A stretch of 64,000 bases of DNA, taken from positions 23,622,001-23,686,000 of the forward strand of contig NC_134469.1 of assembly GCF_964194025.1 (NCBI RefSeq), given 5' to 3'. The notes under the pieces are model-generated. The model saw nothing but the letters and a program-made list of their open reading frames with translations, ran no database searches and was not told where the DNA came from. Numbering within the stretch: position 1 is the first letter of the stretch; every line of letters starts with the position of its first letter. Of this stretch, positions 1-64,000 are shown in pieces. Source of the DNA: Convolutriloba macropyga. Taxonomy: Eukaryota. Position numbers and translations under genes: made by a program.

Positions 1-2057
1 TATTCGAGGTCCACGTCCCCAAAAGAACTAGACACCGACAAAGTCTACCTCCTTGGATATCAAGTTTCACTTCTTACAACATGAAGAGACTACAAACCCA
101 AAAACGACTCCTATCCGAAAAACCCACTAGTCATCGAAAACAAGAAGTTCTTAAACTTGAAAACTAATTGATAGAATCATCGGAACTGACAGGATTGAAT
201 ATCAGGAGAAAATCATGCGTGCAAGAAATACCGGTACAATCTTCAAACACTTGAAAAGCCTGAAAAAATCACCCAGCCTTCCAAAATTACTAATCAAAGA
301 AAATCAACAGAGCACAAAAATGCAAGAGCAAGTCAACATGATGAACGAGTTCTTTCACTCAGTGTTCTCACCCAAAATTCCTTTCAGTATACAAGATGTA
401 GAATTGAGAAATCCTGAAATTACAAACTTCGAAATCTCAAAGAAAGCAATCTACGAAATACTTCTTTCGCTAGATGCCACAGAGTCGCGAGGCCCAAATG
501 GCATACCGCCTGCATTTTTCCAACGTACAGCACGCAAAACAAGTAAGAATTTAAATGTACTTTTCAAGCAGATAAAACGACTGAGAAAAATCCCAAACTC
601 CTGGAAAATTGCAGCTGTGACACCAATCTACAAAAAAGATGACAGACGGAAAGTAGAAAATTACCGACCAGTCTCTCTTTTAGACATTGACAGTAAAGTT
701 TCTGAGAAATGCATTTGTTCAGCTTTATACGCTCACTTCGAAAAATTCCTAACAGAACACCAACATGGATTTGTTAGAAACGCTCAGTTAATACAAATAT
801 GCTATCCTTCTTGAAATCAATTCACGACGCACTCGATAACGAATCAAGCACCGAAATTGTAGCATTCTACACAGATTTCTCCAAAGCTTTCGACAAAGTG
901 CCGCATTTTGAGCTTGTACAAAAAGTTGCAAAAATTGGAGTGGGAGGTTGCCTATTAGAAATTATCATTGACTACTTAGACAATAGGAAACAATTCGTTC
1001 GGGTAGACAACACAAGATCGGAAACTTTAGATGTAACAAGTGGGGTACCCCAAGGTTCTCTTCTCGGACCACTCCTGTTTTGCATATTCATCAATGACCT
1101 ACCTGATGTGTTAGTTTTCTCTGACCCATTTATCTTCGCGGATGACCTAAAAATTCTTGCAGTGAAGAAAACGTTTTGGCAAGTTCAAAACGATCTCAAT
1201 GGTATTGAACAGTGGGTAAACGAAAATAAAATGAAATTAGTCATGGACAAATGTGCAAAACTGAGCATAAGAGGTCAAACACAAAATTACGAGCTTATGG
1301 GCACTAAACTAGAGTCATCCAAAGTCATCAAAGATCTCGGCATCTATGTTTCCCATGACCTGACGTGGAAGACACACATCGAAGAACGACTGAAAAAAGC
1401 GAACAAAGTACTCTACCTACTTCGACGAAACATAGCTCTTCAAGTAAGACAAGAGATCAAGCTCGGACTCTACAAGTCACTAATTTTAACAGTACTCTTA
1501 TATGGCTCTGCGTGCACAAATCCGAACCGAGGTGAGCTACAACAGCTTGAAAGATTTCAAATGAAAGTAGTCAAATGGATCCTTGGACAAAAAGTCATGC
1601 CATATCCAAATCAACTTCTTAACATACTACCACTACCAATGTTCATGCAACTAAATGACATTCTACTTTTATCGAAATTGACAGAAGACGATAGCTTTTT
1701 TACCAATGCTGAAACAAAATTCAGAAAAAGGGAGAACAAATGAATTATTCAAGCTCCCGAAAACCAGAACTGAAAAGGCTAGAAATGATTTCTTTTTCCG
1801 TACATGCAGACTAGCAAATCGAATAGAAAATTACATTTATAATAGAAAATTTAATACGAAAAAAGGCCTTAAAAATCGAGTTTTAAATTTCATGTGGAAG
1901 TTTGTAAACGAGCGATTCGACGAAAATAACATCTGTAGCTGGCATCTATGCTGTGACTGTCAGATCTGCAGAAATAATAGGACAATTTTCTAAGACGACG
2001 ACTGGGACGAAAATCCCCTCAGTGAAAACTGTAAATCCCCAACAACAACAACAACAA
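1..2057 (+). mobile_element. CR1/L2-group LINE, 3' portion (frameshifted ORF2 RT, 3' UTR, (CAA)6 tail), antisense within an intron of the FAM122-like gene
   Basis: ORFs 215-814, 799-1743 and 1706-1993 carry NYRPVSLL, QHGF, DFSKAFDKV, SGVPQGSLLGPLLF, FADD, KDLG and a C-terminal W-x3-CDCxxC; (CAA)6 at 2040-2057; 5' end is outside the window. Confidence 0.93.
215..1993 (+). pseudogene. LINE ORF2 reverse transcriptase, disrupted by two frameshifts (about 790 and 1720)
   Basis: RT motifs run in order across three overlapping ORFs. Confidence 0.9.
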
Positions 2058-2122
2058 AAGAAATACTCGATGACCAATTTGGCTTCAGTGACTTGTAACT
2101 AACAAAAAAGTATAGTTCTCAC

Positions 2123-2269
2123 CGAGAGACAGAGGTCTTCCCAGGATGACGCGAGGGATGAAGAGAGCGTGACATCTCTCTCGAACAGGGTGTCCCTTTC
2201 CAGTCCAGTTGCCTCTTCTATCTTGATCTGGTCTATCCTACTCGGGGGTCGGGGACTGGAAGCAGAACA
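2123..2269 (-). CDS. FAM122A: FAM122/PABIR-like protein, coding exon 4 (conserved helical region); gene continues beyond the window start
   Basis: Acceptor GTTTTAG|TGT, donor TCG|GTGAGA, 147 nt. Translates CSASSPRPPSRIDQIKIEEATGLERDTLFERDVTLSSSLASSWEDLCLS, matching recalled human FAM122A [42 protein letters not shown]. Not in the ORF track. Confidence 0.85.
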
Positions 2270-2659
2270 CTAAAACAACAAGTCATCTATAAATACCAAT
2301 TCAAAATTTAAAAAATACATCATTAAATGCTGCTTATCCAGCTAAAATTAGCAAATGAAAAACAACTCTTCATTTTTAAAGGACAACACTCAGGTGAAAT
2401 TAAAGCAGAAAAAAATCCACACGACGTTAAATTTTACGAAATTAAAACCTTACGAAATCAAGAAGGGAAATTATAATTGCATATCTAAAAAGGCGGATTC
2501 TAAAAAAATGAAGATTATTTCCACGTTTGCTTTTCTCATCTGAATCATGAAGATTAAGCGCCAAAATCAGTACGAGCTCTGAACATTTATTTCACCGACA
2601 CAGAGAAGACATTCCTTCAGCACAAACAGGAGTTTCAACCTATAATTAAGAGTTTATAC

Positions 2660-2897
2660 CCTGCTAGATGTACTGGGACACCGACTGCGTCTGACATCAC
2701 CCGCAGAGGAAGGCGACAGGGAGGCATGTTGGAAGACACCGCAGAAGGGACTTACTGCTCCTCCAGCGCCACCGCCAACCCCACCAGAAGGGTGAGACAC
2801 ACCTACTGCTACAGCACTTGAGGAACTAGCACAGGGCGAGGTCTGTCCCGTACTCAGGACACCGATGCCCACAACACTACCAGAACCACTCTCCATT
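2660..2897 (-). CDS. FAM122A: FAM122/PABIR-like protein, coding exon 3
   Basis: Acceptor TGTTCAG|A completes the Gly codon; reads MESGSG...SPFCGVFQ...RRSRCPSTSSR; donor AGG|GTATAA, phase 0. Confidence 0.78.
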
Positions 2898-3209
2898 CTG
2901 AACAGCAAGAACAGAAAATTAATTCTTTTAATCCATTCAGTTTCAAACAACAACGCTGTTTTTGTACTTCAAAATTTTGTTGTCAAAAACTCAGCTTCAT
3001 ATCATATTAGTAGATAAAATCAAGTTGAGTATTTAATGGGCAAATAATTGCGTGAACTTTGGGTGAATTATAAATTAATAGATATTGTCGTGTGCAGACG
3101 TTCTTGAAGACAAAACGGTATAAAAGCGCAAGTTGGAAACAAATTATCTGAAAAATTATCTTGAAATTGTTTCTAAAAAAACTATTATGGAGCGTATTTT
3201 TAACCCTAC

Positions 3210-3766
3210 CCAGTTGCAACATGTAAGCTGAGAGGAAGACTTGTCGACCGGCCGAGAGATCTAGTAGAATTCTCCCCAAGCTCGTCTTGTTGCTCACACA
3301 GCTTCGACACAACGGACGGTCCTTTCTTATTAGCGTCCAACCGCTCTTTAGCACCAGGATACGAGTTCAAATTAGCAAACTTAAAAGCACTGCTTGACTT
3401 GTTAGCACCAAGGACAAAATTTGGAAGCTGGCTTGGAACACTGAAACTGGGGTCACAAGCCCTCGACAATGCAGGGAAATTACTGGCTGCATCGCTTGTT
3501 GACTTTCGCCACCTGCGAAAACTCTCTGACGCAACATCGCTTGCAGGTTTTTCAGGAAGATCAAACACAAAAGCCCGTTTGATTTTTGCAGCAGGTACAG
3601 CTGCTGTAGAAGGTAAAGATGTCGAATTAAGCGAAGGTGTTCCCGGAAGTCGAGGTCTGAACAACTTGCCTTGAGTGGCTAAAGCATTGATCGCAAGCTC
3701 AGGTTCAGATTTGTAAGCATCGACACTGGCATCCGAGGAGTCGTCGTAATCGAACTCAGCTACATC
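3210..3766 (-). CDS. FAM122A: FAM122/PABIR-like protein, coding exon 2
   Basis: Acceptor TTTCAG|GAT at 3767/3766; open 557 nt (DVAEF...LGRSTSLPLSLHVAT); donor GG|GTAGGG, phase 2; RSTSLP resembles FAM122A RSNSAP. Confidence 0.78.
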
Positions 3767-4104
3767 CTGAAATCACCAGATTTCAGTGCAAATAAACGCA
3801 AAATTTAATGCGTTGAAGCTTATATCTGTTTGAAATTTTTAGCCCTAAATCTTCGTTTAATTGTCAAAACATGCACAACTTTAAAAATGAGGTGGAATCA
3901 TTTAAAATTTCAGTCAAAGCTGAGGTTGCTTAACTTGAACCATAAACATGCAATTTATGGATAGGTGATCAATTTCAACATTGTGCCATATTCAGTATTC
4001 ACTTTATGGCTATTGGCTAAAACAACCCCTCCCGATCACAGACAATTTTTCTCGTTATTATTTGTAGATAGAATCAAGTTATAACCAGAATAGAATCTTC
4101 CTAC

Positions 4105-4422
4105 CTTCTGAGAGACAACACCAGACGACGGGGTCTGTGAGTCAGGCGACAGAACCCTGGGTGACATGATGATGTGGCGAAAGTGGAAGCTCGAATCGGA
4201 ACAAGTGCTTTCATAGTCAGAAGTTGCACTGTCCTCAGCTGAACAGCTCTGAACTGTAGTGAGCAAGTGGTTAACAACAGGATAGCTCACTGACGAATGC
4301 GAAGTGAATGCTGGTGTGAAACTCGAAGAGTGTTGATTCTTCTCTGCATCTGCCAAGAAAGTGGACTTGTTGGGGTCTTCGATTCCATCGAGGCTACAGT
4401 CATCGCTGGCATTCGATGACAT
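4105..4422 (-). CDS. FAM122A: FAM122/PABIR-like protein, first coding exon (Ser-rich N-terminus MSSNASDDCS...SQK)
   Basis: ATG at 4422; donor CAGAAG|GTAG at 4105/4104; 318 nt, phase 0; upstream acceptor TTTTCAG at 4473. Confidence 0.7.
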
Positions 4423-4895
4423 GATTGCACACTGTCGAGACACCGACCGGTACTTTTAGACCCTTACATTATCTGAAAACACGTTTGATAAATTGGACAT
4501 CTGATAAACGGCTTGTGGCCTCTACATACCAATAAAAAAACCGTTCGTTATTGATTGTGATAATTAACCTTAGTGACTTCCAAATGAGGGCAAAGCGCAG
4601 GGCGAAAATTTCAAAAATTGATAGGTTAGTTTATGATGAGGAGTTCGAAATGGTACAGAAATTGTCCCATTAAATGATCAATTATTGTGATTTACGGCTG
4701 GTCTACTTTTTTAATAATCGGTGACATATTAAACATTGGCTGTGCTGGCTTAATCACTCCCCCGTGTTTCCACGTGTCATCTTGAGTACGAGTAGCAGGA
4801 CTTTGTCTAACTTTAAAATTGAATAATGTACAGTTAATTAAATTTAACAGTTATTTACAGCCGTTATCGATGCGAGACTTAAATATATAGAGAAT

Positions 4896-7390
4896 AACGA
4901 TGCTCGGTAATGTGCGATTGCACATAAGGTTCCGACCCCGCTCAGCCACAAGTTTGGCATAGTTGTCTACCAAATGAGGAGCAGATAGAAAACCCCAAAA
5001 ATTCAAATATTTTTAAAAAAGAAAATTGGTGTATGAACGAAAAGATGCCTCCAAAGCAAATAACTCAGTGGAGTAAAAAATGATGCATTAGATTGATGAG
5101 AAATGCCAATATTAAGAAAGCGAGTCAAGACAAACAGCAAAATCAAACAACAACAAACATTAATTACATCAAAAAAATTATGTCCGTTTTAAAAAACAAA
5201 ACTTAATAACAAAGTCAAAACAGCGTCCGATAAAACTGAACTAAACAAAATAATTTGTAATTCACCAGAAAAGATATGGGACCAGTCCATAATAAGGCTT
5301 GGTAACAATTAGACAATAAAGAACAAACGGTAAATTTAAAAAATTCGCTTATTTTTTTATTAAAACAATTAATTTCGAAGTAATGAAAACCATTGTGAAT
5401 CAACCGAAATATCCCTTAGGTTTAATATTACAGGTGTTTCTAAAGATGGGAATTAAGAACTGTCGGTATTCAATTTTTATGCGGTTACAAAAAGAACAAC
5501 AAATAGACAACAAAAAAATCAGTTAAATTTCGCCAGAAAACGCACTTGAAGCCGTAAAGCCATACTTTGGCCCTCAAAATATGTTCAATTGCACCTTCTT
5601 CGAACACCAATAATGTATTATTTAACCTCATTTATTAAACCAGGTAACAAGTAGACAAATAAAAAAAAGGCAAAATTAAGTAAAACTTTTTTTCGAAAAA
5701 AAATTAATTTCAACGACATGAAAGCCATAAGTTACCCAATGAAATAGTTAAACATAATCGTTTATTCTTCCAAAGGAAGCCCCTGAGTTCTGCAATTACC
5801 CAGAATATATCTTACGTCTACAAGAATAACGTAAAAAATGACAAAAATCAAAAATTAATTTACTTTTTAAAAAAAACCGTGTCGAAGCCAGTAAAGTCAT
5901 AACGAATTCTTTGAACTCAATAGATTTTGTGACAACAATCCCTTTGACACGTTCCCCTGACCACAATATTGCCGTATTAGGCCTGTAAATAACGAGACTA
6001 GGTAACAATCAGACAAAAGGAACATACTAGCGAAGTTAAAACGTGTTGTTTTTATTTTGGAAAACAATTGTTTTCAAAGTCTTGGGAGCCATCAAATGTC
6101 TACAAATATCAGAATATCGGCCAATCTATTCTTCCATGAAAAACCAATAAAATAGGGTCATTGTACAGGAAATTTCTTGCGACTAAAAAGACAAAGTAAA
6201 AACGCCAGTTAAAGACAAAACTAAAAAATTCATTTAAATTCTTCGAGAAAGTATTGTCGAAGCCGTTAAAACGAGAGTCTATATCCTTAAGGATTTTAAT
6301 ATTATTTATTGTGCCCTATTTTGAACGCCAATAATGTGATATATTAACTGTCAATAACAAGATAATGTGACAAAACTAAAAAACGTTAAAAATGGGCAAG
6401 TACCTGAAAATAAAAAAAATGGGAAATCTAGTAGTATCAAAGCCAGAAAACCATAATTTAAGGTGTAAAACCGCAATAAAGATTGAAATTGAATTCATTA
6501 GAAAGAGAAAGCTTTCTTTCATTGCTGACACTAAGCTACAAGTTAACCAAATTAAGAGAAAAATGGAGGCACTAGTGAGCTTTGATTTGAAATGTTCTGT
6601 TATTTAATTAATATATAAAAAAGATCGATTTTTTTAAATAAAAAAGACCGTTTGATTAAATCCGAATTATTTTTATAATTGTAACAGTCCAAGATTGGTC
6701 CAAAACTAGCTCTGCTAATGCTCTTCGTGCATTAAGAACACTTTATTTTTCGAATGCTATAGATATAGATATTTTGTTAGTTAAAAAAACAAAAATAAAT
6801 GCTGTTTTTGATAATCAACGAGTAAAGTACGCAAAAAACGGCAAAGTTTTAATTACAGAGCACTCGCAACGGAAGTTCAAGTATGAATAGCCCCCCCCCC
6901 CCCCTTGAGTCTACAGAGATTGTATCAGTGTAGTTTGGGGGTGTACTTCCGGCAAATTTAATCAAAGTGGACTAAAGAAGCTTATTATGTGCTGTTTTTG
7001 ATGAAAAGTCTGAAATTTGAAATATTTGGCCAGAAATTTTGACAAAAAATAAATAAAAATAGCCGACAATTTTTTTGCTTTAAAAATAAAATCAACAACA
7101 CTTTCCTTAAAAAATTTAACAAATTAGCGAAATTTTAGTCAAAAATTTACGAAAATGTGAATAAAGTCAACGGAATTCACTCTATTTTCTCAAAAGTTTA
7201 AACCTCGATAACTCCCTGTAAAACACGAAAATCAAAAATTCTTTTTAATTCCATATTCTACGCTGGACTGCTTTTTAAATGATACCAGTCTCAACTCTCT
7301 ACAATGAATATATCGATCGGCCAAAATTTTCTGAGCAAAAAATAACTATTTAAGTATATAGTCCCCCCTCAAGAGGGGTCGGAACAAAAA
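4896..7390 (+). mobile_element. Non-coding ~2.5 kb interspersed repeat, Helentron/DINE-like non-autonomous element
   Basis: Colinear diverged copy at ~59893-62500; subterminal inverted repeat GTTCCGACCCC (4929-4939) / GGGGTCGGAAC (7375-7385); 3' hairpin CCCCTCAAGAGGGG followed by an A-run; no ORF. Confidence 0.7.
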
Positions 7391-7863
7391 TATAAGTTAA
7401 TATAGTTTTATTTACAATTATGCAAAGGAACTACTACTACTTGCCTTTTAAGGCAAGTTTTGCCGCAGGTTCTGCTATTAACAGATTGCTCCCTTATAAA
7501 AAGAAGTCGAGGGTGTCACTGTCGCGAATCAGGCACTTGACTTTAGATTATTAATGTATGCGAGAGAATTAACGGAAAATTTATGGTTCCCATTCAATGG
7601 GAAGCCTGTGTTATGAAGACACCTGAATAAACAATCCTGGTTCAAATCAACGGATCAGATCACTTTCATCAACAGCAGATAAGAGTCCTGAATATATGAC
7701 GTTCAAAGTATTCAATTTATCTCTAAACTTCCAACGACTTTCAAACTTTATGAAAACCAGAGAGCAGAAACCTTCAGAGCTTTCATTTAAAAGTTGTAGT
7801 AATTCGAGGGTGCACTTATTTCCTGGATAGGCGAGCTTCAATGTAAAAATTTCTCGCAAGACA

Positions 7864-9321
7864 TCACCGTTCTATGAGAAGCCTCGAACGAAATTGACTG
7901 CCTCTGATATCCCATAAAGGGTAAACATCTACTTTCTCTTGCATGCTGAGAATCCACGAGTCTAGGGCACTATCTAATCTTCTGTTGATTAATTCCACAG
8001 TATGAATGCGCAGATATCTGATGGAAGGATGATTATAGAGTTCAACTTGGAAAGGAATGACCAAATCTCTGACTACGTCATCGCCAAATCTCGGTACAAT
8101 ATTAATGCTCAATACCTTTAATTGCAATTGACGCATGCAAAAGCGAATGAACGGTGCAACATAACGATCTAACTCACTTGTCATGAAGGTCGCAGTAAAT
8201 AGCTCAAGGTTCCACTTAAAACTAGATAAATCACTGTCCGATATATCAACACCATCTTCAAAAGCCAGCATGACTCGTACCTTTGCTAATTGTGTGGAAT
8301 TTCTGAAGCAACCTAAAATCGAGTACCTTGTGCACAGAACTTCGCAGCTCGGGGGTAGATCCCCGAAATCATAAGTATTCCAGATTTTGGCTGATTCATT
8401 CTTGGGGAGGAGATGCAGATAGTTCAAATTTGGGAAGCATTGTGAAATAACTTGAGGAAGATTATATACATTTCCCTGCTGGTTGTGAACTATAACAGTT
8501 CGAATAGATGACAACTGACAGCTTGGAGGTAAACTTGTCTGAGGAATGCTTTCTAGTTCCAGCCTTGACAATCGTGTTAAAGGAGACAAATCAGAGAGTG
8601 ATCGAACAAGTTCTGTACCAAAGGTCTTCAAGCTTGGGAATTTGTGATGCAGGGACCGGAAAGGAGCTTCAGTTGAATTTGTGAAGTATGATTTTGAAAA
8701 GCCAGCCTTGACAACATTTTGACAATAGTTTGAAGGAGCAATTTCGTTGAGACATTCAAAAGTTTCCAATTCTTTCATGTCAATGCATATCTCAACATTT
8801 GCCACAAAGCAATTATTATGAATAAGCCTATCAAAAATATGTTGCATTAACATCTCATCTATTGGTCGAAACCCACGAAGAGCAAAGTGTTCTACGCTGT
8901 CTTCACAGAGCCTCGCCAGGGTTTCAAAAAATGGTTCGAACTGTTTGGGCATGCCACGTGGATAAATGTCATCAACGGTGCCCGCAACAACATCCAATTC
9001 TATTTTCAGATAATTGCACTTCCAATTTGTCTCACAAGCAACCGCATTTAAAATGTCAACCGAAATTGGTTCTCTTTCTGTTTCACAATCACTCTGATAA
9101 TATACAGCTTGATAGCGCGGGCTGATATCCAGAAAAACTTCAAGCTTTAAACTAATATGTAAGTTCGACACCTCTTCTCGCAAGGCACGACATGTTGACC
9201 GAACACTAATCAGGTCGCGAAAGCTGTTATTTTCAATAAATCCGAATTTCGTAATAACTAAATACTCAAAAATGCATCGTCTAATTTCGCGAGGCAAAAA
9301 TTCGAACAATGATTTTGTCAT
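7864..9321 (-). CDS. F-box protein (N-terminal F-box, LRR/FBD-like C-terminal region), 485 aa, intronless CDS
   Basis: MTKSLFEFLPREIRRCIFEYL...DLISVRSTCRALREEV is an F-box pattern; repeats FPSLKTF, LSRLELE, FPNLNYLHL are LRR-like; ATG at 9321 follows a T-rich AG acceptor at 9330. Confidence 0.8.
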   Translation of the reverse strand: MTKSLFEFLPREIRRCIFEYLVITKFGFIENNSFRDLISVRSTCRALREEVSNLHISLKLEVFLDISPRYQAVYYQSDCETEREPISVDILNAVACETNWKCNYLKIELDVVAGTVDDIYPRGMPKQFEPFFETLARLCEDSVEHFALRGFRPIDEMLMQHIFDRLIHNNCFVANVEICIDMKELETFECLNEIAPSNYCQNVVKAGFSKSYFTNSTEAPFRSLHHKFPSLKTFGTELVRSLSDLSPLTRLSRLELESIPQTSLPPSCQLSSIRTVIVHNQQGNVYNLPQVISQCFPNLNYLHLLPKNESAKIWNTYDFGDLPPSCEVLCTRYSILGCFRNSTQLAKVRVMLAFEDGVDISDSDLSSFKWNLELFTATFMTSELDRYVAPFIRFCMRQLQLKVLSINIVPRFGDDVVRDLVIPFQVELYNHPSIRYLRIHTVELINRRLDSALDSWILSMQEKVDVYPLWDIRGSQFRSRLLIER

Positions 9322-9944
9322 TACTGATACTAAAAAAAACAACTGTATGAAGTCGTGAGGGGCTATAGGAAACGATCCAACATCTAAACGCCTTGTTAGA
9401 CATCTTAAAAAAAACAAGATAATTATTGTAGAACATCCCAAAACCTACAAATGGAAAAATTGCTCTTGAATGACCGGACCAGCAGGATTAAAATAATTGC
9501 TACAAACTTCATTTGAGTGCAATTAAAAACCACTCTAATGAAACTTTATATGTGACCCTTGCTAGTATCAACTGCCCAAACTAAAGCCCATAAATGAATC
9601 CATCTTATATTAATCTGAGTGAGAGCAATTTGTCATAAAATTTTTAAAAAGATTCAAAAAATGTTGAATGATCGGACAGAAAAAGTTATTAAAAAGATTG
9701 GATTGACAAACTGAACACAATTTTATTGAGATCAACCAGAAACGAGACATCACTTTGAAGCAAATGTAACGGGAAATTGGCTTGAAACGCCCCAGTTGAT
9801 AAAAAGAAAAACTTGCACTGCTTTTGCTTTTCTCCAAACTTTGCTTTAAAACTGTGGCTGAAATTGCATTTGAATCATTTTGCTTCAGGAGCATTAATTT
9901 AAAGAAAAATCACTAAGAGCACGAAAACAGGTAGATATAGTGAA

Positions 9945-10128
9945 TTGTTGTTGTTGTTGTTGTTGGGGATTTACAGTTTTCACTGAGGGGATTTTCGTCC
10001 CAGTCGTCGTCTTAGAAAATTGTCCTATTATTTCTGCAGATCTGACAGTCACAGCATAGATGCCAGCTACAGATGTTATTTTCGTCGAATCGCTCGTTTA
10101 TAAACTTCCACATGAAATTTAAAACTCG
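9945..10128 (-). mobile_element. 5'-truncated copy of the LINE at 1-2057 with a (CAA)7 tail
   Basis: Reverse complement of 1877-2057 with one substitution seen. Confidence 0.95.
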
Positions 10129-10254
10129 GGACAGTCGCAAAATTCTTTGTTCTAAAATATATTTCCAATAACTTTCCTCATTTCATCAATCGACTCATAA
10201 AATTATGGCCACGCCGATTACTCTAAACTCATCAAGCTTTGATATGCAGATAAT

Positions 10255-11113
10255 TTTCACCTAGTTAAACAAACCCAAAACAAACAGAAATCAGAAGAAA
10301 TTCTTGCAAACATGACCGAAGATCTCAAATATTCAGTACAACTAGCCAGTGAGAAAGGCGCGTCTACGTGGTTGAATGCACTGCCAATAGAACGACATGA
10401 CCTCTGGTTAACCAAAACCGAGTTCAGAGACGCCCTATGCATTCGATATGGCTGGCAATTCAAAAATATTCCCGAGAAGTGTGCGTGTGGCTCGAAGTTT
10501 CTTGTATCCCATGCCCTTCACTGCCCTAAGGGAGGATATCCAATAATCAGGCATAATGAAGTAAGAGACCTCTTCGCCGAGCTTATGCGAAAAACTTGTT
10601 ACGATATCGAAGTTGAACCTCACCTGCAGCCTCTCAGCAATGAGAGCCTAAAACCCGCGACCTGCAAGGACGAGGAAGCACGATTAGATATCTCAGCTAA
10701 AGGCCTATGGGGTTCTCGCTTTGAGAAATCATACTATGATGTTAAAGTCTTCAACCCGTTTGCTCCAAAAAACAGACGTATTGGAATCAAAGAGAGCTAC
10801 AAGTTCCACGAAACGACGAAGAAAACCAAATACCTGGACAGAATTGTTGAAGTTGAGCATAGCTCTTTTATCCCTCTGATCTTTTCGACCACAGGAGGAA
10901 GCGGCCCCGGCTCCACAATAGTTATAAAACGACTTGCATCAAGAATTGCTGAAAAGACGAAAGACACGCATCCTAACGTCATAAATTTCATCAAACATCC
11001 CTGAGCTTCGCCCTACTTAGAAGCACAATCCTTTGTATAAGAGGCCACAGAGGACAACGCTCTTACAAAGAGGAGTCTTCACCCTGTGCATTTAATGCCG
11101 AAGTCAACCCATA
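10255..11113 (+). mobile_element. CRE-clade non-LTR retrotransposon 3' fragment (CCHC zinc motif + restriction-like endonuclease)
   Basis: ORF 10312-11004: WLNALP, CACG...HALHC, RHNEVRD, EARLDI, DVKVFNP, KKTKY, FIPLIFSTTGG; frameshifted tail LSFALLRSTILCIRG from 11001. Confidence 0.88.
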
Positions 11114-11531
11114 AATCTGTACATATAAACCTAATTTGAAACCTAACGTGAACGTAAATGTATACTGCTTCATACCAAACTTTGACCTCCAGAAACTGAC
11201 TGGTAATTTATTCATTTCATTAGCAGACGTGGTGCTCATTTTTTCATTCTAATAGCACACAGTGCACTTTGAATTTTCGTCTTTACGATCGGTTGCTTTG
11301 ATTTTGCTCTTTCTGTTTGGCCCAACCCAACCCAACGGAACGCAAGACGACAGATGAGGAGCTAGATGAAGAGTACGCAGTATCACACTTTCTCAGCAAC
11401 AACGATAAGCCGACCTAGTTAATCTCTCAGTCTCTTTCCCAAGAGGCGAGGCTTTAGTTGCGCGCCACCCCCCCCCCCCCTCCCAAAGGCCCCCTGCCAG
11501 AACTGCGCTGCCAATCTACACTACGCGGGAG

Positions 11532-12740
11532 TTGAGGCTTAGTCTACGCGTCTCCAACCTCGACCAAAGTCTAGCAACGAGCCACAACCAAAACCAGAGA
11601 AAACGCAAAGCAACTGATGGACCCCGAACCAGCTCCAAGATTAGAAAGAGGCAACCTGAGCAACATATTAAAGTAGTCTACTTCACATTTGAACATGAAA
11701 CACCGAGCCACAAAGAATTCAACCAGCAGCTGAAGAACTTAACTGGCAACCCGAACTACGGAGAAGTGAGGCGAAGTCAGAACGGAAAAGGCTACTCGAT
11801 GAAACCAAGAACTATCGAGATAGCAAAGATGATTACTGCAAATAAAGTCAAGGAAGCATTCGCAAACTACCAAGTCAAACTAAGCACTGCTGCCTCCAAC
11901 CCGGTGAAACCGAGCTTCGTCATAACAAGTGTAGACCAAGACATCGATCCTGAGGACGTTAAAAGTGAGCTGCAAAGTCAGAACATAGAGGCAACATCAG
12001 TACATAGAATAACAAGTCGTGCAACCAACCAACCTACGAGGCTCATAAGAGTGTTTACAAACACAGAGACAACTGCCAGGAATGCTGTTGACAACGGTGT
12101 CAAAATTTTCAATCAGAGAAAGAGATGTGAACGATCGAGACTAGAGCCCTCGGTAGTACAATGCTTCAAATGCCTCCAATATGACCACAAGGCGAAGGAC
12201 TGCCCGAACAATCTCAAATGTAGACGATGTGGCGGAGAGCATGTTATAAGAGAATGTGATGTTGCTCCAGAAAGTGCCAAATGCTCTAACTTCGGAGAGA
12301 GTCACTCTGCAAATTATCGAGGCTGCTCAAAGTACCAAGAAGCACGAGCTAGCAGCTATGCTGATGCAGTGAAGAGCAAGGTCCACACTAGTCCACAAAG
12401 CTCTCTGAACAAGATTGAAGAAGTCCTCAGCAACATCGACAAGAGGCTCGAGAAAATAGAGAGCAACCTCACTGAAAGGGTCCAAATACTTGAGAACAAA
12501 GTGGCTGAACTAAACAATAAGATCAATCTGGCGGAGCAAAGAGAACAAAACAGCATGACAATTATTGCAGCCATGAAACAATGCTTCTTCGATTCCCCAA
12601 AGCAAAAGATAAACATCCTCCAGGCTCTAAACGTTGTCTCTGGTCATAACTACAGTCAAGTTAAATACGATGCAAAGATTAGAGAATTCAAGCATCAATT
12701 CGCAAGCCAACGAACATCAATTCATCATGGCAAACCTTAA
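11532..12740 (+). CDS. LINE ORF1 nucleic-acid-binding protein (PRE_C2HC-like region, three zinc knuckles, C-terminal coiled coil); true start uncertain
   Basis: QCFKCLQYDHKAKDC, CRRCGGEHVIREC, CSNFGESHSANYRGC (one Cys lost), SYADAVK. Confidence 0.88.
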   Translation: MRLSLRVSNLDQSLATSHNQNQRKRKATDGPRTSSKIRKRQPEQHIKVVYFTFEHETPSHKEFNQQLKNLTGNPNYGEVRRSQNGKGYSMKPRTIEIAKMITANKVKEAFANYQVKLSTAASNPVKPSFVITSVDQDIDPEDVKSELQSQNIEATSVHRITSRATNQPTRLIRVFTNTETTARNAVDNGVKIFNQRKRCERSRLEPSVVQCFKCLQYDHKAKDCPNNLKCRRCGGEHVIRECDVAPESAKCSNFGESHSANYRGCSKYQEARASSYADAVKSKVHTSPQSSLNKIEEVLSNIDKRLEKIESNLTERVQILENKVAELNNKINLAEQREQNSMTIIAAMKQCFFDSPKQKINILQALNVVSGHNYSQVKYDAKIREFKHQFASQRTSIHHGKP

Positions 12741-15379
12741 AGTAGCTCAACTGAACGTCAGAGGCTTGAGACCAAAGCTCAGAGTTATTGAACCAATTTT
12801 ATTAGACAAGGGCATTCATGTAGCCTGTTTTAACGAGACAAAAACGAAGCAGCCTCCTCATCTGCGAAATTTTATCTTAGCTGCAAGCATTAACGACAAT
12901 ATACATGGCTCGGCCATATATATAAGAGAGGGACTAAACTACACACTGCTAGACAACAAATTCGTCAAAAACGTCTCTAAAACCAACGAGAAGCTGCAAA
13001 TAAGACTCAAAGAATCTGATGTTGACATTACTCTGATATACTGTTCACCCGGCAATGAGATTGAAGCAAGTCACTTGGTCAGGCACAATACTAGATGCAT
13101 AGTGGTGGGTGATTAACCCTATGATCAACCCTATGTCCACAAAGAGCGATGCAACAGGTCGAGTCGTTGAGGAACTTCTGGATGAAGAAAACATACTTCT
13201 GAATAACGACCTCAAAACGCATGAGAAGGGATCCGTTTTAGACCTGCACCTGTGCTCTAAGCCTTTGGCAAAACACATTGTGAAGTTCGAAATATTTGAA
13301 GAGACTATGAGCGACCACTATATGACCATCAGCGAATTTAACCTGCGAGCTCCAAAATCTAGATCACTGCGGCCAAATTGGAAATGCTTCAGAGAGAAGG
13401 TGAGTTGCTACAGAAGCCAGTATGCAGATTTGAACAGCAGAGCAGAAAGCATAGCAACCCACATTAAGACGTGTTACGAGAGCAGCCTCAAAGAAGCTAA
13501 ACCAATACAAAACAAAGAAATAGTCGCGCTCACCAGAAAGAAACACCAGCTGCAGAGAAAAGTCAGAAAGCTGAGAAGACTGGGCATGAGAGGTTACTCA
13601 GAGGAGAGATACCACACATCAGAGCTCAATAGAACATCGAGAAAGCTCTCACAATCACTAATACAAGAAAGGCAGAACCAAGAACTGAAGACGGTGGCCA
13701 GCATGAACTCAAATGGGAAGGGCATCGATTTCTGGAAGGCTTACAAGAAACTCACGCAATCTAGTAAGAGCAATGCAAACCAGCTTAAAATTAGCACGCA
13801 GGAGGCAGCAGATAAATTTGCTGAGAAACTGAAACAGAATATCAGAATGCATGAGGCTGTAACTCAGGAAGCTGAAGAGATTGAAGATCTAGTTGAAACA
13901 TGCGTGAACGAGAATGAAATAGCACAGTTTCGCCTGCCCCCTAACCACCGCGAAACTACAGTCGAGGTTGAACAACTGAGAAACATCATCAAAGGGAGGA
14001 AAAACACAGCTCCAGGACCTGACGGAATATCGTATAAAATATTGAAACAGCTACCAGACGCAATAATGAAAGAACTCAGTGACATAATACAAAGCTCTCT
14101 AAAAGATGGAATTGTGCCTGACTGCTGGAAAAGATCCAATGTCTCTATGCTGCCCAAGCCAAATAAAGACCACTCTGATCTCAAGAATTACAGACCTCTC
14201 TCCCTCACAAGTTGCATCGGTAAATTGTGCGAAGTTGTTATCAAGGAGCACTTAAACAAGCACTGTGAAAGTAACGATATCTTCACCAACGCGCAAGGCG
14301 CATACAGAGCAGGTCGCTCAACAACTGACAATTTACTCTGTTTAAGCGAACATATTTTCAATGAAGCCTTCTGGAAGCAGCCAACCGCAGCAGCTTTTCT
14401 CGATGTTCAGCAGGCATTCGATGCGGTGTGGCATAAAGGACTAATCTATAAAATGCAGCTAAACAAAGTGCCAGAGTGGATCATAAAATGGACCGTAAGC
14501 TATCTCAAAGACCGAGAGCTGACTGTAATATACCAACAGGCTGTGGCCAACAGCTTAAAACCAAGAGCAGGAGTACCACAGGGCAGCGTAATCAGCCCTA
14601 CACTGTTCAACATCTATGTCAGCAGTCCAGAAGTCTTGAATGCAAAAGTCTCCCAATATGCAGATGATATTGCAATATACACGAGTGGCAGAAACTGTAG
14701 AGCAGCTACTTTCAAACTACAGAAGGCTCTCAACTCACTGGACATGTGGTGCAACCTTTGGAAAATCAAAATTAATCCCGAGAAAACAAACTTCATGTTA
14801 TTGACCAGAAATAGAGACAAAAGCCACCACCATCTCAAACTGCAAGACGTAATTCTAAATCCATCGAAGTCGTCTACTTTTCTCGGAGTTGAGTTGAACG
14901 ATAATCTAACTTGGGCGGCGCAGATCAGGAAGATTGAAAACAAGATGTTTGGGAGAATAAATGGCCTCATGATGCTGAAAGCGAAAGGTGTCAACTCTAA
15001 GTGCCTCATATTACTATATAGAGCAACGATACGACCAATTATGGAGTATGCTTCGCCGGCATGGGCGAATGCTCCCAAGCACAGCATCATGAGACTTCAA
15101 ATACAACAAAACAAAGCCATAAGAGTAGCATTAGATCTACCCAGATGGACGTCGTCAGAAGAGCTACATAATGCAGCGAACCTTCCCAGAGTGAGCAAAC
15201 TTCTAGCCCAGAGAAATATACAATACCTCAAGAGAGCTTCTAGCAACAACGCAGCAATAAGAGAACTGATCCAAGATCAACTTACTAACACGACCACTGA
15301 ACTCCAATACATTACACCTGTACAGACGATACTGTTTGAAACAGCGAAAAATAGACTCGACAATGTGGGCAGTCCCTAG
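12727..15379 (+). pseudogene. LINE ORF2 (APE endonuclease + RT) with a single frameshift at the GDxN motif (~13113)
   Basis: MANLKVAQLNVRGL, NETK, VGD|N, SDH, APGPDG, YRPLSLTS, FLDVQQAFDAVWH, GVPQGSVISPTLF, QYADD. Confidence 0.92.
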
Positions 15380-16113
15380 GACTTTTTATCGCAATTTCAA
15401 TTCAATCAATCTTTTCTTTTAATCGACTTTCTATCTCTTTCTGATGGCCTGTGTGTTTTATGGAGCAACGGACATATGGAACATATACACAACTAACTCA
15501 TCATCTTCTTCTCTTCTTCACTTTTTGGTGGCCTAACCTCAATTCTGACTCTGACTCTTTCTCTTTGCAACACGAGCAACGCTAGACGTCTAGTTGGGTT
15601 CCATGACAGAGCACGATCTGAGAAAGAACACACGAAGACAAGAGACGGGTTTGAAAGGCTCAATCTCAGCGAGCCAAAGAAACTCAAGTCCCCCCTTGGG
15701 AGACTTACAGCCTCGGTACAATGCTCTTTTTGTTTGACCTCGAATGATGTTAGCACCGTTCTGTTATTGTTGACCTTTATTGAATTCAATTTATTCTTCA
15801 CGTAGTTAAAGTCGACAAGAAAATTTTTTCAAACATTTACTTAACGGATCGAACGGATTCGAGAGTAGAGGGGGCTAGATATTGTTGAAGGCATTCTGCA
15901 TCATAAAATTCGTGATATCCATGATGTTACGTGGTCAATTCAAAGCTCACTCTCGTAAAGCATCTCTACTTAAATCTCAATTATTTCCGCCTTAATTGCT
16001 CAAATTTAGTCCTTTTTTCGATGCCATACTTCGTTCTATTGTCATGTTGGGCTCTGAAACATGCACTATTTACTTTCAAAAGAACTTTAAAACAATAAGC
16101 AACATGCGGTGTG

Positions 16114-16244
16114 GGGTCTTTCCCATTATAGCCCTCCCATGAAAATATAGCCCCCCCAATATGGTATATTTACCATGATTGGGGGGGGGGGGGGGCTATA
16201 GGTTATCTGACCACTAAGCTGGGGGGCTATAATGGGAAAGACCC
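16114..16244. mobile_element. 131-bp MITE with GG...CC termini (Merlin/hAT-like)
   Basis: TIR GGGTCTTTCCCATTATAGCCC / GGGCTATAATGGGAAAGACCC; internal palindrome; imperfect 8-bp TSD GCGGTGTG / GCGGTTTA. Confidence 0.7.
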
Positions 16245-16418
16245 GCGGTTTATACATAAATTCTTTAAGATTAACCGTTTGTTTTCTGATAAGAAATTGT
16301 ATTATTAGATTAAGTGTAAGTTTACACACAGAGTAAAATGATTGTTGAAGTAATTCTGTTGCTAAAATAGGTGTCAATGATCGTTAGAGGATGTACTTAA
16401 ACAATATCAAGCAATGCG

Positions 16419-17320
16419 CAATTAGATATGGGCCCAGTTAATAAAACACCTGATAATCCCCTTCGAAATTGTGAATAATGGCCTAAAAAGGTTAAATGTA
16501 AACCAGGAGCTTATACCAAATAACAAAAATTGTGGATCTTTTCCGTTTGCCCCCAAACCCCTCCGTTTGCCCCCAACCCCCCCCCCCCCCCCAGACGCAC
16601 GTGTCAAACTTTAACATAATGAATTAATGTGTTTAGTCATTCCAATAAAGTTGCAACGCTATCGAAAGCGTCAAAGTTCAAATTTTATACATTCAGTGAT
16701 CAGCTTTCGAAACTTCGCTAGTGTTGTAATATCCGTGCACTGTCTACGGTTACGGTTTGGGTTGGATGTTATTCTTAAGCACTTTAAACCTCGGAGTTAC
16801 TGAGGAAAATTCAGACTTGTTTCAGACTTGAATTTAATAGAGCAGTTGTAAATGTAATCAGTTTAATACAATTAGATATGGGCCCAGTTAATAAAACACC
16901 TGATAATCCCCTTCGAAATTGTGAATAATGGCCTAAAAAGGTTAAATGTAAACCAGGAGCTTATACCAAATAACAAAAATTGTGGATCTTTTCCGTTTGC
17001 CCCCAAACCCCTCCGTTTGCCCCCAACCCCCCCCCCCCCCCCAGACGCACGTGTCAAACTTTAACATAATGAATTAATGTGTTTAGTCATTCCAATAAAG
17101 TTGCAACGCTATCGAAAGCGTCAAAGTTCAAATTTTATACATTCAGTGATCAGCTTTCGAAACTTCGCTAGTGTTGTAATATCCGTGCACTGTCTACGGT
17201 TACGGTTTGGGTTGGATGTTATTCTTAAGCACTTTAAACCTCGGAGTTACTGAGGAAAATTCAGACTTGTTTCAGACTTGAATTTAATAGAGCAGTTGTA
17301 AATGTACAATCAGTTTAATA
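16419..17320. repeat. Tandem duplication of ~450 bp spanning the host/LTR junction
   Basis: 16419-16868 vs 16869-17320 identical apart from a 2-nt indel; CAA microhomology at the junction. Confidence 0.95.
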
Positions 17321-17791
17321 CAAAGTTAGAACTATTGCTTATAAATATTAGAAGTTTTCTGAAGATGAGAAATGTAAAGCAATTAAAGAGAGGCAGCTCG
17401 ATTGTGTAAGGTTTAGTTTTGAATATGTTCTTTGGTTTCAGTTCTATCAATGGTTAATTAATCTTAGGTTATTTTTACCCGTTTTCGTTAATCTCTATGG
17501 GATTTTCTCATAGTTATTTTCTACCGCACTTGTCCCTGTTAGTTAAACTAACAGATAACAGGATTACCTGCTTGTTGAATCCCGTCATGAACAAACATTC
17601 CTTGACGTGTCCCGTCAAGATGAAATTCCATGATGATTCCTATCATTATTTATGATGCTTTCTCTATATTGTTAAAATACGGTTTACTATTAGTAACCAT
17701 CTCTTTTTGTTCTCCTATTTGTTTGTGAAAATTTCGAATTATGCGTTTAATATGTAATTTATGAGCATGTCAAACATTATGGTTCACTATA
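17175..17791 (-). repeat. 3' LTR (~617 bp)
   Basis: 17175-17494 matches 26233-26549; plus-strand TGTAAT start; other end inferred from the adjacent PPT (TATAGT, probably mutated TGTAGT). Confidence 0.82.
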
Positions 17792-17804
17792 CTGCCTCCC
17801 TCTT
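17792..17804 (-). other. Polypurine tract
   Basis: Minus strand AAGAGGGAGGCAG abutting the 3' LTR. Confidence 0.75.
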
Positions 17805-17844
17805 AGAAAATGTGAGTGTTCCTCTCACTCACACAGCAAGAGTT

Positions 17845-18687
17845 TCAAATGTCCATTTTCGAGTTCATATATTCTTGTGCTTTTTCAATCCCGTACTTGT
17901 CAAAAATATTACGGGCCTCCTCGTCTTCCATAATTTTCTTTGCCTGAAGAATGATTTTGAACATGTCCTCACGACCACCCTTGTCCGGATGACAGAGCAT
18001 TGCCAACGTTTTGTAATGTTTCTGGATAGTACTGGTTGTGGCCCCCTGTGGCAGGAATAGAAGTTCATAATAGTTTGGAGGTCGACTGAACGGGCTCTGC
18101 GCGTTGATCGCCTCCAGCCTCCTCTGTATGACCTTCTTTGAGGTCTGCTCTGTATTTACTCTACCCATTAGCTTTCTATTGTCTATCTCGGCATTCTCCA
18201 ACTCCCGAGCTAAGCACTCCCGCTCGTCCACCAGAGCGAAACATTCCCTTGTTTTTGTTTCGGCTACATTTGTAACCTCCTCCAACTCTTTCTTCAATGT
18301 TTCCGACTGCCTCATGCAGGACTCCCGCTGATTCCCAGCGTATTCAATTTGCCGTTTGGTCTCCAGCAATTGATCACCTAATCTTTGACTTTCAACTTTT
18401 AACTGCCGGAGCTGCTCTTCAAGCCGAGCCCCGGCTGTTCCCAGCATTTCGCTGTTGTCAATCTTCTTTTGTTGTTCCTCGATTCTGTGTTGCATCTCAA
18501 TTAACTCCCCAACGCAAATTGCGGCTCTATCCACTATATTGGGATGTTGCAGCTGCGTCAGTGGCACCACGTACCTTTTGTTTGAGGTTACTCCAACAAT
18601 CCGATACACTTGGTGCCTGACTATCGACCTGACCTCGAACAACTCGGGTAGATAGTAGCAATAGTCACCGACCTTTAGTTCTGCCAT
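17845..18687 (-). CDS. Element-encoded J-domain (DnaJ/Hsp40-type) protein: small N-terminal beta domain, coiled coil, C-terminal J-domain; 280 aa, intact
   Basis: NYYELLFLPQGATTSTIQKHYKTLAMLCHPDKGGREDMFKIILQAKKIMEDEEARNIFDKYG covers J-domain helices I-IV with HPD; E/Q/K/R-rich heptads over residues ~60-195. Confidence 0.92.
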   Translation of the reverse strand: MAELKVGDYCYYLPELFEVRSIVRHQVYRIVGVTSNKRYVVPLTQLQHPNIVDRAAICVGELIEMQHRIEEQQKKIDNSEMLGTAGARLEEQLRQLKVESQRLGDQLLETKRQIEYAGNQRESCMRQSETLKKELEEVTNVAETKTRECFALVDERECLARELENAEIDNRKLMGRVNTEQTSKKVIQRRLEAINAQSPFSRPPNYYELLFLPQGATTSTIQKHYKTLAMLCHPDKGGREDMFKIILQAKKIMEDEEARNIFDKYGIEKAQEYMNSKMDI

Positions 18688-18760
18688 TCCTACATATCAT
18701 ACACGTAAATTAGTCTAATGTATCAATCTCAATTTCTGCTATATCTGGTACAGATTTTGC

Positions 18761-20151
18761 CTATTTTGCTTTTATTACTAAGATGTTTGTTTCACCATCA
18801 CACCGTTCAACTGTCCTTTTTCTTGTTAATTTTAGTTCTTTTCTTCGTTGTTTTAGATGATGAAAATAACCTAGTTCCCCCATTGGGTTAATGGGTTGCA
18901 GTGCAATTACAGGATTGGTGCCACTGCGTAGCATATCGATTGAAAGAAACACGCGTACCAAACAAAATATGATTTTAGATCCAATAAAAATAGGATTTTT
19001 ATTGGATCTAAAATATGTTATGTTATCCATGACCCATATGTTATCCATGACTCATTCTGCAATTCAAGAGCGTTCGGGTACATGGGGTTGCAATTAATCA
19101 GTGTGAAATTTCTATAGATTACTCTAGAAATGGGGTCCATGTATCTAATTACTTCTGAGGTATTGTCAGAAAACACCCTAACTGGTACTTCCTCCGTACA
19201 AAACTGATTTTCGACAACATGTACGATTACTTTAGCGCACCTATGGACATAAAGTATTCCTCCCGCTCTTTCTGCGTGTGTACCCAGAGCGTTTTGTTGA
19301 TTTAAAAAAATTAAATGTGAATTTCCGTTAAATGATGTCGTTAGAATCATAGCTCTGTGCAGCTTTTCTATGTGACAATTTAATAACTCTATTTGTTTCA
19401 GGTTTTCAAACATGCCTCGAAAATCCCACACAAAAAGTTGATCGAGTTTTATTTCCCTGAGATCTGTCTCAGATATATGTGTTGTTGAAAAATTTTGTTC
19501 CGTGGCCGTCAACTTTTCCGTTGTGTAAAATAAATTTCTGTGGTTTGTTTCAAAAAGCAGAAAATTGTCTATATATTTTGTCTTGTTTTTCAACTGGACA
19601 ACTAAATTTCATTTTCTGTCTAGTTTGCCCGTCAATCACTTTGTTTCCAGCGCGGACTATTTTTGCTGTTATCGAGTCTGAAAATTTAACGATCGTTAAG
19701 ATGTTTGGACTTCTTTGGGAGCATTGAATTCAAAATCACCAAGACCCGGTAACCGCGCTTTGTGTCCCTGCCATAGATTTTGACAGACTGACTCTTTTAT
19801 TGGGTAAAACGTTGGAATTATTTGTGATTTTTCGCTTAAGTAAGTTGCGTCGTCATACCAACTACTTTTTTTCAGCACAGTTACCGTATATGCAGCCCTG
19901 TACATGCAGTATTTTAGTTTACTCATGCTGCTTTTGGCGTAGATCAGTCCTCCTTTGTTTACCTGCTCCTCATTTATATGTGACGTTTCATAATTTGTCG
20001 GTTCCGTCACTGCAAATTTCTGCGTCTGTAGAATGTTCTCAAAATCATAACCCAAAATCTCCAAGGATCGTGAAAAACCTAATATGCTAACCAACTGAAG
20101 AAGTTTCCAGTTCAGCTGCACGATCCAATGTGGGTTCCACGCCCTCTGCAT
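18761..20151 (-). pseudogene. Env-like glycoprotein related to chuvirus-type class III fusogens; frameshifted and internally deleted
   Basis: Signal peptide then ILGYDF (cf. LIGYDC); AGGILYVHRCAKVIV...CTEEVPV...YMDPISRVI...INCNPMYP...W matches the chuvirus-G C-terminal pattern AGEVVHIxKCxPV...CYxELPV...FLxPxTHIL...CNxxxP; hydrophobic remnant and basic tail in 18761-19048. Confidence 0.8.
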
Positions 20152-20167
20152 TTTGTCGTATCACCTT

Positions 20168-22061
20168 TTAAAAAAATACATCATTATCAAATTTTTCATC
20201 TGCATCGTTATCCTTGAATAAAAAATAGTCTTTCACTTTCCGTGGTCTGGTTATTCCCGACGCAATTCTTGTTTGATATCGTCGTTCGGCGACATTTTGC
20301 GAAGTAGAAGCCATGCTCCTATTTGGAAATTCTTCGCCTTCACTCCTTTCGGATGTTGACACCAGACTATCCCGCTTCTGCTGTGTGGCTACTTTGGGCG
20401 CCAGTATCTTTGTGCTTCTGCTATTATTGTTGGTGTTAGTATTTATTGATTCTCTTGTACTCCCACCCATAGGTGTTTGAAACAATTAGTTTTTGACTGT
20501 CTCATTGTGAGTTTCAGTATTAGGATTAATTTGACTAATATTTCCTTCAGTTTGAACTTCTCTTATTTCTGTGTTCTTCAATTTTGGGGTCAACACTTCA
20601 ATTTCCACAAAACCATTGTCCTCCGTAAGGTCGTTTTGTGTTATTCTCGGTTCAATCTTTCCCTTCTTAGGTTTTTTTATCAGTGTTATTTTTTCTACTG
20701 TTAAAACGTTTGAGTCGATCGTAGTGGACCTTTTGTTGTTTTTTTGTTTTCACATCCTCAATAACAAAGTTCAGATCGTTTATTATTTCACGTATTGCCT
20801 GCGGTCCGCTGTAAAAGGATTTAAGTTTCCTTGTCTGGCCATTTTTTATTGTGGCGTTGAACACCATTACTAAATCACCTACTTCATATTGTGGTCCAAA
20901 TGTGCTACGGTCATAGTAGGTTTTTTGTCTTTCTTGCTCCCCATCCATGCTTTCCCGTACCAGCTCATGGCAGGTTTGTAGTTCGTCTTTCAAGCAACCA
21001 ACGTAGTCACTCAAAGTTGGGTAGATTTTGGTTTGTATTGTTTGATACATGCAATCAATCGGCAGCGCGCACGATCGTCCATAAAGGAGGTAAAAGGGGC
21101 TGTACTTCGTAACAGAGTGAATTGATGATCTGTACGCCATCATTACTAGCGGAAGGTAGTCGCTCCAGGTGTTGTGATGCTCACCCACATATTTTGCAAG
21201 ACTCTCTTCGATTGTGCGATTGGTGCGCTCTATCATTGCGTTTCCTTGAGGGTGATAAGCTGTTGTTGACGTCCTGTTAAATCCCAGCTCTTTACACATG
21301 TTCTTGAAAAGATTCGACATAAAATTACTGCCCTTGTCGCTATGAAGATTTGCCGGACAACCAATCTTTGAAATCCATACGTTTACAAAGGCCTTAGCTT
21401 CCGTTGAAGCTTCTTGGTTGCTCGTGGGAATTGCTTCATACCATTTTGTAAACTGATCTTCAATTAACAGAATAAATTTGTTTCCGCTGGACTCGGGTAA
21501 AGGTCCCATAATGTCTAAGGCAACATGCCAGAACTGATGACTTGGTTTCCACGTTGTCAGGTTGTGTATGTGTTTCCGGTGTGGAGATTTCGTTTGATAG
21601 CATTCTTCGCAAGAACTTACCCCCTCGTGGACATCTTTTTTCATCCCGGGCCAGTAGAATCGTTCTCGAACCCGATCAAATGTCTTGGCCATACCAAAGT
21701 GTCCGCAATGTTCATGAAGGAAAAGTAGAAGTGATCTCTGAATGACTATTTGTGTTAAGTTATTAAATTCGTCAATACGTTTCTGTCTCTTGATTAGATC
21801 ATTTTCAATCCGTAGGTTTCTGAAATCAGTCCAAAGTTTCAACAGTGCCCTAGAGGCTCCTGCCATGCGTTTTCCTTGAGAGCGTTTCCTGTTCTCAATC
21901 CAGTTTCTCAGTATAATGAGGTCGGCTGCATTTTTCTGATGTTCAAATAGTTGTTCAACAGATTTCCCTAGTCCAATGGACCAGATATTTTTTTCTTCCG
22001 TATTTATTTGGTTCACTTGATCGCAGTCTTTGACTTGGTCTTCAGTCTGTGGAACTCTCAA
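20168..22061 (-). pseudogene. Gypsy integrase (HHCC, DDE core, GPY/F) plus frameshifted C-terminal tail
   Basis: HEHCGHFG...CEEC, LDIMGPLP, HSDKGSNF, YHPQGNAMIERTNRT, SPFYLLYGR, FYSGPQ, VHYDRLKRF. Confidence 0.93.
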
Positions 22062-23363
22062 CAGACAATCCGCGTGAGGGACCTTTATCCCGCTTCGTGT
22101 TTGATTTCAAAGTCAAACTGTCCGAGCTTTTCTCTCCATTGGGCCAATAATCCGTCTGGTTCCTTAAAACTATATAACCACGTGAGGGCCCTATGGTCAG
22201 CAACAATTAAAAATTTTTGTCCCTGAAGATAATTTCTGAAGTGGTGAGTAAAATAAACTATTGCAAAAAGTTCTCGTTTTGTCGCAGAATAGTTTCGTTG
22301 ACTTTTGCTGAGCGTTTTGCTTGCGTAAGCAATAACTCTTTCACCCCATTGTTGTATTTGGGAAATAATTGCGGCAATGCCAAACAAAGAGGCGTAGGTG
22401 GTTAACGTATAGGGATCCATTTCATTCGGATAACCCAAAATTGGTGCTTTCTATAAAGCTTGTTTTCGTTGTTCAACTGCTGATTCACATTGCTTGCTCC
22501 AAGTAAAGCGTTCTTTTTTGTTTAATAGCTTATAAAGCGGCTCTGCTATTTTTCCGAAATCTTGTATGAATCTTCTGTAAAAGCCTACTAGTCCTAATAT
22601 AGCTCTCAATTCTTTTATTGTTCGTGGGCTTTTCATTTTACTGACTGTCGCTACTTTCTCCGGATCCACTTCAACGCCTTTATTTGATACAATGTGTCCC
22701 AGGAAATGAATTTTTTCCTAAAAAATAAACCTGCATTTTGAGCCTTTTATTTTCAATGCAGCGTCTTTAAGTCGCCCAAGTACAAGATCTAGGCAGTTGC
22801 GATGCTCCTCAAAGGATCTACCGAAGATGATTATGTCATCCAGGTATACTAAAGCCTTTTCGTAGGAGAGTCCCGACATGATCAATTCCATTAAATTTTG
22901 AAAAATTCCTGGCGCGGACGCCAAACCCATGGGTAGTCTCTTCCATTTGTAGAGTCCCATTGGAGTGTAGAGTTCTGTGACTCTTCATCGAGTGCGCCAT
23001 TTGAAAATATCCCGATGTCAAATCGATATTGAAAAAGTAACAATTTCCGTCTAGAGAGTCAATAACGTCATTTATTCTTGATAGCGGCCAACTGGTTTTC
23101 TCGATTTGTTTATTCAAACCTCTGTAATGTAAAACTGGTCTGTAGCTGCCATCTTTCTTCTTCACCAATATTGATGGTGCTGCCCAATACGAATGGGTTG
23201 GTTCAATTATTTTTGCATCCTTTAGATCTTCGACAATTTTTTTCATTGCTTTTCTTTTATCAAAACTCATACTGCAATAACTTTTTCTGAACGGCTGTGC
23301 ATCTTTGTTGAGTTAAATCTGGTGTTTAATTTTGTCAAAATATCCTAAGTCATTTGAGTTTCG
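22062..23363 (-). pseudogene. Gypsy reverse transcriptase and RNase H, multiply frameshifted
   Basis: SYWAAPSILVKKKDGSYR, IDLTSGYFQ, LPMGLASAP, YLDDIIIF, LGLVGFYRRFI, IAYASKTL, YSATKRELFAI, DHRAL. Confidence 0.93.
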
Positions 23364-24200
23364 TCAGAAGACTTGTTGATGTCTTGAGAACAATTCCTGT
23401 AATTTCTCCTGCTGGTCACTTAGTTTAGAACCTTCCAAGTTTGCGTGTTTTCCCATTTGAAAAGTTTCCAATGTTTTTGACTTATTTTGATTTGTGAAAA
23501 TTCCATTCACAACTAAGTTTTGTTTGTTTTCAAAGTAAGTTCCCACTTTAGTGCTTTTATACACGGTTACTGGTGCGTTCGTTAGATTTAACACTTTTAT
23601 CAAACTCCAACCATCTTCCATTGATATCATACAGGCGGCTAAAAGCAAACCAGTCTTTAATTCAAAATCTTCAATTGCTTCCACTAATTCTTCCACTCCC
23701 GGAATTTCTTCTCCGTTTTCATCAGCTAATCTGATTTTCATTAGACTTTCGTTTTTACTCTGTATATAAGTGTTTTGTCCCGCAATTGCAATAACTTGAA
23801 CACCTTGCGTTTTCTCTTTGGTGAGCGGTATTGAAATTTTAAATTGACTGCTATATAGTTTCGCTTCGTGTAAGTTCAATACACATTTATTGGTTTTCAG
23901 GAAATCAATTCCCAGCAGACATTCTATACCTTCGTCTGTCGTTATCACAAACTTTTGTTCAACCTCCGGTAGTCTTGGTTGCAACCGTACCAAAAGCGTT
24001 ACTCTGCCTATTATTTTGACAGCTGAGTTTTTGGCTGTTAACACTCGTTTTGTGTATGTTTGTACAATTCACGATTTTCCCAGTTTTTTGTATGTGGACC
24101 AGCTCGAAAGCGATATACTACTTCCACTGTCTTTTAACCCAACGCATCTGTTCCCGTGAAGTATGATTTCTGCGTTTAGACAGTTAATTGTGTTTGTCGA
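23364..24200 (-). pseudogene. Gypsy aspartic protease and linker
   Basis: GLKDSGSSISL catalytic motif near 24130; CLLGIDFL. Confidence 0.85.
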
Positions 24201-25193
24201 ACAAACTCTAATGACATTGCAATTCTCGGTGGTTTTCTTTTTAAAAGGGTAGTTTCTTTTCAAGTGTTGGGAACTTCCACATAGGAAACAATTTCGAAAA
24301 TTCCTCGAAAGGTGTCCTTCTTGTCCACAGGTTCTGCACTTGAAACTCTGCCTGTCGTTCCTCCTAGACGGTTCCTCTCTTCCAAAAGATCTGTCTTGGT
24401 GACTAGGCCCTGGCGTTGGAAATCGCCGCCGATCGTTAAACCCACGATCTTGTTGCTGTCCTCTGTCACGTCTTTCGTCACCCCACCGTCCTCGGGAACC
24501 GCTTCGCTCCCTAGATCGATTTCGACGGTTTTCTCGCTGTTTGTTATCTACTGACAATTGGTTCACAAGCTTGGTGACGGCCTCCACTAAATCTTTTGTT
24601 TCATCTCGTCTAATTACCGCAACTTTTGGTGTTCGCTCTTCCTCCTCTATTCTTGTTACAGCTTCCAGATGCAATGCTCTTTCCAAAACTGTTTCAATTT
24701 TCATATCCTTGACGCCGATTTGCTTTCTGAGATCTAACCTCATCTGACTATGGTTGATTCCTTCTAGAAATCATCTCAGAACGAGATGGTCTCTAATCTC
24801 TTGCGACTCCGTTGGGTAAGCTTTCAAAGCCAACTGCTTTAAATCTCCCAGAAAATCTGTCAGTTTTTCTCCTGGTTGCTGTACGCGGCGAGCTAGCCGT
24901 CCCCGGAAAACGACCGGTATTTCGCTGTAGTGTTCTCAAAAAGCTTTAACGCACTCATCATAATTTTCTCGTGTAGCTTGCGGTAGAGTGCGATAGAACT
25001 CTATGGCAGATTTTTGTAGCCTAAGTGCAAAGTAATGCTGCCGTTCATCAACTTTGCGAGCCGGATTTCCTTCAGTTCTTCTCCACTTTTGTAGTTCCGC
25101 TAATAGCTCAAAATTCGTCACGTAACTTTCCAAGTCATTTGAACCGGTAAATGCTTCCGGTAATAGCATTCTAGAGGTTGAGCCCGTTGCCAT
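24201..25193 (-). pseudogene. Gypsy gag (capsid + two degenerate zinc knuckles), disrupted
   Basis: PEAFTGSNDLESYVTNFELLAELQKW; CRTCGQEGHLSRNF and CFLCGSSQHLKRNY. Confidence 0.88.
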
Positions 25194-26219
25194 TTTATTG
25201 TTCCCCTACTTGTATTGTGCCCTTTTAAAACTTTGTTAAGTTGTCGAAATTAATAGTTTCTACAAAATAATTATCAAGTAGATTGTCACTGGAAGGTGTT
25301 TTCTATTTTTATCTATTAATTTCTATAGCACTCTGTTTATTTTAATGTTTAAAATACTTCTGTTTATAAAAATCTAACGCTTATTTCAATACGGAATTTT
25401 TTTTTTTTACTTATTTATTTACTTTTCTTTATTTTTAAGGAAGTTTTAATTTACAGTCTTATAGACGACTGTCCCACCTAATTTCTCTTTTTTTATTTTA
25501 ATATGATTCTGTCCGAACTTCGATTTTCCTTTTTTATTGATGTTTTTAATATATTTTCTTTTCTATTTACGGCAAGGATGATATTAGGTGCTTTAGTTTT
25601 CTTTTACTTATTATGCTTATAGTTACCTGATCAACTTTTTTTCGCTTTATTTTCTCTTTTTTTTAATGGTAGTTTCAGAAAAAGTAAATATATAACTTTC
25701 AGCAACTGTTTCAATTGATTTAACAACGCGACTATCCCGCACTGTTTTTTCCGATGGTTATGCCGCTCGTTTTCTAAAAGTCAATTTAGTAACTAAAGTC
25801 AAAAGAAAAAAATATTTCTTAGACTAATAAGAATTACGCAGTGGCGATCAGTTTCAAATACGAACGACTAAAACAAGATAGAACTCTTTATTTCTACTCA
25901 CTTGGTATGATGCGGTCTTTCCTTACAGGGAAGTTTCCTTGTCCACCATTAAGTAAAAGATAGCACCACGCTAGTAATTTCTCACTTGTTTTCCTGCGAC
26001 TGATGTCCTGTGACTGATGTCCTCCGCTGTGGCTTCTGCAATTGATATCCACAAAAATTGGTGGAAATTGGTGGTAATTGAAGATTTGTTATCATAAATA
26101 TTTGTGTTTGTTTTGAGAATAATTCGATTCTCGGAGTTTTTGGGGTAAAAGTGCTTTTTATTTGCGTCTCCCTACCGACAAATTTGTTAAAGATTTTAAA
26201 TTGTTAACTTTCCTTTAAA

Positions 26220-26231
26220 TCTCTGTCGCCA
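26220..26231 (-). promoter_or_regulatory. Primer-binding site
   Basis: Minus strand TGGCGACAGAGA begins 1 nt after the LTR end (...ATTACA c TGG). Confidence 0.8.
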
Positions 26232-26232
26232 G

Positions 26233-26549
26233 TGTAATATCCGTGCACTGTCTACGGTTACGGTTTGGGTTGGATATTCTTAAGCACTTTAAACCTCGGA
26301 GTTACTGAGGAAAATTCAGACTTGTTTCAGACTTGAATTTAATAGAGCAGTTGTAAATGTACAATCAGTTTAATACAAAGTTAGAACTATTGCTTATAAA
26401 TATTAGAAGTTTTGTGAAGATGAGAAATGTAAAGCAATTAAAGAGAGGCAGCTCGATTGTGTAAGGTTTAGTTTTGAATACGTTCTTTGGTTTCAGTTCT
26501 ATCAATGGTTAATTAATCTTAGGTTATTTTTACCCATTTTCGTTAATCT
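26233..26549 (-). repeat. 5' LTR, truncated on its outer side by a LINE fragment
   Basis: 3 substitutions + one 3-nt indel versus 17175-17494. Confidence 0.92.
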
Positions 26550-27560
26550 GTGCCCCTGAGTCAGTTTGTGCCCCTGAGTCAGTCCAGTTTCAGTTGTCAA
26601 GTTTTTTTCCAATTGTTGCAATTGTCACATCTCCAAATTATACGCCAAGAGCAATTGTTTGTCAGGCGGAATTGAGTTGTGAAAAAAAGTGCCAGTATGA
26701 TTTTGTGGTAGTGTCTTTGTTTAATTTGCCTCCAAATTTTTGAATAATTCTACTTACAACGTTGCACAGTTGTTTCGTTCGGTGGAAGAAGTTTTCGTCG
26801 GATTTGACTAGTCGATTTTTTTCGATTTTCAGTTCACCTCTACAGTGTTGCCTTGTCCTCTCGTCTTCAAGGGTTTTAAAATCTGTCGGAATGTCAAATT
26901 CATTACGTGTAGTAGCTAGGAAGAGAAGAAGATCATGCAGTTCAACGTAGTGACAGATTGGGAGGAGTTTTAGGCTAATGAGACGTTCTTTGTAACTTTG
27001 AAGTGAGTTTCCTAGAATCCATTTAGTAGCCATGATCTGCGCTTTTTCAATTTTGTACATGTTGGTGCGGTTTGGCAACCGTGCTTGTGAGCAGTACGTC
27101 AGGATTGGAACAACATGACCAGCAAAGCAGTTCATTTTGGTTGACGTTGAGTTGATTGCCGAAATATTTCGTTTTATTTGGAAAAAAGCACTGGTCACTT
27201 TTTTTCACTCTGTGGTCGCAGTTGCCTTGCCATGAGAGATTTGATGTAATTATTAATCCAAGGTCTGTTTGGGATTCAGTTGGTTTCACTTCCTGGCCAC
27301 ACATAGTTGTCGTGAGATTACCTCTAACAATTAACAACTTGCATTTGTTCACATTTAACTCCATTCCATTCTCTCGGCACCAGTCTCCAATATTTTTTGC
27401 ACTTCTGTCCATTTTTGCTTGATCATGAACAATGAACTTATAGTCGTCTGCAAATCCAAAGCCTTCAATATCGGGGTTTGCGTCTGGCAAGTCATTTATA
27501 AAAATTAAGAACAGCAGTGGTCCAAGTATGGAACCTTGTGGGACTCCACTTGTTACGTTC
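26550..27560 (-). mobile_element. 5'-truncated CR1/L2-group LINE (RT C-terminal half + 3' UTR)
   Basis: VTSGVPQGSILGPLLFLIFINDLP, FADD, DLGL, terminal WRIIWRCDNC; duplicated GTGCCCCTGAGTCAGT at its 3' end. Confidence 0.9.
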
Positions 27561-28249
27561 TCCAAACTAGTATAATGGCACCTGCTCTGTAATTGGGGTT
27601 GCTTAGCGTACTGGGAGGGGGGACAAACGGAAAACATCCAAAAATGATTTGGCTAACATAAAACAACAGGCAACTAATGTAAGACTGATTTCTCTCGAAT
27701 GAAGGCAGGCTTGATTCCATAGTAGACTGCTTCAATCAGGGAGTAATTAACAGGATTAACGGGTAATAGGTTCACTAAGGGTCTCCAAATGAATTTATTA
27801 AGGATTATATAGGCCACTAAAAAGATTAAGAGTGAAAAATAAAACCGTGGCAGTTTAATTTGATTTCAGTAGTGAACCGCTAGAACTGCATTCATTAGAA
27901 TTGGATTCATTACAATTGGTATCCGGGTTTTTTAGGTAACAAAGCGTGTCGTCTCACAAAGTAAACACCGATTCAAGTGGTGTCTAAAGCAGAACAGAGC
28001 CCTGCATCAGGAGGCGTCACAAGAATTTCACATTGGAAGTTGTATGGAAGCGCTCAGACGACCTAACACGGCTATTGAACAGAGGTAGAGGTAAACGGAA
28101 AGTAGGTAAGAAACAGCGAAAACCCAGACAGAAGCGTCAAGCTAAGGAAGCCGACAGGTTACTCACGGACGGTGTTGTCCGCAGTACTGGTGGAATTTCT
28201 GCGCGAGATTTAGATGTCAGCTCCAATTATGCCAGTCATTTGGATCAGA

Positions 28250-31180
28250 CTTGCTCTACAAATCATGAAAAATGGAAGGCGTACTTAGAACACGCGAAAT
28301 GTCAGGAAAAACTTGTGAATGCAAACGTAAGAATAATTTTTCTTGAAAACTGTTCGAATAACGATTTGATTCCCCATTTTCTAAATTTTCTTGTTCCGAA
28401 AACAAACGTTTTTTTCTGAGCAAGCGTTGCGTAATTCCAGCTAAGGTTATTAAAGGAAGAGCTATAAAATGCTAGAAAAAACGCGGAGATAGCAAAGAGG
28501 AATGTCCAAAGTAGCAGGTTAACACTAACCGAAAACATCAATCGCATATGTCTGTTACCAATTGCTTTCAATTTGAGCACAAAATATCAATCGCTTATGG
28601 CAGAACAAAAAACGAAAACGCTTTCGAAGCTGGAAAACTTTTAGACAAGATAAACTGCTTCGTGAGACAAACATTTTTGCAATCGGAACACTCGGTTGTA
28701 TAGGATTGCCGTTTTTGTCAAAGAAATGCTCTTATTGTCCAAAACCTCCATTCAAGGACGAAATCCATTTTCTGGCAGATGTGGATAATCTTGTCCGATC
28801 ATCACCTGAAAACGAAACTTCTGGTGAAAAACTTTGCGATATCGAGTCTGCAACCAAGCGATAAACCTAAAGGGTGTGTGCGTGTGAGAGAGAGAGAGAA
28901 AGAGACGAATAGACCACGGTCCTGTCAAGCTGACCTCGAGGTTCATCTCAACGACAACAAATTTTTGGCTGCGCTTTGTGACAAAAGAATGGTTTTTGCG
29001 TAACAAAGAATGACAAAGATGTGCGCAAAAATTCCTGGTTGTACTTCGTTGTCCGCAATTTAAAGAGTTGGAAAATGAGAACGATAATATAATTGTAAAA
29101 GTTGAAAAAAACAGCACCTTGATAGAAATGAGAAAACAGGAGTTGATAAATACGAATGTACCACAGATTCCGAACAACAGGAGCGCAATATGTTCGTCTG
29201 TATAGTTAAGCAAAAGTTCACAAAATAGACAAGCCACTGACACTGGTTCTGTCGATTGCTGGAAGTAGCTACCACAACTCAAAATCAATTTCTCCCGCCA
29301 GTTTTTGAGAAGTGACCCAGATTGAACATTGAAACATCCACACCTGATGCACGTAATGAATTTGAGCTCTCTGTGCACAACAAACAGATAGTCTTGCAAG
29401 ACGTATAATGTTTATACACGAATGTGCCTGTTCCGGAAAAGATAGAAATAGCTCTAAGATGGCTTGATTCAAGTGACCATACTCCAGATATAGAACGATA
29501 GACATTAAATATTATGTAAAAATTGGCTGTAACGAATTAATTTTCAAGTATAAAAATAAAAGGTACTGCCAAGTTGACGGCCTAGCCATGGGTGCATCTT
29601 TGGCGGTGATCTTTGGCATCAAAATTGCCGATGAAATTTTTCAAAAGTAAACTAAAGGATCAAGTGGTAGTCAGGAGCAAAGCTTGAAGAAAGATTTCAA
29701 TGAAAAACGCCCTAATTGTTTAAGAAAATTAGATAAGGAATAGAAAAAGGTTTGAATGTTAAGGATGCAGAATTTGGTTTTTTGCGAAGTGCAAGAAAAT
29801 AAGCAATGAAGAATGTAGAGAAACGGGGGATATTGTTTGGTTCTGCTGTCACTGCAACCAATTACCAAAAACAAAAGTCAAACTGAGGAGAAGGTTTTTT
29901 ATGCAATATTTTCACAATACTGTATTTACCACAAAATCGAAAAACAAAGATTTGCTCGAAAAAAGTTAACGCATTGCACAAAAATTTTCAGTATAAATTG
30001 GGAAATATACATGTAAACGACGAAATTGCTTTTCTTGAAATGAATATATGTTTAACAAAAGAAAAAGAATCGTGCAAACAGTACCTCAAATCTACTGATA
30101 CCTCTTCAGTTTTAAAAGTTAGTAAATGTGCCGCAATGCAACATAAAAGAAATTTAGTGGAAGGCACCGTGCATGGTTTTTCTTTCGCACGATTTATTAG
30201 AAAAGTTTTGACGAGGCGAGGCGCTTAAAACCAATCAGGATATTTGGTTTAAAAATCAATACCACAAAAATTAGACTGCAAAAATAGTAAACAAAACTCC
30301 CGAATTGCTTGCGATAGGGAAACAAAAAGCCTCAAATACTGAGAAAAGTTATATAGCATTGGCAAAAAAACTGAGAAGAAATCTCCAGCTTTTACTAAAA
30401 TACAGAAGCAATTTAAGCGTGCAGTTTCAAGAAATACTACAAAAAATAATTTGGTTAAAAGGGATCTGTTCAACAGGGAAAACAAAAACTTGCTTGCTTT
30501 CGCTTGAGTCGAGTTTCAATTAAAATCTGAAATATCACGTGGTTTATGAAATTTTTTGGAGTGGATGTGAATCCACCCATTTCGGGCAGACATATTGTCA
30601 TGTAACATCGAGAACAACAGATCTCCAGAATTTTAATTCACCGAGTTGGCAATAGTTTAGCAACTGATGAGGTTCGTCAAAGGCTTTTGATTGGTGAATC
30701 ATTGACCAGAGCACCGACACTAAAAATCTGATCACCCTGGAGGCATTACACATAAAGCAATCAAATCGAAGTTAAGCACGCGCGAAAAATATTGACGACG
30801 GGAGCCAGCACTCAAATGTTGTTCCGTTTGTCGTAATTCGGCTTGCTCGGGAATAAATTTTAACAAACATTATTTGGAAAAAAGCAAAAAATTACGTTTC
30901 CGTCGGAAAATAGTCCCTCAAACTTTCAAAAAAGGAAAAATTTTAGCAATTTGTTTCGAAAGTTGAAGCTTAAGGGTTTTTAAAGTTCAAATTTTATTCC
31001 AAACAAGTGAATCAATTCCAAAAACTCGAAATTTCAAATTTGTAATTATTGTTGATAAATTTTTACTTTGCTTGAAAACACTCATAAAGTAAAGTTGATA
31101 AACTGACGATGCCAGGTATAGCGAAAAGGTTCCTTTTAAATTTGGAATTAAACTAATTGGCTTTCAATTTAATTAGTAGT
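28250..31180 (+). mobile_element. Decayed Penelope-like element (RT with PHD insertion + GIY-YIG endonuclease)
   Basis: IIFLENCSNNDLIPHFL N-terminus; DGLAMGASLAVI (29577-29612); NALHKNFQY, IAFLEMNI, YLKSTDT; HVVYEIFWSGCESTHFGQT (~30536-30592); LEALHI. Confidence 0.85.
31098..31140 (+). ncRNA. Degenerate minimal hammerhead ribozyme core (Penelope pLTR)
   Basis: CTGACGA (31103-31109), short GC/GC stem II, GAAA (31123-31126), then AGGTTC; located downstream of the GIY-YIG. Confidence 0.55.
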
Positions 31181-31282
31181 CAATTGTCACAACTTAAGAT
31201 CAGCACTAAAAATTTCAATTAAAAACTAAACTTTTTCAAGGTTTTGATTAAACTTAGAAAATGATTCGAAATAGTCTTTCAG

Positions 31283-32330
31283 ATGGTTTTTAACGCAAAA
31301 TCTAAATATCTGGCATTCGATCAAGTGCTTGAAATGAACAAGACATCCTGGACAATATATCGGTATCCAGATGAATGGTCTTCAAAAATAATGAACCAAA
31401 TTTTACAAAAGATAATAATTTGCAATAAAAGTCAGTTGATAACAACACCAAAAAAGCATAAAAAAACTAAATCTCATGAAAAACCAACAAAATTTTTAAA
31501 AAAACAGATGCAACTTTTATCAAATTGGGCCTGCAAAATGAAGAAACTAAGTGACTTGCAAGTGGTATTCATGCAAAAATTAAGATCATGCCTTACCACC
31601 CTAAAATCATATTTCGATAGAAACCTGAAACCTGTATTTGACATAAAATAATGAATGCGGATCCATCTACGCTGGGCAGACAAGCTGGCATGTCATCACT
31701 AGGATATCAGAAAATCAAAAGAAGGATTCACTGGTTGGTCAATATATTGTTGAATGTAGTGGCTCCACAAATGACTTTGAACCAAAAATTCTTTATGCAT
31801 GTCGCACAGGAGAGACACTCATGCCCTTCGAAGTTATAAACATCAGCACTTTGAAGCAGAGACAAAACACATGCGTTGAACATAGTAGGAGGCGGGAACT
31901 CACGCGAAAATATTAGTTCAAATCATAATTTAATTTGGGAAAAAATAGGGATGACAAAACAAATGTTTGCAAATCCCAACAAGAGGCATACTTAGGGTTA
32001 CAGCAATTTTGGAACTACTCTAGAAATACAAAAACATGGTCAAAATAAAAAGAAAATTAGGAATAGGAATGTTTTAGAGAACTTGATAACAGGTGAAAAT
32101 ATGAGTTGTAAATAGGCTAAAAATTGCATAATTGGAAAATTTTCACTTGATTTTTTTAAGATAGTTCCTAGAATTGTTTAAATTGTGGTCTCAGACAAAT
32201 GTATATACATATTCTTTTAATTTTTAACAATTTGTGAAACAGTATCAACCTGACGATGAACGTCAAGATCGAAAACGTTTGTTTTAAAGATCAGTATTGC
32301 TTTTAGATTGACAAATATGTTTGTTCTACA
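31283..32330 (+). mobile_element. Second Penelope-like 3' fragment (thumb/linker + GIY-YIG + pLTR)
   Basis: YPDEWS, LKSYFDRNLK, CGSIYAGQTSWHVITRISE, RRELT; parallels the 3' end of the preceding element. Confidence 0.78.
32247..32283 (+). ncRNA. Minimal type I hammerhead ribozyme (Penelope pLTR)
   Basis: AAC-CTGACGA-T-GA...TC-GAAA-ACGT-TT-GTT: conserved core, stem I AAC/GTT, palindromic stem III AAACGTTT. Confidence 0.68.
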
Positions 32331-32399
32331 TAAAATACCAGATTTGATAAGCAGCTCTGCCACCTTTTTAATCTCGCGTTTCTGCGATCAAAAATTTGG

Positions 32400-34450
32400 C
32401 TCAAGGACAGATGAATCTGTTGAACGGTATATTATTGGTTGAAATTATGACTTGTACGTAGCCAAAATACTTGCAACCATAGCACAAGGAAATTAGACAT
32501 CTTAAGAACAACACTAATGACGTCATTCATAGCTCATCAAGCATGTATCTATTGTCACTCCTTTATGTTTAACCTCTGTGACATTTTGCTAATCTTTCAT
32601 TTTCTAAAGCAAAACCTTTGAGCTCGATTTCCTAAACCAAATAATTTGAAACTTTTTCTGATTCCGCTTAAGATTACTGTACAAAAGATTGGCACCCTCT
32701 GCGCACACAAAGTTTTTACAACTTTGAATTGATCCGGCAGAGCGTTTACCTAAATAACAGAGAGCAGTGGAACAAGAACAACTCCCCGAACCTTAATTGC
32801 ATTTAAAAACCAGAACTTAAATTGGTTGCACTTAAATAGATGATATCTTGACTGGACCAAATTCACTTTAAATTACTGCCCTTAATTTCCAGACAGCTTG
32901 AAAACCATTCCAATACCAATCATGGACTCAAGTCAGTTGTACTTTGATTTGAATGATATATTTTATCGAATGCCTTACTAAAGTCCAGGGAAAACGAAAG
33001 TGCTGTTGTTTACGAAGCTCGCGTAGGTTTTTGGTAATCTCAGCTTATAGTGACATTTTTCTAGATTTTTGTTGGAACACAAACTGTCTTTTGTGCAGCA
33101 GTCGTTCGACCCACGAGAACAATCTAGAAATAAATAATTTTTGAATGATGAGTGGCAGAGTTAATAATGGTCTATAGGTATTCACGTCGTTTGATGTTGT
33201 TCCTTCGAAAATAGGATAGACCTTAGCAAGTTTTGAAAAATCAATGAAAGATGCAGTTTGAAATGACAAGTTATTTGTGGATGCTAAGATATTAAGAATT
33301 GATGGAGCCATCATCCGATATTTTGTTAGCCGATAGTTCATCTATTCTTTGTCCTTTATAGAACGCAAAGCAAACGAAAAATGGTAGAGCTGCCAGTTTG
33401 TGCAAGAATAGGAAATATAGATTTAAGATTGTCAAAAACACAAGCAGTTACAATAATACTAACACTAAAATGTCTGCCGGAACCAATTTGTGATAAAAAA
33501 GAAGTGAAAAACTTTGCGGCCTGTTCGTCGTAGCTGATATCTCCTTCAAACGTTTTCAATTTAATTCGTTTGCAGGGCTGTGAAAGACTTGACAGATCTT
33601 CTCAAGCTTCAGAAAAGTGTTATAAATTTGGTGAGAAAAACTGTTGATAGAACAAAGTCTTTTTCGCGTATAAACAATTTTTTGTTGCTTTGTGAAGCTC
33701 TCAAAATATTGAAAGTTCTTTAATATTTACTCAAAAGGAACATTTTTTTCCAAGACACTTCTTCACAGTATAAAAAACAAGGAAACATACTCCTTTTCAC
33801 TCTGCGCATTTTTTGGACAGCGTACACATTGGTGATAGCACTTGGGAATAAACAAAAAATAAACATTATGATATGAACCACCATGCAACTAGAATATAAG
33901 TTCTTCAGGCGGGAAGAAAACCATTTCATTAAATTCAAAAAAAACTAGTTTTATTGTCCAAAAAACTAGAAAGCAGTTTTTGATAATTTTATGTTTATCT
34001 CAATCAAATAAGCTAGTTTTATGGTTTTAGTGATGGCATAGTGATTCGGAGTTGCTAACTGAACATCATTACAGACTGCAGATAAGTACGAACTGCACAA
34101 GACATGATCCATAAATATAGTTGATGTCTCAGGTACACGCTTTTGAGAATGAATAAAATGCCAAAAAAGTGCATTTTGAAAGCTTTTTTTATTAAAAGGC
34201 TTTGGTTTCGTCTTTCTAAAACAAATTTATAGTTATATCTCATAGCCGGAACAATTTTTAGTTGATAAGGTGAAACTGTCTTAGGAATGATTCAAAGAGA
34301 GGAGATGTTACACATCTTCGGAATGTAAATTCAAATGATTTCACCTTCTAACAAGGCAGTTGTTTTTCACAACGTAGACAAATGCGTCAACAACGGCATA
34401 TATAGCGACAATTGTGGCAAGTCGTAGTCTAAGATCAGTCACCGATAATT
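32400..34450 (-). mobile_element. Heavily decayed CR1/L2-group LINE ORF2
   Basis: VYPIFEG...NTYRPL, HKRQFVF, LDFSKAFDK (~32962-32988); many stops; boundaries approximate. Confidence 0.7.
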
Positions 34451-36039
34451 TTTTGAAAGAATAAGCTGGCCCTGAAGATGCTCGCGGAGCGGAGGACGCC
34501 ATTCTCGACGCCAAAACGAAATCACTAATCTCGAGGTGCTCCTCGGTAGGCGTCTGGCAAACAGATCTGCTGTTCAGGGCCAGTAATTACTTTTTAAGCC
34601 AACGCGCCCAAATTGCATTTGCGTAAGACTGCGTGCGAGTTTGCTGCTTTTGGTGGTCCAAGTTTTCAACTTTATCGATTGACTAAATTGTTGTTGATTA
34701 CCAAGTGGAAACTGATGGGGTGGGTTTGTCTAGATTAAACGGGTCAGCGCTTCCGGGCGTTAACGCAAGAGAAGTTAGTGCGTATTTCACCAGACAGGTT
34801 TTTGCGTTCAAAATCTCATTGATAAGAAAACGGAAACCAGGATAGTATGAAGTACTCTCTTAGATCAACAGACTAAACTCTCCCAGATGCGAACAGGGTG
34901 CGGCGCACTAGGTGATTAAAATTTCATTTAATGCCTTTATGCAAAAAAGATCCAAGGCCTTGATCACTGATCTCCGTTTTTCACTTCTATCGCGAAGCTT
35001 TCTCCTGGCACCGCTGAAGTTTCTACCATTATCAGACCACATCACAACTAGCATAACCGGACAGGAGTCAAACGGTTCCGCTCCCATTACACAAGAATTA
35101 GTGTCCGTAGACGGGAAGACTTCAATAAAGACAGCTCTAATCGATAGAAAAGTGAGAAGTAATTCCCTATTCTTCAGAGTAGTCCGAGGATATGAGACGT
35201 TAAGTGGGACAAAGTAATCAACACCTGTGTTTGTAAGGGAATGAGACTGGTATCTTAGTTTCTTTTATCATGCTCAGCCACGATCGGTTGAATGGTTGCC
35301 GCAAGAAGTTTTCTGCACAAGTCGCAGTTTGATTTGATAGGAGTGTAGTGGGGAATTTAATTGGGGGACCGCATAACGTTCCTGAATTCTAGCGTCTAAA
35401 GGGACAATGCCCTGATTTTAACTTTTTTTCTTAGTATGAAGAAAAAACAGTTTAATAAATGTATGTTGCACATCCAGTACAATTGTATGCTCGGTATCAA
35501 AGTCCCACTTGCCATTGGAGGTGAACAAAAGAACGAATGACATCATGAGGCCCAAAAAACTCTGTAAACTGATGAATGTGAGCACTCCTATTGAAGGATT
35601 TGTGGTCAAAAGATCCTTGCGTTCCGTACTGAAAGATTATCCTTGAGAAATGTATCGGAGACAACGATCGACTGCGAGACGATAAAAGGCGAAGAGTGTA
35701 TACGGTGACACCAACTAGTTGTGGATAAGAGCTGAATTTATCAAACGAGGTTAATGAAATGTTTCGTTCCTTTACTCGATCGGTTGCGGATGCAGCTACC
35801 AAAGAGTTGAAGTCATCATCAATTTTTAATTACGACGCTGATTTTGATCTTATCTCCGAAGCCGTTATCTGGTACGAAAAAGAGTTGGTTGATTCTGAAA
35901 AATTCACAACCCTCACCCACTGGGTTGCAAAATTTCAGCGGACATCCACGTGTGCCAGCATCTGCCAAACTATCGAAAGTGGTGACGTGATTCAATTGTT
36001 CACTGCCTGTGTATTCCAGGTTTTCACTTAATCGATTTG

Positions 36040-36041
<2 letters not shown>

Positions 36042-36106
<65 letters not shown>
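36042..36106. repeat. (TA)n microsatellite
   Basis: Direct observation. Confidence 0.98.
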
Positions 36107-36109
<3 letters not shown>

Positions 36110-37599
36110 TTCGTGCTTCGAGTTTATCCACTACAAGACAATTCTACTATATTTCCAAACAAAAAGTTGTCTACAGTAACGGAAAAGCTTGTCCATTTTT
36201 ATTTTTCAAGTTGGCAGCAAGTAGGTCAGCTTGCAGTTCAGAGCGGTTTCATAGGTCCAACGCGGGCTTTGCCCGGAACAACTACAAGCTCAGTGTTATT
36301 CGCGCCGACAGCTGAAGTTATCTGATAACTAAAAATACCTACAGCTCTGAAAACATTTTGCACGCTAGTAAACTGTTAGCCGTAATTGCAGTGCAAAACT
36401 ATGTCACACCATAGCAAAAAACCTTAACTAGACCAAAACAGAGCAAACTACAACAAATTTAAAAAGCTTCAAAGAAAAACTTTCAAACTAGAAGAGCTAA
36501 ATTCACGTGACTACAACCCCAACATTAACTCCAAAACAAAATTATGTCCCACCCTAGCAAGGAGTAAGACTAAGCAACCAACAAGCATACCAGCAGCAGG
36601 AAACAGCTTTTAACAGCAAAAACTGAACACACTATATTCTACAAGAAATAAATCGATAGACAAAAGAGGAAGGAAGCAAAAAGAAAGGCAACTAAAAAAA
36701 TGAAACCAGACAATCAGATTGAAGCTTCTAATTCGATGAATCGGAAGAACAAATCTAGGAAAAATAAAAGTTATCAAAGTTTTCAGTAAGTTCCGTTTCT
36801 TCCAACAGTCGACGGGTACCAAGCGTTTTCCGACGGCGCTTAGAAAGTATTTTCGGCCGGAAAAATGCAAATATGGACCTATGATTGTTTCTATCTGCTA
36901 GCAATAGATAGAGGGTTTTCAACTCATGTACTGTTTTTTGATGTAACGCTCCGTACATTTCAAATAAACTCGGGTTTTTCTGTTTACCATCAGACACATG
37001 ATGCCATGTAACTAAGTGCTTTTTATCATTAAAGGTTGAAGTTGTGCATTTTTTCGTATATTTACAGCAGTGGGGTTAATTTGGAGATTAGGTAGTGGAA
37101 AAATGTCTTGTTTGTGATGATCTTTTAACGATTGAGGCAAAGTTGCTATGGATTGATGATGTGAACTTGCATCCAATTTGACAACTATCTATTTTTTACA
37201 ACTGGATTGTTGTAAGCTTTGCTCAAATTCCAAAACTAATTGTGTTTTTTCGCTGATTATAAGAACTTGTCAGGACTGAGTGCGCTCTTAGAATCAGAGC
37301 ACTCAAAATTTTCTTGCAAAAATGAGGAATGCCAAAATATGAAGTATTGTTCCCACAGCAATTAGCATTTGAAATTTTTTCAACAGATTTTTTTTGGAAT
37401 CTGCTTAAATTTTTTCATCTTTTTTAACAATAGACAAACAAAATTTCATTGCTTTATTGTTCGCTTTTCTGATTTTTTCAGATTACCTAAAAGATTGTCA
37501 GAAATTTTTTTATTAATTTCGTTTTTCGTTTCAACAGAAAACTGGCGGGTGCATTTTACCTGTGACAGACAAAATTACATATCAAAAATGGACAAAAAT

Positions 37600-39190
37600 T
37601 TTGTCGAAATAAAAGGTACATACATTTTCTGACCAGAAATTTAAATTGTTGCATTAGAAAGAGTTAAGATCCATTTCTTCGATTGAGAAACTGTTGCTTG
37701 TCTTCGCTTTTGTCGAAAACCCCGAAATAAACATTGTTTTAATACCTGGTGCAAAAATAAGTGATTTGACATAAAGTTTCCTTTTCCACTTTTTGCAAAT
37801 ATATCAACAAGAAAAGTTGATCGACGCACGTTTGTAAAATGAAAATTGACAGATCAAACTATAGCATCTTTCAAGTACTGATATTCCTCATGGCCATGGA
37901 ACAAGCAAATTTTCCTCGCTTCCACAGGAAAATGTACCGCGTTTAATTAGTGAGATTACAGCCGTTAAGTCAGATGAGTTATACGCCAGATCTGGGTAGC
38001 GGTACCAAAATGAAGGTGAGTATACACTACTCAAACATTTTTACATTTTAACGAGGCAGCTTTTCTTTGTAAAGTTAAAGCAATAGCTAACTGCTCGAAG
38101 AACGGCAGATCTAGCGACATGTTTGGCAGGTCTTAGTCTAAGATCAGTCATCGATAGATCTCTGAAACAACAAATATTTAGCCAAAGTAGGGCGAAATCG
38201 ATATAGTTCAATAGTAGGCTGATCGGAAACAAGGTTTTTGAAAATTTTGGTGTTTTGTACCCAATTTAGATACTTGTATGTTTCAGAAAGGAGGCAATAA
38301 AACTTTCTCGCTGCATAGATGTAAATCTCAAAAAAGCGCATTGCTCATTTACTTCTTAACATCAAGCGTACATGAAGTCAATATCGGTATTCCATGATGA
38401 TTTATAGAAACACCCTACATAAAACAAGCTACCAGATACTGCCGTAAAAATTGTTGGTAATATGTTCATGTATGTTTCCAAAAATGATCACCTCTAATTT
38501 TGGGGATTCATGTACATATATACCGAGGCATTGGTGTTTGCTCCCAATAAACTTAGGCAAGAGCACATAGTTTTTTTAACGTCAAAGACATTTGCATTAG
38601 TTGAAGTATTGAGCCACATAATAGTGAGACATACAGACATACAACAGAGAGCATAATGGGGTTAGATAGGACGAAGTACCTCACCTTGTCAAAATTTTAT
38701 TTAATGATATTGAAGTGACATTTGGAAAAAATCAAGGAAAAAAGTCACAATTTACCTAAATTAGATGATGAGTGAGGGTCCTTCAACAAAAAATACTAAA
38801 CTCTTGATGCTCATTTTTGACATCGAAATTTCCAGTCTTTCTAATTATCTCATGACTCTTATTAGTTTAGCACGAAAAGGGGTGACATCCTAACTTTTTG
38901 TTCGCAATTTTTCAACTTATTGCTGCTCTACATAACCTCACGGTTTTTCGCACGACAGACAAATTTAACAATGAGAGGCTTTATACCATATCATTCATGG
39001 CAGATAACCAATGACAAACACTTTAACCCTCTCATGAGCGATACTCCACATCTCTCAGCTATTTCGTCAACTTTGATAAAGGTCTTTGCCCTCATTTTAA
39101 TTCTAGCCATACATGCGGATCTATGTTTGCTTGCCATTTTGTTCAATAGCTTCCAAATCAAACCCTCTTTGATCAACTGTTGTGTTGCAA
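37600..39190 (-). pseudogene. Possible very decayed MULE-type transposase (FLYWCH-like N-terminus + DDE remnants)
   Basis: Fragments LIWKL...CMARI, FEIYIY...YCLL...Y and SYCFNFTK (cf. GCxFHF) occur in the expected order; weak. Confidence 0.35.
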
Positions 39191-39207
39191 TTTAGTTAGA
39201 CCTCAGT

Positions 39208-41609
39208 CAGTTAAACGGTGAACAGACAAAACAGTCCCAGACATAAGAGTCTTAAATTGCAAAAAAGTCCCAGACAAAATAGTCCGAAGAAAACAGACAA
39301 AACAGTCCCGCTCAAAGCTCTCGTTACACTGATCAAAAAGAAAGCGCAGCTTTGATCTTGAAAGAAAGTTTTGAAGTCGGGGTGAACAGACAAAACAGTC
39401 CCAGACAAAACAGTCCCAAATAGCAAAATATTCCAAGACAAAACAGTCCCAGACAAAATAGTCCCAGAAACCAGACAAAATAGTCCCAGACAAAATAGTC
39501 CCAAGGCCATTATAATTGTAGGAATGGAAAGTTAAACTTAAGCGTTTTTCGGAAAAGAACCAAAATAATACTGACCTTGAATTATTCCCAACACAAAAGC
39601 GAATTCTAAATTTGAAACTGTACAAAGATAATAATGGTGAAGAAATTTAAACTGATGAGAACGGTTGAATAAGTAAATATGGACTCTGATAAAGATTATG
39701 TCACAGATTGAACATCAAAATTCTCAGCCACGTAATATTGAATTAGAAACCCAAATTAGGGGCCTAGGATATCAAAGTCATGATTGACCTTCTGAAAATT
39801 TTTGCCAAAAAGGCATTTTTCACACAACGATTCGGATCATTTGGTAAAAATAGGACTAAACTATCGTAACCAAACATAAATAAGCAGTATATATACGGTT
39901 CAATTTTAGCCAATTTTTGTAACCAAAATCAGTCTGAAAATAACTATATTGCCGTGATAATCCGAATTGCGGAGTAAATTTTATTAGACGAGTGAGTTAA
40001 CAGATCTCTGTCGTAGACTGAAAATTGTAATAATTGTTGAACTAGTATACTGTGGTAACTATACTTTTCGTTAAATTAACTAAGCAAATTTTTAACTACT
40101 TTCATTTTTTTAGACATTTTCTTATAACTTAGTAGAGCTTAAACTGTATCTAGTAGGTATTTGCTAACCGCTTCGATACTTGGCACTCGTAGGCTTTTGT
40201 AACTAGTTGTTCTGTAGTAACCATAGCCTGTAATAATTAGGACTGGGTAAGACTTAATCGTTTCTTGCGGTTTTCTGTTAATCAACAGCGTAATTGTACA
40301 ACTTTAGTAACTTCACAATACATCTCTAAGGATCTGAAATCATACTCAATCTAGCTTCAATTTATTGGATTTAAAATATTTTGGTGACTAGTAAAGTAGT
40401 GATCAACCAATCAATAATTAGGTTAAGTTAGGTTAACGAACTGGAGGACAACATCGAATCCCGGACAACATCAAGACGATTGATTTCTGAGAGTATTAAT
40501 CGGCCAAGCTCCTTCTCGGAGACCGCATAGTGAAGCCACTCTGAGGGTAGGCCTGCCTGCTCGTAGAAGACTTGGCAAGTTAAGTTAAACCATGTAGTAT
40601 GGAATGGTGAACCAAGTAGACAATTAAAAAGGTCTGCAGTAACCTGAAGTACCTGATGGGCAATGTCTTAACGTTCTATCAAGTTGGTTAATAGTCGTCT
40701 GGTTGGGTTGTGGAGTGAACACCGACGAGCTCTTCACGTCATCTACTATTTGTTTTAAGTATATTGGTTGATCGATTAACTAGAAAGTGAATTGAGGACC
40801 TGGTATAATTCTCAATCTTAGAGTCACCAATTTATTTCATTTGGTAAAACACTTCTTAGAAGCTAAAATATCTTGTAACATAGAGAAGCATTACAAACAT
40901 ATGCCAATACCATCATTATTATCGGCAATTGACTTAAGCCCTGAAAATACTTTCTTTAGGACTTGAACGGAGGGCCTGGTATAACCCTTTAGTCCAGTTA
41001 AGAGTAGTAGGTTTGTGAAATTACTATCCAGTCCAGTAGTTTTCTCTAAAGATAGATTCTAGGAACAATTGTGGAATTGTGAATAGGGTAAAACCTCCAC
41101 CCTAAATATTCAGATTCTATAATAATAGCTCTTACACGTATGATTTAACAAGCGGATAATTTAATCCCTTGTTCGGTTGTGATAGTTTCATATCAAGTGC
41201 CACGGGCCGCTGAGGCATGGCCATGGCCATTAACTTTGCTAAAACATACGGGTAATAGCGACTGCTAATTTGTTGTCGGTTTATTGAACGAACATTTCAA
41301 AGTACATTGGGTATAATGGCATTAGGTACATTTTATTTGGGACTATTTTTGTCTGGGACTGTTTTGTCTGGTTTCTTAGGACTATTTTGTCTGGGACTGT
41401 TTTGTCTGGGAATATTTTGCAATTTGGGACTGTTTTGTATGTTTTCTTCGGACTATTTTGTCTGGGACAGTTTTGTCTGGGACTATTTTGCAATTTAGGA
41501 CTGTTTTGTCTGGGACTATTTTGCAATTTAGGACTGTTTTGTCTGGGACTATTTTGCAATTTAGGACTGTTTTGTCTGGGACTGTTTTGTCCGGACACGA
41601 GTTTAACTG
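39208..41609. mobile_element. Foldback/MuDR-like element with long inverted arms built from 15-bp tandem units
   Basis: AGACAAAA(C/T)AGTCCC arrays at ~39220-39503 and their complement at ~41335-41594; outer CAGTTAAAC / GTTTAACTG; inner GCCATTATA / TATAATGGC. Confidence 0.8.
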
Positions 41610-41920
41610 CATATTATAAACCACAGAGAAAAGTTGAGAGACGAGGTCGACAGGAACTCGTTCAGCGACCCTGGTACTCGACCACAAGTCACAATGACCA
41701 CCTTTTCTGTCCGAGGCGCTACACTTCACCTAATGATAAGATCCTTTGCCTTCATCCAAAAACAGCCTTAGAAATTGACTCGCTTCCCTTGTCATTCTCC
41801 AGAACCGTCACTAACTCAATCTATTTTATAGATTATTACTAAAGAGCGAAATTTAGGTGAAGCTATTTACATCACTCAAAATTCAATTAAACACGAGTGA
41901 TCACACTTTCAAAACGGTCA

Positions 41921-42197
41921 GCCCGGGTCGGGGTTTTTTGTTGATTTTGCGTAAGAAATGCGGTGAATGCGGTGAATGCGGTGAATGCGGCGAATTTTCG
42001 TAAGAAATGCGGTGATTGCGGTGAATGCGGTGAAAAAACTAATTCATCGCTTTTCACCGCATTTCTTACAAAAAATCACCACCAAATTCATCGCATTTCT
42101 TACAAAAATTCACCGCATAGACTATTATGGCAAATTAATGTAAGAAATGCGGTGAATGCGGTAAAAAAAATAATTCACCGCTATTCGACCCCAGGCC
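41921..42197. repeat. Small palindromic repeat element built from AATGCGGTG units
   Basis: GTAAGAAATGCGGTGAA and TTCACCGCATTTCTTAC in both orientations; weak terminal IR GCCCGGGTCG / CGACCCCAGGC. Confidence 0.65.
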
Positions 42198-42269
42198 TAG
42201 GTGTCAACGCTAAAAAGCGCTAAATTATGTGAGATTTTGTTGTGGGCTAAAGTATCCATATTGTTTTCA

Positions 42270-42705
42270 AAAAAATCAGTTGGATGCAGATGAAACTGGA
42301 AAGTGTTGAAAGCAGACAAAAATAGTGAGAATATCAATAATTTTAATTTTTAAACCATTTTTTTCTATATGATGGAGCAAACTATCGACCACCCAACCTA
42401 AGTATTTGAACTCTTGCTGTAATCTAGTTTCAAATTGTCTTTGCAATTTTTTCAAAAAAAAATCAGTTGGATGCAAGTGAAACTGGAAAGTGTTGAAAGC
42501 AAACAAAAGTAGTTAAAATAAAAAAAAATATTTTTAAACCATTTTTCGATATGATGGAAATAAATCGACCCCCAACCTAGGTTTTCGAACTCTTGCTGTA
42601 ATCTATTTTTAAATTGTTCTTGCAATTTTTCAAAAATAATCAGTTGGATGCAAGTGAAACTGGAAAGTGTTGAAAGCAGACAAAAGTAGTGAAAATATCA
42701 AAATT
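42270..42705. repeat. Tandem repeat, ~180-bp unit, ~2.4 copies
   Basis: AATCAGTTGGATGCA...GAAACTGGAAAGTGTTGAAAGCA at ~42274, 42461 and 42638. Confidence 0.9.
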
Positions 42706-44559
42706 TATTAAACCTAGGCTAATCTCTTTTTATAGACACTATTAGTTTGAATTATGACTAACTATTAAAAGTCTTTTACCCCATTATTTATTTTGATAAC
42801 ACAATAAAAAAATTGTTTGAAAAATTTTATTTAGATTCAAACGACATAATTCAGCAAACTATAATTGAAATAGTGAAGAAATTATCAAAATTAGGAATAC
42901 TAAAATGAACAAACCAAAATGAACAAAATTTTTCGCGCAAAAAATAAGAAGAATGAGAGTAACTTTTGTTGCTTAGAAATCCTTAGATTGGTTTACCGGA
43001 AAATTTTTGCTTGTTCGTTTTCTCAATGCATTAGGCTTGAAATTTGGTCATACCAGAAACATTCAAAAGTTTTTTTGAAATAAATTGATACCACTTGATA
43101 AAATTTTGGCCAAGATACGAAACTGTCCGTTCCGAATTTCAGAGCCTCTTCTATTGAATAGAGAAATTTAGCTTTGTTCGTATTTGTGTCTTTGTTTGAA
43201 GGACTAAACAATTTGAACAAATTGGCCAAGAAACCACTAGTTCCAGTCTAAAGCCGCTGCTCATCTGAAACTGAAAAAAACTCAAAATGCAGTCGTGGAA
43301 TCAAGATCCGATTTGAAATGTCATTTTGCATCTTTCTGAAGTTTTAGTAATAACCTAAAAAGCTTCCCTCTGTAAAAATTTATCACACTTCCTCAACCAT
43401 TTGAGCCACTACTGGTTTGCTAATTTCCACCAAAAATTGAAATCAAACAATTGAGAACAAAACTTAGTTGATAAAAAATAATCTTTACAGGTGTTCTACT
43501 TCTGATAAAAGAGAGCCTACTTTTTGCTGTAATCCATTGTATTTTTTTACGCGGAGACATACACTGGTGCTTCAAATTAAACAAGAAAAAAAACCGGCTG
43601 GCTTTGGGCAAGCTGCTCTCCACGACTTGAGAGTCGTTGGCTTCAAACAATTACACATGCTGGACATAGGGACGCTAGCTTTTGCAAAATTGAGTAATTG
43701 TTTGGCGATGGTCAGGGGAAGGTGAAAGGAACGGGGTTGTTGTTAGCGCGGGATAGAAACGAGGGTTAGGTGGTTACGGTTGCAATTAGTTGGAGTATGG
43801 GGGAGCGGAGTAAGGTGTGGGGTTGGAATATTGGAGGAACCCAATTCTAAGAACAATCGTTAACACCACCGCAAACAGCACAGAATCTTCAAAATGATTT
43901 GGTTGGACCCAAACAAAACGTTACCGCAACAGAATGGAGCCCAACCGACATTGGAAAACAGAACAGATCATTTAATTTAAAGTCAGTACAGGAAGTTAAA
44001 TAAATGAGAAAGTTAAGTTGCTTCAGACACACGCTTGACGTATTGCCGATGAAGAAGGCCATCTGACCAAGAACAAACTGTGTCCTCGGGAAGCGCATGT
44101 CGATGAATCTTTGAAACATACAAGGATTTAGATGTCAACAGACGGCAACAGAGGCAACAATTGGGGCCAAAATGTTTGAAATTTTTCGATGCCGACACGA
44201 ACTGCTTTCTAAGCAAAAAATGTAATGAAGTGGCAAGTCAACCAAGTACTAAAACTTTGAACAACATCGTATTGACATTGTTATCAAGACACTGCGACTT
44301 TACACTTTAGTAGAAAAGTGTGCTCTAAACTTCAGGGAAACGTCAAAAAATTAAAAACAATCATAAACCAAAAATTTATGCACATTTCACGAAATTCAAA
44401 CAACAAAGCCAAATATTGTTTCTGAATGGTTCGTGGTTTTCAATTAAAACAAATTTCACAATTGCCACCTACTCAAACGCAATCTGGACACCACGTGTAT
44501 GAGAGATGTAGGGAATCAGACTTCGTGAGTGTCATTTTCTTCGGCTGAAAATAATGTTA

Positions 44560-47500
44560 AAAAACACTATATGGAACAAAAAAAGAAGTGACAGAAAACT
44601 TTGGATAGAATTTTGAGTTCTCTGTCACGCATTTTGCTACGCCCCGAAGCACAAAAGAACCCAGTATAGCCAACTCACGTTCATCGAAAGAACTAAAGGT
44701 TGTAGAATTAGTGCTCAAAAACCTAAGAGCAAAAACTGAAACCCAGCAACAACTGCAAGAGCGGCAGAGTGAGTTAGAAAAGGAAACTCAATAAAATGAA
44801 CTACGTCAAAGACAAGAAAAATAACGTTTGCACTTAAATCTAAAAGTTACTTGTCTACAACTACAACAAAAAGACATCTAATTACGTCAGAATCAGTGGT
44901 AGATGATATGAAAAGTGTGGGATTCAGACGAAAGACAGAAAAAAACAGCAGAACTGTCAAAGTCAGCAGCCGGGCAGTCTGTTTATAGCCAGCCACTATT
45001 GTCAAACTGACTTGTCTCCCATCCAAAATATCATAATATAAAAAGTGAGAAAGGTGTGTGCACCTACCCAAAAGGTATCCCCTAGTTGTTTCATCTGGGA
45101 GTAGGATATTTTTCAGAGCAAATTTGAGATCCGAAAAATCACAGAAAACCAAAACTACCAAAATCAATTAGATTGGCACACCCGCAAACCAAGCTGCCAG
45201 GGACGAAATTTCAACAGCGAGGGCCGTCAGCATTCAACAACAAGCTGAGAAATCACAGTCTCACAATCTTCCTAAGAGATATACATCAATCGAGAGTCGG
45301 AGCCAAACTTCATTGAGCCAAACGAAATTATTGTCAGCCAGTAATTAGCAGTGGTACCAGAGGCCGAACAAAAGTGATGTTAAACAAAATTTCTGCAGAT
45401 CCAGTTGCCCCGGTAATCTGAACTCTTTGATTTCCCTGTCATTCAAAAGCAGTTAATTGCTACCTAGAGAAAACACATTTGAACTTCAGCCTCATAGGTT
45501 AGACAAAAACAACAAACCTAGATTATTGTGAATTGCGATTTCCCCAAAATCAAATTATGATGCCTAAGATGTTCTCCGTAAAAAATTCGGCAGACCGATT
45601 CTTAGTTAGAGCTCAACTGAAGAAGATATGTTATCACTTTTTCAAGTAGGACACAATGATACCAGTCGCTGTGTTCAAATTTCAATAGTGAACACAAACA
45701 CAGAGAGCTTTTTAACTCAGTTCGGATAAAAATGTGTCTTGAAATTGGGGCGAGTTCTATGCTTAATTTTTACAATTATTTTCCCATCAGCCGAAATATC
45801 AATGGCTAAATTATCTGAAATATCATCAAATAGTGGGAGGAAACTTGATTGTGTTCAAATACTGGCAGAATTAGCAGCTTTGATACATGATAACGGGTTA
45901 TATCAAATAAACGCTAAGTTTCAAAGCCATTAAACCAATAACATATTGCTTTCGCATCCAACGCTGAAGAGTTTCCAAAAGCAACTAACCGGGAAAGTAT
46001 TTTCAAAGATTTGAAGCACCTCATTTTAAAATTCAACAATATCGACAAAACTAAACCGGCGACCAAAACATTTGCAAAACTTCAGACTACGTTTCAATTA
46101 TTGGAAACCTAGTCATCGGTTAAATGATTGCAAAACTAGAGCTTGCCGTTTGTCCAGTTATTGCAAACAACACAACAAACTCCTGCACATTGAATTTCCA
46201 AAATTACAACGTGTTTATTAGATGCTACAACTGCAGTAGCAATATGCATCAGACAAAGCGGACTCCCTGTAGTACACATTAAACTAATAATTTAGCAATT
46301 TTTTTAAAAGGATACTATTTTTTTCGTAGATAAGTCAATTGTGTCTAAATCTCAAGTTCAGTGCAGAAAATTCTCTTTGTCCGTAGCATTGATCCGTGAT
46401 TCACAGTATGTGAAGATTCAAATAGTGGTCTATCAGCCATAGCATTTCATCCAGTAGTTGTTCAGCCCGTGAGAAGTCTAAACCATTGACAATTTTACAG
46501 CTCATGTTCATTAGAAATTAAGGCTAGGTAGCCGTATTTTGGATCTGCTGGAATGGAAAATCCGATACCCACATATAAGGAACTTGTCAATCAGACCTAA
46601 AATCTAAGTGGAGTCTATCTTATTTCGGAAAAGACTGTTACAATATTCATTAACCATTAGACTCCAAGAAATCGGAAGACACTGCCCTAAGAGCAGTAAG
46701 GTCACAAATTCGCTAAGTGGTTTGCCACGAGAGAAATAAGCACCTCTCTTCAAAGCAGCGACAGCCACAGCAGATGACAAAAAATAAAAGCAGTGGATTC
46801 TGCAGTAAAATTGATTCCAACGCCTCATACTGCGACATCATCAGTCATTCAAAATACGAACAACAAGCAACCAAGACGTTGGAGCGAACAACGCGATCCA
46901 GCTGAGAGAGATACCTATATGGTTTTATGTGTTGACAAGACAAGGTTAAGATGCCAAACGACTTTCACTCCGTGATTAGATAACTCAAACTTTTAATTTA
47001 AGAGACTCCAACAGGGCGCTATCAAGGAATCACTAACACCAAACTCTTAATATGTTATAATTGGAAAACTGAACAATTTGTTTTGAATAAAAGCAGCGAG
47101 AAAATACAAGGGTATTTATTGTCATTAACCAAGATAAACCGGAAAAGTCAATAGTGAGTTCAACGCAGAAGCAAGGTATAGAGGCCTGGCCATAAACAAA
47201 AATCTTTTATCGGAACCAGATTTGCTTCATTCTCTAATCAGAAATAGTTTTGGTTTCAGTAAACACCAAATAAATTATCAGCCAAAAAAGAAGCGATGTT
47301 TCTTCAAACTGCTATCCTGAGCGATTACAAGCGGTTATTGTGATTCATCTGTTGATAAATTTAGCGCAGATGATGCTAGATTAAGAGCACACATGACAGG
47401 TTGTTTTGGGGGAAAACTTGACAATTTGAGGAAGTTGCTAGCCAAAATATAATTTGTATAACATTTGAGACAAAAAAAAATAAAAAAGGCAACAAGGAAA

Positions 47501-50020
47501 GTGTCATCAGAACTGCCAAGCGAAAATTCTATGTAGGGAACTCCCTCAGGACATTTTAAGCCCCTTAAGAAGCAAATGAAACCCTACAAAAATCTCAAAA
47601 TCTACCATGAAATCTCAAAATATCCTCGCAAAGTGGATAATGAATAACGAAACAGATAACAATCGACCAAGAAGTCAAAACATTCAAAGCTGAACCACAA
47701 TCTTCCTGAATCTTTGAACATGATTAGATTTAGGACTTACATAGCCTCCTTGGCGGTCGTGGAATTAAGCAAGAAATTTTAGCAAAAGTAACTAAAAGAA
47801 AAGAGTTAATCTTTGTCTTGGCATTTGATATATCTTTTGTTCGACCAATTGGAGAATTAATCAGTCTTCACGATACGAATGCGGGTTCTGCTTTGAAGCA
47901 TTAGAGCAGCCAGGGAGCAAGCTTTGGAAAAACAATTATCAACAAATTACACAAAACTTTTCAGTGTTTTATTCTCTGAATTGAGAGAAATAAGAACACT
48001 GTTAATAAACCAACTCTATTTCAAAAACAGATGCACAAATTTGAGAACTAATAAAATTACAGGTGAGTTCCGTCCAAGAAACCTTGACTAACGTGGCCTA
48101 ACTGCAGAAAGAAGCAACGTTAAAGCTGACCTATGCAACAGTAAAATGTTGTCTAGCACCTAAAAGGCATCTGACAAAACAGATCATTAAGGGGCTATTT
48201 ACGGAGTTCACCTCAGGAAGCAGATACTGAGAGAAAATTGGTAAAATCTATGATTGGACAAATTTGTGAACAGTGCTATTACGGCTAGAGTCAGTAAAAA
48301 GTAAACAACAAGTGTTTGTCGCCAACAGAGTAGCCCTAGTTCTGAAAAACTTTTCAATGGGTCAATTTAGACTTGATATATGTATCGAAAACCCAACGAA
48401 TAATGGCACCAAAGGAATTTCTATTGGAGAATTTAAGTAATCTCTGTGGTTCAAGTTGCAGGCATTGCTCCAGATAGTTGAAGAGAGTCGTGGTTCTACG
48501 TGACCGATATCAAAGTGGGACGAGCTAAATGTAATGTTGCAACAGTAGTTAGATAGGGTCAAGCAGCTTAATGGACACAATAAAAAAGATTGAACAAAAA
48601 TTTTTTTGCCTGCCGTATCAGTTTCAAGACAAAGAAAAGGGTGACCCCAAAAACAAACAAAAGATCCGTAAAAATATTAATTAACTGCAAAAACAAGAAC
48701 TTCATTTTCTTTCGTATCAAGCAGGAGACAATAAGGGGGGTAACCTCAAAGCAGAAGAGATTCAACAAGCTGATTAAAGTCAACAAAAGGCAGCGGGCGG
48801 TCACAATTCAAAGAAGAAGATGGAACAATTCAAGTTAATGGTCAGGTGAGGCTTTCGAATCTCGATTAACACGCAAAACGCCCATTTTTTATTACGGTGA
48901 ATATTTCAGTGGTAAACAGTCTTTTGGAGAGAGCACATAATGCCAACATCCATGATGGCACAGAATATGTGAGAAACATTCTTAAACAAGGATTCTAAAT
49001 CATTGGATTGCAAAATGCAGTAGTGAAGTTATGTCGATAATAATCAATTGCATACACAGGGATGCCAAACCAGTTCACTCACACTTCGCGGACGCTACCC
49101 AAAGGCATGTTGATGGACGTTTACTCCCATTCACAAATACCAGAGTTAAATAAATTCGGACCCAATTAATCAAGTTTTTACGGCGTTCTCTGAAATGATG
49201 ATGCTGCCTCTTCACTTGTCTAACGGCCAGGCAGTAAACTTTCACGTAGTACAGTTTTTGGACAAAAAATCTTGTTCAGCTTCAGCTGCAAGATTCATCC
49301 TTACCCGAAAATTTTCATCAGTGAAAACGGCACGAACTGCGTTGGTGCAGCCAAGGAACTGCAAGCTTTAATGAACGAATGGGACAGCAATTAATCGCAA
49401 CGAGTTATTTGGTTTGATTCGGAAATTGATCCCACCTGGAGAGCCATGCTTTGGTGGAACACAAAAACAACCAATTCCAAAATGCAACAAAGTCATTTTT
49501 GCAACTTTGGATCACCATAGCCTCACCGATTGGGCACTCAGCACATCAATTAGTCTGGTAGAGCGGATCCTCAACGCGTGACAAACGGCAGCTGTAAGCG
49601 ACCATCAAAAACTTCTGACACCGCTCACATCAAATCACTTTTTATTGGAGAGCGAAAATGCAAAAACACCGTCCAGCTAGCGCTATCAAGATTGTAAAAA
49701 ATCCACCAAAAAGTCTCTGACAAATGGTGACTTGATATGAAATGGTGAAATTCTGAATAACTCCCGCAATGGATCCAGAGATCGAACCGGTATATGCAAC
49801 GTGTGGAAAATCTGTAAGAAGGCAAATTTGTATTGCTAGTGGGCGACTCTGATAAACGTTACTAATATGAGGTTAGTCGGATCTTGAAAAATTTCACTGC
49901 AATTAAGATGTTGTGTGATCAGCACAACAAAAGATGGCACATGAAGTGCTTAACAAGCCAGTCATAAAACTGGTGCCAATTTTCTATGATAGTGTTTGAG
50001 ATATCAAAAACAGGGCTGGC
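44560..50020 (+). mobile_element. Heavily decayed BEL/Pao LTR retrotransposon internal region
   Basis: Zinc-knuckle remnants ~46090-46190 (HNKLLH); NKNLLSEPDLL ~47195; FVANRV ~48315; SENGTNCVGAAKEL ~49320; PPGEPCFGG; LTPLTSNHFLL; KPVIKLVPI ~49955. Confidence 0.82.
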
Positions 50021-52649
50021 AAGTTTGAGACAACTTCTAACCAGCAGCATGAATCATCGGAAAGCATTAAATGACTCTTAGAATTTAAAGAGCATAGATT
50101 TAGCGAAAACACAAACTTTCTAAAATTTTTTCAAAAAAGTGTATATTGGGACGAAAAACCAGTTAACCCCTTTTTTGAAATAAAAACCCTGAGAATCCAA
50201 AGATCTTAGCAATTGGTTAAGGTAAACCCTAAACCATCTATTAAAACAAAGATCATTAATGCATTTCACCTACAAGTGTGGCTATTAACACTTTTTTGGT
50301 GCAAATATGCTTCTTTATTACACTTTCCGGTTCTTGCTAAAGTTCTTAAAATATTATATGTGTGAACTCTTAGTTATTTATTCACAATCATATTCAATAA
50401 TTTTTAGACATATGGTACTTACAAATCATCCTTGCCTATGCTGGAAATCGCAATTAAAGCAACAACTTGAAATTTACTGTGTACTTATTGGCCTAAATCA
50501 CTCAATCTACTAACCAATCAGAAACGAGTAACAATTATGTCATAAATGATATTGAACTGATATTTACTTTAACCGAACTGTTAAAGTGTTGCAACAATTT
50601 TTCTTTTAGAACAATTAGGAGCCGTTACAAGGTGCAGTTGGTTCTCACTTTGATTATGATTCAGTTATTAATCAAACTGTTTTTCTGGTTTAGTTTTGCT
50701 AGATCTTTAAATCGGCAAAATTTGTGAGATTGTTTTGACGCGATCAAATTGTTTCAAATTTAATCATCTAAGAAATACTTTTAACAATTTTGACAAGGCT
50801 GACAACAGACTTGTGCCAGTAAACTTGTTTCAGATAGAAACTCAGATAACGACAAGAAAACACTATTCACAGGAACCGCACTAAAAACATGCAGAAAAAA
50901 CAATATAGTAATATTTTCTGCAAAGTGTTCTTAAAAATTAAAGGTGCTTATGAAAAACACCGTTTTATGAAAAAAGTAAATTACTTGCTCCATATTGTTG
51001 ACACTTACTTCATTTTGTCCAAAGTGACCTGGTGGAAATTTGGAGCGGTTGATCAGAAAAAAAAATAATTTTTTATTCAAGACGATAAACTGACCATGAC
51101 TCGAATTCGCTCCTATTAACGCGAGCTACCACACAAAAATTCGGCGAAACGCGCTTTTGTTTCGACCCTGCTGGACTATGCTAAGCTTTGCAACTATAGA
51201 TTGAAAGTGGGACAATAAGAAAATGTGCAATGATTATCTGAACGTGTGCTCAATACGAAAAGTGGCCATGATCAGACGGTAGGACTAAAAAAATGACATG
51301 ATTTCAAATTGGGCGCTTATGTGCTAAATAGAGTGAAATTGTTCAAAGTTTCGCAATTTAAGACAAATGTTTTTCAATGGAAGAGACAGTGGAAGAATGC
51401 GCGGCTCCCAATGCCTGTCTTGGGTCGCGGACTTCATCCTGGGCTGTGATCCGACAATCCAAGCTGTGCGACACTGCACGCTCAACTGGCAAGGTGATCA
51501 GAACGTATATCAGCTTTGTTGTGCAATAAAGTCAAGAAACTTTTTTAACAACCTTCTTCCGCCAAGGAGTCGAAGAGCGGTGGCGACATTTTAAATGAAT
51601 TTAGCAATCAATCTTGTTGATGACCAGGTCATTGTTTGCAGGTTGTGTGATATTTTTATCTCAACCAGATGCTGATCCCATATGCATCACAAATGCAATT
51701 AATCCAGCTGTTCAAAAACAATACCAACGATCATCAAAAAAATTAGACAGTTGGTCATTATAAAATTAAAACTCAAAACCGATTGATTTATTCCATTTAA
51801 ACTCAAACGGGACGGCTCGTGTGAGTCTGAGTTCGCGCAGAAACTTCCAACATAGTCTATGATAGAAAGAAGAAACAGAAATGGATTTAATCCATTGCTG
51901 AGAAAGTTTTATCCAAAAGTGCAAACTAAAAACTATTTGCAATGAATGAATTTTATGACAAAATGGGCAGTACAAACCCACTTGTAAAAGATTTTTTTGA
52001 ACTTCGTTTTTTTTCGATGAGTTAAAGTTAGGTTTAAAGTTTCATCTGCACACGGGATAATTGGTCCAATTTTTGTTCATTTTTACCGGAATTTTTGTTC
52101 GAATTAACATTTTTTCTATGAAAATTTTATATCAAAATCTTACTTCACGCCACAAAATATATCAATTTTGTGTTTTTAATGAAGGAAAGGCGATATAAAG
52201 ACTAGTTGTGGTCCTATAGGGAAGTTTACTATCAAAAAAATTCGAACTCTATTTGAGAGCTCTTTTTTTGGAAAATTTTGCATTATTTTTTTTTGGTTTT
52301 TCAAGTCACCTAGAGACTAGTCACTTTTCATATTGAGGTTCCGTTAATTAAAAACCTCATTTACAATCAAATGGAGCCCAATGAACAAAAATTTAGTTTC
52401 CAAAGAATCGCTCATGTTTTTTTTGGATTCGTTTCTCATTTTTCGTAATTTTTTTTTGAAATTTTGTTTTTTTTTGTGGTTTTACTAAAATTTTGGAATC
52501 CTATGGCATAAATTGGTTGACTAAAAGTGTAATAGGTTTTGTAATGAGCATTAAGTGAACCTATCTAGTGCTTTGAGGGGACAACTAATGACTGTTAAGA
52601 CTTTGAAAATAAATTTTTGAAATCTTTCTTTAATATCAACCAATCATAA

Positions 52650-53470
52650 ACTTTTTTTTGTGAACTGTAAGTCAGTCTCAGTAATTACAGGACCCCCATT
52701 CGTTCCTACTGCAACCAAAATTTATCTCATTAGCGGTTTTATCTTCTAACTATTGGTTATATGACTTCAATGCCACAAGATCTCAATTTTTTTTTAATTT
52801 TTGGACATTTCCAATTATCGGTTCCTTTTGAAATTTTATCCTGTTTTCCTAATATTAATAGCTCTAATTGGCTTAGAAGATATTTTCAATGAATAATAGC
52901 TAAAATTTTCAGACTAAAACTTATGGTTTAAATGGCTTCAACACTTTCTTCTCGAACTTTCCTACAGAATTTTTGGTTTTTGCTTGTAATTGTTGTTTTT
53001 TTTCATAGTCATAAGACATATAGTGATGTCTTGTTAGTTACCTATGCATGAGGAGCATACTTGTTCTCTCATCGAGCAATCACTGAGCAAAGTTGTTGAC
53101 CTCCGTTGAAATCTATTGAATTTAATGTCTGTTAAAATTTTTAAAAAAATTTTTTGAAAAAATTTTTTGAACATTAATTAATCTTTCACTTATTTTTGTG
53201 AACTGTAAGCTAGTCTCAAAAATAAGAGAACGCCTTTTATTTCTACTTCAACAAAAATTTATCTAGTTAGCGGCTTTGTGTTCTAAGTATTGGTTTTTTT
53301 GACTTCGGTACACGAGTTTTCAAATTTTTTATAATAACTTTCGGATACTATGTTTCGTAATTTTGATTACTTTTGAGATCTTATCAAAGTTTCCTATTAT
53401 TCATAGTTCCCATTGGCTTAGAAAAGACGTTCAATGGATCATAGATATTTTTTCAGAGAAAAGTTTATGG
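52650..53470. repeat. Diverged direct duplication (~280 bp, spaced ~540 bp)
   Basis: TTTTTGTGAACTGTAAG...AAAATTTATCT...TTAGCGG...TTGGCTTAGAA...TTATGGTTT at ~52655-52930 and ~53193-53472. Confidence 0.75.
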
Positions 53471-53653
53471 TTTGGTGGACAATATGGGTTTTCATTTTGT
53501 GAGTGATTTATTTGTGTATCTTTTTCTCTTCTTTCAGCACATTCAGATAATAACAGAACCCAATTATTTTCAAATGTGGCCCAATTGAACTTATTTATTC
53601 TTTCAGGATAAATTGAGCTGAATAAAGATATAAAAAAACTGATATAAAAAAAC

Positions 53654-53814
53654 GGATCTATTCCGTTTAGGCCCTCCCAAGTGTTTTTATGACCTCCAAT
53701 TACAAATTATATGTTGTCATATAGCACTTTACTATGTAAAAAATAGCACGTGCACCTTAGCGTCATAAAAGACTTATTCTAACTAGGCTGGGTGGGCCGA
53801 AACAGAATAGATCC
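53654..53814. mobile_element. 161-bp MITE with GG...CC termini and an 8-bp TSD (Merlin-like)
   Basis: TIR GGATCTATTCCGTTTAGGCCC / GGGCCGAAACAGAATAGATCC; TSD AAAAAAAC / AAAAATAC. Confidence 0.78.
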
Positions 53815-54931
53815 AAAAATACCTAATTTTCAGATAATAGCTAATGATTTTAATGGCTTCAATAATTTGTGTTTTGCAAATTGTTCGTATTTTTTTGGGA
53901 TTTTCTGTCCGTTCATATGGCTTAGTCTGAACCAAAGAGAGGTCTCATTGGTTTTATAATAACCTTTTGTAAATTTATCAAGATTTTTTGTTAGAAGCTA
54001 AAAATTTTTTAGACTTTTGAAATTATTGCGTTTAAAAAGTGTTGATTCACTTTTGATTTGAACCTCATTTTTTTCTTTTTGTCGACTTGTTACCTATTTT
54101 CATTAAAGAAAACATGCAGCTGCTGTAGGGTTAGGTGAAAACTTTTTGGTAAAGTTTTATCTGATTGCATTTTGACGTTTTTACTAGGTGTTTTGAAATT
54201 TAGATATAAGGGTTTCTGCCGTGAAATTTTTGGATTTGCTTATTTTTTTCTTTGTTGTTTTTTCTCGTAGTTATTTTAATGGCAGATCTGGTGAGCGTTG
54301 TAACAACGCATGCCATTATGTAATCATTTAGTAGTTTGGTTGTAAAACGACTTTTTAGACTCAAATATCTATTTTTGTTATCTCTTCCTTTGGTTGACAA
54401 TTAAGTCAAAAATGTAGATGAACTCGAGTCGGAACATCAATTGCGAACGCATATTAACGAGCCGCCATGTGCTCGTATATGCTTTCTCTGCAACTTACTC
54501 TGAAGCAGCCATCATAGGATTATTAAAGCGTGCGTATCGACTCATTAGCAATCTATCTCATTTGGGTTCAAACTGCTGATTCTATTTTAGCTGAAGTCGT
54601 TGAAAATAGTGAGAAAACATCTTACAGAAAGAACAGAATATCAAAAAAAGAATACAATCCAAATTTGCCTAATTATATTAAAAGGAGCGCAATCGAAACA
54701 GACTGGATTGATGACGCGTCTACAAAATTTTTTTTCAGTTGTAAACACAATTTTGGTCGTTGGTGATATTGGAAATCATTGTGGTGGTTTTGTGTTTGTG
54801 TGAGAGTGCGTTGTGATTTCACTTTGACACGTTATGATCTTTCAATTGGTACGACTCTTATTTTTCAGAATGCATAGAAAAGTTCTAGATTTGTCTGTCG
54901 AAAAATTATATTTCACAAGTTTCTTCACAAG

Positions 54932-55663
54932 TTGAGGTGCCGGACCGAAACTGGTATGTCCATACCGTCCCAGACGGAAATATGTTGTCCAGACTTTTGT
55001 GGGTTCGCCAGACTTTCATGCGTTCACCAGACTTTCGTGCCTTCATGTCCAGGCTTTAGTGCGTTCACCAGACTTTCGTGCCTTCACAACGCTTTGGGCG
55101 TCCATTTCCAGACTTTTGTGCGTTCAAAGTCCGAAAAACTGCATTAGCACATACTCGAAAAACTGCTTACATACTTGAAATTAACATATTTTATGCATTT
55201 TATGTGTACATCCTCAAAATCATTAACTGGTTGAAAATGTTTTGAAAATGTTTTCCGCAAATTAAAAAAATCCTTGCAAAAAATCTTTTGGCTATATATG
55301 ACAAACAATGGCCTGTAGGGTATGAATTTATTTTTTTAAATCTACAGCTACAGTCTGTAACACAAGAAATAAAAGTTTTAAACATAGCGCAAAAGACTGA
55401 GTCCAACTCTTTTCGCTTTCGACATATTGCTATTTATTTTGAATTCATGTGAGTTTCGTCACTGAGCTTTGAAGGCTACGTGAGTGGGTACTCTGGACTA
55501 AGAGTGCTATAAGTCGTCTGATAGATATTAGTCATCTTAACAAGGCTGAAAAAATTAGTGCCTTCGTGTCCAGACTTTTGTGCGTTCATGTTCAGACTTT
55601 CATGCGTTTTTTGATGTTGCCAGACTTCGGTCTGAACATGCTAGATTCCGTCTGGGACCTCAA
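54932..55663. mobile_element. Non-autonomous DNA element with imperfect TIRs and ~20-bp subterminal repeats
   Basis: TTGAGGTGCCGGACCGAAACTGGTATGT vs complement of ACATGCTAGATTCCGTCTGGGACCTCAA; repeated CCAGACTTT(T/C)GTGCGTTCA at both ends. Confidence 0.7.
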
Positions 55664-58600
55664 GCTGGGTAGATGGTCAATGTGATAAAAACTTGAAACC
55701 ATGATTAGTGGCCAATATTAACAGTAAAATTGTACGCGAATGCTTAATTGGCTGTTCTGTCTATCCAAAGCTGATAAGCTTTTTATTTTATAGAAAAAAT
55801 TGGGCCCTGGGTGTTCTGAGGTAATTTATTTTTCATCAGTGGTTGAAGAAATGGTCTCACGATGCTCTGAAATATAGAAACCAAACATTTCCTTAAATTG
55901 CTTGGTATTTTAGATCACAGATCTGTTCGAATGTTTGCGTTCTTTTTGACGTTCCTAAATGTCTGAAGCAAGCGAGCTCCTTACTGGTGGAAACACAATT
56001 CCATGGTAGCACGCTGTATTCCCTTTATAGATTTGAACAAACAATGGATCTAAAATTTAATCACGTGACAAAAAGACGGATGCATTTCTTCATACTTCAC
56101 TCTGACATCCTTCTTATGTATTCTTAAAACGCGTACTGTGTCACAAAATAACGTATTATTATTATCCCTTTGAAATAAAACTTGGTTACTGTTTTTTTGA
56201 TGGAGCAGTTATGAGGTATATTATTAAGCGAGAAGAAGTAGCCAACAGGGAGTTTAACCGGCAACAACAAAAGATAAATTAAGCCGACATAAATCGGCCG
56301 CGCACCAGTTGTAATGATTTGCCGAATCAGTGATTTTTTAACTAGATTTGTGGACCAATAAGATTTAAGCTAGAGACTAGTTTTCTTATTTCTTCCCCGA
56401 CGGCTAAACGCCCGGTGAGCCAAATGTTCCTAAAACCAAATTGGTCGTAAAAACCCATTGAAAAATATTTTGCTAGTTGTATTTGTAATAACTTCTTTAA
56501 ACAATGGTAACTGTCAATGAATATAAAAAATTTAATATACATTTCCCCCTAGGAGCATCTCTGAAGGCCATCAGGCTGCCATGAAACCTTTTTCTAGTCG
56601 GGGACTTTTTTGTTCAATTAATTTATTTGTCTCCTTTTTCCTGATGCAATTAGGGATATTTTCCGTCGGTGCCCCCTCCCCGATCTGCAATTAGAATTCA
56701 ACAGCCCAGACCCTAATTCCTTAGTATGTCAGTTGCGATCCGTCATGTCTCAATATTTGATATAGTGAAAAATGACATGATCAGAGTATAGCAACAATAA
56801 AATACAGAATTGACATATGTTAGCGTGATCCGGAAAGCTATTCAAATTAAACTGTCGGGTAATTTTTTATCAGGTTTCGTGGCCGAAACTGAAGATCATT
56901 GTATTACTTTTGTAATATTATAATCATTTCTTTTCAGCTACTTCACTGTTTTATATTACGTTACTGTAGTTTTCATAATTTATCTCTGAAAATTTCAATC
57001 AGTCAATAGTCGGAACAAATTGAAGATTAGTTTGAATTTAATCATTTTCTGCCATGAATTCTCTCTTTCATCATTCTTTCTTTCCAATGCTTGAAGACAT
57101 CCTTTTGTCTTTTTTTGGTTTGTTTTTATAACCGGTTTTGCGTTTCAAAGCTATCATGTCTTTTGAAAAAGGGGATTACAATTTTATTAGACCTGAAAGA
57201 ATCTAGCTTTGTTTATCACTGTACTCTTCTCGCAAAAATACCATACATTTTGCTTTGCATGTTTGTATGTTTATGTGTGCTCTTACCACGGACACTGAAG
57301 TCCACAATAAAGCGCTTTAGCAAAACGTTTTTACGTATGCAAAATTTTTCAATTACATTTTAACTATTTATTACTATGTTTGAATCTTTACAACAGACAC
57401 GCCATATTATACAGCACAGTATAAATATAATAGCCAGAGGTCAACAAAATTCATCTTGCTCTGTAGGAGTCAAAATTAATTTTTAAATGATGCCAATTTT
57501 TTTTAAAATTTGCTGCGGTTATAATAAAACATAATCTTTACCAATAGCGAATGTCTGATACCGACTAATACAATAATCTCGGAGAAAAGCTTAGTACATA
57601 TCATTTATCACAGCCAGGTATCAAAAGGCACGATATTAATTTGATTGGTAGTTAATTTGAATTATTGTTCATCGACTGTTTGAAGTTTATGCTTTCAATT
57701 ATGTAATACGTAAGCAATTTTTATTCAGAGAGTACACTATAGTACTAAGATGGTACTGCATATTATGATGGTACAGTTTTTACTCTCAGTGTTACCTAAT
57801 TATAATTAGCCAAGGACCCAGAAACAACTTCATAATATGGCTGCTACAGTAAGTAAAACATCTCTATAATACGCTTTGTTGATAATCTTCATCGACACAT
57901 AATTTGTTCTAGTTAATTTTTTGTCCTCGCTTCCCATATATGAGGCAAAGTACAACGATATAAGTTTTTCTTCTCCGCATCATAATACAAATAAAACTTA
58001 TTTGTTTTAGTCTGGTTAGTTTTGTCTTCATTGTTTTGACATATATCAAAGAGCGCTTAATTTTAGTTGCACACGGCATTTTTTTCTTGAAGAAGGACAT
58101 AAAAATATTGTTCAGACCAAAGTTTATCTTGGAACAAATTATTTGTCAGCTCATCTTTACCAATTCTACCAATAATAAATAGTTTGGCACAAATTATATC
58201 TGATACCGATTGAAACCTATCAATGGAATTTTGATTTAATGGTCACATACAAGAATTCACAAATATGGTTTTGGTAAGCACAGCTAACTTGAAAAATTCA
58301 GATTTTATTGAAATAACTATTGCATCATTCTTATAATAGAAATTTTGTTTTTGTATCAGAATTTTTTCAGTTCACAATTATTGAAAAAAAAGTTATTTTT
58401 CATATTTCTTTTCCACTTAAGTTGATAGACTTCATAAGCACCAGTCATTGTTTTTAGAAGAGGTTTGATAGGTCAAACAGAAAATTTTTTTAAAATTAAC
58501 TGTTGAAAATTTAAACCCGCCGCTTTAGAAAAATGCATTTTTTAAAATAAACAATAGAATGCATTTAAAAATAACAAGCAATAGAGAACCACGCATTATT

Positions 58601-59098
58601 AGTTATTTAATTTGATGAAAATTTGTTTTAGATTTGGAAAATTCATTATGTTTCTTTGACATCTTGTTTAATTTAACTCAAAATAATTTTTGAACAACTC
58701 CTTCAATATTATCCTTGACCTTTGTCATATAATAATTTATTCGAGTTCTTTTTTTGTAGTCATAATAGAGTTCAATGAATACCATTTAGCTTTACCTTCT
58801 AAAACCTAGACCTTTTTCTTGTGTTATTATTACTTGTTCACATAATGTCAACTTCCTTCTTTGTTGGAATGATTGTCTGACTATCTGTTGTTTATGTGTC
58901 TAGTAAATCAGCATTTCATTCTCTTGAGTTTCGCAATTCGCGCTTGTCAAATTGCTGAATTAATAGCAAGTCTTCATAAAACTCCTTTTCAAAGCGATGC
59001 TTGAAAAGCAAATCGTATTTTGCTAGGCATTCTCCGCATTGAAATTTCTCTCGCGCACTCGGAATAGGAAATCAGTACGCAATTCCAGTGACGTACGA

Positions 59099-59275
59099 TA
59101 TGGCGAAGTCAGCAAACACCAAAGGATTATCGCTGGGGGTTGGTGCCTTTTGGGACAAACCAACAACAGATGCCCTCAGAGTGAGAAAGTGGAGGGCGCA
59201 GTACAAACTTGCTCTGTTGGCGAAAAAAAACATTATATCGGATACTTTGCTTGGCCCACAACCAATTTTTGAAAA
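59099..59275 (+). pseudogene. Short remnant resembling a Gypsy gag N-terminus
   Basis: AFWDKPT...KWRAQYKLALLAK pattern (xWxxWxxxF/Y of retrotransposon capsid N-termini). Confidence 0.45.
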
Positions 59276-59892
59276 ATTCAATAGAGACGACAAAAACACG
59301 CTTTAATGATACACTTTTTTATTTAGTTTTTAGAAAACAAGACGCAAAAGCCAACGTTTTCCAGTCCCTTTAACCGTTCTAATGCTGCTGCTAAACCGCT
59401 AAATGCTGGCTTTGCGAAATTCAGGGTTTGAATGAAAATGGCTCTTCTGTGTTACATTAGCAGTTCCTTCTTTAATTGCTCGGAAATCTGCTCATGCGTT
59501 TGAGTCCATATATTTTTCTGGGACTTTTTTTAAAATTGGGTCATAAGGATTGATGTATTTTCGCTGACTCGGAAACAAATTTTGCGAGATGATATACATA
59601 TTCTAAGTTGATTGACGATGCTTTGATGTTTCTGGCAAAATCAAGGCTAGAATCAGAGCTCCTTTTGAAATACCTGGTTTTGAATTCTTACTTCAGTAAA
59701 ACTAGATGCCCAAAGTGCATCATTTTTTGCGCCGTGGCCTTTTGATCTACCAATTTGCGATTGTCTTCTTGACTTTCTCGACTCAGTTAATGTAACGTTA
59801 AAAATACAGCCTGAAATAATCAGGCCACTTAGTATCTAGTCCATGGTTTTTGGAATCTGGCACACATATCACTTTGACCATAAAGGCCCACT

Positions 59893-62500
59893 ACAAGGCG
59901 GCTCAGCAATGTGCGATGGCACATAAAATTTCGACCCCGCCCATCCACAATTTTGGCATAATTGTCTACCAAATGAGGAACAGATAGAAAACCCAAAATT
60001 TATTTTTTGGGAATACAAAAAACCCAAAAAGCACAAGTAATCAAAAAAATTGTGTATGAACGATAAGATAGCCTCCAAAGCAAATAACCTAGCGGAGTAA
60101 AATTGAAGCATTAAATTGCTATGATATGCCAATATTAAGAAAGCGAGTCAAGACGAACAGCAAAATCAACAACAACAAACAATAATTACATCAAAAACTT
60201 TTTGTCCGTTTTAAAAAACAAAATTTATTAACAAAATCAACATACCGTCAGATGAACCTAAAACTAAACAAAAAACTTAGGAATCACCAGAAAAGATATG
60301 CACCAGTCCATAAAAAGGTTTGGTAACAATTAGACAAAAAAGAACAAAAACAGTGAAGTTAAAAAAAAATTGATTTTTTTTAAACAATTAACTTGAAAGT
60401 AATTAAAACCATTAGAAATCAAGCATAATATCCCAAAGTTTTACAATTGCCAATGCTTCTATAGAAGGGCATCAGGAACTGTCCTTATTCATTTCTTTAA
60501 GCGGCTAAAAAGAACAACAAAAAACAACAAACAAAAATTCAATTGAAACTTACCAGAAATCGCTGTCAAAACCGTCAAGCCAAATTTCGGCCCTCAAAAT
60601 ATATTCGTTTGCGTCTTCTTCAAACACCAATAACGCAGTATTTGGCCATTTATTAGTGAGACTAGGTAACAGTAGACAAGAAAGAGAAAAGGGCAAAAAT
60701 TTGTAATAAATTTTTTTTCCGAAACAAAATTATGCCCAAGGTCATGAAAAACATTAATTAAAAATGAAACAATTCAACAGGGTCGTTTATTCATCCAAAG
60801 GAATTCTCTGAGACTTGCAATTATACAGAATCTCTCGTGCGTCTAAAAAAGAAGGACAAACATGACAAAAATCAAATTAGTTTTTTTTTTACAAAACCGG
60901 TGTCGAAGTCAGTAACGTCATAACGCATTCTTTAAAAAACAGATTTTGGGATATCAATCCCTTTTGACACCTTCCTTTGACACCCATAATGTCATATTTG
61001 ACCTGTAATTAACGAGATTAGGTACCAAAAGAAAAATAAAAAGAACAAACTTGCGAAGTTAAAAAATTTTTTATTTTTAGTTTTGGAAAACGATTGTTTT
61101 CCAAGTCATGAAAGGCATCAGCTATCTACTAATATCAGAATAATGCCTGGTCTATTCTTCCATAAAAAGCCATTGGAACCTATCACTATACAGGAAATTT
61201 CATACAACTGAAATGACAAAGTAAAAAAGACAGTTGAAAACAAAAATAAAAAATTGACTTAATTTCTTGAAGAAAGAAGTGTCGAGGCCGTTAAAAAGAT
61301 GATCTATATCTATAATGATTTTAATATGTTCAATTGTTTTTCGTTTTGAACGCTAGCAATGTGACATAAGAACTGTCAGTAATGTGATAATGTGACTGGA
61401 AAACCTGAAAAACTCGCAAATTTCTGAAAACAAAAAATATGAAATCTAGTAGTATCAAAGCCAGAAAACAATAACTTTAGGCTTAAAAACGCAACCGAGA
61501 CCAGGTCTCAATTCATTAGAATGAAGAAGCATTCTTTCTTTGCTAACACTAAGCAGCAAGTTGACCAAATTAAGAAAAAAATGGAGGAAAATGTCATTAA
61601 GCCATTATTTATTTAAAAATCAATTATTTTTAAAAGTTGAAACAATCCTAAACTTTCAAGTAAACAACTAAATGCATTAGTTTGGAGCTGTTTAGGAAGC
61701 CAATTGGTCCTATCACTCCTGAGCTTTCATTTGATATGTTCTGTTCTTTATAATTAAAAAAAGGTCTTTTTTCAAAAAAAGACCGACTGATTGCAATCCG
61801 AATTCTTTTTGGATTGTAAGAGTCAAAGAATGACCAAACATTAGCCCTGCTAATGCTTATTGTCCGTTAGGAACTATTGATTTTTCGAATTTTGTAGATA
61901 TAGATAATTTGTTAGTTAAAAACTCAAAAAAAAATTCTGCATTTTTCATAAAATACGAGTAAAGCTAGCAAAAAACGGCAAAGTTTGAATTACAGAGTAC
62001 TCCCAGCGGAAGTTGAAGTGGGATTAGCCCCCTTGTGAGTCTACAAAGATTGTGTTAGTGTTGTTTTGGGGTGTAGTGCCGGCAACTTTTATCAAAGTGG
62101 ATTAAAGTAGCTTATTTCGTGCTGTTTTTGATGAAAAAGGCAGAATTTTGAAATGTTTATGAAATTTTGAAATGTTTATTTTGAAATGTTTTACCAAAAA
62201 ACTCAATCAGAATAATCAACAGGGCTTGTTTGTCCTTAAAAATAAAATTTACGAAACTATTCTTAAAAATTTCATCAAATTTTAGCAAAATTGACGAAAA
62301 ATTAGGCAAAAATTTCGGAAAATGTGAATAAAACAACGTGAATTCACTCTACTTTTTTCAAAAGTTTAAACCTCGATAACTCAGTGTAGAAAACTAATAT
62401 TAAAAAAATCTTTTTAATTCCATATTCTACGCTGGACGAGCTTTCTAATGGTACCAGTCTCAACTCTCTACGATGAATATATCGATCGGCGAAAATTGAC
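59893..62500 (+). mobile_element. Second diverged copy of the 4896-7390 repeat; lacks the 3' hairpin end and runs into other repetitive sequence
   Basis: Colinear from GCTC.G.AATGTGCGAT.GCACATAA to ACCAGTCTCAACTCTCTAC.ATGAATATATCGATCGGC. Confidence 0.88.
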
Positions 62501-64000
62501 TGAACAAAAAAAAACATAGCAGGACAAGTCCTGACGCACAATTCAAAGAATTTTTATTGAGTAAACAGAAAAACTAGACCTATATTGGACTATGAGTGAA
62601 TTCAGAAAAGCATTTAAAAAAAATCAGAACAAAAAAATAAGAAATAAACAGAAAATCAATGTCAAAATGCCGCATGTGAACAAAAAAACCACTAGCGAGA
62701 AATGACAATTTAATTCAAACAAAAAACTAGGCCTAGAATGAGCTTTGAATGGATTGGGAAAACTATTTAGAAAAAATTCCAATCCAAAAAATCGAAAAAA
62801 AAACAGTAAAAATGAGAGTGAAATAACTGCAGGTGAAAAAAAAACCACTACCGAGAAACCGAAGTTTTGTTCAAACACCGTTTTCTCACTCTACTTTAAA
62901 ATTAGAGCGAAAAAAATTCACGCCGCAAAACCACTCGCTTTTCGCTCCATTTCCTGTTTTGGCGTGACCAAAATCACTACTCCAATTTGACTTCAAAAAT
63001 CACGAAAATATGTGAACAGATCTTAAAAAAAAACATAGCCGGAAGAATTCCGGAAACGACTCGAAGTGAAAATCCATTTAAACGCCATCCAACTACTCAT
63101 CAAACAAAACGTGCCCTCACTAATTTATAATCATCTTGAAACAAAGTCATGAAACAAAAAAGTAAAAACACTAAAATCAAATCTGTTAAAATTTGATAAA
63201 AAAAAATCTGATCAAATTTTGTTATAAATTGAGATCCCGAAAAAAACTATCGCTGCCAAAATAACTTCATCAAACGAACTAGTACTTAGAAAAACCACTT
63301 ATGTGAATTTTCAAAAAAAACTTGAGGCTAAATTATGAAAAAAAGCTCAAAAACAACTTTCACTTAAAAACTGGAAAAAGTTACTATTTTTTAAGATTTC
63401 AAAAAACATATAAATCCAAAGAAAAATTCCCTTCAGCCAATAGGGTATCCAGATGCTCACAAAAACAATAGGCAATTCATAGAAGGCAAAGAAATTTTGG
63501 CTAAAAACAGAAAAAAACGAAAAACTGCAAAAAAATTAAGAAAAATAGTTCCAATTTTTGCAATTTTTTTGTCATATTTCTCAATTAAAAAATGATTCTT
63601 ACGCACAAAACTGTAACCAATTGTTATCATAATATTGCTCAAGTAGGAAGTGTTTTTTCAATACCCATTTGAGCCAGTAAAACAAAATAATCGTCAAAAA
63701 AACGCAAAAAGTAGCCCGAAAATCAGCAAAATACATTGAAAACCACCGAATTATCGTAAAATTCATATGGATTTCCAGAAACCGTCAAACCACTACCAAA
63801 ACCAGCGTAAAATTGAAACAAAATCATAACCAAACCTCTTAACGAAAACAAATGATAAAAAACTGCTTCAAAATGCCGCACGTGAACAAAAAAATTTCGC
63901 TCGCTTAGAGAAAATTTTTTCACACATCAATTTCTCGCTCTCTCAAAAACAGCGGTATGAACAAAAACCACTCTTTTCGCTCCGCTCTTCTTTTTTGCTG

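Follow-up and report, generated by a model that had tools for sequence, protein, structure and literature searches.

A selected J-domain gene between env and the 3′ LTR in a Ty3/gypsy family of Convolutriloba macropyga

A 280-aa ORF ending in a J-domain was found to be a fixed part of an env-bearing LTR element family in the genome of Convolutriloba macropyga, where it lies between env and the polypurine tract (PPT) and is maintained by purifying selection. The best explanation is that a clade of Ty3/gypsy elements with a gB-type env has long carried this ORF as an accessory gene.

The copy in the window and its family

The window, a stretch of 64,000 nt (positions 23,622,001 to 23,686,000 of contig NC_134469.1), contains one copy of the family, with the following features:

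26233..26549, minus strand: 5′ LTR remnant, the last 317 bp of the 617-bp LTR; the window does not contain the upstream half
26220..26231, minus strand: primer binding site (PBS), 12 nt that pair with the 3′ end, CCA included, of a host tRNA-Ser(GCU)
25194..26219, minus strand: untranslated leader of ~1 kb; splice-donor-like motifs, of putative use, lie in the matching stretch of another copy
20168..25193, minus strand: gag-pol (gag with zinc knuckle, PR, RT, RH, IN), broken here
18710..20151, minus strand: env, class III (gB/chuvirus-like) glycoprotein, broken here, with two deletions
18688..18713, minus strand: candidate splice acceptor, branch-point-like CTAAT plus YAG, directly before the J ATG and overlapping the env stop
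17845..18687, minus strand: J ORF, 280 aa, open, with its ATG at 18687 and stop at 17845
18523..18684, minus strand: N-terminal four-strand beta-barrel, Tudor/PWWP/SH3-like, from the fold model
18097..18513, minus strand: single long helix of ~140 residues, probably a coiled coil, from the fold model; its length differs among families
17899..18075, minus strand: J-domain with HPD, from profile match and fold model
17792..17804, minus strand: PPT, read from the sequence
17175..17791, minus strand: 3′ LTR, 617 bp, with TA...CA ends, from copy comparison

The profile search revealed the minus-strand domain order zf-CCHC, RT, RNase H, integrase, viral fusion glycoprotein PF24664 (E 2.8e-11) and DnaJ PF00226 (E 4.4e-14, profile positions 1–63 of 63). 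The sequence-only reading had described matching LTRs around PBS, gag, PR, RT, RH, IN, glycoprotein, J ORF and PPT; this order holds, but gag-pol and env are broken, the protease gave no match in the broken frames (it is matched in an open copy), and only the 3′ LTR is full length, the 5′ remnant being 98% identical to it. A LINE-type RT fragment adjoins the truncated 5′ LTR, at which end no TSD was readable. Eight in-frame stops interrupt gag-pol, which was recovered as four tblastn segments in two alternating frames, while env has three stops and two deletions that remove about 105 and 110 codons. The J ORF, whose stop is separated from the PPT by 40 nt, is the sole frame left open in this copy; given its shortness, this may be accidental. 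The complete J-domain reported for this last ORF was recovered, with a full-length PF00226 match and HPD at residues 233–235.

In an open copy of the family (family A), gag-pol is a single frame of 1682 aa with zf-CCHC, Asp_protease_2, RVT_1, RT_RNaseH_2, Integrase_H2C2, rve and Integrase_p58_C, and no BEL/Pao families were among the domain matches listed for it. The 617-bp LTR pairs of seven copies differ by 0–15 mismatches, with PBS and PPT present, and a 4-bp TSD was observed in five of the seven copies with both ends read (mismatched in the other two; two further 5′ windows missed the LTR). With its LTRs, PBS, PPT, domain order and short TSD, the family is classed as Ty3/gypsy (Metaviridae).

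A total of 137 scored matches to the J ORF were obtained from the genome; among the best 30, a sample biased toward intact copies because it was taken by score, 24 are stop-free and 27 contain HPD. Env lies directly upstream of J in 23 of the 25 copies examined, and none of those examined had env joined straight to the PPT. Six copies initially lacked a listed J match, of which five hold the whole J region and the sixth breaks off after 20 nt of it. A whole-element DNA search of the genome scored only two candidates. No TSD or poly-A of its own was found around the J ORF. The other copies thus keep J between env and the 3′ LTR, as the earlier reading had anticipated, and confirm the ORF as a fixed part of the family rather than a one-off retrocopy.

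Selection, sister families and relatives

Singleton variants in J comprised 63 synonymous changes, 144 nonsynonymous changes and 6 stops, against 26.5, 17.5 and 0 among shared variants (Fisher p 4e-4). The J ORF is under purifying selection, because variants common to several copies give a pN/pS of 0.16 (0.26 for env, both without singletons) against 1.97 and 1.06 in the shifted-frame controls. By part of the protein, pN/pS is 0.14 for the J-domain, 0.10 for the barrel and 0.25 for the helix.

Two diverged sister families in the same genome, B and C, retain the layout, including J behind env, which upholds the claim of a fixed accessory gene in the lineage. Across the three families, identity is 66–86% in RT-RH, 26–32% in the J protein and 28–45% in env. 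One family-B copy (L037) is a recent insertion without env, and its J ORF is open. L033 and L121, considered as further families, were rejected, both being family B with deletions or frameshifts.

Relatives in other assemblies are 25–35% identical and were seen as protein only; a relative of env (P0281) is among the proteins found. HPD is present in 12 of the 13 J-bearing rows of the diverged alignment (~30% overall identity), while one relative has NPD. In the J-domain tree the family J-domains sit on long branches and share a supported branch that suggests a single origin, in a tree with one relative (P0315) left out, bootstrap unsettled and the formal clade test not completed. In the JGI metagenome scan, all 80 loci recovered were generic J-domains, none with a gag-pol, env or barrel match, and two scans of viral contigs and a phage tblastn gave no matches.

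Protein architecture, envelope and expression

The fold model from a diverse alignment (pLDDT 90) comprises a barrel, a helix of ~140 residues and a J-domain; a first fold with near-identical copies as the alignment reached pLDDT 66 and left the barrel unresolved. Profile and model agree on a full J fold whose helices II and III flank HPD (Z 10.0, rmsd 1.9 over 69 against known structures), and helix II is basic. In the whole-protein model, the barrel matched an ssDNA-binding PWWP (Z 8.2, rmsd 1.7 over 54) and SMN Tudor (Z 7.5, rmsd 1.6–1.8), with structural matches overall at Z 7.5–8.2, inside a range the tool calls common, and rmsd 1.0–1.8 over 46–54 residues; Foldseek gave a match at E 3.5e-3. 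At sequence level, neither Pfam nor PDB linked the barrel with Tudor or PWWP. At the presumed positions of the Tudor aromatic cage, judged by eye on unaligned sequence, the residues look non-aromatic. Arginines R28 and R37 are among the most conserved barrel residues and would fit docking on nucleic acid or an acidic protein. The idea that the barrel arose by duplication of the SH3-like domain at the C terminus of integrase was unsupported (hhalign probability 0.07 and 0.26 per cent).

None of the nine J proteins checked has a signal or TM segment. Since the J-domain is C-terminal and, among 21 rows, PF00226 alone matches broadly, the protein appears to be a class C J-domain protein rather than a class A/B DnaJ, in which the J-domain is N-terminal and is accompanied by a G/F region and a zinc finger or C-terminal client domains. 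No full-length match to the barrel-helix-J arrangement was obtained in Pfam, PDB, BFVD or the Atlas clusters searched, and the ESM Atlas search gave a best score of 0.80 with no usable match.

Env in open copies encodes 686 aa, with six NxS/T sites, an N-terminal hydrophobic stretch and a single TM (about 586–605) followed by a tail of ~80 aa. Judged by its match to PF24664 (E 2e-14, 53 bits with a cut-off of 27, residues 292–614), it is homologous to class III (gB-type) fusogens; a PDB sequence search with env gave no significant match.

The J protein is probably made from a spliced subgenomic RNA, as CTAAT plus YAG precedes the J start in 23 of 30 loci and eight such sites occur in 9309 nt of element. 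In family A the acceptor-like sequence shares bases with the env stop; of four family-B loci, only one shows CTAAT. Four sequencing runs, with even-cover contigs and DNA-like, showed GT..AG ends at none of the 15 listed joints, of 197, and are uninformative on expression.

Proposed role, alternatives and known systems

On established J-protein biology, the protein probably recruits Hsp70 through HPD as a class C adaptor: the barrel would dock on a target, the helix, probably as a dimer, would act as spacer, and the HPD loop would make cytosolic Hsp70 hydrolyse ATP and clamp on the docked target. Our committed guess, with a probability of roughly 0.45, is that the barrel docks on the Gag/Pol ribonucleoprotein particle of the element itself, Hsp70 being brought in to assemble, mature or open the capsid. 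Nothing was found linking the J protein to Gag, Pol or RNA, and most Ty3/gypsy and env-bearing elements replicate without a J gene; both observations count against the own-particle reading.

Tudor and PWWP folds read PIWI tails, chromatin or nucleic acid, and the resemblance of the barrel to them raises the tentative alternative that the adaptor instead acts on host machinery, be it piRNA/PIWI loading, chromatin silencing or a restriction factor, which it would dismantle or starve of Hsp70 much as the J-domain of SV40 T antigen does with Rb-E2F. Passages of the literature describe Hsp70, Hsc70-4 and Hsp83 in Drosophila piRNA biogenesis (PMC10627563) and a host J protein acting in TE silencing in Arabidopsis (PMC8616336). 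The J protein also diverges far faster than RT-RH, but env is as diverged as J, and the barrel, with neither a Tudor or PWWP sequence match nor apparent cage aromatics, is the most constrained part within family A and shows no trace of an arms race there. J is likewise kept in the env-less L037, though this may merely reflect nearness to the PPT. The fuller version, in which an old, 'complex' clade in several host genomes uses a Tudor/PWWP-like barrel-rod-J protein to turn Hsp70 on host transposon silencing, is doubtful.

The divergent J-domain on its long branches, and NPD in one relative, might instead point to a scaffold or nucleic-acid-binding rod selected independently of Hsp70, with the J-domain a relic; retention of HPD in 12 of 13 diverged rows and the low pN/pS of the J-domain make this improbable. 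Slightly less credible is a helper of env that brings cytosolic Hsp70 to the glycoprotein tail or to budding or entry sites: J follows env in all three families and the env tail is available, but J is retained without env in L037 and the ectodomain in the ER lumen is out of reach. Handling of the fusogen ectodomain was the weakest of the earlier suggestions because the J protein lacks a signal or membrane segment. Capture of a host DnaJ gene as a single retrocopy or neutral passenger can practically be dismissed, since no support was found beyond a PPT-adjacent position that could favour hitch-hiking, while shared-variant selection and conservation in three families contradict it and the matches include no host-like DnaJ parent, the best non-family ones spanning the J-domain only.

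The layout had been thought undescribed. A J-domain gene in an env-bearing gypsy element was indeed absent from the papers searched (the search covered papers, not Repbase, GyDB or Dfam), but the env-bearing part is known, as Ty3/gypsy elements with an HSV/gB-type glycoprotein ('errantiviruses') were already described by Chary and Hayashi (PMC13524379). Those share with the window family the gag-pol-env order, tRNA-Ser PBS, multiple copies, near-identical LTRs and a class III-type glycoprotein that has a TM and an N-terminal hydrophobic stretch but lacks a furin site, whereas in the window family one more ORF separates env from the PPT. The text of that paper has no mention of J-domain, DnaJ or chaperone, nor its seven supplements of DnaJ, PF00226, J domain or ORF4; post-env genes may sit unnoticed in its elements because its methods skipped genes after env. 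LTR elements of bdelloid rotifers (PMC5408684) also captured non-envelope genes behind pol, there proposed as auxiliary factors, but these are GDSL esterase, DEDDy nuclease and coiled-coil or TM ORFs in the ORF3 position, with no mention of DnaJ or chaperone, while the extra gene here is in addition to env.

Among viruses, polyomaviruses are, like the family described here, genetic parasites with a J-domain of their own, fused in T antigen to a targeting region that directs host Hsp70, according to passages of PMC7356129. They differ in being DNA viruses with an N-terminal J-domain and a known target, the likeness seen being limited to the J fold. Complex retroviruses (foamy viruses, HTLV) carry accessory ORFs between env and the 3′ LTR, as here, where the ORF is likewise probably expressed from spliced RNA; unlike the window family they belong to Retroviridae, and we know of no J-domain in them. 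The combination of targeting module and J-domain is shared with class C proteins such as auxilin and with giant-virus and phage J proteins, and Foldseek matched viral J proteins over the J-domain, but the barrel-helix-J order sets the family apart in the databases searched.

To our knowledge, Metaviridae are described with gag, pol and at most env, and depend on host chaperones. A selected, clade-wide J gene would mean that an endogenous retrovirus-like lineage came to encode its own control of Hsp70, a step that polyomaviruses took independently, and suggests that surveys ending at env miss 3′ accessory genes. The small, soluble J protein makes this testable with one expressed gene. If the target were host silencing, an LTR retroelement would here encode a counter-defence powered by chaperones; either way, the binding partner of the barrel would point to a step at which chaperones limit the retrotransposon particle, or to a host defence that it pays to attack.

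The window copy and its neighbours

The Ty3/gypsy element is arranged on the minus strand as truncated 5′ LTR, PBS, leader, gag-pol, env, a 280-aa ORF with a J-domain (J ORF), PPT and 3′ LTR, and the following features were located in the window:

17175-26549, minus strand: copy of the element, a member of family A
16419-17318: tandem 450-bp unit, 100% identity, composed of the last 152 bp of the 3′ LTR and 300 bp of flank
17791: LTR start with TA, as in family A, versus the canonical TG
1877-10128: inverted repeats of 181 nt (99%) enclosing 7.9 kb
7864-9444, minus strand: 526-aa open frame inside these inverted repeats, with no Pfam match
10243-15379: LINE-like element with a PRE_C2HC-like ORF1 and a 758-aa RT frame
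39208-41609: Foldback-like, with 15-33-nt repeat arrays in inverted orientation, ~2 kb apart
4902-7346 and 59901-62515: two copies of one region, 55 kb apart, 73-88% identity

The LTR-to-LTR domain order described in the sequence-only reading was seen by Pfam on the minus strand (zf-CCHC, RVT_1, RT_RNaseH, Integrase_H2C2, rve, Monjiviricetes_fusion with E 2.8e-11 in env, and DnaJ), but the copy is not whole: the 5′ LTR is reduced to the last 317 bp of the 617 bp typical of family A, gag-pol carries 8 in-frame stops across four segments, and env carries 3 stops and two deletions, each of about 320 bp. The window copy is a dead element, with a LINE-type RT fragment adjoining its 5′ LTR remnant. 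The J-domain of the last ORF is complete, as had been read (E 4.4e-14), and the ORF does end just before the PPT, at 40 nt rather than 41 nt. Either the 450-bp unit was duplicated in place very recently or its tandem repetition is an artefact of the assembly. The 1877-10128 region may be a DNA transposon whose transposase goes unrecognised.

The J ORF across family A

In the 1.18-Gb assembly (4694 contigs), 137 of 1794 candidates for the J ORF were scored and all 137 matched. Whole or partial LTR sequence was found 3′ of J in all 29 other loci fetched, and env lay immediately upstream in 23 of 25 copies retained after removal of five tandem near-duplicates (exceptions L016 and L019), so that the position proposed earlier, between env and the 3′ LTR, recurs across insertions. 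In the reverse test, a J match was seen by eye near 20 of the 26 best integrase rows; among the remaining six, which were fetched, five hold the whole J region, broken, then LTR, and the sixth ends 20 nt into J. No copy showed env joined directly to the PPT, nor a TSD or poly-A around J. Open copies contain a single gag-pol frame of 1682 aa, env of 686 aa and J, with gaps <30 nt, and the PBS is complementary over 12 nt to host tRNA-Ser(GCU). Since the LTR pairs of seven copies differ at 0 to 15 positions and five of the seven have a 4-bp TSD, family A transposed recently.

Single-copy variants among 25 copies, a sample of the best-scoring ones, comprised 63 synonymous, 144 non-synonymous and 6 stops, while those shared between copies comprised 26.5, 17.5 and 0, respectively (Fisher p 4e-4). 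Without singletons, pairwise pN/pS was 0.16 in J; in env, over its 3′ 494 codons, it was 0.26. J read in the two shifted frames, as a control, gave 1.97 and 1.06. J is under purifying selection, in the pattern expected from post-insertion decay of copies with a protein needed by the replicating lineages. The accessory ORF is hence a family trait, as the sequence-only reading held: other copies keep J, it has no TSD or poly-A of its own, and its shared-variant pN/pS is low.

Tandem arrays with a unit of 1.8-2.7 kb (a piece of env, the J ORF and an LTR, complete or in part) were observed at L004, L005, L009, L022 and L025, which form one array, and at L016 and L026; they amplify J locally without gag-pol. 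At L123 and L124, tRNA-Ser(GCU) genes and variants of them are repeated in tandem every ~300 bp. When the open copy L031 was compared with four sequence runs (X1-X4), two of the four showed a joint that runs from just past the PBS to a point within env and leaves out 6.5 kb, a candidate short non-autonomous derivative that would retain the 3′ part of the element.

Predicted structure and role of the J protein

AlphaFold2, with 21 diverse rows (pLDDT 90), predicted four strands (8-41), one helix (58-196) and a J-domain (205-277) that aligns to solved J-domains (Z 10.0, rmsd 1.9). The barrel matched ssDNA-binding PWWP (Z 8.2), the Hpy99I N-terminal barrel (Z 8.0) and SMN Tudor (Z 7.5), middling scores with no sequence support. 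The helix differs by tens of residues between rows, and no signal or TM segment was found in the nine proteins checked. The model points to a class C build of targeting module, spacer and Hsp70 trigger. Foamy virus, HTLV, auxilin and the Tudor cage form the general background for comparison.

By analogy with known J-domains, the J protein would recruit cytosolic Hsp70 through the HPD motif (probability roughly 0.8), a motif that 12 of the 13 J-bearing rows in the diverged alignment retain; an Hsp70-independent role is improbable. The target of this recruitment would tentatively be the element's own particle, a little short of an even chance. That J is aimed at host silencing or restriction is somewhat less likely, and the env tail as target is the least probable.

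A gB-type env in gypsy elements is already established (PMC13524379), and LTR elements that carry additional ORFs have been described (PMC5408684); related sources are PMC8616336, PMC7356129, PMC13269885, PMC10627563 and PMC9004415. In keeping with the earlier impression, the literature searched yielded no case of a J-domain gene in an LTR element, including the text and seven supplements of PMC13524379 by term (table cells to 400 characters); an unremarked Repbase, Dfam or GyDB entry may exist.

Sister families and relatives of the J gene

Among 1.84 billion representatives, a profile-free search found full-length relatives at ~30% identity, and a genome search with the distant relatives revealed two further families, B and C, which share the order gag-pol, env, J, LTR. 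Compared with family A, family B has identities of 66-86% (RT-RH), 28-36% (env) and 26-27% (J), with J of 285 aa, LTRs of 437 bp and the same PBS; family C has 78%, 31-45% and 32%, respectively, and the single copy of it that was fetched has terminal repeats without a difference. One family-B copy (L037), with LTRs 99.8% identical, is without env and its J is still open. Family-B LTR ends overlap the PBS. The gag-pol of L031 has no Pfam match at residues ~440-620 (protease to RT) and 1510-1682 (past integrase), and the former stretch is kept at 30-49% identity in families B and C.

In 23 of 30 family-A loci the J start codon is closely preceded by CTAAT plus YAG, a combination present at 8 sites in 9309 nt of the element. 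Upstream of J in family C stand CTAAT, a T-rich tract and TAG. In family B the first in-frame ATG falls downstream of the first conserved strand, which follows a TAG/CAG. A T-tract and AAG precede env. Taken together, these signals suggest that J and env may be expressed from spliced subgenomic RNAs.

Further relatives, from other assemblies, were P0167, P0314, P0315, P0163, P0156, P0295, P0186 and P0250, with an env relative, P0281, at 41%. Searched back, P0167 and the env protein P0123 gave only distant matches here (~30% and ~42% in best rows), and therefore belong to other genomes. In a J-domain tree of 71 rows, 10 element-type rows fell within one branch of 13 (99/100), whose three extra rows resemble family members or fragments on inspection. 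The J gene is real, selected and clade-wide.

Follow-up and report, generated by a model that had tools for sequence, protein, structure and literature searches.

The window, i.e. the whole stretch of 64,000 nucleotides from Convolutriloba macropyga that was analysed here, carries a decayed copy of a Ty3/Gypsy LTR element on its minus strand (17175-26549). The parts of the element follow each other in the order 5' LTR remnant, TGGCG as the start of a putative primer-binding site, leader, gag with a CCHC motif, PR, RT, RH, IN and a tail of low complexity, then env, the fourth ORF, the polypurine tract and the 3' LTR (Table 1). Stops and frame changes interrupt this copy's gag, pol and env, and the fourth ORF is open. 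The latter, situated between env and the polypurine tract, was missed by the original prediction, which had been made from the letters of the window. For comparison, 19 sister copies were taken from the best matches in the 1.18-Gb eukaryotic assembly that was searched, chosen by their best 3' matches; they are 93-95% identical to the window copy.

Table 1. Coordinates of the element features in the window (strand of the window) and of related tandem arrays
Feature	Position	Strand	Basis or remark
3' LTR, ~617 nt	17175..17791	-	5' LTRs of sister copies align over 17791/17793-17175; ATTACA end, then unrelated flank
Polypurine tract	17792..17804	-	purine run abutting the 3' LTR; role presumed from position
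Fourth ORF (open frame of 280 aa): beta domain of three strands, then a long coiled coil and the J-domain	17845..18687	-	Pfam and AlphaFold model
J-domain with HPD and short HPD-K-GG loop	17899..18075	-	PF00226, E 4.4e-14, 52.8 bits (cut-off 27.8), profile 1-63 of 63
Putative branch point (CTAAT) and splice acceptor AG	18690..18713	-	just 5' of the fourth ORF
env, broken, gB / Monjiviricetes G (class III) type	18710..20151	-	PF24664; gaps and frame changes against sister copies
gag-pol, broken, gag(CCHC)-PR-RT-RH-IN-tail, Ty3/Gypsy type	20168..25193	-	Pfam on window fragments and sister frame
Putative splice donor GTGAGT, 5' leader	25896..25901	-	motif also in the family-B leader examined
Putative primer-binding site start, TGGCG	26227..26231	-	abuts the 5' LTR
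5' LTR remnant, outer half lost	26233..26549	-	98.1% to the 3' LTR over 320 nt
Tandem arrays of env 3' end and fourth ORF	L146:7929-10000; L147:1-6540 (G000:C10); L049:3870-9028

The element and its Gypsy backbone

The assignment to a Gypsy and not a Pao backbone, as made in the original prediction, agrees with the Pfam content, the RT fold match and the RT trees. The gag-pol of one sister copy forms a frame of 1686 codons with the Gypsy set of Pfam families; the Pao families PF05380 (RNase H region) and DUF1759/DUF5641 are absent from the sister gag-pol of this family, and a Pao element of this genome does have them. In a fold search, the closest solved structure to the sister RT was the Ty3 RT (E 2.5e-42). 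Furthermore, the RT trees group the RT of the family with other Gypsy RTs, apart from the Pao RTs; one row labelled L232_Pao falls among the Gypsy RTs and probably represents a Gypsy fragment of that locus, not its Pao frame. The domain order PR-RT-RH-IN is common to Ty3/Gypsy and BEL/Pao elements. Here it is found together with an RT of the Ty3/Gypsy group, and the gag-pol region is enclosed by LTRs, a putative primer-binding site and a polypurine tract, as is characteristic of Ty3/Gypsy elements. The env profile matched in none of 7 Pao loci searched in the same genome, out of at least 150 Pao matches.

The two LTR segments (17175-17494 and 26233-26549) are 98.1% alike in a heavily broken copy that differs from its sisters by 5-7%. 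An attempt at LTR dating was therefore given up, since such a figure cannot date the decay. The likeness of the LTRs in this broken copy suggests that a defective copy was mobilised in trans or that gene conversion took place.

Several other repeats are found in the window. At 16419-17168, an exact tandem duplication with a period of 450 nt includes the 3' LTR end and flank, and represents either a recent duplication or an assembly artefact. Beyond the 5' LTR remnant, remains of a LINE RT were detected (RVT_1 at 27047-27652, Pfam). A nearly whole LINE lies on the plus strand at 11409-15379, with a zinc-knuckle region in ORF1 and an endonuclease-RT ORF2 split by a frame change near 13110. An ORF of 526 codons without Pfam match (7864-9444) lies between 181-nt inverted repeats (1877-2057 and 9948-10128), and this region is possibly a DNA transposon. 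At 39217-39468 and 41348-41609, short subterminal repeats form inverted arrays that are spaced by about 2 kb and resemble the ends of non-autonomous DNA transposons. Finally, a repeat of ~2.5 kb occurs twice, at 4902-7346 and, 55 kb away, at 59901-62515, in copies that have diverged (73-88%).

The env gene, its fold and its origin

The env gene begins with an ATG at 20151, 16 nt past the stop of the pol tail (20170-20168), and the motifs GYDF, AGGILYVHRC, CTEEVPV, YMDPISRV and CNPMYP were all found in the window, in line with the original prediction. The proposed exchange of Cys in the first of these motifs, GYD(C>F), also proved to be a property of the lineage: all 5 env rows of the lineage have Phe or Ile at this position, and the YDC Cys is kept in all other gB-type rows compared. 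The gene had been taken as a single ORF, 18761..20151. Compared to the sister copies, it shows instead two gaps of ~320 nt, frame changes and in-frame stops, and its end at 18761 is a premature stop, with the homologous frame stopping at 18710. Hence, of the 686 residues of the sister frame, residues ~1-148, 254-481 and 594-686 are retained. The signal peptide, which had been claimed as well, is plausible, but no N-terminal window of 19 residues exceeds a hydropathy of 1.5 in the family of the window element (family A); the env N-terminus of a second family (family B, see below) has a clear hydrophobic stretch with up to 2.07 in a 19-residue window. Among the 19 sister copies, the env frame is open in 2 and the fourth ORF in 13, from which nothing is drawn, because the fourth ORF is shorter and the sisters were sampled by their best 3' matches.

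The Env protein of a sister copy contains one membrane segment (587-605 of 686), which forms a clear C-terminal anchor, and six N-glycosylation sequons. PF24664 (Monjiviricetes_fusion) matches the window segment 19018-19608 with an E-value of 2.8e-11 and 42.6 bits (cut-off 27), and it matches sister frames as well. Moreover, the ectodomain of a natural sister copy was modelled as a monomer from an alignment of 37 rows (mean pLDDT 64.7, pTM 0.39). When this model was compared to the PDB, herpesvirus gB made up all 40 rows listed (best E 3.3e-12), and in the BFVD the G proteins of negative-strand RNA viruses ranked first (best E 1.9e-23) with gB lower down; these fold matches combine strong E-values with low TM-scores (0.2-0.5). 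The env profile gave no match among PDB sequences, i.e. gB was reached by the fold search alone. The leading BFVD matches are glycoproteins of xinmovirus, thrips negative-strand, chu-like, qin-related and other viruses at 12-15% identity. Because they spread over several virus families, no family is singled out as donor. The original term "chuvirus-like class III fusogen" is consequently well chosen regarding class III and too narrow regarding the chuviruses. By profile and predicted fold, the env of the window is a class III fusogen of the gB / Monjiviricetes G type. Baculovirus F did not occur among the Pfam or fold matches listed for the sister Env and the furin motif R-x-R/K-R is missing from it, which distinguishes this env family from the baculovirus-F-type env of errantiviruses. 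The outcome that would have spoken against the original prediction, a lack of class III matches or a baculovirus F match in their place, thus did not occur among the matches listed.

Such env genes in Gypsy elements have already been published, hence this combination is not new. Chary and Hayashi (eLife 2026; PMC13524379) reported that 114 gypsy elements carry homologues of the Chuviridae-like glycoprotein of BEL/Pao elements, found the gB-type env to be roughly as common as the F-type across animals and argued for an ancient acquisition. Their HSV/gB-type "errantiviruses" share with the window element the gag-pol-env order within LTRs, a Gypsy pol, the multicopy state and a gB-like class III env without furin site. 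In their elements the cysteine bridges in domains I-II differ by lineage, and the env lineage of the window has a reduced cysteine set: it lacks 5 to 6 of the 14 cysteines conserved in the other 32 gB-type env rows, including the YDC Cys. The Anakin elements (Dezordi et al. 2020) carry a Chuviridae-like glycoprotein of the same broad family (PF24664) at the env position, but in a BEL/Pao instead of a Gypsy backbone.

In the env tree, which was built without viral rows and has to be read with caution where long branches meet, families A and B together with the outside protein P0118 form a long branch of their own. The same genome contains a second, distant Gypsy clade with a more canonical gB-type env. 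That the Gypsy lineage of the window acquired a chuvirus glycoprotein separately and on its own, as originally suggested, would be consistent with the isolated env branch, with its identity of only ~16% to the other gB-type clade of this genome and with the different RT branch of that clade. The premise of this suggestion was also valid in 2023, when PMC10084718, in its available text, saw no clear Gypsy capture of such a glycoprotein in arthropods. Nevertheless, we consider a separate capture unlikely, because no donor family stands out among several at 12-15% identity, and such env genes occur across animal phyla and are interpreted as ancient (PMC13524379).

A fourth gene with a J-domain

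The protein encoded by the fourth ORF was modelled by AlphaFold with a mean pLDDT of 72.8 and a pTM of 0.31, showing strands at 17-42, helices at 51-197 and the C-terminal J-domain. Its best fold matches in the PDB are J-domains, all of them weaker than E 0.001. Since its J-domain is complete and has the HPD between helices II and III, the protein fits into class C of the J-domain proteins, and all of 10 diverse rows compared have kept the HPD unchanged. According to hydropathy, the protein has no hydrophobic, signal or membrane segment. A possible origin of the beta domain from a duplicated C-terminal SH3 domain of the integrase was not supported: the profile comparison gave a probability of 0.76%, 6 of 100 column shuffles equalled the score and 2 of 32 other pol windows scored higher, with only 3 integrase rows in the profile.

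The fourth ORF may be expressed from a spliced RNA. An AG stands at the acceptor place in all 29 family-A contexts listed, mostly after a CTAAT-like motif, a count that was made without a chance model, and acceptor-like stretches also precede the fourth ORF in families B and C. In most family-B copies the fourth ORF does not begin with an in-frame ATG, which favours splicing; in this family the ORF would rely on the putative splice or on a later start. No joints of the leader to env or to the fourth ORF were found among those listed, which come from contigs of unrecorded type from four runs of one study and give no evidence either way.

The fourth ORF is not restricted to the window family. 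It has at least 138 matches in the genome (all 138 scored, from 1,783 candidates), and a genome-wide search with the J-domain revealed the second multicopy family B. Among 20 loci around J-domain matches, 18 had the family-B version, 15 of these 18 with env directly upstream and usually a Gypsy pol before it. The identity between families A and B amounts to ~80% for RT, 63% for IN, 31% for env and 30% for the fourth ORF, and their synonymous sites are nearly saturated. In a third and older family C (78 matches at E 1e-30), the order env-then-J was found in 4 of 12 loci, in agreement with Pfam. Hence, the fourth ORF stands behind env in three divergent families of the same genome. It was found in 0 of 14 loci of other gB-env Gypsy lineages of this genome, and is therefore not needed for a gB-type env.

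Some copies form tandem arrays in which the env 3' end and the fourth ORF recur together as a unit of ~1.8-2.3 kb; these arrays count at least five (family A) and three (family B) units (Table 1). Other gB-env Gypsy families also carry an ORF behind env (~284 or 611 codons) without Pfam match (L021:7654-8508, L027:1842-2696, L023:7517-9352). The 284-aa ORF, which belongs to a family with an env of 898 codons, was compared to the fourth ORF and is unrelated (probability 0.5%). The same 898-codon env family shows a weak match to the Macro domain (PF01661) in pol before RT, with E 2e-4 to 1e-3 and 19-21.8 bits, just below the cut-off of 22 (L238:4298-8980, L239:1551-7268, L240:1680-7364).

Relatives of the fourth-ORF protein were searched in public collections. 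A word-index search returned close copies only (117 proteins, best-segment identity at least 55%). Among the best 150 matches of a profile search against 1.84 billion representatives, P0176, P0180, P0183, P0193 and P0210, from contigs of 1-10 kb in ENA and Logan, consist of the same three parts at 27-35% identity. P0193 and P0176 have no close match in the element's own genome (best identities ~50% or less) and thus come from other organisms. In a J-domain tree of 56 rows, families A, B and C and eight database proteins (seven picked as relatives, plus P0300) form one clade of 11 rows with a support of 98/91 and none of the 16 host rows; this tree rests on 78 columns with bootstrap values that had not settled, the host row L069 was mis-cut at the wrong HPD, and P0294 was left out. 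Scans of viral contigs gave at most matches at the J-domain level, with RT, IN or env in 0 of 66 loci, and metagenome scans (80 loci) gave such matches or nothing. Phage genomes had no match to the fourth ORF and the ESM Atlas no usable one.

To analyse selection, two-allele sites were counted against one natural copy in 20 copies of family A and 19 of family B. Variants were divided into singletons, which mostly represent decay after insertion, and variants present in at least 3 copies, which mostly stem from replicating lineages. Across all the whole genes and regions analysed, the singleton pN/pS was 0.74-0.95. The shared variants are, in these counts, not independent of the relatedness of the copies; their ratio was 0.02 in RT-RH, 0.08 in IN, 0.18 (A) and 0.22 (B) in env (p 4e-5 and 0.006) and 0.16 (A) and 0.15 (B) in the fourth ORF. 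The underlying counts for the latter were N9/S15 among shared versus N137/S45 among singleton variants in family A (Fisher p 0.00045), and N4/S7 versus N132/S37 in family B (Fisher p 0.005). The pol tail, included as negative control, gave no constraint signal (shared-variant pN/pS 1.07). The J-domain alone followed the same trend without reaching significance (p 0.067 and 0.064). As the ratio is lower for shared than for singleton variants, env and the fourth ORF were constrained during copying of the elements; judged from these variant counts, both genes were under purifying selection while the families replicated. For env, this signal fits with its past use.

Possible functions of the J-domain protein

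The env is a member of a published class, and within this class a layout of four genes that includes a constrained J-domain gene is new. We regard the window element as the decayed copy of a four-gene Ty3/Gypsy element in which gag-pol and a gB-type class III env are joined by an accessory gene for a J-domain co-chaperone acting on the element's own particle, a reading to which we assign a probability of about 0.6. The genomic RNA would be translated into Gag-Pol, and the GTGAGT donor in the leader (window position 25901) would be joined by splicing to the AG acceptors that precede env and the fourth ORF. Env would serve as a single-pass membrane fusogen in the spread from cell to cell. The fourth protein, probably soluble, would grip a client via its beta domain, and its J-domain would bring host cytosolic Hsp70 to this client. 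Which client is bound can only be guessed by analogy. We rank the Gag/Pol particle of the element first, with Hsp70 acting in assembly, RT activation or uncoating, as it may do for the hepadnavirus RT; Hsc70/Hsp40 activation of this RT is named in reference titles of a review (PMC7356129). A host defence or cell-cycle target, by analogy with the SV40 T antigen, ranks second. The wider picture, in which an infectious Gypsy lineage in several host species resembles complex retroviruses and uses a J-domain co-chaperone made from a spliced RNA to steer Hsp70 either into the assembly of particles or towards a defence complex of the host, is a tentative one, and we see its chances as slightly below even.

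The second-ranked client leads to a different function, namely that the fourth protein manipulates the host and uses Hsp70 to dismantle or degrade a defence or cell-cycle complex, e.g. the RNA-silencing machinery, as T antigen does with Rb. The short HPDKGG loop is also present in T antigens, but it is common in ordinary, viral or bacterial J-proteins as well. According to the available text of the review cited above (PMC7356129), the SV40 T antigen bears a J-domain that acts through Hsp70, thus polyomaviruses provide a precedent for a virus-encoded J-domain engaging host Hsp70. This likeness is a functional analogy only: T antigen belongs to a DNA virus, where the J-domain forms the N-terminal part of a protein that is a helicase or binds a phosphatase, whereas the J-domain of the fourth ORF is C-terminal and follows a beta domain and a coiled coil. 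A host-facing protein is also expected to diverge quickly, and between the families the fourth ORF is indeed far less conserved than pol (30% versus 63-80%). However, env diverges equally fast and no target motif was identified in the fourth protein, hence host manipulation appears rather unlikely.

A service to Env from the cytosolic side, in trafficking, budding or the handling of its tail of ~80 residues, is very unlikely in our opinion. The position of the fourth ORF directly behind env in all three families and the unusual env lineage with its few cysteines would be consistent with such a partnership, but the position may merely reflect where extra genes fit, and the fourth protein cannot fold the luminal ectodomain of Env because it has no signal or membrane segment. 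That the fourth ORF is a neutral passenger, i.e. part of a DnaJ gene that was captured from a host, is hardly tenable. LTR elements do acquire host sequence (PMC5408684, available text). Nevertheless, the open frame and the HPD were kept across families with nearly saturated synonymous sites, no sampled host J-protein nests with the fourth-ORF clade, and the purifying selection on shared variants largely refutes this reading. Action on the particle of the element remains the reading that we prefer.

Extra genes 3' of pol are known from the LTR retrotransposons of bdelloid rotifers, where they are family-specific and likely have a helper role (PMC5408684). These ORFs encode exonuclease, esterase or env-like proteins, and the words DnaJ and chaperone occur 0 times in the available text of that paper. 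DnaJ is not mentioned in the available text of PMC12440569 either, and in that of PMC9004415 it appears as a host gene name only. No J-domain gene of an LTR element was found in the literature covered, in which the matches included J-proteins of hosts and of DNA viruses; Repbase, Dfam, GyDB, subscription journals and figures lay outside this scope and may note one. Our results suggest that accessory genes behind env escape surveys that rely on gag, pol and env; other gB-env families of this genome have unannotated ORFs at this place, too. If the proposed function is true, the product of the fourth gene would be the first retroelement-encoded Hsp70 co-chaperone in the literature covered here. 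It would show that a Gypsy element can have its own handle on the host chaperones, a strategy known from DNA viruses, and the client of its product would mark a step in retroelement replication that needs Hsp70.
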